DNA from: Magallana gigas
Lineage: Eukaryota
Direction of reading: 5' to 3'
DNA length: 64,000 bases
NCBI RefSeq assembly: GCF_963853765.1
Contig: NC_088854.1
Coordinates: 50,654,001 to 50,718,000 of the forward strand
Positions 1 through 64,000 of this stretch are shown piece after piece. The position numbers and the translations under genes are program-made. Numbering within the stretch: the stretch's first letter is position 1; each line of letters opens with the position of its first letter. The notes beneath the pieces are model-generated. The model was not told the origin of the DNA. It was given only the letters and a program-made list of their open reading frames with translations, and did not search any database.

Positions 1-12400: not shown

Positions 12401-15400
12401 TCAAATTCAAGTTCAACAATATACAGGCAGAGACCAGGAGTCTTGAGGTTGTAGCAATTAATGTCTTCTTGGTCTTCGTCTTCACTTGATGTGGAAGGAA
12501 CAGTGAAACTAGCAAAGTAAAGGAAATCATTTTAAATATTTAAATCACTTTTTAACTTTCTGAAAATGCTACTATATATACACTTGTATATTGGCAAAAA
12601 TGTGTCAAATTGAGTCCCTATATTACAATATACAAATACCTTCAAGTACTTTCAGATTTTTTGATAAAGGGGTTCCACAATATATATTATCAAGAATTCA
12701 TATGAGCCTTAATTTTCAAAATATTAATTTGAAAAAAAAAATCAATTATGGTTTAAATTTATTCATTTCTGAAAAGTGCTTAATCTAATACGTAATTTTA
12801 TAAAATCATTGCTGTTTTTGAGGTCTGAATATGAAAACCCCCCCAGCAATAATTGTTTTATTAAATGATTCAGTGATATATTGATACAAACATATAAAAT
12901 CGAGTATTATCAAGCGAAAATTTTAGTTTGAAGCAATAACAAAACAAATTGCGTAACACAATCTTTTTTCAGTCCAATGTGGAGATAATCATATGTTATA
13001 TTGACCTCATAGGTCAGATGCAGATTAATGTAATGTTTTAATGTTTTATTTTTTCTAGATTGTTGGATATTAGCTAATCAGAGAGTTAAGAATTCATCAA
13101 TCATATAATAATAAAGTATATCATCTATTATATAAAGATCATGCTGTACTGTATTGAATGTTGTGCATTAAAAATCTTATAACCCTTCCACCCTATAAAC
13201 ATGTACAAATGTGGAATTTCATTAAGTCCCAATGTATAATTTTGAGAAGCCATTGTTATAATATAAATAGAATTGTGTACTATGCAAAACAATTTGAATC
13301 ACAGTTAGCATTTTCATCTATTAATATATACATGTACATGTAAATATGCATGAAAGCCATGGTGTTTTAACATACTCTGGCTCTTGGGTATCTGATGTAT
13401 TTCCTTCATCAGCTTTGGAATTTCCAGAGTGGCTTTCAGTAGCCATGTTGTTTTTCCCCTCTTCTGTACTCACAGGATGTGTCCATTTTGGCTCAATGCT
13501 AACTACTGGAGGCTCTTCGGGACACAGTTGATTGGTAAACTTCTCAACAATTTCTTTGGCTAATCTGTTAACTGTGTTAGGTGTGTGGTCTTCAAGTGAC
13601 TTCAGCATATGACAGACTTTTAGTGATATACTCTGACAACCAAGGAATTTATTGAATTCATTTTCTTTAATTTCTTCATTTTTGTTGGTATTAATTCCAA
13701 CAACCAGGATGAAATTGTGTCTTTTACTTGCAGTGTCATCATCTTCATCTAAAAGTTCTAAGAGGAGGAAGAAAATGACCATTTAGTTTAGATTAATATC
13801 AGCAGATACAATACAGCAATGTCATATTGGCTTAAAATGCTTAAGATACTGATGTTTGAAAATTTGAAAATGTTATTGGCATTTGGCAAAATGTAAAATA
13901 AACCATCCCCTGTCTAAACTAAGATAATGGTGCACATGTTGCTTCTAAAATTCTAACACACAAACCAAAAACTATAAGCTTCAAAAGTGAAGCTCCAAAA
14001 AAACTCAGGTTGACGGACTGTAGCCCTACAAAAAACTGCACAGTATATCTATTGAGCACAAAAAGTTGTGCGCTGTTTTGGATTTATCGATCTTATCAAG
14101 GAATATATTCTGTGAAAACTTCAAAACCAAAAAATTTTCTTAGAGGCATTTTACTTTAGATTGTCATTACTTAACTCGCCTCTAGATATCTATTTTGTTC
14201 AAATAACACCCTCACAAGCCTTGTAAATTGAAATGGTGTGGTTTGTTTACAGATAAAAATGGCAACTCTTGATCCCGAAGTGAATTAATCTAACATATAC
14301 TTCACTTAACAAGTTACCCAGGTCGATTAGGGTGTTTAGAAAAACGTTTGAGTAAGTAAAGTGGTGAATCGGTAGTAAATTCTCATAGGAATTTATTGAC
14401 ATGAAATTATTTTCAGAATGTATTCAAAAATTAGTTTGATAAGTCTAAATCTGTCCCCAACTTTTTGTGCACAGTATTAAATAAAAAGTTTTTTTGTACG
14501 GGTGGAACTGTAGTTCCACAGTCCATCAATCTGAATTTTCCATGAAGCTACAGTTCTGCAGTTAGAAAATATCAGATTTCCAGGAGCATGTTGAAAATTA
14601 AATTTTAAAAAATTGTTACCTTCAAGTTTGTTCGGAATCTTGTTTGATGTTTCATTCCAGAAGGTTTTCCAGTGGACATCATCGACAATTACTATAAAGG
14701 AATCTGCTTCGCCAATGTGTTTTACGATAAGTTTGCTGGTATGAGTAAGTTTATCTGAAGAAAAAAAATATTTATTGTCAATAAAAGAATTGATAGATGG
14801 AAAAAATTACCAATGCTAAAATTTTTCAAAATGTATTAGGATCATATGAATTCATATTGATAAGTATATATTTACATCTACCAAATATGATTCCCTCTAA
14901 TTCTTACGTAAACTTTAGTTCATTCATTGCTCTATAGAAACTAACAGGACTAATATCTACACGCCACGTTTATAGATCTTTCGTACAAACCTACAGGGAC
15001 TGAAACTGACAGGAAATTGACAGGGCAGGACTGAAATCTACATGCCCTATTCATCGATTGGTCAAAACTGACAGCAACCTTATCAAGAAAAATCACAGAC
15101 TGCATGAAATAATCATGATGGTGTCAGACTCAAACTCCATAAGGAGATGATTTGGCAGTTTTTTTTTAGCTATAAATGTACTAAATATGTACATTAAAAG
15201 TAACTTAGTTAATTTAACTTACTTTTTACTATCAATTTACATGTAATTGTTACTTAAAAGAAAGAAAAAAAATTACATAACACATTAACGCGGATTATGT
15301 GATTTTTTCTGCAATGTAGCCACTTTCATATATCCTGCATGAATCACCAAAGGAAGCGTTTTGTGGTTTGAATATTGACATTTAGATGAAAGGGGAAATG

Positions 15401-18362
15401 AGGGATTTACATACACGACATACACAAGTGGTACTTGCTAATTTACAATACAAGGATATTAAAGTACATTTCTCATATTTCTGTTGTATGAAATGTATGA
15501 ATTCTAATATATTGCATCCTTTATCAAAAAAACCTCAAAATGCATTACATATTGTTGAATTAAACTAGATGACATTCAATTGTCAATAAGTTGAGTTGGT
15601 TTTTAGATTGGATCAATTGGGTGCAATATGAAAAGTTTCAATGTTCTACAAGGTGTGCAGTATTGGTTGTAATTTTTCTCTATTAGCGTCTGTGCATTTA
15701 CCTGCTGTTGTGTTTTTCTCCTCAATCCCATGAGTGATAACTTTCTCCTTGCCAAGGTGTGCAACTATTTCTTCACTTAACAGAGTACAAGTTCTATTTT
15801 CTACGTATAGTAATCCTGAAATTCATTCACATTAAACTATTAAGAGATATTACAATGTATATGTATGTAGTAAGTGAATGAGGAGAATCAACATTACTAC
15901 ATGTACCATGAAAGTAATGTAGTCAATAAAGTATTAAATAAACTGGTACATGTTTGATCAAAATGTCTTACCTGTAAACATTGTTTTTTGAGGATACTGA
16001 TGATATTAATAAACACTAGAGCAATTTTAGCATAAATAGTTTTAATATTTTCTTGTCATCTATGATGCATACTTTCAGTTTCATTGTCATTAAATTAAAA
16101 AAACCCACCTAGACATATATATAGATCTATTTCTATTGATTATGTCATGACATATGATCTACATGAAATTATGCAGGCAGTACTGAACTATGATATCAAT
16201 ACACTATCAGGAAACCTTTAGTGTAAGCAGTACACAATAAATGTTATTATATTTGAACATCGACAGCTGCCTTAGGTATTGTTTAAACAATACAGGTAAT
16301 TTCATTCAATTTTCCTCACACTATCATTTTATATCTATTTTATATCTATATCAGAAAAAGTACAAGTATTAATAATACATTAAAACTAAACTGAGTCGCA
16401 AATCAATAAAACACACAATTATTACCGGTAAGTCATATGATATAGATCGAAGGAAATATTTAAAATTTAAAGTAAATATGATTGATTGGATTGAGTGTTG
16501 AGCGTAACAACTATGCGAAGAAGACTAGGATAAGCCCAAATGTCCACGGGCCGGGGCACTAAACGGAAAGAAATAAATCAAAGGAGACCTAACTAGTTCA
16601 TCAAATTAATAACTTACATAGGGTAAAAACACACATATATACAACATAACCACATGCACAGCATCATCTGCGTGAGAGCATGCGTTAATAATTAAGTAAA
16701 TTAACACATTTCATTGTACATGTATGTATTCAATGCAGTTACCAGTAAAAATTAAAAAGTATATGTTCTAGTGATATCACAATGAATGTTAACGAATCAT
16801 TTATATACACTGTACTCTACCAAAGCCTACCAACAATATCATGGATCGGAATGATCTTAATACATATCACCATTAGTTTCCATGGAATTACATAATCCTG
16901 ATTTCCAGGTATGCTTTTTATCTTATAATTTCTACGGTGCAGCAATGTTGAATTGCTCTATATATAAAAAAAAATTTCACAAAATAAATAAACATATATA
17001 ATAGCAACATTCTTATTTTAAGTATAACACATAACTGTTATTAAGGACTATGTGCGGTATTATGCATTTTTTGCCCCCCAAATTAACGTTTTTCGAAAGC
17101 TTTAAAAATAAGGTAGAAGATATTTGAAATCATATCAGAAATAAGTGTGTAAAAGGTTGTCTCCACAGTGACGTTATAATGTAGAAATGACATCATGAAG
17201 ATTGTCTTATTTTGATAAATTGATGTTTTGTAGCAAAATATGGGTGTTTTCCGAATGATTTTCGACTGGGAAACATCGAGCGCAGGCTTGCTCAAGTACC
17301 ACTTTTTAGTATGTTTTGTATATTTATATAAAGAAAACCATATCTTAAAATCGTACTTGAGCAGACCTTCGCTCTATACTTCTGAATGCAAAATATGAAT
17401 AAAAAATGACGATATTTTCATTTGTTTGCAAAAGTGCGGGAATTTGGTCATTTAAGTGACGTCATAGATATAAACAGCAACTGAGCAATGATGACTAAAA
17501 TCAAGATTAAAGTGATACTGGCATCCTCTGTACAATGATTTATGAAGATTTGATTTTTATACAACACTATTTAGAAATTGGTTAAAATTGGGGGCAGATA
17601 TTTGACCTTACCGCACATAGTCCCGCACATAGTCCTTTGTCAAACTTGTTATGCATCCTACTTAATTACTTCATGATGCACTTATATACTTATGTCATCA
17701 TAGTCAATTAATGATTATAATGCAAGTTGACATAAAATTACAGATAAATGACCAAATATTTATGATAGAAAAAGCTAACATAAAAATGTTACATATAGTA
17801 CACCATAAAAAATGATAAACATTAAAACAAATTGAATTTTGTTGCTATAACAGTATTGATATTTGTTTATCTGTTAATAATTGAATACAAAATACCTATT
17901 AATATGACCCTGCCATTAAAATGATGCTATTTAGATTATCTACATGTATATTCAAATATTTGAAATGAAAGTGAAACTTGGATTTTACTGTGCCAGGTGT
18001 AGTAAGGTGTAGATATAATGATCAGATGATCTGACGTCAGATTATAATTTTAAGCACATTTCGTTGATTAAATGAATAAAATTACTTTTCAATAAATCAA
18101 CAAAGGATATTTGTAAACAAAGGCAAAGAAATTAGATTACCAAATCAGGCTTGTGGAGACAAGCCTGATAGATAAAAGTTTCAAAATGTTGAACACTGTT
18201 AAACTTTTATTATCTATGGTACAGTACTCTTATTTTAAAGCAAAAACAAAACAAGTGATCCAGTTTCTCCATGTGTTTGTGTCAATATTTATACAAAATA
18301 TGAAAATTAGTTAAACATTGTTTAAAATAATATCATTTGACTGTTCACTTACCCACTGACAT
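9439..18362 (-). CDS. Caspase-family (peptidase C14A) protein, paralogue A, 659 aa, with atypical N-terminal domain
   Basis: Exons 18362-18353, 15815-15702, 14754-14620, 13757-13376, 12508-12252, 11994-11726, 11297-11076, 10641-10371 and 9758-9439; all GT-AG, phases consistent, 1980 nt. p20: YNLKTPGLCLYI, LVLIISTHG (catalytic His), CPALTEKPCTFFIQ|ACRS (catalytic Cys). p10: DSLVMFASAPG..GGWLI..VPCLYHRLSKDI. Confidence 0.92.
13976..14550. mobile_element. Degenerate inverted-repeat insertion in caspase A intron 3
   Basis: Absent from the matching intron of paralogue B. Degenerate terminal inverted blocks: CAGGTTGACGGACTGT / ACAGTCCATCAATCTG, GCACAAAAAGTTG / CAACTTTTTGTGC, AGCTTCA / TGAAGCT. Ends are approximate. 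Confidence 0.6.
15972..15981 (-). other. Possible alternative first coding exon of caspase A (ATG TTT ACA G)
   Basis: ATG plus strong donor CAG|GTAAGA in phase 1, in frame with exon 2, with an in-frame stop upstream; not found in paralogue B. Confidence 0.35.
17045..17635. mobile_element. Kolobok-like non-autonomous element in caspase A intron 1
   Basis: TTAA then GGACTATGTGCGGTA at the left; TACCGCACATAGTCC at the right with the terminal 12 bp tandemly duplicated; right TTAA not preserved. Confidence 0.65.
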
Positions 18363-18545
18363 CCTGGCCCATAAACTGACCTACATGCCAGACTACTTTC
18401 TGTTTCCATGAATATGTCGGGTTCGAAGAAGAGCATTCGGATTACCTCGCCTTTTCCTCTACCTGGTGTAAAAAAGCCGAGCACCGATTGGTCACACTAA
18501 ATCACGAACGAGAGCGAGAATGTCCCTAAATTATAATAAAGGGTA

Positions 18546-18691
18546 CTGGCGTGCGACCAGTTCTCGCCGAGTACCATTTCTCGCCAGTACATTGTGACGT
18601 CATTTTTCGTCTATAATTTTGTGTGGTGATAAAATGACGTCACAATGTACTGGCGAGAAATGGTACTCGGCGAGAACTGGTCGCACGCCAG
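18546..18691. mobile_element. 146-bp foldback MITE nested in the MULE left terminus
   Basis: ~60-bp near-perfect arms (CTGGCGTGCGACCAGTTCTCGCCGAGTACC...); TA duplicated at 18544-18545 and 18692-18693. Confidence 0.85.
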
Positions 18692-18704
18692 TAGTGTCTA
18701 TACG

Positions 18705-18827
18705 CACGACCGTCGTGTATATAAATCACTCAGCAGCTATTCGCACGACCGTCGTGTATTCACTCTCATTAGCTATTTGCAAGACCGTCGTGTATTCACT
18801 TATTGTTTACCGGTTATTCGCACGACC
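18705..18827. repeat. MULE left subterminal palindromic repeats (4 copies)
   Basis: CACGAC-C-GTCGTG cores at 18705, 18744, 18780 and 18821 (partial); spacing 36-41 bp. Confidence 0.9.
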
Positions 18828-19494
18828 ATTGATTTCAGGTTGTTACATACTAGGTAATGTGTTGTTTCATTCCCTGTGAAGTTCGGCACGCATCGGTGGA
18901 TCTAAATGACGAAATCGCACCAATTTCAGTTAAAAGCATAACTGGTGTATGAAGAAAAAAATCAATTAGCCTCACGGGTGCATAATGAAAAATGATTATT
19001 ATTAACTTAAGTATATAAAAATGATATAGATGGATTTTCATAGGGAATCATGAAATAATTCACCACGGTTGCTATCTTGATGACTGATAACATATAAAAT
19101 TTCCCTTTAATCTTAAACAAAAGTGCATTAGCCAACACTACATGTACCATACATGAAAATGAAAATCAGTACTATACTCTATTGATATTTTTTCATGATC
19201 CGTTAAAGCTAACGTTATGTATTATTGATCTTATAAAAATTTATCCTCGTATCAAACACAATATTCAGACACTTAGCATCATTTTTTTTGAAATGGGAAG
19301 GGAGGGGGGGGGGGGGGGGGGGGCAAAATTAGCGCGTGGCTGACAGTAGAATTACTCAGTATTTTATATTAATAAATTTTATTAAATTCAAAATGTTTGT
19401 AATTGCTCCCAACAACTACCACACTGCATTTTATCATAAAAATGACACACAGTCGAAGATAAAGCGAACTGATTAATGATCAATAAAGATATCT

Positions 19495-20585
19495 GCGTCT
19501 TTGATGTTCATTTCATCTCTCTCAATTTCTTAATCAGTTCCTGACATAAATTATGAGGTTGTCATGTCCGTCCTTTATTCTACGCTCAATATATTATACC
19601 GTTAAACATAATGTGCGGTATTTTATCAACCCTATTCATTGAATTATAACAGTTGTCGTAATGACTGAATCATTCTATAAAATATGATCGATAAAAGATC
19701 TAGTGGCTGTGCTTTTTAAAAACATATACATGTACATTATATATTCAAGTATCTGTCTATAATTACATTACAAATCATTTTGTAATGTATTATCCAATAC
19801 ATTTCATGAGATCAATGACTATTTAATATTTGATCGTACAATTGCTGATTAAATTATTTAAATTATACAAAATATAAGTTACAAGGAATCATTCTTCGAA
19901 TATTATGAGGTGATCAAATACAATGTAGAAAATGATGTCTGTTGTACGAAGCGTTGATTTGTGATAAATGATTCCCATTTGTACATTAGTACCGTACGAT
20001 TTAAATTATCAAGTTTGAACGCCTTGCAAGAACGGAAATGCTTTTAAATACAACCAAAACGTATGTACTAAATTGCAAAGCTCCCATAGTTTATGCATCG
20101 TCGGATACCCACGGGTGATTGCGTCTTTTACTTATCGTTAAGTAAAAGACGCGATCACCCGTGGGTATCCGACGATGCAGTTTATGGTACTGTCTTGTGT
20201 ACATTAATGGGCGCAAAGAACTCGATCGGGCAACATGTAAATGTTTGAAAACAATCTATTCAAACTTTAATATCTATAACAGTAAGCATAAACTGTTATA
20301 TATATAAATTTAAATTGATAAATGTCATATATATAACTTTTTCGTAACAACTTTTAATAATCACATTAAAGTTATTAAAATATAAAATTTTGCCGGTCAG
20401 GCGAGTTGATTGCGTCTTTGATGTTCATTTCATCTCCAAGTTTCTTAATCAGTTACCGACATAGATTTTGCTGTTGTCAAGTCGTTCCTTTCTTCCTTGC
20501 TCATTAAATAATTGGCGTAAAACATTATGTGCAGTATCTATGAACCCTGTTAATTGAATTGAAACAGTTGTCGTTCATGAGGAAC
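19495..20585 (+). repeat. Diverged ~180-bp direct repeat in the MULE 5' region
   Basis: ~19495-19680 vs ~20405-20585 (TGCGTCTTTGATGTTCATTTCATCTC...AACAGTTGTCGT). Confidence 0.75.
20095..20178. mobile_element. 84-bp palindromic mini-element with direct-repeat flanks
   Basis: 40-bp arms with one mismatch around a 4-nt loop; AGTTTAT directly repeated at 20088-20094 and 20179-20185. Confidence 0.75.
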
Positions 20586-20748
20586 TCCATATGCAACTGT
20601 GTAGAAATGACGAGTGAAATTAATTCAACAATTAGTCATTGGTCAATTTTTCAATAGAGGAGCATCTATGTAAAGGAAACGTGCGGTATTATACTGGTTT
20701 GATATAATTCACTTTTAACGTTAAGATACATTCCCTGAATGCAGATCG

Positions 20749-20774
20749 TGACGTCAAAGTTAATTATGACGTCA
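20749..20774. promoter_or_regulatory. Two full CRE/ATF motifs upstream of the transposase ATG
   Basis: TGACGTCA at 20749-20756 and 20767-20774, 43-68 nt before ATG 20817; function is inferred only. Confidence 0.35.
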
Positions 20775-20816
20775 TATCGTATGAAGTACAGACAAGTGAC
20801 TTTTTAAGATGTTAGG

Positions 20817-23800
20817 ATGAACGAAGGGGACGAATTCAGTTCATTTCAGGAATTTCAGGACAAATTATTACAATGGTCTACAGCTACAAATACGGTTTGG
20901 GTAAAAAGTCACAGCAAAACCGTAGAGACTGCCAACAAGAAACTTTCATCTAAATCAAAAACATTTGACCAGAAATTCAAGTTTAGAAACGTGTTCTACA
21001 GGTGTAAACATGGAGGTGCACCGAGACAAACTGGAAGAGGACTACGGCCAAATCAAAGGTATGTTTCTTTTATAATTTATTTTTATTTACTATGTACTGG
21101 CAGTACTGGGGTATGAAAATGACAAAAAATTATATTGCATATTTTTAATTGTAAAATTAAAAAAACTTGAAGTCTCAAGAACTGTATTTTAAGCCATGCC
21201 CCCCCCCTCCCGAAAAAACGCGCGCTTTTACTGGTTTGAAATCAATAAGTATTTCACTCCTAATTTTCTTATTTTTATATCAATTTCAAATAAATTTAAA
21301 AAAAATTGGCCGATGCGAGAAAGGGGGGGGGGGGGGCAGCCCCCCCCCCCCCCCGATGTTACGTGCCTGGATTTAATTTTCTTTTTAAAATCGGGGAGGG
21401 GGTATATGTAGTTTTCAATTGATATTTATATATATACTGCAGTACAGTATAGTTTTCTTTTCTTTCTATTTTTACTTCTTTTTTTTTTTACATTTAGTCG
21501 CGCGATGGGGTGGGGTTTCTATGCCTATTTTCATACTTGTGCAAATGGACCTTACTAAAAATTCCGATTGCACTGGAGTACCTACAGGTATATAACCACG
21601 ACAAAGGGTGTGCTTGATCAGAAGTCCCTTAAAGAAATACATGTACATTGCGTATTTTTTTATTTTCATTTGAATGCAAATGTCCTTTATGCACTTCAAA
21701 ATTATCTATACCTCCGCGAGTGTGGACTACGATAAACGCTACCCGACATAGAAATTAATGTACATAAATCTGTTTAATGCTGGTTTATTTGGATGAGACA
21801 TGACCATTTCAATCTAATCATTTGACTTCATTAGCTTCACAGGTTTACATTTCACCACCACTTGCGCTCACAATATTGTTGATGTCATTCAAATTTGTCA
21901 TCCCGTTTGCGGCTAGGAAAATCGTGTGAAATTCACACAGTCCTTTAATCCTAACATCCTTTCTTAATATTTGATTCTTTAAAAAGTCTTAGATTACTGT
22001 GAGTCTCAATGATATTTTGTCCAGATATCCATGTTTTAGAAGGTCCATATTTAAAACAATCTTGACCCACTGATCAACGAGATTAATATATATGATTTAT
22101 TTGATATAGCACCACTTACGTATATATGGAGGTGGAAGCAAGTTAATTAGGTTCTAAATATAACCATTAATCTATAAAAGTTCTAAAACCAAATTTATAT
22201 ACAACAGTAGATAATTTTAAACATATGTAGTCAAAAATTATAGAGCTCACCGAGACGAGACATCACTTTTCTGAGACAACACGTACTTTATCATATTATA
22301 TGAATAGCATAATTAATGATTATTAAAATAACACATTGATTGTTATAACACACTAAATCATATCAAATGATACAATAATGTATTATTATATGTACAATTT
22401 CATATTATATCATCATGTATGATAAAACATTTATCAATATAATACAATATCATACAATTCTATAAATACAATAATCATATAATATAATGTTATAATATAA
22501 AATTACACAATATTGTATCATATTATATCAAATCAAATGATATAATATTGTGTCATATTCTACAATATTGTGTCATATAATATCATGATTCAGATAATAC
22601 AGTATCATACCATCTGATACAATTTTATATTGTAACATAATACAATATTGTGCTTATAATGATACAACATTGTATCATAAGATACAATATGATACTATTC
22701 ATACTGTTCATATGAAGCAATAGCATATGAATAAGATTGCATGATACATATTTTTATTATGTTGGCTAACTTAAGTGTCCTGACACTGATGCCAAAGTGT
22801 TTTATAGCAGACCTCCCCCCCCCCCCCCCCCTTGAGGGGAGGGGCTAACTGAGGGATAATTTTGTTTGGGGGAGGTGGGATTGGTTGGGGGTTAATTTTA
22901 CTGTGTTAATTTAATTAGTTTGATGGAAACCTTTATACTTTACATATATGTTAGTTCAATTGATTTGAAGTTCAATTGATTTGAATAAGTTTATCAAAAG
23001 GAAGTACATGTACTGTATATGTTGATTTCACAAAATGGAGGCATATCCCTTACTCACTTACTTCACTATGCTATTAAATGAGGAGTGAAATGAAAAATGA
23101 TAACATGATTTAAGTCTGAATATTAATCTAAATACTTTATGTTAGAATAAATATGGTAATTGTTTGACAGTTTTTAATAGCTTGATAATACTTCATATTT
23201 CTAATTTCCAGTTCCTTTAAACAAGATTGCCAAGCAAGACTTTTTCTCACTGTTAACAAAGAGAAGACAAAGCTTGTTGTTCAAACTCTGGTCACTGCTC
23301 ACAATCATGAGACTAGCAAGTAAGTATGCATAAGATTTCATTTATATTTATGTATTAAGGTCTCAATGTAAAAAAAAAATCATTTGAAAATCTATCAAAT
23401 TTGGATTGCACTTCTGAAAAAGTCAAAGAACACATTAACAAATTAAGCTTTCAATTTAAATCAAATCGTGACATAAAACATCTTGATTTATTTTTAAAAA
23501 ATGAAATAACATATACATTTGAACAATAATGTGCATTTAAATTTATATTTTTTTCAGCAATGCATTTAAGCATTACCCAGAACAACGGCGGTTAAGTGAA
23601 GCAAAGAAAAAAGAAGTGGAAACAATGCTTGAGCTTGGTGTAAAAGTCAAATACCTGAAAGAACATATTGAAGCACAACAACGCCAAGTCATCACCCTTA
23701 AAGATCTCCACAATGTACACCAAAAAGCAAAAAGAGAAAGAAATGGAGACAAGACTGAAGAAGAATTATTGATGGATGAACTAAAGAAGCTTTGTAAGTA

Positions 23801-26800
23801 GATTATGAGACATGAAAGAATATCATTTATCTGATTAATTTATGATTTTATTTATCTATAATATCTCAACAAGTCTATTATTATTAACTTATCAAGAATT
23901 CCTATCATAATTAAAGAATTTACACAGCCAAATTGAAAAGGTGAACATTAATAAGTCTTCAGGGATTAATTATCCTGATTTGTGCCACAACTCTGAACTG
24001 TCAATATTTGTTGCTACGGTGCTATTAAGTGTCTCTAAGTTTAGTGAAGAATGATTTATTTACCCCACCTGGAAATTGCTTCCTTGAAATATTTCAACTT
24101 GATGTTTTCTTTAAAATAAATTGTAGTGATGGATGAATGAGATTCACATCCATAATCAAGTGATAAATATTTAAATTTTTTAAACTGGTTTAGCATTTTC
24201 ATGTGCTATCAAAAATTAATATCAATTAATAACTTGTAGGTGAAGATGACCCTGAGGCTGTCATTTCAGTTCAAGCAAATAATGAAGGAGTATTGGAGTT
24301 TCTTCTTCTGGTCACTGGTGACATGAAGCAAACATTTGCCATGTTCCCTGAGGTGCTAATGATTGACTCTACTTACTGTACAAACAGGCTGAGAATGCCA
24401 TTATTTTCCCTTCTGGTAGAAGACGGAAATGGAACTGGGCAAACTGTAGGGTATGCTTTTATCACCCATGAAACAGAACACACCCTCTCAGCTGTCATGA
24501 CAGAGACTTCAAGAATACACAAATTAGAAAAAGTAAAAGTTGTAGTATTAGACAAAGACATGAAGGAAATCGCAGCTGTAAGAAAAGTTATTCCAGGGGC
24601 AGAAATTCAACTTTGTAAATTCCATGTCATTCAAGCTGTAGATAGATTTATTCAAAAATTATCAAAACCACAAGAGGAAAAAAATGATCTTAAGAAATCT
24701 TTTCAGTCACTTGTGTTTTCGAAATCAAAATCAGCTTTTGAAAGAGCATTATGTCACCTGGCAGCAACAGCCCCTGATAGTTTCATGGCCTATCAAACAA
24801 AAACTGGGGAAAGCCACATCAGATAAAACATTGGGCATTCTATAAAACAATCCAACAAATTAATCTGGGAAACACAACAAATAGTAGGATGGAGTCACAT
24901 AACCAGAAAATCAAAGATATCCTGAAAAGAAATATGACACTAACAGAGGCAGTAAAGAGCATCTTACTACTGCACAGGGGAAAAGTAAACGAAATGACTC
25001 ACAGAGAATTCAACCATACATTTAAAACTGCATACCGCCTAGGAGATGATGATGTTGTAAAAGATGACATTGTTAAAAACATAACACCATATGCAGCAGG
25101 CATCCTAATTGCAGAACTAGAGAAAGCCCGTTTCAGCACATCAAAGAACAATAAAATGTGCAGTTGTTCTCTTAAGAAGACCATGCTTTTGCCATGTAGA
25201 CATGTTTTTGCCAGAAGGATAGAGCAGGGAGAAAATATATTCAATATTGATGATGTTGCAGAGAGGTGGCACCTATCATACCAGAAAAAAATATGGACAA
25301 GTAGGAGACACAAAAGGACAAATACAGAAACACCAGAAAGCAGTCAACATCTGCGAAAAAAATTTAAGAAAAATCCATTATCAAAAACCCAAAAATTCAA
25401 GGAAATGATGGTATTATGCAAGGCTATTGCAGATTATGCATCTACTTTGGGTACAAAAGAGTTCAATAAAAAAATGGATACTCTTGCTACGATGTATGAT
25501 GCATGGCTCAGTGGGGAAAAAGTCATTTTTAAAGCAGAAGAAGCTGATGAACCTTATCCCTGTGTGACACCAGAGACACCAATCATCTCAGCTCCATCTC
25601 CATCCAAAATTAACAACATGGTGCCCTCACCTAAAACCAGTGAAAGCGTTGAAGACTTGCCTTCTTCCCCATGTTCGTTGCCACCATTATCACCTGAACC
25701 TCCACCATTACCGTCCAAAAATAACAACATGGTGCCCTCACCTCAAACCAATGAAAGCGTTGAAGACTTGCCTTCTTCCCCATGTTCGCTGCCACCATTA
25801 TCACCTGAATCTCCACCATTACCGTCCAAAAATAACAACATGGTGCCCTCACCTCAAACCAATGAAAGCGTTGAAGACTTGCCTTCTTCCCCATGTTCGC
25901 TGCCACCATTATCACCTGAATCTTCACCATTGCTGTCCAAAAATAACAACATGGTGCCCTCACTTCAAACCAATGAAAGCGTTGAAGACTTGCCTTCTTC
26001 CCCATGTTCACTGCCTTCATTATCACCTGAATCTTCACTCAGTAATGACAACATGGTGCCTTCACCTTGTACTAGTGAATCCTTTCAAGACTGGGCTTCC
26101 TCACTAGCCTCATTACAATTTTTATCTCCAACTCCACTTCAAGACAATCCAAGAGAATTAACACCAATGCCTTCTTCTCCGTTTTCTTTTGAATCGAACA
26201 CTCCAGAAAAAAGCACAACTCCTGTGCCTTCCCCAGCAGGATTCAAAAAAGATAAATCAAGAACATCCACCTGCAGTACAGGCAGAGCAACCAAAATTCT
26301 TAAAGACTTGAAGACTATAAAGTTACCAAAAACTCCTCCAGTTAGAGGAAATGTAAGGCTTCAGAAAGGAAAAGAAAATGTTTTCCAATCAAGAAAAAGA
26401 TTGCTGGAAAAAAAACGGTTGAACAAAAAGGAAACAAATAATGAAAGCAGGCATAGTAAAACCAATACCAGTAGGAGTGATGAAATAGACATGATTGGAG
26501 ACCCTAAGGAGATGCTTACTGATGTCCACATAAATGCAGCACAAAAATTACTAACACAACAATTTCCAAAGATGCATGGACTACAGGACACCATTCTTGG
26601 AAGCAAACTGCAGTTTGCGATTGAAACTGGAGATTTCATACAAATTCTACATGATGGTGCCCTGCATTGGTTGACAATATCAAACCTGTTTTGTAATGAT
26701 AACTGTGTTGACATCTTCGACTCCCTGTATACATCAGTCTCCATGGACGTTAAAATGCAAGCTGCATGCATTATGATGATCCAAGAGCAGACCATGGGTA

Positions 26801-27191
26801 TAAATGTCATCAATTGCAAGCGACAAAAAGGAGGATATGATTGTGGATTATTTTCAATTGCATATGCAACAGATCTTTGTTTTGGAAATGACCCATCAAT
26901 GAAAACTTACACCCAGAAAAGTATGAGAAGTCATTTGCTCTCATGTTTGGCAGAAAACCAAATGTGCCCTTTTCCATCAGAAGAAAGGAATATGCAGAAA
27001 AGGGTGACAAAGTCCTTTAAGATTCCACTTTTCTGCATTTGCAGATTACCAGACAATAGGGAAGAAAAAATGGGGAAATGTGAGGAATGTAAGGAGTGGT
27101 TTCACAAGTCGTGCCTTTCAATTCCAAAGAATTTAAGGTGTTTGAAGAAGTGAATTCGAAATGGTACTGTACTAAATGTAAAAAAAAATGA
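20817..27191 (+). CDS. MULE transposase fused to SWIM, Ulp1-like (C48) protease and PHD finger; two 1-nt frameshifts
   Basis: Exons 20817-21058, 23212-23319, 23558-23793 and 24240-27191. WRKY/GCM1-type YRC..DC..HNH; DDE motifs IDSTY, LDKD, CKFH, RMESHN; SWIM CSC..PCRH; protease LHW/IFDS/Q..DCG; PHD FCIC..C..C..WFH..C..WYC..C. Frame breaks at ~24794 and ~27127. Confidence 0.9.
25612..26075 (+). repeat. 111-bp (37-aa) coding tandem repeat, 4 copies plus a partial
   Basis: AACAACATGGTGCC at 25612, 25723, 25834 and 25945; unit NNMVPSPQTNESVEDLPSSPCSLPPLSPESPPLPSKN. Confidence 0.95.
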
Positions 27192-28093
27192 CCACGCAAA
27201 TTTATCCACCTCAAATTGACTTCTGATGCAGTTTTGATGATCTATTCTTACTATTTTGACAGTCATATATTTCATCTATGAATCATTTCTTATTCAGTTT
27301 AGAAAAATTGTAATTTGATCTGGACATTCTGTCTGTGTATTTCATTACTATTTTGTTATAAGGATGAAAATGATAAATATATTATTGTTTTTAATGTGCC
27401 TGGTATACCCCCCCCCCCCCCCCATTAAGGGCCCTTGATACTAGATGAATGAATTACATGCATGTTTGACTTTGTAACTTTATGCAGTTGTATATAATTT
27501 ATGTATACTTAAACCCAGCATTTGACTTATTTTCAAACAATTTGGTACAATTCAAACCACATTTAATTAACGATAATTGAGGTATTTGTCTGCTTTTGTG
27601 ATTTTTTTTAAAATAACCATAATGATATCTACTGTTTTTAAGTTACCATTATTTATGTAACACAATTTTTCTTCCACATTAACTTTCAATTTATTTTTAT
27701 GACAAAATATGATGAATAAAATATTCTTAATGTCCGAATTTACAATTTTAACATTTAACTGTATTTTTGTTGTTTTTTTTTTGCTTATTCATATTAAATT
27801 TAGTGACGATTTTTTTTCTATCAATAAAAGATAATGTATACCGAACTCTATTATTTTATAATGTTTTTGATGAAATTCTTTAAAAGGTCTGTTTACATAG
27901 AGTATACTTGTCTGGTACACCGTACATATATTGGATATGAAACAAGACATATATATTCAAAGAAGGAAATTTATGGTTTTCCGGTAATAAAAAAACGTAA
28001 ACATAACAAAACCTCGGACATGCTCAGTGTTGTCAATCAGAGAAAAATGTGTGTTGCCTGGAAGTCTTTTCTTTATACAGAGTCAAGTGAAGT

Positions 28094-28458
28094 CGTACCC
28101 AAACAGACTAATGATCCATTGGTCCAGTGGTAGACAATGATATTTGGATTGTAAATGTAAAAGATAATCTGTTAAGGTTATAGGTTTTGATATAATTACA
28201 ATAATTAAGAAACTATGAGATAAAAGAATGTAGAATTCTTGATAATATATTGTCATCTCATATAAGTTTGCCAAAGATGTCCCTATATTAACATTTAATA
28301 GAAAATTTCTGTTTACAAACAATCTTTTCTTTAAAAAAACCTGATTAATTAGCTTGACAAATTTATAAATTATTATCACTCTTTGATTAGGAAGGCAAAG
28401 TATTATAATTGAAGTCATTTTTCACTTGACAATTTGATTACAAGTCTGTTTGGGTACG
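28094..28458. repeat. 16-bp perfect inverted repeat pair in the MULE 3' region (possible nested MITE)
   Basis: CGTACCCAAACAGACT at 28094-28109 and AGTCTGTTTGGGTACG at 28443-28458; no clear TSD. Confidence 0.55.
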
Positions 28459-28838
28459 TGTTAGTTTGATTACGAGTTGACTGTAATTCCTTTATACACA
28501 ATGACAGTTATACCCGAAATTTTGAATACAGCTCCAACTATAGTCTACAACAGAAAATATCCTTCTTCATCATATTATTATATTATCATCTTATTATAAT
28601 AAATAAATTAATTTATAATACGTGGTGATATATTTCTTATGTGTGGATACATCAACTTACCAGTTTTATCAGTTTATACACATATAAAATCATAAAAATG
28701 TTGCGAGGATATTAGAAATTGATCGGGTTCAGGATCACATAAATTCCATTTCATAATTAACTTTGACATTTATAATATCGTCCTACACTAAAAAAAAAAT
28801 ATCCTGTATATAGCTTGGCTACATAGATAGACTATCCA

Positions 28839-28973
28839 CACGATGGTCGTGTAAATAGATTTTCATAAATTAATTCACACGACGGTCGTGTGTTTATCAC
28901 AATATTCAGTTATAGCTATTTGCACGACGGTCGTGTAAATAGACTTTGCTTAATTATGTGCACGACGGTCTTG
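28839..28973. repeat. MULE right subterminal palindromic repeats (4 copies)
   Basis: CACGAC-G-GTCGTG cores at 28839, 28878, 28923 and 28961; central base is the complement of that in the left-end copies. Confidence 0.9.
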
Positions 28974-29500
28974 TATATTTCATCGGCCATAATAAAGCCC
29001 GATTTTCTTCATCAATATCGATAAATAATAATGACTCTGAAAATAAAGATAAATTTATATAAACTATAACTAAATAGATCAACAGATATCTTCTCTAACA
29101 AATACCAAACCCCTTCCCCATAATCGTATATTTCATTATTTCATAGAACGTGGGCACTGCAGTACAGACCTGGGGTCGAAACAACTTGTCTTCTGGATAA
29201 CTGACGAATGGGGTTTCATACACTCTGATCGGGGACAGGTTAGTTTGTAGGTGTCATTAAGCGGGTGAACAGAACGGTAGGCTAATTCCTGTGAATATAT
29301 GTACTCGTAGCTATAAAATATCCACAATTTATACATACAAAGTTTGTATGTACTAATGTAGGTCAAATGTTTTTGTTGTTGACCATCATTTTTTCCGAGG
29401 GAATAATACAGATAAATGCATTAATAAACAGACTACAATCATTTTAATATTTGGTTGGCGTTTTCTTATCTTAACTTTATATTCGCTTGTATGGCGAGCC

Positions 29501-32500
29501 ATGTATGAGCAAATTCAGCAACTTTTATTATTTTACATCACAAAGTTTACGTGAGTGAAAATCTTGTGTGTAGAATTATTTGAAACAAATCAATGCAACA
29601 AACATATATAATGCAGTAAAAAGTTGGGTTGCTATCCTCAATTGAATTTTAAAAGTAAATTCAGAAAAGTATGAGCGAATCATACATGTATATACTTCTA
29701 AGTTGAAGGGGCTATCGAGTATATTTATGTATATTTCATCAAGTCCAATATCTGATACTATTTTTACAGATGTTTGTGGATATTATCATATTTGACCAAG
29801 ACTGGGCGTTCAGCCAATTATACATATCTGCCGTAAACTTTGACATATGATATTTTTGGCCATAAAATATTATTTTAAAGTAAAGAAAAAATCCAATCAT
29901 TTAAACTTTGAAATTTAAGCATTTCATTTATGATACATAAAAATATATTAGCCTAAAAATGGGAACTACCATCATAATTATAATGCTACATGTACCTTCA
30001 CAGCCCTACTGTATGAACCACCATAGAAAGAATTTAACCGAATTACATCTCCTTAGTCTGTGAATCAGTACCAACGAGATTTTATAACGGTTGGAAAATC
30101 CCCTTTTTTGGTTTTGAATTGTTCTGATGAATTTATGTTTTCTATGTACTTTTTACATCATCCACAAAATTTTATAAATGTAAAATTTGACCAAACATCT
30201 TAAATCATGCGATGCAGATTAGGTTTCGATTATTTTGAATGATACTCTCAGTCTGACATGCATTTTTCAAACCGAAGATTTTGGATCTGAATCCCATGTC
30301 TTAAGTATCAGATGCAAAAATTATCTAAATTATTATTTATAATCAATAAGTGATTCATGCAGGATATGAAGGTAGCGACATTGTAGAAAAATACATAATC
30401 CGCATTATACTGTAGTTGGTTATGTATACTCTGCATTGATCGCTCATACGTTCAAAACCCGCATGAATCATCAAAGAAAGCATTGCATTGTTTATATTTA
30501 CATCCTTTTTAAAGCAAATTAATGAAAAAAATCAATTGATCGTAAAGAGTAAGTAAAAGTAACTAAAACATCTTTAATTATGTACAACAGTACATTAGAG
30601 AAACGAAATAGCCAAGTCATGTTATATGGGAGTATGAGTCTGACATTATCATGATTATTTCGAATCGGGCAGTCATGCAGTGATTTTCATAGGGTGCTGA
30701 AGGTTTCGACCAATTGATAAATGGTTAGAACTGGATTGTATATATTTCAGCTCTGTCAGTTTCTTTAGAGCTGTGAGTTACAATCAATAAGAAATAGAGA
30801 GATTCATACTTGGTGGATGTAAATTAATGTAAACAAATGATTCTGTCATAATCCGAGATCTTGCATGCTCTTTTTTTTCAGCATGTCCGTGCGATCTGCC
30901 ATAAGCACTATTATGAGAGCCGTAAGAGTCACAGAATTTGGTGGGCCTCAGGTGTTAAAATTAGAAACAAATGTGCCCGTGCCAAGACCTTCGGAGGACC
31001 AGGTATACAATGCAGTGTTTTCTCATCTATCTGAAAACCAGACCCATATAAGGTCAATGCTGGAATTGTTCACAGTATTGTATACTTTTATCGGTGAATT
31101 TTTCTGCAAGATTTGATTGTTACGTTCATAGTCTGATAAACTACTATAGAAAGAATTTTAGAGTTTACATGTACATATATATCTCTTCGAATCTCTTAAT
31201 TCTGTCTATTCTACCCTTTGTTCGGTTATTTGTTCATTCGCGGGCAAATTGCACTACACTTTAAATTTCATTCGTTAAAATTGATAAATAATGTTTTGTT
31301 TAAAGACTTAAAAATAGACTATAAACTGCTTATCAGTTTTCAGAAGAAATGCCGAAGAAAATAAAGACCAAGTATTCTCAGGATAGCATAGTACTTAGTT
31401 CTTTGGTTTAATTCTTATAGGTTTTAATTAAAGTTCACGCCGCAGGTATCAACCCCGTGGATACATACATCAGGTCGGGAACCTACGCCGTGAAACCCAC
31501 ACTGCCCTACACCCCCGGGAAAGACGTAGCTGGGGTGGTGGAGGAAGTGGGTTCAAAGGTCAAACATCTCAAGGTAACGAACTCGCATAAAGGTGGGCAC
31601 TAGTATATGAAGGATGAAAAAAATCAAGTCTCTTGTTAGGATATATCTTGCATATAAGTGCAAAAATGTCAAAATTGAATGTTTTAATGCTCCATTTAAA
31701 TGAAAATGCACCCTTTGCAGAGACTCTCTGCATGAAGCATCTGAATACGCTGGATTTGCAATTTGCATGCCTCGCATGTTTGTATTTAGTATTTGTGTAC
31801 AATGCTGATGAACATAATTGCTCAAAGTTGAAATAAATGATAATGATACTTGAATTGCAGCCATTTTAACGGGACGTGGAACTTTTGGTTTGTTATCTAG
31901 TTCATGCAGCAAAACAAGTTAATATTGATGCTGGCATCAAGTGAAATATGCACTGATTACTAAGGACACGCCTACGACAGAATTCTATTTAAAGCAAGCA
32001 ATGGTCATGTTAAAGTGGCTCTACGAAGGAAGTATCATAATGACTAAACTACGGCAATGAAAATTAATAATAAATCGATTAAAATAACCAAAAGTCTGGT
32101 TTTCCATGGATTTTGTCAGAACGGTAAATCAGGTTGTATATAGGTAAAATTGTTGTTAGCCTAAACCTAAAAAAAACAATACATAAAGGGTTGACAACTT
32201 TTCCCATTTATTCTGTATTTTTTTTTTTTTTAGTTCTACAATACACCAGTGATGCATCAAAACATCAAAGTCTTGATAAATGGAAAGAGACCGATACATT
32301 TACCAAAATATACACTGCAATGCATTATGTTACCAGCATTGAAATTCAAGCTATCTCATTACATGTATCTTTATTCAAATTCACGGATTTTTATGTAGAT
32401 TTGATTAATGTACCTATTTTGATTTGATGAAACCCAGTGTTAGGACTAATTGGCGGTTTACTAGATTTTTTCTAACGGAAAATCGGCTGCAGCTGATCTG

Positions 32501-34102
32501 AAACACACACTTTTGAGCTTTATGATAAAACGTCAGTTATACTTGCAACCTGTATTACGTTAGTTTTCAGTCTTTAATTTTACATTATTACATGTACACG
32601 TCATCGTTCCACAGAAAGGGGACCGAGTTTATTCTATGGCTGTGGCGTCTGGTGGCTACGCGGAATATTGTACTTCAGCGTCAACTGGAACCAAACTTCT
32701 CCATAGCAACCTGACTTTTGAAGAGGGCGCGGGAGTTGGAATACCATATTACACAGCATACAGGGCTCTAGTTATCATGTCAGTTCTAATTTTTTCATGT
32801 TTAAAAAATCGTTGTAAAAATCTGTCGCTTTTTGTAGGTAGGGTAATTTTTAAAGACATGACATTTTGTTTTCTACAGTGGTGGGGCAAAGCCCGGCGAA
32901 ACAGTTCTAATTCACGGAGCCAGTGGCGCGGTTTGTATTTTTTGTACAGTACCATTAATTTAGCACAAACGATTACTTCCATCGTATTAATTGCCTTCCT
33001 CACACATATCCGTACTTTTGGTCTGTTACCGATTATATAGTTATGGTAATAAATGTTACCATCTATGTGTAGAATTTGTAATATCCTGTTATATTCAATT
33101 GAAGACTTTTTTGGACATTCAGGTTGGACTTGCTTGTGTTCAGATTGCTAAGTCCAGGGGACTGCACGTGTTGGGGACAGCCGGAAGTGAGGCTGGGATC
33201 GACCTTATCTTACGGAACGGATGTGACGCAGCCTTCAGTCACAGGGAAGACGGATATGCAGCCAAAATAATGGTGCCCTGAATACTTACTCCGCTATTTA
33301 ACTACTAATAAATATGCTTAACAACAGGAAATGCAATATATAAATTATATTGCATTTCTTTATCCATTTCTACAGGAAGCGACGTCTAACAATGGACCTC
33401 AAATCATCATAGAGATGCTTGCTAACGTAAACCTCGAGAAGGACCTGGAAATGATATCAAAAAGAGGGCGAATTGTAGTAAGTATATTCTAGCGTGATAA
33501 GAAATAGGGACAAACTGTACAATGTATTTTAGCGTGATAAGAAGTAGGGGGCAAATTCTTCAATTTTAGTATGATATGAACAACAGAGTGAGCTGAAGCT
33601 TTCATGATTCTTGAGAGAAATATCCATAGGTATACACATACATTACATGTATTACACGCCCATGTTTACATCCAAGTAATATAGTTTACTTCATGTTTTT
33701 GCAGGTTGTTGGAAATAGGGGTTCTGTAGAAATAACGCCCAGACTAGCCATGCAGAAAGAATGCATCGTCACGGGGATGCTGCTTTTTAACGCCTCTCAA
33801 GTAAGTACATAAAATTAGATCATGTCATCACTACATGGAGACTAAACAATAACACTAGCGATTAGCTTCTAATTTATATGTAATTCAATAAAAAATATTG
33901 AAGGTACAGTGTTGATATTTGAAAAATTTCTGAATAGAATGAAATGGATGAGATAGATGCCGCTGTATCCGCCGGAATGAGAGACGGATGGGTAAAGCCA
34001 CCAATAGGGAAGACTTATACCTTGGACCAAGCACCTGCTGCTCACAATGACGTCATCAACAACCAGGGCACTCTGGGACGGCTTATATTTAAAGTCTTTT
34101 GA
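29501..34102 (+). CDS. CRYZ: Quinone oxidoreductase / zeta-crystallin (MDR superfamily)
   Basis: Exons 30882-31002, 31421-31573, 32615-32778, 32879-32930, 33123-33272, 33376-33477, 33705-33800 and 33938-34102 give [74 protein letters not shown]. An in-frame candidate first exon 29501-29550 (donor GTGAGT) is less certain; otherwise the start is 30883 or 30913. Confidence 0.93.
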
Positions 34103-37100
34103 TACTGCGACGTGTGATATTTTAAAAAAGTAATAAAGATGTATTTACTCAAGGAAATGTACACCTATGATGACGTAATGAATAGACAGGCTTATAAGAA
34201 TTAAACTTTTGTGTATAAAATAAAGATGTTCATTATATAAAAAAATGGGGTTGAAAATGTAACAATCAGCGATGTGATATGCGTTTATATGAATAACCAA
34301 ATTGGATTATTTATGTGACTTTAGTATCATTTGATCATTTTGGGAATTGATTACACAATGTGACATTATTATCATTGCATGTATTTTTAGAAGAAAGAGC
34401 ATTTTAATCTTGCAATTTCTTAATATCGATCATTAAAAACATTAGAATTAATGTGAAAGAATCTGGCATGATTTTTTTCCAAACTAAGTTCAGCACATTT
34501 TTATTATTATTATGTTAATATCTATTATGTTGTGATTATCGAAAAAAATGTGAAGAATGCAATAAAAAATTCATCCAACTTGCATATTTTCGGATTTTAA
34601 TTGACGCAATGGCGTTTATATCTGTAAAGTCCACCATCCGCAACAAAATACATCCTTTTATTGATCAAAATATTAAGGATGAGTAAATTATCATTATGAT
34701 CATTCAGAAGAATGGACTATATTTAAAAAAATCTTCTACCTAAATTTGGGGAAGGGTGGTCGTTTTCAGATAAAATAATATTACATAAATTTCAACGTAA
34801 ACTTTGTTATTAATAAATTGTTTGATATACACTGTATGAGCTATACCAATGTAGTTAAAATAGATATTTCATTGATGAATATGAGGCTGTCGAAATGAGG
34901 TTATCGAAAAATTATACCCATGAATTAAAGAAAAACCCAACTAAACAACAAAATTATTTGAAGGTCTGTGAGAATCAAAATTGACGAACAAAATAACTCT
35001 AGGAGATTTGACGTTAGTTACGAGAGTTGTCGATATATTATATATCACCGGTGATATATGTAAGTTAACGGTCTATGATACCGCTCTGTATTCTTTGTTT
35101 CCGCAATGATACAGTAGCCTCCACAAATCTACCAGAATCAGAATGTAAAAGGTTGTCGTGTAATAACAACGCACAATATGCCGTGAGAATCAATTATTCA
35201 CAAAAAGTTAAATTTTTTTTTTATAAAAAAGTGTCTTAATAATACGTAAATTATTTTGTGTCGTTTTTATCGAAGACCGACAGTTCTAATGATGAAAAAA
35301 CCCAATATCTATATATATTTCTGGCAATTAAACAATTTCTATTTCCGCATTTGTCATTATTATCGTCGAATACTTAATGATTAATTGTTTTTCTAAGGGA
35401 AAGACAATAAGTAAAAGGGCTGAACTAATACCGCAACTTCAACTGGCCTCTATCAATGCACGTGTATCTTATTTAATTTGAAAGGAAACAATATTAGATA
35501 GAGACAACTGTCAAAGCCGAACCACGTCACCGGATGATGGATTGAGAGGTTATGCAGGTAAATTATTAGACGCCGGTTCTTGAGAGGCAACAGTCAGGTG
35601 TAACATAGGGACCTAACACGACTAAGGAGATCTAACTCAGGGGAGACAATCGTACAATACAAACCAAAACAAGGTATGGAACTTTAATTCTTATCATTCT
35701 ATGATAAAATATAGGCGTCGAAATAAATAATGAACTAAAAGCCCCTACAGATGATGAATTGTTAATATAAAAAAATATACAAAAGTTTATAATTCCGCAA
35801 ATCTGATGAAGAATAAGTCTTTAAAAGTTGATTTAAATGTCAGGACCGACAAAATGAAGTAAAATACCATGTATTATGTATATAAGCCGTAATATTTCGA
35901 ACGAGACGTTTCCTCCAAAAAAGTGATTTACAAGAAACCTGCGCGACTACACGGCTGATCTGCAGGGAACCTGGGGACACATAAGACAAGTAAACACGGT
36001 TTGCTTGTAAACTTCTAGATAGAACGCGGAAATTTTGCCCATTTTCAGCTAACTGATTTCCCCGCGACAAGTTAATTAGGAGGGTTAATCAGGTTTGACA
36101 GTTAACATTTCTTGGTAATATATTAATAAGCCAGTTAGTTTTTTTTTATCTACTCATCACGATGACTCTTTTTGCGCAACTAGTTTGTTTCAAATCTTTT
36201 GCCCGTTAAAGAAGTAGGAAAGAATACAACACCGAACAGATTACATATTAAACTCCACATCTTTATCCTAACCTTATATCAAATAATTGAATTAATCGTC
36301 CCACATGTCACTTGTGAACTTGCCAACACGTACAATTTTTCAACATGAAAGAAAAAAATTTGGGGGAAAAAATCAGAGTTGTCAATATCAAAGCTGTCCT
36401 TTATTTATCATGATTGATAAGTAAAATCAGTTTTGACAGCTGTATTTTATAAAGTAATGGCTCTTCATTGGGTTTGTCTTCGAGGTCGTGATCAACATAG
36501 TTCCGATTCATCTTTCCAGGACGAAGAATATAAGTAACACACCTTTCTTAAACTATTCAAGACGATTAATTGAAAATTAACATTTTTGATCATTTTGACA
36601 GCAAACCAGATTTTTTTCTTATTATTTATATCTCCGATTACGACCCATCATCATGTTATGCTAATTTTACTGAGGGCTCTGACGTGAGATGTATATCAAT
36701 TACGCGAATTATCAATGTTTCTTTTCCAAACAATAACGAATTTATTGATACATTTGCAATTGTATTTTGTCACAAAGATCGCTTATGTATTCAACACATA
36801 CCCGTAAGCACAAAAATAAAAACCATATTAAATTGATTGATGAGATGGAATGTCGGATATTGACACCGATCTTCACACAAACTGACCAGTTTAGGTTTTG
36901 TTACATGTAAGTATCGCCTGGTAATTGTACAATTATAACCGTAAGAAATGGTTAGTAGAATGATATGTCTTGTAAATACGAGCACTGTGTCACCTGACAG
37001 GGGCCAACGACAAAGTATCCTAACCCCCCTCATGTATTTAACTGCGGCTGTAGCAGGTTAAACATCACGGACCATTTCCCTCCTTAAACTGAGCTATCGC

Positions 37101-37790
37101 CTTCCACACACATCAATGTCTCCTTTTAGGATGCTTTTACTGTAACCTTGTATTTCGGTATTTTATCAGAACAAAAGAATATTCGGTGATAAATGACCCT
37201 GTACTGCTTAATCATTGTAACTAACAGAAACATAGGCACCTATCACTCCTCAGACAAAACAGGGAAAGCACTTTTTTATGTCGCGTAGGCCATTCATCAG
37301 GAAACCTTATGAATGATTTCAGAAAAATTGTCGTGAACTGTATAAGAACAATTTCATACATCTCATTATATTTATGAGTTCAGTAGTATCTCTAAGAGAT
37401 ACTTGAAGCAAAGCTTTAAAACGGGGAAAATAGAGATATTCATGCAATTAAACATTATTTTTTGGGTGGCTTGTTTTGAAGGGTGTGGGTTTTTTTTACA
37501 CTGCTGGTCGAAATATTCTTGATAATCTCACCCCATCCACCAATAATGATAGAAATTTGCTTCATGCAATATATTAATACAAATTGACTAATAAGCGCGT
37601 ACGTAGCAACTGGTACGCGTGCCAGTGTATGTTTTCGAAGGTCACCAGGGGAGGGAGATGCTTTTTGTAAACAGACAATTATTCTTATAATATATATATA
37701 TATATATATATAAGATAACTTATGTACGTTCACCTGAAGAAGGATGTAAATCCAGAAAGCGCTAGTGAATAGAAACTTTGGAACTGTTCA

Positions 37791-37921
37791 NNNNNNNNNN
37801 NNNNNNNNNNNNNNNNNNNNNNNNNNNNNNNNNNNNNNNNNNNNNNNNNNNNNNNNNNNNNNNNNNNNNNNNNNNNNNNNNNNNNNNNNNNNNNNNNNNN
37901 NNNNNNNNNNNNNNNNNNNNN
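37791..37921. other. Assembly gap
   Basis: 131 N bases. Confidence 1.
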
Positions 37922-38376
37922 TAAGGTTTGTAAAATGCCCGTATGAGGAATGATTAGATATTGCAAAATTAAAACATCATTAAATCTGATACTTTAAAAA
38001 AAAAAATAATTGAAAACAATGTATATTTAACGTAACATCGGTTTGTAACCCGTAAATATTTTAATTACTTGCAATAGGTTGATTTAAACTGGCGTATGCG
38101 TGTCAAAACCTCCAAATAATGTCATTTTTAAAACTTCAATGCCTTTTCTTTTATAAAGTGGGTCTGACCTCCATATTTTTGTCATAGTCTAAATGCGGTT
38201 TAATGGAATTTAAACCGATTTTAATCAACAAAAATGTGGAGAGATGATCCACTATACTTTAAAAATGCCACTTTGTAGCCCAACAATTGAACGTTTTAGA
38301 AAAATAATACAAGTCCGTAAATTCGTGGCCAACGCCTCATATAGCATTTAAACAACGTACTTTGTTGTGAAGGAAA

Positions 38377-38453
38377 TGGCTCAGTGGTTAGAGCACTGGA
38401 CTTTAAGTAACTTTATAGAACTTAGGTTTTTAGGTTGTGGGTTCGATAGCACC
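38377..38453 (+). mobile_element. tRNA-derived (SINE-like) head
   Basis: Box A-like TGGCTCAGTGG and box B-like GGTTCGAT; overlong, unpaired central part, so not a functional tRNA. Confidence 0.5.
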
Positions 38454-40516
38454 AAAACTTAAGGATTTATTATTTTTTTCTTATCGTTTTTTGATATATT
38501 TCAAACTGAATATAGTTAGAAATTACCCTTGTATTATAACATATCAAATATATTTAATTGAAAAAGTGTTAAATTTGAAATTGTATTTTACGACTAAACC
38601 AAATGGGCAGTTGCGCCATCTTATTCCCCCATCTTCTTTATTTTAAGTGGTCTCTCCGAATTTTCGGACGATAAACTCAGAGAAAGAGTTCACATATAAA
38701 TCAAATAATAAGCTGAAAAACGCAGCACCCCCCCCCCCCTTCCCTTCATAACAGGATCAACAGGTTTGGTAAAAATGGTAATCCTTCCTCCTAATATCAG
38801 GATCATCAGGTTTGGTGAACATGCTACATGTAAATAAAATGTGATTCATTTTTTTCTTGCTACGTGTCTGAGTATCATTAGTGGGTGCTACAACATGTAT
38901 TTATATGAGCAATCGTAAAAAATCAATAACGTAATAATAGTATTTAGTATTATTTCCGAGAAATATATGTGCAAGACTTGCATAGTCTGTAACAACTGTC
39001 TTTAACATATTAGTTCATTAGTTCATATATTAGATTATTATCATTTTTAATAACGCGCAATTCTCTCCGCATATTTGGTGATTCGGGTCTCGTTCAGCAG
39101 TGTCAGAATCCTGTCATTTTGCCATTTTTATTTCGCAAGCATGACTAGAAATTCAATGTGATGTAATTGAAATCACAAGGTGAAATTTAATTTTATTGAC
39201 CAGAATTTCGACATTTCCGTGTTGCAGGAGTCACATGATTTACTTTTTGTAAACACACTTTCACCCCTCTATTATAATAATTATCAACTGTCATTTAACG
39301 ATTTTGTTTTGTTGGATTTTTTTCTTCATTTTTACAATTTTTTTTAGTTAATCATAGCTTGTGTTAACTTTCATAATGATGAATGACTTAATAAAACATT
39401 GAGCGATTTATCTTTGTAACAGAGACAAAATGATAAATCATCTGAGCTTGTAAATCTTGGTTCTTTGTACGAACTCAATAAACAACATGTACTTTGTATC
39501 ATTAATTAATAATTAACTTGCCCTAATGGTTATAAAAAAAACAAACAAAAGATCCACAAAAAATCTTTAGTTTATGTGCCATGATTCCCAAGATTAAAAA
39601 GTTCGTCAACAATACATTGTCCATTTCTGCATGTGATTGAACAGTGTATATCATTTTTTTTGCCCATATATTAAAGTATATTTGATTGAATGAATCGTTT
39701 TCACATTTATCTTTGAATGAAACCATTATTCATACTTTTTAAATAAGTATCTAGAGGAAAATCCGTTTCCTGCATAGCAAAGTTTCCGCATGAACTTTTC
39801 AAATTACGTAATTCATCTGAACAGCAGCGATAAATCATATAATTATTTTTTTTTTTTTTATTAATGATGATCATAACTTAATTAAGTCAAAAATTTTCAG
39901 GAAATTACCTAGGACACCTTATTTGAAATTGTATCAATTTTGTTTTTCATTTAACTAAAATACTGGAAGAAAAGATTACATGTGCATTTTTAAAACGTCT
40001 ATAAGAACTATAAGTTCTGTAAAATTTATGTCAAGGAAAAAGGAACGAATGCATCTGTAAACTTATAAATCATTTCTTTGTCCTAAAAATGACTGATTAA
40101 AGTCATTTGTTTAAAAATTAAATGGATGACAATTAGGGGATATTTACAATTGTACACAATGCAATTTGATTTATCAGAATAATATATGGCGCCAGTAGTC
40201 ACAAACACCTACGTTACAATCTGAGCTAAGTTGTACTGAAAGTCTAGAAATACCAAATTATGTATTTAAAACATTTAGCCCAATTAGACCATGACATTTA
40301 ATGAGAAACGAAAGAAAAAAAATACCTTGTGTAATTTTTTGAAATTTATTGATGCATTTGTCAAAAATACCGGTATATTAAGCATTTAAGAAATCAATGT
40401 TTGTATTTGTTATTGAAATTATATCTAGCTTCCTTTTTAAATTTTTGACTTTTTATTCCAGAAGAAACAAAGAGCAAGAAAAGTATATTTATCTCCCGTA
40501 AACGACGCACTTAGAT

Positions 40517-43500
40517 ATGTCCCTACTATTAGCATTTGGATTTCTGCTACTTATTCCATCATCGCAAGGTAAGTAATTGTATTGTTATGAATTTAGATTG
40601 GCTAGATGGCTGTTGCCATTTTCAGACGGTATTAATCTCCTTAAGAATTCTCTATAAAGATGATGGAAATTTTTCTTTACTAATAGTAGTTTATAGCTTA
40701 AAATTGCATCATACTAAAAATTAAGGTACATTGTATATATGTAGGCTAATTTGTTGACCAGCAAACCATCTTCGATAAACAAATTTTAAAAATCGCAGTT
40801 TATGATCTATATTGTATAGTGTATAATGGAATGTTTATTAATCAAGTATTTTTTATATAAAGGTCAATGGGCAGGTACTCCTGGGGGCGGGGGTAATAAT
40901 CCTGGGGGAAATAACCAGCAGGGCGGAGACATTCTGGGCGAACAGACAGCCCCCGCACAGCTCCCAAACATCCGGTCCCAGCAACAGACGCCCGGATTCC
41001 CCCAAAACTTTCAGGGTTTCCCCCAGCAAAATAATTTTGGAGCTCAGGGGTTAGGTGAGAGAGGCCAAATGTTGCTGCTAACCAATGGTGCTGCCAGTGT
41101 ACTCATAGCGAACCGTGACCGCCTCCCCCGCGACAGAGTCCGCAGGGTGGGCGTTCCGGTCTCACTTATTCGTGCTTTTGCTATTCAGCCTGAGGTTTTG
41201 CTTCCATCTTCGCTTACAGCCAATGCTATCTCTAATGTTCGAACAACTGCATCCCGGCGAGGTAGGCTTTTTGATGTCACATTTATCAGTAATAAATCGA
41301 AATGAAAAGATTTTATCTTTGTTAAAAAATTTTGATTTATAAATTATATCTTTTATAATATTTGAACACTTACACATGTAAAAGATTAATTACCTATAAG
41401 ATTAATTGCTTTAGTTTTGTTGTATATTGTATAATTGTTACTTTTCACGACATGTACATTGTAAGTCTAATCCTCCAATAATAGTAAGTTTTTTTAATGC
41501 ACTACATGCTTTGCAATTGCACAATGTATTGTATGAATTGCTTTTATGTGTGTTTATTTTGTCAATTATCATAATGATGTATGTACATTCACATGTATTA
41601 AATGTTGTCTTTTGAGAATACCCAACCGCTTATATATCATATAAACCTTTACTGTCAATAGTTCATCTTTTATTAGTTACAGTGAGAATTAGATAAAATA
41701 TAATATCATATTCCTTTTTTATTTGAATTCACGATTTCCCTGTTGAATCTTAATTTGATAAACTCATAACCGAAAAAACGTATGTTGTGTCCGTTTAAAA
41801 CCGCAAAGTAATGTGTTTTTTTTTTTTAAAATAAGCATGTTTCAATTGTAGGCGGCGGAGGTAATCCTTTCCTGAGACAACAACCCTTTTTGCGTCGGCC
41901 TCGTAAGTTTTTAAAAAAAGAATTCCAATCTTTATTATTTTGGAACAATTTTTCTTATAGATAAGCATTGCAAACCCTTCTTTTTCTTTCTTCCTATATG
42001 AAGCATTTTTACCACCATTTGGAAGACAAGGACAGTTGCCATTTTCGCCATTCAGAGGTTTGACACTTTTACGTTTTTTCTACTCTTTTAAGACGATATT
42101 TTAATATTTTTTAGATACAAGTATACACTCAAGTTTATATTTACATTTTTCTGTTATTAGAAATAATTTTAATTGCCAATATCTTTCATAGGACCTTTTT
42201 TTCCGTTTTCACCTTTCGGAGGTATGAACGTCCAAATATATGTACATGTATATATCAATGTGTATAGAATATCCAAACTAAGCACAAACAATTATTTTTT
42301 CCAATGCACTATACTACAGTGTATCTTTTAGCTGAATTACAGTTGCATGTGCTTTATTACATCTTTAGTGTCACGTGTATGTTATATAATCGAAATTTTG
42401 AAATTCCAATTATCTTATTAATTATAAATTACACCATTATGCACTAGATTATTAATAAGTGACATATATGATATAACATAAAGTGATATACTTTTTAAAA
42501 AAATCTCCGTGAACAGAGTTTTGTTCGAACTTACTGATTTTTAATACATTTAGTATCATAAATTTCCAACATTAGCCTTTAATTGTTTTATCTCAGAAAA
42601 GTGCACGACAAAACATTTTTAAGGTCTTCTCGTTATCAAACACACTTCTTATGATAAGAAATTCATGAAATTTTGACACAGTCAAACGGATCATATTACC
42701 AAGTATCTATCAGTTTAATCAAATTTGACCTTTTTGTTTTCGCATAAAGGTCAGGTCAAGGTCACTACCTTTTTCCTCAACATAAAGGATGATAAAAATA
42801 AGTGTAGCTCTTTGTAGTTCTGTAGACATTTGTTTAAAATTTGAAGATTCTGTTCTTCAATGAAATAATAGAATATCAAAATGTCTATCAGCTTATACTA
42901 CTTAATTGAAATAAATATTTATACTAAAATTGATATTGCTTAGCCCGCATTTCCTCTAACTTTCTTAAATTTTGAAGAAATGTTGATCATTTTATTTTAT
43001 TTTTTATGCTTCCAATTATAAAATACTTCTTATTTTTATGTATTATGAAGACTTTATATAAAGATATAAATCGACAGAAAAGCTTATGTGTTGACCATAT
43101 AATAAGAGAGAAAAACATATTTTAGCGATTTTTTCCCACAAAAATCAATGTATTGATTGGGCGCTTTAAAAAGCTTGTAAAAAATGTAATTTGATAGGCA
43201 AATCATATTTTTAAAACATATTCTGAAACCCAAGTATCATATCATTAGTTCACATTGGTAAAAAAAATCCAACATTAATGTTATTGTTTTTAAAATGCTA
43301 AAACAGACTCATTAATCTGCAGCAATTCTGAATTGCAAAACATGTGATATTTTCCTACGCCAATACTAAGCCAAAAATATAGCCCTTGTTAGATTCTTAA
43401 CATTGATTAATTTTTCTATGCAAAGTTGTATGATAGTAAAAAAGAAAGAAAAATAAAAAAAATTAATTTCCTTTCATCTCGATTTACTGAACAATTAAAC

Positions 43501-46500
43501 AAATTTACGTTTGACAAGTCAAAAACCAGAAAAAGACTCCTTTCTTAATTTTATTTCGAATCTGGCGAAAATTGACAACGGCTGTTTTATGGTTTATAAT
43601 CCGCAAACTTTTAAGGTTAGGGTTAGGGTTAAGTGAACAAGGGCGTGCTTCAAAGTAGCATCATAATTCGGATAATTCAACAAAATTAAACAACTTAAGT
43701 TCATAGAAATCCAAAAGTTCACTTAACGATCAAAGTTCACTAAAAGTTCAAAGTTCACAGGTTAATACCTTGACCCAGGGAACTGCAGAAGTTGAGTTTT
43801 TATCGCTGACTCTTGGGAGGTAAAGGGGTCGATCTCGGCATAATAAAACATATACTAGTCTCAAATCACAAGTACCAAAATTTCAAACTTTATACTGACT
43901 TATATAATCTTCCATACAAATTTTATAAAAATGAAATTTCAAACTTGATACCGTTTTCACTCGACAAGTAGATATAAATACGAAACATTATTAGCTTCAC
44001 AAGCAATCAATGGGCACCCATCTTATTTACACGTACCAAGGCTTCTGTATTGCATACAATGTATCTATGCACTTTAGTATTCATAGCTTGGTGGTATTGC
44101 TTTAATACTATATTCATATATAGTTATGTCTTATCAATTTTGTTATAAACTATGTGTATTTAATATAAGTGAATCAAACGCTCAAAATAACCAGTATTTT
44201 CATATGTAACAAAACCAACTATTCCATGCCTTTTATTCATTTCATATGCAATATATGCAATTTTTTTCACGACAGGCAGACCAGGTTTTCCACCAATTGG
44301 AGGTAACTTTGGAGGTAAATTCGATTATTTCTAATTAACACATCAATAACATTACCATTTGTATGTGATATATGTGGTTGCAAAAATATCTATGAAAGCA
44401 AAAAAAAAAAAAAAAAAATAAGCACAAATTATCAATTAAGGATTGCGTAAATTAACATTTCAAAATGTAAAATACTTAAAGAGTCTTCATCTATCTCGTA
44501 TTTATTAAGTTTTCCAAAGACCAAATGAATATGTTAATTGAAGAAAGAAAACGTTTTTTTACTTGGACATGTAATTCACGAGATTTTATAACTTTATTTA
44601 AGGACGACCTGGACTCCCCGGATTTCCTGGATCTCCCTTCGGTATGTACTAATTTATTACTTATAATCGTGAACCGGTACAAATGTTCATTATTTAAAAC
44701 CCACAGGCACCTGACGCTTTCTCATATATAAAAATATATAAATGAACCTCCTACCTTATAATACACAGGTTTATTATTAGGGAAATGGTATATATTTGTT
44801 ATATATGAAAAATATATAAAAGTCAGGTGCTTGTGTTACACTACCATTACTCTACGAGCTAGAAACGTCGATTACGTGCACCTTTCAGAGACTTGAAGAA
44901 TTTGAGTTTATGATTTACATTCATTTTATTTACAGGACAACAAATCCCATTCCAGCAACAGCCCCCGTTTTTAGGAGGAGCCGGAGGTATGTGTTTTGGT
45001 TGTGATATTCCAGTTGCTACAGTCTGCAAACTGCGCGCGGTTAATTAGACAGCGATACAAGAGTTATGAAACCAGTTTTGCATTTATTTCTGCCCCAATG
45101 ATATTTGTTTTGAATTGAACTTGAATAAATTAAATGTTATCTGATTCCTATTTCATGGATATTAATTTTTTATTTATTTATTTTTTCTTCAGGTCAAGGT
45201 CAGGGGCTTCCTGGCCAAGGAGGAAATGGTAAGTTTACCAGAAAGATCCTCTAAAGATACGACTGAATTGTCTGAATTTGACATTCATCATATTTTTTAA
45301 TGATGTCTGTACTAATTTAACATTTTTTTCTTGATTTCTCATAGCTTTTGAATTTCAATCACCTTTTTCTGGAGACTTAGGTATGAATGCAAAGGAAATG
45401 AATGTTATTATTTCCCTTTGTTATCGTACTTTGATCAAAATTTTAAACAATCTAATAGACAGGGAACAACGCAAATATTATGTTCAAACTAACACATTTA
45501 ACATTTTTACAGAAGAAATTCTTTCATGATATAAAAGAATTTTAGATAAATAGAGATCGAATGTGTAAACCAAATGTATGCCACCAACCATCGTTCATAT
45601 ATGGTATAAACGGTGTGATGGGACCCCCTTGTTTCATTGTAACGACAAGTTAGCAAGATTTTTGTTATATTGACCAATAATATTTTTTATTGTAATCCTG
45701 GAGAAAAAATTCAAATCCTTCACTCTATTCACTTCACCCTGGGAATATGGATTTTAAGCTATTTTGTATCCTATATTGCATTGTTTTTAGTGCATGAAAT
45801 CCTTTTATTTGATTCAAAATAAATGGAATCATCAACAACATTTCTTTTCTGGTTGTTTTTTATTTTATTATTTTGAAAAAAAAATTGATTAAGCTTTTAT
45901 TTTCTGTTTTAGGTGCAGGGGGCAACCAAGGAAATAACGGTAAGCTTAATCTCTCCAAATTTCTTATTATGCACAATTGGTTGACTGTATCGTCAAGTGT
46001 CGCTCTCATTTAAGGAATAAGGAATCATTCTTTAAGTATTATGAGGTAATATATTTGGACGGGGCGTAATTAATTCCAATAAAGACTGAAGAGCTTTATT
46101 ATAGATTTGATCACGCCCCGATCGATATAATCACCTAATAATATTTAAAGAAAGATTCGTTGTTACTTATAATTATATAATTTAAGCAATTGTATTAATA
46201 TTAGAATATACCTAATGTTAACTATCTTAGAAAGAACTTAATGCAAACCCTCTTGCGCGCCAACAACACGTCATTTGTATTTATAGGACAGTACGTTTCA
46301 AAAACTGATTCGTAGTGTTACCAGTGACATACAAAGACGCTTAGTAATATTATATGAGAAATATATTACGTCAGGTGCTTGTGTTACACTACCATAACTT
46401 CTCGAGCCGGAAACGTCGATTCCGTGCACCTTTCAGAGACTTGAAGAATTTGAGTTAATGATTTACATTCATTTTATTTACAGGACAACAAATCCCATTC

Positions 46501-49500
46501 CAGCAACAGTCCCCGTTTTTAGGAGGAGCCGGAGGTATGTGTTTTGGTTGTGATATTCCAGTTGCTACAGTCTGCAAACTGCCCGCGGTTAATTAGACAG
46601 CGATACAAGAGTTATGAAACCAGTTTAGCATTTATTTCTGCCCCAATGATATTTGTTTTTAATTGAACTTGTATAAATGAAATGTTATCTGATTCCTATT
46701 TCATGGATATTAATTTTTTATTTATTTATTTTTTCTTCAGGTCAAGGTCAGGGGCTTCCTGGCCAAGGAGGAAATGGTAAGTTTACCAGAAAGATCCCCT
46801 AAAGATACGACTGAATTGTCTGAATTTGACATTCATCATATTTTTGAATGATGTCTGTACTAATTTAAAATTTTTTTCTTGATTTCTCATAGCATTTGAA
46901 TTTCAATCACCTTTTTCTGGAGACTTAGGTATGAATGCAAAGGAAATGAATGTTATTATTTCCCTTTGTTATCGTACTTTGATCAAAATTTTAAACAATC
47001 TAATAGACAGGGAACAACGCAAATATTATGTTCAAACTAACACATTTAACATTTTTACAGAAGAAATTCTTTCATGATATAAAAGAATTTTAGATAAATA
47101 GAGATCGAATGTGTAAACCAAATGTATGCCACCAACCATCGTTCATATATGGTATAAACGGTGTGATGGGACCCCCTTGTTTCATTGTAACGACAAGTTA
47201 GCAAGATTTTTGTTATATTGACCAATAATATTTTTTATTGTAATCCTGGAGAAAAAATTCAAATCCTTCACTCTATTCACTTCACCCTGGGAATATGGAT
47301 TTTAAGCTATTTTGTATCCTATATTGCATTGTTTTTAGTGCATGAAATCCTTTTATTTGATTCAAAATAATTGGAATCATCATCACCATTTGTTCCGATT
47401 GTTTTTGGATTTAAATATTTTGAAAAAAAAGTTTGATTAAACTTTTATTTTCTGTTTTAGGTGCAGGGGCAAACCAAGGAAATAACGGTAAGCTTAATAT
47501 CTCCAAATTTCTTATTATGCACAATTGGTTAACTGATTCGTCAAGTGTCGCTCTAATTTAAGGAATACAGAATCAGTACTGAGTATTATGAGGTGATATA
47601 ATTTGTCGGCGCGTAATCAATTCCAATCAAGCCTGAAGGGCTTTATTATAGATTCGATCACGCCCCGACCGATACTATCAACTTATAATATTATAGATTC
47701 GTTGTTACTTATAATTATATAATTTTAAGCAATTGTATTTATATTAGAGTATAATTAATGCAAAGTATATTAGAATATACTTAATGCAAACCCCGCTATC
47801 GCCCCAACAATAAGTCATTTGAATTTATAGGACTGTACGTTACAAAACTGATTCGTAGTGTTGTGACATACAAAGACACTGAACAATGTAAATGAATTCG
47901 TGTACTTTGGAGTTCAAATTTCATCTTTCTTTGTTCTGTACGTATAATCAGTTTTTTGTATCAGGACTTTATATTCTATAAGCATTACAGGGAAATATTC
48001 GCCCGTTTTATTTTCGTCCCTTACACCCTTGTTGCCAGCGGGCGAATTTAAGACTGTGTGAATTTCGATGTTTCATATTATCTTTTTTCAAACACAACTG
48101 TGTATGGGCGACTTCAAGACGGTGCGAAACTGTTTGCTTGTGTAGAAGGGTGAAAATTAAACGGGGCAAATATAACCCTGTATACAGTGATGCTATCTTG
48201 GGTGTTTTCCATTAGAAGGGATTTCTGACATTTTATGTAGCAATCAACTTCAGTCATTTGCTTGACTCCTGTATAAAGGACATGATATTAACCATAATAA
48301 CCATTTGAAAAGGGGATTTTAGTGAATCCAGAGATGTACAGGTTATTGCTTGTACTTGGACAAAATATTATTGAAACTAAATTTAATATTTTAGCTCAAC
48401 AACCGTGGAACATACCTAGATTCAACCAAGGTACAAATTAAAATACCAATGCATCTGTGTGTCAAATTGTCTCGTAAACCACTAATACTGTATATAAAAC
48501 TAGGGACCAGCTCTCCGTTTAACGTGCCATTGTCTTTCTAGAAATGTTTAATTTGTATTCTAATGTAACAATTTTCTTTGTCTTCACTATGGATTATAAC
48601 GAATAACACTTTTGCTTTCATGCGAATTTCATGTTTGGAATTCAGATTTTGACGAATCAAATTTTTGGGCTCTAGACTTTTTTAACTTGTTTCTTGTGTT
48701 CCTAATTGCTGTTTTACGACGGCTTTACTTTTTAAGTCCTGAAAGTGTTACTTATGGATAGACAAATACTCGCTAAAAGCTCGAGTAAGGGCTATTAAAA
48801 TGCTTTTTCTGTCATCGCAAAGTAAAATAATAGATAAATTGATTGCTTTTCGTTCTCTGACATCGTTCATTTTCTGATCGGTTTTGCAATATGCTTGCTT
48901 TGCAAAACATAAATCAGATTTTCAGTTAATGCTCGAACTATTTTGTGTTTAACATGCACTTTTTGTTTTAAATAATGAAAAACTATATTCATGCTACAAA
49001 TTCTTAGTTTTTAAAAAAAAATGAAACATTTAATTTATTCATTTTCATATTTCAGGCCAAGCTGGGCAGGGTAAGATATTTGATTATAACTTTTGGCGGA
49101 GTGCAGTCACTTCTATAGAAACATTTAGTACATTTGTTGAATAAATATATTTTGTACCGTTAGTAAATAGATTTGGTTTACGTTTTCTAGCCATTGGTAC
49201 TATACCTCCACTCTCGTTTCCAGCGGGTATGAATAGTGTAGTCGATTATTGTTTCACTCTTGCATATCATAAAATGCATTTATATGTATTATACCACAAC
49301 TTAAATATTAAGTACGAACAATAAATTGAATACACTTTTAACTAAAAAGTATCAAAATGGATAACTCAGAAAAAAGCTAAGATGCAAATTCCGAAAGCTT
49401 GCTGAAAGTTATAAATAAACTGCAGAATATTTAAAAAAGAATATACACGTACATGTAAATAATGCTGTATTGTTTTAATTAATATATTCATTTGGAATCC

Positions 49501-52500
49501 AAGAAAATGCATCTTGTTTCAACAAGTGAATTCAGTTGGTTGATTGATTTAGTTAGACTCAGTTTGTCCTTTGCTTAACACATCTTGTACTTATATTATA
49601 AAAAAAAAATTGATAAATTGGCACTATGACCGTAGATTTATGTTGAATTCCTTTGTATATGCATGCATAAAGTCACACCATTTTAGTCATTCGATGTATA
49701 ACGACCAGTCCATAGAAAATGTCGATGATAGATATGGTAAAAGGCGTACCGAATAAAAGAGATTCACCCATGGAATCTTTAAAGGGACATGGTGACGATT
49801 TTGATCAAATTCTATTATTTACAATGTTTAAAAAATGCAATTACCAAATGAAATTTGCGAGTTAGTCGTAGAGTTATAAGCAAGATACAGTGCTCACAAG
49901 TCTTTGTCATGTAAAACAAGGCTCGTGTTTTGTTTTTGTTTACTTAGGTTCGATATACCACTAAAAATGTTTTTCAAGATTTGTCTATTATCTTATTCAT
50001 TTTAAGCATAAATAAGAGTTCCTAACCTTTAACACATTCATCTTAGGTGTTAAACTGGAATTTTCACCTGAGCATTCAAAATGTAAATAAACGCTTTGTT
50101 TACATAGCAAAGAATTGTAAGCTCCGTAACTCGCTTTTGTCTCAACGAATGGCACTAAAATTTTAGTTGCCTTTTAAAAATTCCTAAATAAAGCATTGTA
50201 AACATTAAAATTGAAAAAAAGTTTGACTAAAATCGTGACCATGCCCCTTTAAGTTGTTTAACGTTTTTAGTTTTACCTCATTTCGCAGGTAAAATAGGTA
50301 ATTGGAATCTATGAAAAAAATATTGTTACATTCGTCTTTTGAATTGATAAGCATCTAATACTTATTGCTAAATAAAAAAGATATAATGAGTCTTTATCAA
50401 TATCATGTCATGAAATGTTTACCATATCTTATCATAGAGGCAATTGATACATCCATCTTTATTTTTGGAGGAAATATATCAACAGTTTTTTAAAAAGCTT
50501 CAAAAGGTTCGGTTTAAAGACAAATTCAATTTATGCTGGTGCATTCCTTTTGTTTTTAAACATTTTCATCACATAACTAAATAATTTTAAGCTATCGTTT
50601 GTTATACATTGAATAACTGAAATGGAAGGAAAAGAAATAGAAAAATCTCACGGCTTTATAAATATTTACTTTTGAGTAAAAGATTCGTAACCTATAAAAG
50701 CATACGCTACCATATACTTTCCTTTTTTATGCACAACTATCCAAAACCCTGATGTCTATTGATTGGATTTTAGACACCTTTTCACTTCCATCTATAATTG
50801 GCTGGTTAAGGGTGTGCATATGTTTATGTTAAACTTATGAATAGACCGAACGTTTGGATATAATCGTCAAATATCAATGATAAGCTTTGCTTATCAATTT
50901 AATTGGCAAAATAATGCTAGGAATATTTATGTGTTATTTAATTCAAACATACGATGGCTTTTGATATGATTATAGAAATATTGACATTGATAACCTCTTT
51001 TTTAATAATTGTTTACCACATCTTTAGACCCCATTTCAATCTTTTGCTTTTTCAGGAACAGGAGGAGGTGGATTTCAACTTCCCACAAATGGTACGTTTA
51101 TATCTTAATTACATTTTGGATTTTTTCAATCATAGATTAGCACATACGAGGGCTGTTCTTAAATTACGTACACTAAGAAATTGTGCAAAGACATTTTTGA
51201 AAACATTTTTGAGAAATAAATTTGTTATTTTAGGTCAACAGCCTTGGAACATTCCTAATTTTAATCAAGGTACAACATAATTATGTATTTGTCAATAAAA
51301 AAAATCGAATTCTGCTAAAACAGGTTACAAATACTTGCTTTCTAGCTCTCGCTCTTCTAATGACCTTAAACTGACGAAAACACCACTTTACTTTAACCGT
51401 TAGCAAAAAATAATTTAAAACGTTTTAAGCCATTATTTGAACTATTACACGCTATGCTCCATTTATTTTTGTCGCCATTGCCTTGAGAACTATATTTTCA
51501 ACTTTATTTAAACTGTGAACTGAAATTGCATTGATTCTCGCTCTCTGTTTGTTCTGCACACTGTTTTGCAACACGAAGTCCACAGTATGTTTAACGTGCT
51601 TCTTTTTAATGACCTTCAATGCTAATGAATATGAACGTTTTTAAAGTTCATTCTGAAGAACTAATATTGAAAATATGAAAAACTATCTCTAAAAACCTAT
51701 GTCATATCTGCTCTCATAACACCTGCTTATATGTCTGTACTTTTTGTTGTAACAAGATACGAAAGGATTGTTCTATTATTTTTATCTGTATGAAACATCA
51801 AATTGTATTTAAAAATTAAAAAAATTCATAATTTTCACCATTCGTATTTTTGTATGATTGTTTCTCATAGCACTTTTGATATTTTAATTTGAAAATCGTT
51901 TTCAGCGATGTTTTATTCTTAACAGAAATGTTTAACTCATTTTTTGCTGAATGGTTTGATGAACGTTTCACCTTGGCAAGGATGTAATATTGTAATGCAT
52001 TCTTGTAAAATACTTATCATTGATTTTACTTTATGCTCTTTTTAGGTCAAGCTGGACAAGGTAAGATAAACAATTTTGATAGTCTTTGAAACAAAAAATT
52101 CAAAGATTTAAAGTTTCTCTCATCAGTAGAAATTACTTGATTTTGATAAGAAGCATTAGCATGATAGATAAGATGTAAAAAGTCAAATAGGCGAAAAATT
52201 GCAATATCAGATAAAAATAACCTTTTCAAAAATTGTGTTTAGTCAATGTGAACAAAAGGCCTAGGCGGGTTCGAACCCACGATCTACGGTTCACAAGCAT
52301 GGTACTTAAACCACTGAGCTATGACGATATAAACAAAATCGATTGATATTAACAATTAAACAAAACATATATATCGCCATCTTGTGACGTAGTACAAAAA
52401 AGGTATCAGTTTAGGTGTAGTGAGGTACCTTAAGAGACACATTTGTTTACATTTGCGTACATATATTGACCAACTTATATAGAGATTTTATTTACGTTTT

Positions 52501-55500
52501 CTAGCTGTTGATACATTGCCCCCATTCTCGTTTCTCCCAACTGGTATGAATAGTGTACTTTATTTGTGTTTTACTATATAGCATGATGTAGTACATGTAT
52601 TTATTCCATATATCGTGTTATAAAGTAGGTATTAGTACGAACAATCAATCGAAAGCATTAAGATAATTAAGTTAAGAAGGTCATTGTGGGCAACAACTAA
52701 TAAAGTTATTACTATCTTCATTTTAACATAAAAGGATATTCTTTTCTAACAATTGAATTCGATTGATTGATTGATTGATTGATTTAGTCAATCCGCTTCT
52801 GTAGATAGTTTAGTACGTCTCTTGATCATGTCATATTATGAACTATAATACCAATAATGATAACATTATAATGATGATAATATCATAAAATACTGATAAA
52901 TTACAACACTTTACAACGCTATAAAACCTTTGCACATATATTTGTATTTTGTGCATACGTCTATTTCACTTACAATCCCTTTCCCCGAACATATTTAAAA
53001 ATTGCACTTGTTTTATCATAAAATCCTTCACAAACATCAAGTGAGTAAAGAATTACATCATGTTCCTCCGTACAAAACACAATATAGTTGAAAATTTAGT
53101 GTCTCTCATTTGACTGAAACCTAATTATAGTAAAAGTAAAACCGTTATATTTTTTCAAATCTATGGTACTTAAATTTAATATAGTAATTTTGATTTGGTC
53201 ATACAAATATCGGAATATTTTTATTTCAAATATCTTTTGCGTGCTTTTATTCATATACCTGCACACTCCTCTTCAGTTAACAACCTTGCCTGCAAATCAT
53301 ATTCATAAATGTTTATGAAGTCAGTAAGAAGTGTATTCTAAAAATGATAATGAACAAATAAATTATAATTTATGTGAATTGTTATGGAATGATAATCGTT
53401 TTATTCATATGAAAATAGTTTTATACAGTTTATGCGTAATGATATCATATTTTAGATTTTTGTTTTAATATCTCAAATTATATTAGATTTTAGATTTTTG
53501 TTTTAATTACTCGAATTTTCTGCTCACAATTTCTCAGGAACGGGAAGTGGATTGCAACTTCCTACGAATGGTATGTTTTTTATGATTCTTTTTCAGTTAA
53601 TTTCATTTTGTATCATTAATACATGAAAGACAAAAATAAAGTCTTACCTCTTTCCAAATTTTGAAGGGATAATGTCGATTTAAAGAATCAGTTTTTTTAT
53701 TTATCACCCATTGAATAACTTGTATTTATAATATAAATTGTCGAAGAGTTTAAATCAAATTTGGGGAGATATTTTTTTTTAAACTATATTTTACCTATGT
53801 TCTAGGTCAGGGAGGACAAGGTAAGTTTCCCCTTCACCTTGCTTCAAAAAATGTACCTTTTTGGAACCCGCTTTTTTAAACTAATTTTAGTTGAAGCTAT
53901 TCCGGATATAGTATCTCTTAGCTATAGATTTGGGGTTTTTTTGCGTTTGACGCAAATTCATACCCCCTTTTTTTTAAATGGAATGCAAAATGGGATGTTA
54001 AAAAGCTGTTAAAGAGTATATGATTATGAATGATTGTAAATTTGTACTGTGTGATTACTTGACAAAACTAAATCCAGGGACAGTCCGTTATTAAAATCAT
54101 TTATTGCTAAATGAGTAAATGTTTAACATTTACAGATTAGGCAGAATGAAACTTGTAAACTAATAAATCCGTTTTGATATTGCAAGAAACGTTTATTTAT
54201 GTAACAAAGCGGCAAATATTACATACAAAATGTTGACATATGCATCATACGGTAGATGATGAAAAAGTTAACAGCTTTGTACTATTCTTCTTGGCATCCC
54301 TTTTGAACAAATATTTTATCGTTGCATATTATAAATGTTGAGTAGCACCTTGGTATAAATCTTCCACATTGCATCAACATGTAACAATATTTAATGACAT
54401 TGTTGAACGAAAAAATGCATAGTATCTCATTTACCGGGTGTATCTAGTTTCATAAAAAGTTAGTGAGCTTTCCATAATTGAAATACATACTAAAACATAT
54501 GTATCCACATAAAAGCACCCAAAGCAACTTTTCAGACGAATTACTTTTTTAAATTAATTAGGAGGAATCCCAGGTGGATTAAATCTTCCAAACGGTATGT
54601 AAAAAGTATACATTTTCTATGTAAGTGAATAATGTTAATTTGTCAACTGTAACAATAGTTTAACATTCAAAAAGGCAATATTTGCGTTAATTTACTGATT
54701 TATGATAATCATGCTACATGTATAATTTTGTCTTTGTAGTACCCGGTGGATTTAATTTTCTGAATGGTATGTAACATTACAACATTGTAACAATACAAAT
54801 AGTTTGTAATTTAAAGAAAGAGAAAAAAAGATGAACCTATAAAATCTAATAAATTTAATTTTCATTTAAGATACGTATATGGGTAAAACGTAAACATAAC
54901 TGTCAGCTATTTCAATGATTAGGAGATTCTGATTTGTCTAGTTGAGGATAGTTTATTGAACCTTCGTTTCGAGATTGCTTTTCTCATTATTAGGCGGAGC
55001 ACCTGGTGGATTAAATCCTCAAATTGGTTTGTAATTGTCTATTCATTTACTATGTGTAACAAACTTTTTTAATAACTGCAAATGAACATTGAAATTGACA
55101 ATCGAAACATTTGGTCAAAAAAGTCTGATATTATGATGTAAAACGTTTAGGTGCTACAGCTTCTTGGTATGATCATTAACAACGAAGCTTTAAATTCATT
55201 TTGTAAATGCAAGGCAGTCTCTATCTGAAATAATTTTTTAACCTATTTATTTCGTAGGATCTGGAGCACCAGGTGGATTTAATTTTCTCAATGGTATGTA
55301 AAATTGTTTCTATTTTACGTTGTGCTTTTTTCCGATAGTTGTATGGTCATAAGTAATGTTATTGATATATTCGGAATTGGTTTTATTTTTTTCTGAAACA
55401 ATCATTCAAAAAGGATATGCATAAAATAAATGTATAAATATTTAGATAAGTGTTAGAAGACGCATCTAAATCTTACTTATAAGGTTATATATGATATGTT

Positions 55501-58500
55501 GTGTGACGTTAATAATTCGTGTAAAAAATGCTTTATCTATGATCCATCTCATTTAATTTGCAGGCCAAAACGGACAGGGTAAGATTTAGCATGTTTAGGC
55601 TAAAACTTCTTTGCTTAAAATCATTATATACCTAATAAAATTTGTCTACCGATAACTTTGATTGGTTTCTTGTTTTAGGAATAGGTTCAATTTCTCCATT
55701 CTCATTCCCGACTGGTACGAACTAAACCTAATTGGACCTAAACGTGTACTCTGCACATTATAGAATAGTATGCAACATGTATCGCAATATATATATATGT
55801 TCGTACATATATAGCGTTTACGAACTTCAGTGTTTGAATTATGTATCGTTGGTTCGTTTGTTTAGCTTGATGCTAAAATAAATCAATATTTCAGTAAGAT
55901 TTGATAAGTAAATCTTCGTTAATGTAAGAATCAAATTGGGACATGCAAGAAAAGTGATTTGCTTTTTTTCTTTTGTATCCAATTTATATGTACATCCATG
56001 ATTTCATTTAAAAATTGTTGGCTGAATCATTTATTCAAGCTACATTTTAAGTTGATGTTCGTTTAAAAGATATTTTGATTATGATTATTAAAACCACTTT
56101 TATCTAAAACCTATCTTTAAAACGTAATCCTTTTTATCTAAACATGTAAATATTGATTAAGAACATTCAAAACATTTTATCTAACTAATTAATTTCACTA
56201 TCAATCCTTAAGTGCAACTTTTTCGTTCTCTTCGGTTTTGACACATATATGTGCTCGCTTAATTTCTATATTCATCATATATAACAAATATGTTAGTGAC
56301 TATATTTTAGATATCATATATATTTTAGGGGCTCAATTTTCTAGTATTTTGCGGAACTCTTACCCATGCTTAAACCCCATAACAGTGGTTGTAACACTGC
56401 CTTTACTTTTTATATACACATGAAAAAAACAAAGAAATAAAAAAAAGTGACAATGCATGAAAATTTAACCCACACTTTATAACGATTCCACAGTAATCTT
56501 TAGGTGAAGGATTTAGTTTTATTAGCATAGTACACATGCCATATTATGTCATTGTCAAAGTTATTCTTAGTCGTTGATTCTTTAAATGTTGTTTTAGTGT
56601 TAAAGATCAATTTACAAATAAAAATATTATCTGTTAAGTACTCATAAAAGATAGATTACGTTCAGGTAAGCATACTTAGTGTGTCTGCGAAAGGTTTTGA
56701 TAAACAGCTGTTGCAAAGAAACTCAACTTGAAATTTCATGAAATTGATAAAATATATGATTCTTCATTTTTTCAGGAACTACTGGGGGGCTTCAACTTCC
56801 AACCAATGGTATGTATATTTGAATTCTTTTTACTTTTTTGTAGGTGTTAGTTAATTTTACCAAGGTTAAGATTATTTTCTCTCTGTTACATTGTCTTCAG
56901 ATAAGAATAATACGATTATAAAGTTGGGTCACAAGTTTTAAGTAAATATAAAGTTCTGAACTTTCAAGAATAAAACAATTAATATTTTTACTTCTTTTTA
57001 GCCCAAGGCGGGCAAGGACAGGGTAAGTTTAAGTTATCTCAATGACATGTTTGCGAAATATTATTTTCAAAGATAATATCTATACGAAGCTTTGTGAACA
57101 CGTACATTTTACATGTATAATTGTAATTCTGTTACAAGCAATATACGACATACTATTTTCTACTTTAAGGAGGAGCTGCTGGCGGGTTGCAGCTACCAAA
57201 TAATGGTATGTGATTCTCCAATCACTGTAATAATCATATTTGAAATTACTTTTTGCACTGTGTATGCACAGTAAATATAGTTTTTCGCTTTGGTTGTGAT
57301 AGGTTTACCAGAACTAGTATATAAAAGGATGAAATTGTTAATAACTGAACAAGTGTTTGTTGTCACAAAAACAGACAAATCCTGAGAATTTCAACTATAA
57401 ACTATTAGCAGATACGTTGTTTACACTCGAATGCTGGACATCGTCACACATAAATGAAAATGAATTCTATGAAATATTGTTTAAAATATATTTTTAAAGC
57501 AAAACAAATATCTTTTGACAATAAGGTACAAACAAATATTCGCTGGGTTTTTTCCCAAGACTCATTTACAAAATTTTGATTATCTACTTATTATCAAATG
57601 TACTAACAAAATAGCTAATATATTTTTAGATGTTAATGTATATCAGTTAAATGAAAGTGAAATTATTTTTCTTCATCAAAACAGCAGGAGGTCGATGGAA
57701 TCAAGGTATCCTGCACGCAATAATTAACATAATATACAACTTTTACATTTAGTAATTATAATTTTATTATTTTGAGATTAAAAACAAAACTTTCTACTAA
57801 AAAATATTTGATTAATTGTTCTTAAAAGTTATTAGAAATAACATTGTTTAATGATTGATACTATTTTAATTGTTTCTAATTTGCTAGTCAATGGATGATA
57901 ATTCAAAATCTTTAATTCAGAATAATGATACTTTCTTCATTTAAAAGAACTTTTAAACGCTTTAAAATCACCTAAAAAATCTAACAAATCAGGCAGCTTA
58001 AATGGAAACAAATATCAACTATTTTGTTAATGTTAAAAAAACCTTGGAAGTAGTCCTTAAAAACTATTCCAAACAGAAATTTTACCCAATTCGTTGTTTA
58101 CATTTGATTAGTTTTACCACAACAAATTCAACAACGATCTTTCCCCCGAGTCAATTCAGGTACAAAACCGCTGTTTAATTAGCTATTCAATGTCTGTTGC
58201 TTATCTTTGTCAAGCATTTATAAAAAGAATTTATTGTCATGAGATTCTTAAAAACAAAACGAAAATTATTGTAAAAACATTTTCTTCATCTAATTGATTA
58301 TTATTCAACTATTAGCAATTTTACAAATATGAACATGAATATCAACTCGGTATCTTTAAAGCATTTTGTATTGATAGAAAAACATCCAATAAGATTCATA
58401 CAATTCTCCTGTGCAGAAAGGCTACTGGTTATTTGTGATCTGACGTTTATTTTGACTTAAAACGCATGATTGAATAAATGTTGCAAGTAATGCCGGTCAT

Positions 58501-61500
58501 GCTATCTGTCGTTGTTATATTTGTAAGGTCTTTGGTATTGATTTGTATTCATATACATTTGTATTTTTACTTTATCATTTCAAACAATACGGAATTACTT
58601 TACAATAATAATTTTAAATTATTTTTGCAGCACAAGGTTTACAACAAGGGAACCTGGGTAAGTTATACAAATAATCACGTGTAGTCATGTTTTATACCAG
58701 CCTCTTAATCATTTACTTTTAAGAAAGACGGCCAAAGTTAACAGTTAGCGTGTTAAGATATAAAATTAATCAGAAAATTGTGATATGTTTTAGCTGGCAG
58801 TCCTTTCACAGAGGTTGTTGGTGGGTCAACAAACTGGGATTCACTAGGTCTTGCTATTTTGTGTATTTCATGCATTTAAGTTCAATATTGTAGAGTAGAT
58901 AACTATTAAGAGTAGAGTAGATAACTATTAATATCGTTCTATTTTTGACTTTGTAAGTTCCAACATTATTTTATAGGGCAAACTCAAACACCTGCTGCAT
59001 GGATGCAAGGAGGTAGTGTGTATTCTGTAATTTAAGTTTTCTTACATTATTGTGGCAACGTTTTATTTTCTTTGTTGTACAATTAAAAACACAAATTACT
59101 ACTTCTTAAATTTAGGACTTCCAAATCTTAGTGGCAATGGACAACCTAATCCTTTAGGTGCACAGAATAATCCATTACAAGGTTTAGAGATTATTTTATA
59201 CAACCACTTTCTGTTTAAATAATGTGAATTTTTAATCAAATATCTTATAATAAACATTATTGCATATACTTTATAGCAAATGGTCAAAACGGAGGATTAC
59301 CACTTAATCCATTTGGACAAAGCCCACCATTTCAGGGTTTGTGTTACTATACATTTATTTTCTTTTAAGTACATTTACAAATGTGTTTAAGAAAAAATCA
59401 TTATATCAATATTCTATTTCGAAGGACAACTTCCCTTCCAAATGCCAAGTGGCAATCCTATTGGTGGAAACAATGGAGCACAAGGTATTGATAACTAAAC
59501 ACAATATATTCGTCGAGAAATTATAAATATCAAAATAAATGTTGTATTTTAGAAGTTTTGTTTACATTTATATTGTTTGATAGCTTAATTTTAATTTTTG
59601 TTTAAGGGTCGAATAACCAGAATCCATGGACGCCATCAACTCGTAAGCTTAGTGTTTTAGTGGTGTAGATTAGCATGTCAAAATTCATTCATTCTGAAAC
59701 ATATCAACTCTCTTCTCGAGAAGTTATCGACTTGAATAAATGCTATATATTAATTGAATTTGTCATTCTTTTATGTAACGAGTTTAACAATGTAACAAAA
59801 GTAATGCAAAGCATTATTTTGAACTAGGGTAAATTGTTAAGTAACGAAAGAATTTCATCACATTCATAAGATTTTCTATATTTCTGATTTTGTAAATGAT
59901 TTGTTTAGAACGCATTACCATTCTTAAAATGTTGTTTGCTTTTGATATGTAAAGATTTTTTGAGAATATAAAAAAAAGTAAAATAAATGATTTTATTATA
60001 GTTAGTTAACTATGAAAACATTATATAAATTCACATCAAGTTGTAAACTTCAATTATTCTTTTTCATTCACAGCAACACAACAGCAAAATACAGGAGTTT
60101 CAGGTAAATAGTTGGTAGATAAGCTATGGAACAACTCGACTTTAATATGCACCTGTTACCGACCTAGCTTAACTATTCTTTTTTTTTTTTTTTTTTTTTT
60201 TAGATCTTTTGCCCGGTTTTACATTTCCAGACAATTCTGCATTGACCTCCAATCCGGGTAATGGAGGAACAACGACTCAAGGAGGAGGCATTGATTTGTC
60301 CTCATTATTTAACCAAGGTTCAGGAACAGAGACACCGTCTATTGATTTCGCATCTCTTTTTGGGAATACTGCAGGTTCAGATACAACCCAGACATCGCCA
60401 GACACAAATCTTCAGAATCTTTTCCAAGCCATGCAAAATGCAGGACCTCCTCCAGGAAACAATGCAAATAATGGAAACCAGGCTTCTAACCCCTTTGCAG
60501 GTCTCACTGCTGGTAATCAGCCATCTCAAGGTTCACAAAGTACTAATCCTTTTGGTCTTCCGGGTAACATTCCATTTAGCGCAAACCAAGGTTCGCCATT
60601 TGGTGGAGCCCCGGGAGGTAACCCATTTCAGACATTTCAAGGTAATCCTGGAAACCCAACAAGTGGTATCCCAGGTCTAAATACAGCAAATTTCGGAAAT
60701 CAGGATAACTCGCAATCATCTGGTGCCCAAGGTAATAATCCATTTGGAAATATTCCTTTTGGTGGAATGCCGGGCCTTCCAGCCCCAGGAGGACAAGGAA
60801 ACAATCCTTTTGGCGGTCAACCTGGTTCTAATCCGTTTGCTGGACTCCCAGGTTTAGGAGGTTTTCCAGGGGGAAATATGACCGGACTTCCATTTGGAGG
60901 TGCTGGAGGATTACCGCCCTTTATGCCCGGATTCCCAGGAGGATTTCCCCAGCTGCCCCCAAATGGTGGAGGTTGGTCGAATTCTTTTTATCATTTGATT
61001 GTTAGATTGTCCAGTGACAGAAAAATGTGTTGGTTTAGTATTTCAAACTTAATTGCATTGCTATTTTAGTTTCGCAAACTCGTCAATCTACCGCATCAAC
61101 AGTTGTGCGATGCTGTTTAATATAAAAATTAAAATAGCAGCTGTAAATAGGTTCGAAAATATTGCATGCAAAATGTAATACAGTTAAGGTTTTCCCTGTA
61201 GTAACATTTGCATGCATTTGGAATTTCAATAATTAGTAGAGTGGTTCAATGTACGAATGGAGCTTTTTATTTTGTCCTAGGTACTGGAAATAATCAGGAA
61301 ACTCCAGGTGTGTTTAACCCTCCCGCATCACAAATGGGTGAGCAATATATATGTGTGTGTGTATTCGGACTTGATATATTAAAGGGGAATTATAATGTGT
61401 ATTTAATGCAAGCACCCTTTGTGCATGCCGATATTGTAATATATGATACACCCAGGTAGCTTTTTCTGTAATTTTATATTTATGTGTCTGTAATGACAAT

Positions 61501-61982
61501 TGGAGACTGCATAAAACTCAAAATAATTGTTAGATATAGCACTGGTATATAGCAGGGGCTGATGGTGGCACCTCCTCACTATTTCCCTTTTCTGTATTCC
61601 CTGTAGACTTTTTACAAGGATTAGGAACAGCAAATACCCCTTTCCCTGGTTCCTCTAGTGGTGAGCTTTAGTTTTTAGCATTATATATAGTTCAAAATAT
61701 TATTGGTGTTATTGTTTTGTGTCTTTGATTTGCAGTACTAGAATATTATTCATGTAATATCAACTGTATATTTTCTTGTTGTAAAAATGCTTATTTTAAT
61801 ATCTCTCTTCATAAACAGGTGGTCAAGGGTCAGGAAACAGTCCATTTTCCAGCCAGTCGTCTATTCCTTCCAACAGCCCGTTTTCCGGCTCATCGTCGTC
61901 TGGTACCGATCCATTCAGTAGTTTTAGAGGAACTGATCTTACTAACATACAAATTCCCGGAACATCACCATTTTCTCGGTGA
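40517..61982 (+). CDS. Secreted low-complexity G/P/F/N/Q-rich protein encoded by at least 46 exons (~900-990 aa)
   Basis: Signal-peptide exon 40517-40568 (MSLLLAFGFLLLIPSSQ). Then 40863-41054/41261, 41852-41902, 42004-42057, 42192-42221, 44276-44314, 44603-44641, 44936-44986, 45193-45228, 45345-45380, 45913-45939, 46484-46534, 46741-46776, 46893-46928, 47461-47487, 48395-48430, 49056-49070, 49191-49226, 51056-51091, 51234-51269, 52046-52060, 52505-52543, 53538-53570, 53806-53820, 54562-54594, 54740-54766, 54994-55026, 55258-55293, 55564-55578, 55679-55714, 56776-56808, 57002-57022, 57170-57205, 57685-57705, 58112-58159, 58631-58657, 58794-58847, 58977-59012, 59277-59336, 59425-59484, 59607-59642, 60074-60103, 60204-60971, 61281-61337, 61553/61607-61660 and 61819-61982 (TGA). 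All are AG/GT bounded, multiples of 3 and phase 1. Confidence 0.85.
44800..47880 (+). repeat. Tandem duplication of a ~1.55-kb, 4-exon unit
   Basis: GTCAGGTGCTTGTGTTACACTACCA at 44822 and 46370 (period 1548); the exons GQQIPF.., GQGQGLP.., AFEFQSP.. and GAG.NQGNN each occur twice. Confidence 0.95.
46010..46170. mobile_element. Palindromic repeat element (second copy ~47555-47710; fragment ~19882-19920)
   Basis: AAGGAATCATTCTT..TATTATGAGGT..GGGGCGT arm pairs with ACGCCCC..ATCACCT.ATAATATT..AAGAA.GATTC; three occurrences in the window. Confidence 0.6.
47995..48188. mobile_element. Short MITE-like element
   Basis: Imperfect TIRs TACAGGGAAATATTCGCCCGTTTTA and TAAACGGGGCAAATATAACCCTGTA. Confidence 0.55.
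49783..50248. mobile_element. Kolobok-like MITE (466 bp)
   Basis: TTAA TSD at 49779-49782 and 50249-50252; TIR AGGG(A/G)CATGGT(G/C)ACGATTTT with purine-start termini. Confidence 0.8.
52256..52430 (-). mobile_element. tRNA-like head within a repeat ending in GAGGTACC|TTAA
   Basis: On the minus strand, box A TAGCTCAGTGG and box B GGTTCGAACCC with an unpaired anticodon stem; ends at a Kolobok-like terminus at ~52430; the opposite terminus was not found. Confidence 0.55.
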
Positions 61983-62091
61983 TGATACTTGATCTCAAAA
62001 CTACAAATTAACTGAGGCTAAAGTGATCGTTTTGTTTGAGAACTAACAACCCTCTTCTCAGAAGTTCTTGTGGCTATGGTTTATGAAGTAA

Positions 62092-62182
62092 AATAAAACT
62101 ATCAAACATCCTGTTGACTGAATATTAGTTTGTTTTGTTGGAATAAAATGCATGTATTGATACTAATTCTTTTCTGAATAAA
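62092..62182 (+). terminator. Candidate polyadenylation signals of the micro-exon gene
   Basis: AATAAA at 62092, 62142 and 62177, 110-200 nt after the TGA. Confidence 0.55.
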
Positions 62183-63148
62183 TGAATGACCTTTTTTGTA
62201 TTTCTCTTTATCATTTTATTAACAATAAAATATGATAATGGTTAAACACAAATTACACTACAGAATAAAGAAGAATTTATTATTCAACCAACGTTAATAT
62301 TTAATGAAAATTTAAAAAAATGTATTACAAAATTAAATGCATGGATTTATCCTTTTTTTATTTATAGTTTTATCTGATGGAGTATTGTATGAGTTGATTT
62401 TATGAAAAGATTCATTGGAACTTGAAATTTTCTGACAAATATATTTTTATTTCTAATTTCATATTTTTTAACAGAAATGCAATATGCGATTGATTGTTAA
62501 ATGATTAAAAGTCTTATAATTGAAAGAAAATTCATGCGAATATTACTTATCATGTTCCGTAGCCATCAAATTGTTATATAGCTATTCCTTAAAGTCGTTT
62601 AAAGGTAATTTCAAACTGGTTTTCAAGGTAAGATTGACACGTCATACAAAAGAGGACCTATGTACTGAAGTTTATTCTTGTTATGCTTACCTAATTTGCT
62701 TCAGGTGAAAATGTGTCATTCAAAAGATAAAAGTGCCTCACCTGACTGGTCCTTTTTGTCTTTTAGATTCCTTTAGCAATCCACCACACTATAAACTATG
62801 TATATATATATATACAAGAAAACTATTATTTTTTTCTTTTTTGTGCTTGAGATTATATTAACATTGTCTATTTTGTATTTCTTTTTTGCACCTTTGACAA
62901 CACATTAACATCAGTCTCTAATACTTATCCTGCATGACTTGCATGATTCAGTATAGTGCATGACAGTGGTAGATGTGTCATTTATTATACAGGTTATTTT
63001 ACAAAAAAGTGATAAAAATTTATTTATGATGAATATATTCTTTTAAATTAAATACGATTGTTCAATATAACATATATCATAGATAATAATAACAGAATTT
63101 TATGACTTGAAAGAAATGTGATATTTAGAGAATACGTTGCTTTTACAG

Positions 63149-63208
63149 GCAACTCAATGACAACGGAGCCACCCCCACCTTTAGTGTTTCCAGCTAACTC
63201 AAACAATG
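63149..63208 (+). other. Orphan symmetric phase-1 exon (GNSMTTEPPPPLVFPANSNN)
   Basis: TTTTACAG acceptor, GTGAGT donor, 60 nt, open in phase 1, with composition like the upstream micro-exons. Confidence 0.55.
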
Positions 63209-64000
63209 GTGAGTCTTTTGTAAAGTATATAGAAGTCCTCATTGAATACTGTTTTCAAACCAATATTTATTTGCATTTTGGAAACTAAATGATAGAACGA
63301 TACGAATTCCACATAATTTTGTAACTTTTAAAGTCATCAATCAAAAGAAAAAATCATGTTCAAAAGACATTAAAGATACTTAAAAGTTAACTAAAAGTAT
63401 GCTGGTCATTTTTTATATCAGGGCAGGCCTATATTTTTTAGACCTTTTCATTTTAACTAAAGGATTTTTACTTTCGTCATTTACCTTAGCATTGCCGACT
63501 GTCATCAGTTTCAAAATCATACAGGCTTAATACGATCACTTTATGTATTATTTATAAGAATTGATGGTGTTTTTGCTGATATAAGTGATAATTTTCTACG
63601 AGGACACACGAACCTTCAACCAAATATTATCCATGTATCATTCTTTATCATTTCGATTTGCACCCTTTCATTTTATTCTGACAAAACTGACCATAATTTG
63701 AAATGAATTGTAGCCGCCGATAGTAGACCAGGAAGAATCATGGCGGTTATTGACATGACAAATGCAAATGAGCAGAACTTGTCTACGATGATAAAAGTAT
63801 TATCGAATATGCTCAATGCCAAAAGTGAGTTGCACAAGCAACGCATATTGATTGAGGCTCAAAATAAAAGCTTTTCCTGTTTGCACAACTTTTGATTACT
63901 TGCACGGGCACTACATACAATATTTCGGATTGTTTAACTCCGTTTGTATCGTTGTTCTGTTAAATTCGTTAATAATGTTTGTTGTCGGTAACCGGGAATT

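What the first reader, a model, noticed from the sequence alone, without database searches (positions are those of the whole stretch)
13376..18362. Tandem array of caspases with a putative TIR/SEFIR-like N-terminal domain instead of CARD/DED
The first ~165 aa alternate five hydrophobic strands and helices: VGLLYV / CTLLSEEIVAHL / KVITHG / KLIVKHIGEA / DSFIVIVD / HWKTFWNE..LEELL / NFILVVGI / ..SISLKV / TVNRLAKEIVEKF. This is the flavodoxin-like TIR order, and IVKHIGEADSFIVIV resembles the TIR_2/SEFIR betaC signature. Death-fold prodomains are all-alpha, so this is not CARD or DED. A duplicated, diversifying TIR-like-caspase would be a direct sensor/adaptor-to-protease immune module, conceptually parallel to bacterial TIR-activated caspase-like defence. 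The fold assignment is inference from sequence pattern only.
Basis: inference. Interest (0 to 1): 0.8.

Follow-up and report, generated by a model that had tools for sequence, protein, structure and literature searches.

The report
Oyster caspase pair with orphan prodomain
Two neighbouring oyster genes encode cell-death proteases (caspases) whose front end is a small alpha/beta domain found only in oysters instead of the usual all-helical recruitment domain. No test could show that this domain is a TIR immune-signalling domain.

Summary
On the minus strand, nine exons (18362 down to 9439) encode a 659-aa caspase. RNA contigs and reads show the four junctions that build the N-terminal 213 residues, and a spliced transcript ORF (P0012) starts MSVGLLYVENRT. 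The "array" is a pair: a second intact copy (727 aa) lies about 13 kb to the left, and the genome holds no further copy.

The TIR/SEFIR reading is not supported:
- **Family scans:** Pfam, PADLOC, NCBIfam and PDB sequence searches give no TIR match.
- **Profile test:** a comparison with 25 oyster TIR domains scores no better than reversed or shuffled controls.
- **Weak leads:** language-model neighbours and a marginal profile match point to degenerate small-GTPase-like domains such as CENP-M.

It is therefore a non-death-fold, oyster-restricted prodomain of unresolved ancestry on a catalytically intact caspase-3/7-like enzyme. dN/dS between the copies is 0.4-0.8, so diversifying selection is not shown. 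TIR- and ROC-prodomain caspases are already reported in annelids. The scan holds no earlier report of this on other DNA.

The parts
18353..18362 (-). Copy 2, coding part of exon 1 (ATG TCA GTG G, then GTAAGT). The 5' UTR reaches at least 18387.
   Evidence: Sequence. Joint 15814|18352 in runs X12, X10 and X21. Transcript contig L011 aligns to 18387-18352.
15702..15815 (-). Copy 2 exon 2: residues 4-41 (strand 1, helix 1, strand 2 of the N-terminal domain).
   Evidence: Splice sites. Joints 15814|18352 and 14754|15702.
14620..14754 (-). Copy 2 exon 3: residues 42-86 (helix 2, strand 3 DSFIVIVD, helix 3 with FWNE).
   Evidence: Joints 14754|15702 and 13757|14620. Sequence.
13376..13757 (-). Copy 2 exon 4: residues 87-213. 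It holds the acidic loop, strand 4 NFILVVGIN, helix 4, strand 5, helix 5, then a disordered Ser/Thr/Glu-rich linker.
   Evidence: Joints 13757|14620 and 12508|13376. AlphaFold secondary structure.
12252..12508 (-). Copy 2 exon 5: end of the linker and start of the caspase large subunit.
   Evidence: Pfam Peptidase_C14 positions 3-57. Joint 12508|13376. The 3' splice site is by sequence only.
11726..11994 (-). Copy 2 exon 6: large subunit with the catalytic His (STHG) and a ~22-residue insert. It ends with the Gln (..FFIQ) of the active-site pentapeptide; the ACRS part lies in exon 7.
   Evidence: Pfam Peptidase_C14 positions 69-125, E 0.0012. Sequence. Splice sites by sequence only.
11076..11297 (-). 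Copy 2 exon 7: catalytic Cys (Q|ACRS across the junction) and the first part of a ~150-residue intersubunit linker with an ETD|S site.
   Evidence: Sequence and reading frame. Not covered by the reads laid.
10371..10641 (-). Copy 2 exon 8: rest of the intersubunit linker and start of the small subunit (..FASAPG).
   Evidence: Sequence and frame.
9439..9758 (-). Copy 2 exon 9: small subunit (GKEAYNRERQGGW..) and the stop codon.
   Evidence: Pfam Peptidase_C14 positions 171-231. phmmer to caspase-3 p12 chains, E 5e-4.
4400..4421 (-). Copy 1 coding exon 1 (MSTLRNV + G).
   Evidence: Alignment to copy 2 and the splice site.
3071..3184 (-). Copy 1 exon 2.
   Evidence: tblastn 64% identity. Gene model.
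2435..2569 (-). Copy 1 exon 3.
   Evidence: tblastn 77-81% identity. Gene model.
1693..2164 (-). Copy 1 exon 4, with a longer poly-Asp loop and a longer linker. The caspase exons of copy 1 lie left of the window (window coordinates -1521 to about -6960) and complete an intact 727-aa frame.
15971..16295 (-). Alternative non-coding 5' exon spliced to exon 2 in one RNA run. A further alternative joint lies at 16820.
   Evidence: Joints 15814|15971 (X12) and 15814|16820 (X10); record 13.

Best explanation
The locus is a tandem pair of transcribed, intact oyster genes for long-prodomain caspases of the caspase-3/7 type (659 and 727 aa).

**Architecture of each protein**
- An N-terminal globular alpha/beta domain of about 165 residues: five strand-helix units, with an Asp-rich disordered loop before strand 4.
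- A disordered acidic Ser/Thr/Pro linker of about 65 residues.
- A large subunit that keeps the catalytic His (STHG) and Cys (QACRS).
- An unusually long intersubunit linker of about 150 residues.
- A small subunit.

**The N-terminal domain.** It is detectable only in oysters and belongs to no described family. It is a generic doubly wound three-layer sandwich. Its ancestry is unresolved: the leading but unproven candidate is a degenerate small-GTPase-like (pseudo-GTPase, CENP-M/Ras-like) scaffold that has lost the P-loop. A TIR origin has no specific support.

**How it most likely works (inferred, not shown).** The domain takes the place of CARD/DED as the handle that brings the zymogen to a partner or platform, or holds it inactive. 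Activation then follows the usual caspase route: proximity-driven dimerisation and cleavage after Asp in the intersubunit linker (a conserved E-T/S-D|S-E-D site about 35 residues after the catalytic Cys) and in the acidic prodomain linker. The two paralogues differ mainly on helices 1 and 2 of the domain, which could give them different partners.
For: - **Gene model and transcription:**
- **Second intact copy, only two copies in the genome:**
- **Caspase identity:** three co-linear Peptidase_C14 matches on exons 5, 6 and 9, caspase-3/7 small-subunit matches at E 5e-4, and the STHG and QACRS motifs read directly.
- **Restricted to oysters:** an exhaustive phmmer of exon 4 against 1.84 billion representatives found only five proteins. 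Four are oyster-type exon-4 ORFs and one is a low-complexity match. Word searches found only Logan exon ORFs and one spliced ORF.
- **GTPase-like lead:**
  - All named language-model neighbours of residues 1-168 and of 1-92 are CENP-M, Ras, Arf, Gtr1/RagA, Roc, EutP, GPN or adaptin-binding clusters, best score 0.89. None is a TIR cluster.
  - hhalign against 20 intronless oyster Ras-family genes scores 17.9 over 53 co-linear columns (helix 2, strand 3, helix 3, strand 4, against Ras alpha2-beta4-alpha3-beta5). Reversed controls score 13.1-13.5, and 1 of 60 shuffles reaches it.
  - The exon-4 profile weakly matches the G4-G5 part of the TrmE G domain, E 0.41.
- **Purifying but relaxed selection on the domain:** dN/dS 0.59.
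- **Precedent:** unusual caspase prodomains in lophotrochozoans, including ROC and TIR in annelids (PMC11463336) and dsRNA-binding motifs in oysters (PMC7836458).
Against: - The structural model is of low confidence: mean pLDDT 62, four of the five models below 50, and the single-sequence run failed at pLDDT 35. Even the topology is provisional.
- No match in any search is statistically significant. Language-model scores are below the 0.9 lead threshold, with 159 shared features. The Ras hhalign P-value is 0.047.
- P-loop GTPases are not among the top 50 structural matches, and Pfam Ras and CENP-M models do not hit.
- The GTPase motifs G1 and G3 are absent, and the NKxD-like NTNKNE is not conserved in the distant exon-4 homologues P0009 and P0011.
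- The recruitment/activation role, the cleavage sites and any partner are inferences from caspase biology. Nothing here tests them.
Confidence: 0.5

Rival explanations
1. The N-terminal domain is a true, highly diverged TIR or SEFIR domain. The protein would then couple TIR-TIR recruitment (MyD88, TLR or IL-17R adaptors), or TIR NADase signalling, directly to a caspase.
For: - Five strand-helix units in the order of a TIR.
- TIR-prodomain caspases exist in an annelid (PMC11463336), and this oyster genome holds at least 73 TIR exons.
Against: - No TIR, TIR_2, SEFIR or TIR-like Pfam or PADLOC model matches at E<=10.
- The hhalign score of 13.8 is below both reversed controls, and 5 of 60 shuffles reach it.
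- TIR chains rank 34th and 40th, below many unrelated folds, and none is in the top 50 of the second-look list.
- No TIR cluster appears among the listed language-model neighbours in the three searches (top 100 hits each).
- Box 1 (F/Y-D-x-F-x-S-Y) and the box 2/BB-loop motif are absent by direct reading.
Confidence: 0.08
2. The domain is a lineage-specific regulatory or localisation module that acts only within its own protein, with no adaptor or platform. For example, it could mask the dimer interface or active site until the acidic linker is cut, or anchor the zymogen to a cell compartment.
For: - The domain is joined to the protease by a long, disordered, Asp/Glu-rich linker with several candidate Asp cleavage sites.
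- Oyster effector-type caspases with long linkers are reported to be held inactive by the linker (PMC11543851).
- The homodimer test gave no support, which is uninformative either way.
Against: - Nothing tests contact between the domain and the protease.
- The most divergent surface between the paralogues (helices 1 and 2) would fit partner specificity at least as well.
Confidence: 0.22
3. The N-terminal region has no function of its own. It would be a recently accreted, slowly decaying sequence carried along by a functional caspase-3/7-like gene.
For: - It is restricted to oysters.
- Exon 2 diverges between the paralogues as fast as the adjacent intron: 79.8% identity for both, dN/dS 0.81.
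- The fold prediction is of low confidence.
Against: - The frames are intact in both paralogues and in every exon-4 variant from other samples, including homologues at 34-54% identity.
- dN/dS is 0.43 for the exon-4 part and 0.59 overall.
- Long stretches are identical between the copies (strand 3 to helix 3, and helix 5).
- The region is spliced and transcribed.
Confidence: 0.1

Closest known systems
Lophotrochozoan caspases with non-death-fold prodomains: oyster Cg3C-like A/B with two dsRNA-binding motifs (PMC7836458); annelid TIR-, ROC-, Z-binding- and kinase-prodomain caspases and flatworm ankyrin caspases (PMC11463336)
   Same: A caspase catalytic domain preceded by a globular prodomain that is neither CARD nor DED. 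The genes are lineage-restricted and often tandemly duplicated.
   Different: The prodomain here matches no Pfam family. Its kinship to the annelid TIR or ROC prodomains could not be shown. It is seen only in oysters.
Bivalve/gastropod caspase-3/6/7 group with a long intersubunit linker (PMC11543851)
   Same: An effector-type catalytic domain (nearest solved relatives caspase-3/7) with a linker far longer than 60 residues, about 150 here.
   Different: That paper describes the linker and its phosphorylation, not an N-terminal alpha/beta domain. Whether these two genes belong to that cluster was not tested (no sequences were compared).
TIR domains (Pfam PF01582, PF13676) and SEFIR (PF08357)
   Same: Similar size, five alternating strand-helix units, and a three-layer alpha/beta sandwich.
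   Different: No profile match, no conserved boxes, and structural similarity no higher than to many unrelated folds.
CENP-M and other degenerate small-GTPase-like domains (Pfam PF11111; Ras PF00071)
   Same: Nearest language-model neighbours. Similar length. The strand 3-helix 3 and strand 4 segments resemble Ras beta4-alpha3 and beta5 (..LVGNK..). There is no P-loop, as in CENP-M.
   Different: No significant HMM match. The oyster's own CENP-M lies on another chromosome. The model has five strands rather than six. GTPases are not among the top structural matches.
Bacterial TIR-activated caspase-like defence
   Same: Conceptual only: an immune signalling module upstream of a caspase-family protease.
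   Different: There the TIR and the protease are separate proteins linked by a small molecule. Here the domain is fused to the protease and is not shown to be a TIR.

Membership tests
Caspase (Peptidase_C14, PF00656) | Sequence match to the family profile across the large and small subunits | tested here: met
   Three co-linear exon matches to profile positions 3-57, 69-125 and 171-231 (13, 19 and 15 bits; each exon alone is below the 21.4-bit cut-off). The small-subunit exon matches caspase-3/7 chains at E 5e-4. The whole spliced protein could not be scanned because it has no reference.
Caspase (Peptidase_C14, PF00656) | Catalytic His-Gly and the Q-A-C-x-G cysteine pentapeptide | tested here: met
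   Direct reading of both models gives STHG and QACRS (the last Gly is replaced by Ser). The Arg before the first helix and the Arg in the small-subunit loop align by eye with the S1-pocket arginines of caspase-3. Enzyme activity was not tested.
Death-fold prodomain (CARD / DED) | All-helical six-helix bundle with a match to CARD or DED profiles | tested here: not met
   No Pfam hit. The model has five strands alternating with helices.
TIR / TIR_2 / SEFIR | Match to the family profiles | tested here: not met
   hmmscan of P0012 residues 1-170 against Pfam-A and PADLOC at E<=10 gives no TIR-type family. hhalign against 25 oyster TIRs gives P 0.2, not above the reversed or shuffled controls.
TIR / TIR_2 / SEFIR | Flavodoxin-like fold whose closest structural neighbours are TIR domains | tested here: inconclusive
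TIR / TIR_2 / SEFIR | Conserved boxes 1-3 (box 1 on strand A, the BB-loop motif, the FW box) or a catalytic Glu in a NADase-type pocket | tested here: not met
   Direct reading: strand 1 is GLLYVEN and the loop after strand 2 is HGIEEKNTT, so there is no box 1 and no BB-loop motif. Only FWNE on helix 3 recalls a W...E element. The box definitions are from my own knowledge.
Small GTPase / P-loop G domain (Ras PF00071, CENP-M PF11111) | G1 P-loop GxxxxGK[ST], G3 DxxG and G4 NKxD motifs | tested here: not met
   The P-loop position reads VENRTCT and there is no DxxG. NTNKNE after strand 4 resembles NKxD, but it is NTNQ or NLDQ in P0009 and P0011. CENP-M itself also lacks these motifs (my own knowledge).
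Small GTPase / P-loop G domain (Ras PF00071, CENP-M PF11111) | Match to the family profiles or structures | tested here: inconclusive
   - No Pfam hit, and the PF11111 scan of the genome does not touch this locus.
- hhalign against oyster Ras gives P 0.047, above the reversed controls, and 1 of 60 shuffles reaches it.
- Language-model neighbours are all GTPase-like, at 0.76-0.89, below the 0.9 lead threshold.
- No GTPase is in the top 50 structural matches.

The most novel reading that the evidence does not exclude
The 165-residue domain is a previously undescribed, oyster-born caspase recruitment module of non-death-fold type, possibly a G domain stripped of nucleotide binding. It would define its own activation platform, and the two paralogues would read different partners through helices 1 and 2. 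That would be a new way of wiring an effector-type caspase into immune or stress signalling. A diverged TIR version of the same idea remains possible, at under 0.1.
Probability: 0.3. Interest if true: 0.6.

Novelty: new variant of a known kind. Interest (0 to 1): 0.36.

Why it matters
Bivalves have expanded and reshuffled their cell-death machinery, and most of their caspases are listed as having "no specific domain" in the prodomain (PMC7836458). This pair shows that at least some of those prodomains are folded, conserved, family-less modules rather than spacers. If the domain proves to be a recruitment handle, it gives a concrete bait for finding how oysters switch on an effector-type caspase without CARD/DED adaptors. 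As it stands, it is a modest addition to a known theme. It is not evidence for a TIR-to-caspase pathway in animals.

Tried and rejected
- **Pfam on single N-terminal exons:** nothing.
- **Word searches and the exhaustive representative search with exon 4:** these returned only unspliced exon ORFs from Logan contigs and no annotated full-length protein. The collections seem to hold prokaryote-style ORF calls for this animal. One spliced ORF, P0012, was found with copy 1's exon 4 as the query. It became the only usable reference for the domain.
- **P0012 tail:** its contig L011 is chimeric after nucleotide 644; the 3' part maps to another chromosome at 97%. Only residues 1-172 were used.
- **Alignments A2 and A3:** MAFFT misplaced the short exon fragments, so these were discarded. 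A1 was used.
- **Foldseek against PDB:** no match at E<=0.001.
- **ESM Atlas shape search:** only unnamed or Rossmann-type clusters at TM 0.46-0.55.
- **Single-sequence AlphaFold:** failed, pLDDT 35.
- **Homodimer prediction of the domain:** no answer, score 0.00, controls not run. This is not evidence either way.
- **hhalign in global mode:** uninformative.
- **PDB sequence search with P0012 and with the A1 profile:** only chance-level rows, E 0.16-1.1.
- **NCBIfam:** two chance-level rows.
- **Full spliced proteins (659 and 727 aa):** these exist only in my scripts. They were not sent to database or folding tools because they have no reference.
- **Read laying:** used once on 12460-18455, so the junctions of exons 5-9 and all of copy 1 lack read support here.

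Full report
**What is there**

The window is AT-rich animal DNA. The public runs that hold it are labelled oyster. It is G000:C2:50654001-50718000 of a 564-Mb assembly.

On the minus strand I built a nine-exon gene, copy 2: 18362-18353, 15815-15702, 14754-14620, 13757-13376, 12508-12252, 11994-11726, 11297-11076, 10641-10371 and 9758-9439. All introns have GT..AG ends. The frame is open for 659 residues.

"VGLLYV" is produced by joining the 10-base coding part of exon 1 to exon 2.

**Transcript support**

Contigs or reads of four RNA-type runs laid on 12460-18455 show the joints 15814|18352, 14754|15702, 13757|14620 and 12508|13376. Each is seen in one to four runs, and all have CT..AC ends on the plus strand. 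Two alternative 5' exons also appear (15814|15971 and 15814|16820).

Independently, a protein search returned P0012, an ORF from a 1160-base Logan contig. It begins MSVGLLYVENRT and runs colinearly through exons 1-4 at 89-98% nucleotide identity. The contig is chimeric beyond base 644, so only its first about 170 residues were used. Exons 5-9 rest on sequence alone.

**Array or pair**

A tblastn of the model against the window plus 40 kb to its left finds one more gene, copy 1. Its N-terminal exons lie at 4421-4400, 3184-3071, 2569-2435 and 2164-1693. Its caspase exons lie left of the window. It has the same orientation and an intact 727-residue frame.

Whole-genome searches with exon 4 and with residues 1-90 find these two loci only. 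The "array" is therefore a tandem pair.

Seven further exon-4 variants at 60-96% identity occur in Logan contigs of other samples. Two more distant ones, P0009 and P0011, are 34-54% identical. The module therefore varies among oysters.

The exhaustive search of 1.84 billion representatives found nothing outside these oyster-type exon ORFs, apart from one low-complexity match.

**The protease**

- Exons 5, 6 and 9 match consecutive parts of Pfam Peptidase_C14.
- The small-subunit exon matches caspase-3 and caspase-7 chains at E 5e-4.
- Both copies keep STHG and QACRS.
- Between His and Cys there is an insert of about 22 residues.
- The intersubunit linker is about 150 residues.
- An E-T/S-D|S-E-D motif sits about 35 residues after the catalytic Cys, where caspase-3 has IETD|S (the caspase-3 comparison is from my own knowledge).
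- A group of bivalve effector caspases with long linkers has been described (PMC11543851). I did not test whether these genes belong to it.

**The N-terminal domain: sequence tests**

P0012 residues 1-170 gave no TIR, TIR_2, SEFIR, CARD, DED, Ras or CENP-M match in any of these searches:
- Pfam at E<=10
- PADLOC
- NCBIfam, chance-level rows only
- PDB sequences, chance-level rows only

I then built local profiles from the oyster's own genome: 25 TLR-type TIR domains and 20 intronless Ras-family genes. I compared them by hhalign with an alignment of the domain made of copy 1, copy 2, P0012 and nine exon-4 fragments.

| Profile | Score | P | Columns | Reversed controls | Shuffles reaching the score |
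|---|---|---|---|---|---|
| TIR | 13.8 | 0.2 | 27 | 15.2, 14.5 | 5 of 60 |
| Ras | 17.9 | 0.047 | 53 co-linear | 13.5, 13.1 | 1 of 60 |

The Ras match covers helix 2, strand 3, helix 3 and strand 4, aligned with Ras alpha2-beta4-alpha3-beta5. It is marginal and not significant.

**The N-terminal domain: structure**

AlphaFold with alignment A1 gave mean pLDDT 62 and pTM 0.65. The other four models were below 50. The best model has five alternating strand-helix units and a disordered Asp-rich loop at residues 91-104. The single-sequence run failed.

- Foldseek found nothing at E<=0.001.
- TIR chains are absent from the top 50 of the second-look list.

By the tool's own calibration these values mean only "a common arrangement". 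The fold class (three-layer alpha/beta sandwich, not a death fold) is supported. A TIR assignment is not.

**Language-model neighbours (leads only)**

- Residues 1-168: nearest named clusters are CENP-M (0.89), then Ras, Arf and Gtr1/RagA.
- With those families excluded: EutP/PduV, GPN-loop and adaptin-binding clusters come next.
- Residues 1-92 alone: again Gtr1/RagA, Rho, Roc, Arf and CENP-M.
- No TIR cluster was listed in any of the three searches.

The exon-4 profile also weakly matches the G4-G5 part of TrmE, E 0.41. Together with the marginal Ras match, these weak signals agree with one another. I therefore rank a degenerate G-domain-like origin above a TIR origin.

However, the P-loop and DxxG motifs are absent. 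The NKxD-like motif is not conserved in distant homologues. The oyster's real CENP-M is elsewhere. GTPases are not among the best structural matches. I therefore do not file the domain in any family.

**Evolution of the pair**

| Region | dN/dS |
|---|---|
| N-terminal domain, whole | 0.59 |
| &nbsp;&nbsp;exon 2 part | 0.81 |
| &nbsp;&nbsp;exon 3 part | 0.67 |
| &nbsp;&nbsp;exon 4 part | 0.43 |
| Prodomain linker | 0.99 |
| Large subunit | 0.42 |
| Intersubunit linker | 0.69 |
| Small subunit | 0.55 |

Exon 2 is as diverged as intron 2 (79.8% identity each), while the other exons are more conserved than their introns. Differences cluster on helices 1 and 2. Strand 3 to helix 3 and helix 5 are identical between the copies. 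This shows relaxed constraint, not demonstrated diversifying selection.

**Mechanism**

*Shown:*
- a transcribed, duplicated caspase-3/7-like gene with an intact dyad
- a folded-looking, conserved, oyster-restricted alpha/beta prodomain
- long acidic linkers

*Inferred from general caspase biology:*
- the domain serves as the recruitment or regulatory handle in place of CARD/DED
- activation comes through proximity and Asp-directed cleavage

The homodimer prediction gave no answer and is not used.

**Comparison with the literature**

Bivalve caspase surveys list CARD, DED, DD and dsRNA-binding prodomains, and 24 caspases "without any specific domain" (PMC7836458). A lophotrochozoan survey reports TIR-domain caspases in the earthworm Metaphire vulgaris and a ROC-prodomain caspase in Owenia (PMC11463336). 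Even a true TIR-caspase would therefore not be the first in animals. I found no paper describing this oyster domain.

**Verdict**

It is a new variant of a known kind, of moderate interest.

Noticed in passing
window 24293-27153 (+): Two adjacent long ORFs. One (177 aa) matches MULE and ZSWIM1-3 RNaseH-like transposase domains (E 1e-20 to 1e-28). The other (754 aa) has a C-terminal PHD finger. This looks like a Mutator-like transposon or a domesticated transposase gene.
   Followed up: partly
window 17060-17659, inside intron 1 of copy 2: RNA-run contig depth is 10-100 times that of the caspase exons (up to about 5000), raw reads lie on both strands, and there are many loose ends. This is probably an expressed repeat or transposon fragment rather than part of the gene.
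   Followed up: no
window 15971-16295 and about 16820: Alternative 5' exons are spliced to exon 2 in single RNA runs (joints 15814|15971 and 15814|16820). These transcripts would lack the MSV start of exon 1.
   Followed up: no
copy 1, left of the window (window coordinates about -5823 to -6960; locus L006): Relative to copy 2, copy 1 carries an internal tandem duplication of about 28 residues in the intersubunit linker (the ..EDDSKEVQQLRETLKCDVFKPQ.. unit occurs twice). It has also lost the copy-2 stop codon, which adds an 18-residue C-terminal tail. Its intron between the two large-subunit exons is only 105 bases.
   Followed up: partly
locus L011 (Logan contig of run SRR5830809), bases 645-1160: The transcript contig that carries P0012 switches, within exon 4 just after a GTGAGTACAG motif, to sequence that maps at 97% to another chromosome (G000:C8:43123044-43123555). 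This is most likely an assembly chimera. A truncated prodomain-only isoform is not excluded.
   Followed up: partly
window 18314-18496 and 4395-4570 (-): The region around the first exon, and about 100 bases upstream of it, is recognisably conserved between the two paralogues, although intron 1 aligns at only about 71%. This is a candidate shared promoter / 5' UTR.
   Followed up: no
Logan proteins P0001-P0007, P0009, P0011: At least nine distinct exon-4 variants of the prodomain (34-96% identical to the window copies) occur in other samples. That is more than two loci would give in one individual, which suggests copy-number or presence/absence variation, or several oyster species.
   Followed up: no
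window 37791-37921: A run of 131 N (assembly gap or masked).
   Followed up: no

Follow-up and report, generated by a model that had tools for sequence, protein, structure and literature searches.

A phase-1 micro-exon gene of the Pacific oyster that may encode a secreted, silk-like structural protein of splice-dependent aromatic content

Tropoelastin (ELN) of vertebrates is a secreted, disordered, Gly/Pro-rich protein built of short alternating modules; the internal exons of its gene all split codons after the first base and several of them are alternatively spliced. The micro-exon genes (MEGs) of schistosomes (DeMarco et al. 2010) reportedly combine a signal-peptide exon with symmetric micro-exons whose lengths are multiples of 3 and generate isoforms by exon skipping. 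Their products are small, nearly all encoded by micro-exons, belong to gene families and occur in parasite glands. The cohesive FG-repeat domains of nucleoporins, which are intracellular, form gels through aromatic contacts. Finally, silk-like structural proteins have been defined operationally as secreted proteins with at least 25% Gly in an 80-residue window (SilkSlider; PMC4944945), a class exemplified by the shematrins and KRMPs of pearl oysters.

The stretch of DNA analysed here (the window) comprises 64 000 nt of the Magallana gigas genome (GCF_963853765.1 NC_088854.1:50654001-50718000). Reading its + strand (to which all coordinates below refer), we assembled the exons manually into a chain that runs from a start codon at 40517 to a stop codon at 61980-61982. 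The signal-peptide exon (exon 1) is followed by 45 internal exons, all of which (45/45) are in phase 1 and a multiple of 3 in length; the sequence-only reading had counted 44, which is the number obtained when the unused 58794-58847 is left out. Forty-one of them form a consecutive series of micro-exons of 15-66 nt, the upper limit being 66 nt and not the 60 nt given in that reading. The internal exons measure 15 (four exons), 21 (two), 27 (four), 30 (two), 33 (four), 36 (thirteen), 39 (three), 48, 51 (three), 54 (three), 57, 60 (two), 66, 399 and 768 nt. All introns are of the GT..AG type (46/46), and GC content is 48.7% in exons versus 28.0% in introns. As had been noted earlier, the codon split at a junction is usually Gly (30/46), the others being Ala (10), Pro (2), Val (2) and Asp (2). 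A strict scan for the exon signature (pyrimidine-rich acceptor, G at both exon ends, open phase-1 frame, good donor, GC of at least 0.40) gave 28 matches within the gene on the + strand versus 1 in the remaining 42 kb; on the - strand, 0 matches were found within the gene and 3 elsewhere. The excess of matches in the gene is far above chance. A tRNA-like stretch in intron 21 was analysed with ARAGORN, which found no tRNA.

In its design the gene resembles both tropoelastin and the schistosome MEGs, as the sequence-only reading had proposed, but the resemblance does not extend to family. With tropoelastin it shares uniform phase 1 and in-frame cassettes, which are seen in RNA (exon 30) and in RefSeq isoforms. 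However, the two are unrelated in sequence, exon size is far lower in the oyster (15-66 nt), which has no exons of the Lys-Ala or Lys-Pro cross-linking kind, and the main partners of Gly and Pro are Gln, Asn and Phe in the oyster protein versus Val and Ala in tropoelastin. Like a MEG, the oyster gene starts with a signal-peptide exon followed by the 41 consecutive phase-1 micro-exons in multiples of 3, but it is single-copy in the M. gigas genome, its micro-exons represent 1428 of 2892 coding nt (~49%) and are mostly constitutive, and its product looks structural. Exhaustive profile-free and word-indexed protein searches revealed no sequence relationship with MEG proteins.

RNA contigs and stranded reads were examined over 55200-61000. 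Each of the predicted borders of exons 28-44 that was tested proved to be an exact RNA splice joint, the 15-nt exon included, and transcription proceeds from the + strand, since every first mate of a stranded polyA library maps to the - strand. Exon 44 (60204-60971), at 768 nt the largest exon, encodes repeats of the Asn-Pro-Phe-Gly type and is single copy in the genome; it is covered end to end by RNA contigs, with a word depth of 125-365 in runs of ~100 million letters, and the first letters of exon 45 are found directly 3' of it in contigs and in 13 reads. The letters of exons 25 and 27 constitute parts of contigs and reads upstream of exon 28, and those of exon 29, a 15-nt micro-exon (55564-55578), lie between the two sides of the joints leaving exon 28 in the contigs of three runs as well as in raw reads. 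Exons 31-36 (56776-56808, 57002-57022, 57170-57205, 57685-57705, 58112-58159 and 58631-58657) and exons 38-43 (58977-59012, 59116-59181, 59277-59336, 59425-59484, 59607-59642 and 60074-60103) are constitutive; all joints of the former are at the predicted GT..AG in contigs and stranded reads, and the RNA joints of the latter agree with the model. Transcripts of exon 38 carry 12 in-frame bases that the assembly lacks, a difference suggestive of an allelic indel. Exon 30 (55679-55714) is a cassette by direct RNA evidence: it is present in the contig of run X2, skipped in the contigs of runs X1 and X4, and represented in the raw reads of a single sample (run X21) by 3 inclusion versus 7 skipping junction reads; it occurs in 0/16 of the RefSeq isoforms read. 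Candidate exon 37 (58794-58847, 54 nt) is open and in phase 1, with a weak donor, and is unused in the M. gigas data, since its depth is 0, the joint 58657 -> 58977 bypasses it in 4/4 runs and 0/16 isoforms contain it; an equivalent peptide is present in isoform X22 of Ostrea edulis. The length of the 2252-nt contig of run X4 was considered as a guide to the upstream cassettes missing from it, but was set aside because this contig is truncated in 3' and perhaps in 5'. The rebuilt exon chain and the joints of exons 28-44 bear out the proposal of a molluscan gene whose micro-exons are all symmetric in phase 1: the locus is a genuine, expressed micro-exon gene of the Pacific oyster, and its transcripts contain the predicted exons 28-44 other than candidate exon 37, not all of them constitutively (exon 30).

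The products of the gene are found in RefSeq as XP_065933102 to XP_065933146, with isoform names up to X50 and with the micro-exons modelled. The earlier suspicion of mis-annotation holds for ORF-based callers, which see just the two large exons (P0002 and P0001), but not for RefSeq, where the structure is already in place and the product name is what is wrong. The 16 isoforms read parse exactly into exons of the hand-built model and display 16 different cassette patterns, RefSeq isoforms being short-read-based models in which combinations of distant cassettes may reflect enumeration by the pipeline and not observation. About 10 exons are variable, i.e. 10, 12-16, 18, 20 and 22 in the isoforms and 30 in the reads. 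Inclusion among the 16 isoforms is 11/16 for exon 10, 4/16 for each of exons 12, 13 and 15, 3/16 for exon 14, 10/16 for exon 16, 4/16 for exon 18, 10/16 for exon 20 and 11/16 for exon 22. The remaining ~30 micro-exons are constitutive, being present in every isoform and RNA contig examined; they include the Phe/Pro-rich exons 3-7 (41852-41902, 42004-42057, 42192-42221, 44276-44314 and 44603-44641; GT..AG, multiples of 3, in 16/16 isoforms) and exons 24-28 (53806-53820, 54562-54594, 54740-54766, 54994-55026 and 55258-55293; in all isoforms read). Uniform phase 1 makes skipping frame-neutral, as anticipated, and skipping is seen for exon 30 and in the 16 isoform patterns; the loss of any subset of exons is conceivable in principle but is not observed, variation being confined to the ~10 cassettes.

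The two ends of the protein were also compared with the isoforms. Exon 1 (40517-40568, 52 nt) contains the start codon and the signal peptide (17 codons and 1 base, ending in phase 1), and its product is the N-terminus, identical, of 16/16 isoforms read; the constant signal peptide and modular secreted product of the sequence-only reading are in agreement with this, but its C-terminus is not, since 16/16 isoforms bypass the 61982 stop by splicing 61902 -> 63149, then continue in 63714-63824 and in exons outside the window. Within exon 2, a GTGAGA donor at 41054 is taken by 16/16 isoforms, and its motif also exists in a distant homologue (L006). It separates exon 2a (40863-41054, 192 nt), which encodes the Gly/Gln/Pro-rich mature N-terminal part, from exon 2b (41055-41261), a putative optional extension of 207 nt which is basic and non-repetitive and belongs to the long form first proposed. 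Exon 2b is included in 0/16 isoforms read; its GC content is 0.54 versus 0.25 in the rest of intron 2, and its comparison with L006 shows 30/56 identical residues, 22 synonymous codon differences and mismatches distributed 22/16/37 by codon position. At the 3' end, exons 45 (61281-61337) and 46 (61607-61660), 96% identical to a related oyster contig (L003), are the best-conserved small exons in that comparison. Exon 47a (61819-61902, 84 nt) ends with an internal GT donor, conserved in L003, and is spliced to 63149 in 16/16 isoforms. The next exon, 48 (63149-63208, 60 nt, phase 1-1, AG/GT borders), is present in 16/16 isoforms and 93% identical to L003; exon 49 (63714-63824, 111 nt, phase 1-1) encodes a conserved C-terminal helix, and a 63-nt exon and the final exon, located in L005, lie ~0.3 and ~0.9 kb beyond the end of the window. 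Exon 47b (61903-61982), which carries the stop initially proposed, is a putative alternative terminal coding end in M. gigas; L003 preserves both its frame and the place of its stop, and the annotation of O. edulis isoform X22 includes a corresponding C-terminal end. From M. gigas to L003, exon lengths change from 60 to 66, 768 to 588 and 84 to 78 nt and remain multiples of 3. A C-terminal run of 16 residues is invariant between Ostrea and Magallana.

The protein has 840 to ~963 residues (840-939 in the 16 isoforms read) and is rich in Gly, Pro, Gln, Asn and Phe; Cys, His and Tyr are totally absent, charged residues amount to 4.7% and Met to less than 1.5%. The Lys residues of isoform X7 are found only at positions 902, 911, 912 and 918, all in C-terminal exons and none in the repeats. 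A signal peptide is predicted from hydropathy (Kyte-Doolittle mean up to 2.97 over 9 residues, near residues 3-13, then a small polar stretch). No Pfam family was detected on the two large exons, the last exon, isoform X7, the Ostrea orthologue or the distant homologue; isoform X7 had no match in a PDB sequence search, and the ESM Atlas gave no usable match for the whole protein or its C-terminal 84 residues. AlphaFold2 returned a mean pLDDT of 46 on exon 2 with a two-sequence alignment, for which no fold can be claimed, and a single long helix (pLDDT 87-94) for the exon 49 C-terminus, a single-copy element; two copies of this helix scored 0.18 in a complex prediction, versus a mark of 0.32, a value that argues neither way on self-association. 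The protein searches, exhaustive profile-free and word-indexed, returned only oyster proteins, one distant homologue and a spurious match to a bacterial repeat protein, with no flatworm relative; a word-indexed search with the least repetitive part of exon 44 found only isoforms of the gene itself, and a metagenome scan for relatives of exon 2 gave 600 pattern matches, of which 0 were confirmed. The distant homologue L006 possesses a Gly/Met/Phe-rich exon, and a hinge-ligament or abductin link was considered; it was set aside as a lead only, given the low Met content of the oyster protein.

Both parts of the silk-like definition (PMC4944945) apply to the oyster protein: secretion is predicted by hydropathy, and the maximum Gly content per 80-residue window is 36.2% in isoform X7 (nearly complete), 42.5% in isoform X50 (all cassettes skipped) and 35.0% in the Ostrea orthologue. 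It resembles the shematrins and KRMPs by its Gly-rich low complexity, the lack of a conserved domain and a restricted lineage, but it is devoid of their typical Tyr and Lys, and is Gln-, Asn- and Phe-rich. A functional analogy with FG nucleoporins can also be drawn, in view of a nearly chargeless composition of Gly, Phe, Asn, Gln, Ser, Thr and Pro and of the recurrence of Phe-Gly and Pro-Phe (isoform X7 has 15 FG and 34 PF); the sequences are unrelated, however, and the predicted signal peptide leads us to expect an extracellular fate for the oyster protein. In the rule reported by Rauscher et al. (2006), a value of 0.6 for 2 x Pro + Gly is typical of elastomers, and the oyster protein, at 0.48, is below it. 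The residues usually involved in covalent cross-links (Tyr, Cys, and Lys within repeats) are absent, which counts against a matrix protein. Our literature search found no description of this sort of exon architecture and splicing for the silk-like class, no paper connecting micro-exons with oysters or molluscan secreted genes and none citing the RefSeq accessions.

We consider, with moderate confidence, that this single-copy oyster gene encodes a secreted, intrinsically disordered, silk-like structural protein and that splicing determines how aromatic this protein is; the term 'matrix protein' is suggested by its composition, and the role in shell, cement, mucus or ligament put forward in the sequence-only reading is putative. 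The cassettes are aromatic/hydrophobic, with Trp- and Phe-containing motifs, and the constitutive micro-exons are mostly Gly/Gln-rich spacers: aromatic content is 19% in cassettes versus 8% in constitutive micro-exons, and Gly+Gln 16% versus 44%. An aromatic residue is present in 7/7 single cassettes versus 16/33 other micro-exons (Fisher P = 0.014, for 7 exons and with classes set after looking). In the mechanism that we propose, the gene would have grown by repeated tandem duplication of tiny phase-1 exons. Each exon closes on codon base 1, which is almost invariably G, and the next exon supplies the other two bases, which re-forms a Gly or Ala codon at the junction; duplication or skipping of an exon therefore leaves the frame intact. 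The alternative donor in exon 2 would remove a conserved basic segment, and the one in exon 47 would offer a choice between a short low-complexity end and the conserved helical C-terminus with the only lysines of the protein. Splicing may thereby set the number of aromatic 'sticker' modules among flexible spacers, as well as the presence of the helical end, and both could adjust how cohesive or viscoelastic an extracellular gel or matrix is.

A less probable, though serious, alternative is that isoform variety is tolerated splicing noise, the optional exons being poorly defined recent duplicates whose frame-neutral skipping yields an unregulated mixture. All cassettes belong to duplicated modules with near-identical neighbours, which fits this alternative. 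Exons 8-15 form a tandem duplicate of a 1.55 kb four-exon unit (44802-47880), in which the first copy (exons 8-11; 44936-44986, 45193-45228, 45345-45380 and 45913-45939) and the second (exons 12-15; 46484-46534, 46741-46776, 46893-46928 and 47461-47487) are 93.5% identical over 1544 nt, with paired exons 0-2 bases apart. Two older four-exon modules follow, exons 16-19 (48395-48430, 49056-49070, 49191-49226 and 51056-51091; 16 and 18 are cassettes) and exons 20-23 (51234-51269, 52046-52060, 52505-52543 and 53538-53570; cassettes 20 and 22); identity between exons 16 and 20 is 78%, the introns preceding exons 18 and 22 have a common 74-nt repeat, and exons 18, 22 and 30 have one common motif. 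Cassettes sit in the most recently duplicated, near-identical modules, and their skipping could be a mere by-product of duplication. Unregulated splicing would also be consistent with the occurrence of both exon-30 forms in one sample and with the modest distance between the smallest and largest isoforms read, which are only ~100 residues apart out of ~900. It accounts less well for the retention of cassette-type motifs in the O. edulis orthologue, for the inclusion of exon 30 in ~30% of junction reads, which is no rare error, and for the fact that the cassettes are of one compositional class and not a random subset.

The silk-like protein with splice-set aromatic content can be carried one step further, to a regulated choice of micro-exons acting as a material rheostat: Trp/Phe sticker exons, set among constitutive Gly/Gln spacers, and the helical end would vary by tissue or stage, with resulting differences in cohesion, gel strength or mineral affinity. 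We regard this extension as speculative and rather unlikely.

The long series of symmetric micro-exons behind a signal-peptide exon, together with isoform names up to X50 and distinct cassette patterns in 16/16 isoforms read, is also what a diversity generator of the schistosome MEG type would display, i.e. a secreted effector or recognition molecule involved, for example, in immune or microbial interactions. This appears very improbable, however, because ~30 of the ~40 micro-exons are constitutive, the product is a low-complexity polymer of 840-963 residues without a folded recognition domain, and the gene is single copy, not an expanded family, and has no flatworm relative in protein searches. 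Type IV collagen, suggested only by high Gly and Pro and by the automatic RefSeq product name 'collagen alpha-5(IV) chain', given in M. gigas and O. edulis, can be dismissed with near certainty, as neither isoform X7 nor the Ostrea orthologue has a Pfam Collagen (PF01391) or C4 (NC1) match even when E values of up to 1 are allowed, Gly-X-Y repeats extend over no more than 5 triplets, isoform X7 contains no Cys and matches no solved structure, and the C-terminus is a single predicted helix and not NC1. Literature matches for 'collagen alpha-5' correspond to other genes.

The gene represents an extreme and clean case in which uniform intron phase lets a disordered secreted protein grow by duplication and vary by skipping, with 41 micro-exons, four of which are 15 nt long. 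Its description puts right the 'collagen IV' label, which misleads and is being passed on in oyster and flat-oyster annotations and hence in expression studies. Away from the ends of the protein, Lys is missing and Arg very rare; routine proteomics of shell or mucus with trypsin would probably miss it, and it could therefore make up an unnoticed bulk part of an oyster material. Should regulation of the optional aromatic exons be confirmed, the gene would offer a compact natural model of the way in which the number of stickers governs a protein gel and, should the rheostat exist, the oyster would possess a natural splice-programmed stickers-and-spacers system.

The exon chain was built by hand from the sequence of 40000-64000, which reads as AT-rich DNA with short GC-rich islands carrying a pyrimidine tract and AG on their 5' side and GT(A/R)(A/T)G on their 3' side. 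On the + strand, the chain opens with a start codon at 40517 in exon 1 (40517-40568), which codes for the hydrophobic N-terminus and ends after codon base 1; in the form proposed by the sequence-only reading, a stop codon at 61980-61982 closes the last exon and 45 internal exons lie in between. All 45 are in phase 1 and all 45 have lengths that are multiples of three. Exons 3-43 constitute 41 consecutive exons of 15-66 nt each, including four of 15 nt (49056-49070, 52046-52060, 53806-53820 and 55564-55578), and there are large exons of 399 nt (exon 2, 40863-41261) and 768 nt (exon 44, 60204-60971). The introns are GT..AG in 46 cases out of 46, the codons re-formed at the junctions specify Gly (30), Ala (10), Pro, Val or Asp (2 each), and GC content is 48.7% in exons versus 28.0% in introns. 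A strict scan for the signature gave 28 + strand matches within the gene versus 1 in the other 42 kb (- strand: 0 opposite the gene, 3 elsewhere). The claimed chain of symmetric phase-1 micro-exons is thus real and not a product of chance.

Other features were noted in the window. Intron 21 contains, on the - strand, a tRNA-like stretch with a box-B-like motif (52255-52330); ARAGORN called no tRNA there, and the stretch is probably what is left of a SINE or tRNA-derived element. In intron 5, telomere-like TTAGGG units are repeated over a short stretch (43600-43630), and 131 N (a gap or masked sequence, 37791-37921) precede the gene by 2.6 kb. Two adjacent long intronless + strand ORFs of 177 and 754 residues (24293-27153), located between the caspase genes and the micro-exon gene, resemble a gene of transposon origin; the second has tandem Pro/Ser-rich repeats.

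The 3' part of the gene was found in 20 public runs; RNA-type runs from several studies contain 0.64-0.75 of its words. Contigs of three runs and raw reads of a fourth, a stranded polyA run, were mapped to 55200-61000; for exons 1-27 and the region past 61000 the model rests on RefSeq models. Given the stated cut offsets, all joints in contigs and reads coincide exactly with model borders on the + strand (55714/56776, 56808/57002, 57022/57170, 57205/57685, 57705/58112, 58159/58631, 59181/59277, 59336/59425, 59484/59607 and 59642/60074). The letters of the 15-nt exon 29 lie between the joints leaving exon 28, and contig and read ends carry letters of exons 25, 27 and 45. Since first mates are all on the - strand, the RNA is transcribed from the + strand, and a word depth of 125-365 over the large exon, in runs of ~100 million letters, indicates that the gene is well expressed. 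The RNA departs from the all-inclusive model at two points. Candidate exon 58794-58847 was not used in any of the four runs, all of which have zero depth there and a 58657/58977 joint. The other is exon 30 (55679-55714), a genuine cassette: it is present in a contig of one run, absent from contigs of two others, and included by 3 and skipped by 7 junction reads in the raw data. In exon 38 (58977-59012), RNA contigs of three runs have 12 more in-frame bases (four residues) than the assembly; as the longer version is also that of the Ostrea orthologue, the difference is probably an in-frame allelic indel of the reference individual.

Database searches were run exon by exon with exons 2, 44, 47 and 49, full-length queries being database proteins. 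An exhaustive search with exon 2 led to the 840-residue protein XP_065933146, 'collagen alpha-5(IV) chain isoform X50 [Magallana gigas]', whose 90% cluster holds 32 further distinct sequences from the same gene; the Ostrea edulis orthologue goes under names such as 'collagen alpha-1(IV) chain-like', its isoforms being numbered to at least X32. The suspicion of mis-annotation is borne out for ORF-based callers in other collections, which recovered just the two large exons as separate 171- and 214-residue proteins, but not for RefSeq, whose models contain the micro-exons. The exon structure itself is already public there and what remains is a wrong name. Our literature search turned up nothing published on the gene, nor on secreted micro-exon genes of molluscs.

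Exon peptides were matched successively along each of 16 isoforms (X50 and 15 of the 32 cluster sequences, X7 to X49, 852-939 residues), and all 16 resolve fully into modelled exons up to the window end. Every isoform uses the internal donor GTGAGA of exon 2 (exon 2a, 40863-41054), the 399-nt form being found in none, and every one uses an internal donor at 61902 in the last exon, continuing on the + strand through 63149-63208 and 63714-63824 to a 63-nt exon and the final exon (~0.3 and ~0.9 kb past the window end). The internal exons thus added are also in phase 1 and multiples of three. Inclusion varies for exons 10 and 22 (11 isoforms each), 16 and 20 (10 each), 18 (4), 14 (3) and 12, 13 and 15 of a duplicated block (4). 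The 16 isoforms display 16 distinct patterns over these units, all other exons being invariant, with the proviso that RefSeq isoforms are pipeline models from short reads and their cassette combinations are not proven molecules; the form with all cassettes is computed at 963 residues. The design is frame-neutral; ~10 exons are used optionally and ~30 micro-exons constitutively.

Single cassettes differ in composition from constitutive micro-exons: Phe and Trp make up 19% versus 8%, and Gly and Gln 16% versus 44%. An aromatic residue is present in 7 of 7 cassettes versus 16 of 33 other micro-exons (p = 0.014). Single cassettes are, in this observed association, aromatic or hydrophobic modules, and constitutive micro-exons are mostly spacers. 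We infer that, in a disordered polymer destined for secretion, splicing may determine how many aromatic stickers are present and whether the helical Lys-bearing end is included, and that the two choices would tune a gel or matrix. In a gastropod, alternative splicing of shell-forming genes has been reported (PMC6007483). A less likely but still plausible rival is that the variation is splicing noise without consequence, among exons that resemble each other through recent duplication; the cassettes do coincide with duplicated modules, which speaks for this rival. A 1.55-kb four-exon unit is tandemly duplicated (44802-46341 and 46351-47880, 93.5% identical, paired exons 0-2 bases apart), and downstream of it an older four-exon module (Trp motif, 15-nt Gln/Gly exon, Pro-Phe-Ser-Phe motif, Gln-Leu-Pro-Thr-Asn motif) recurs as exons 16-19, 20-23 and, partly, 29-31.

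Summed exon by exon, the all-inclusive form contains 20.8% Gly, 12.8% Pro, 11.2% Gln, 10.0% Asn, 7.9% Phe, 7.8% Ser and 7.6% Leu, with zero Cys, His and Tyr; in isoform X7, charged residues account for 4.7% and Lys occurs at residues 902-918 only. No Pfam family was matched at E up to 1, no relative was found in PDB and no neighbour in Atlas. A silk-like structural protein has been defined operationally by a secretion signal and at least 25% Gly per 80-residue window (PMC4944945); the protein falls within this definition, with a maximum of 36-42%. Exon 2 has no confident predicted fold (pLDDT 46). Conservation between Ostrea and Magallana is highest in the exon 49 segment, for which a single helix of 36 residues is predicted (pLDDT 87-94). 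Exons 2, 44 and 49 are each single-copy in the 564-Mb genome; this status, together with size, composition and the constitutive majority of exons, makes a schistosome-style diversity generator very improbable. A true collagen is refuted: there is no Collagen or C4 match, Gly-X-Y runs do not exceed 5 and cysteine is absent.

Both optional ends can be taken, on comparative sequence evidence, as real coding sequence. Exon 2b (41055-41261, + strand; GC 0.54 versus 0.25 in the remaining intron) aligns without gaps to P0005, a distant homologue on ENA metagenome contig L006, with 30 of 56 residues identical, 22 synonymous codon differences and mismatches by codon position of 22/16/37, a pattern that points to purifying selection on the translated frame; GTGAGA at the internal donor is also present in L006. 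In that contig the exon 2 homologue, with GTGAGA at the same internal position, lies in 10001-11448; ~0.5 kb downstream, a far larger Gly/Gln/Met/Phe-rich exon takes the place of micro-exons, and the source's gene caller took TGA as a sense codon in the homologue region. The short C-terminal end (61903-61982, + strand) has the same frame and stop position in L003, a contig of a related oyster with ~80% DNA identity. Its counterpart in O. edulis is the end annotated for isoform X22; the long helical end is found in other isoforms of that species.

Identity between L003 and the window is 86.6% in exons and 79.7% in introns, and exon sizes differ but remain multiples of three (60 to 66, 768 to 588 and 84 to 78 nt). 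In L003 (1-5206 versus window 59012-63997) nothing aligns with exon 41, and exon 44 falls 180 nt short of its length in the window, so exon number and repeat length vary between close species with the frame kept. Four Ostrea isoforms (P0023, P0038-P0040) show in-frame differences of 62-66 and ~40 residues in the exon 44-equivalent region, which seems to be further spliced or split there.

Two papers describe over-representation of phase-1 introns at signal-peptide cleavage sites (PMC1626468) and exon-phase symmetry accompanying disordered modules (PMC3632108). The present gene is an extreme case of this principle. The design itself is already familiar from tropoelastin and schistosome micro-exon genes; what this gene adds is a hypothesis on its optional exons that can be put to the test.
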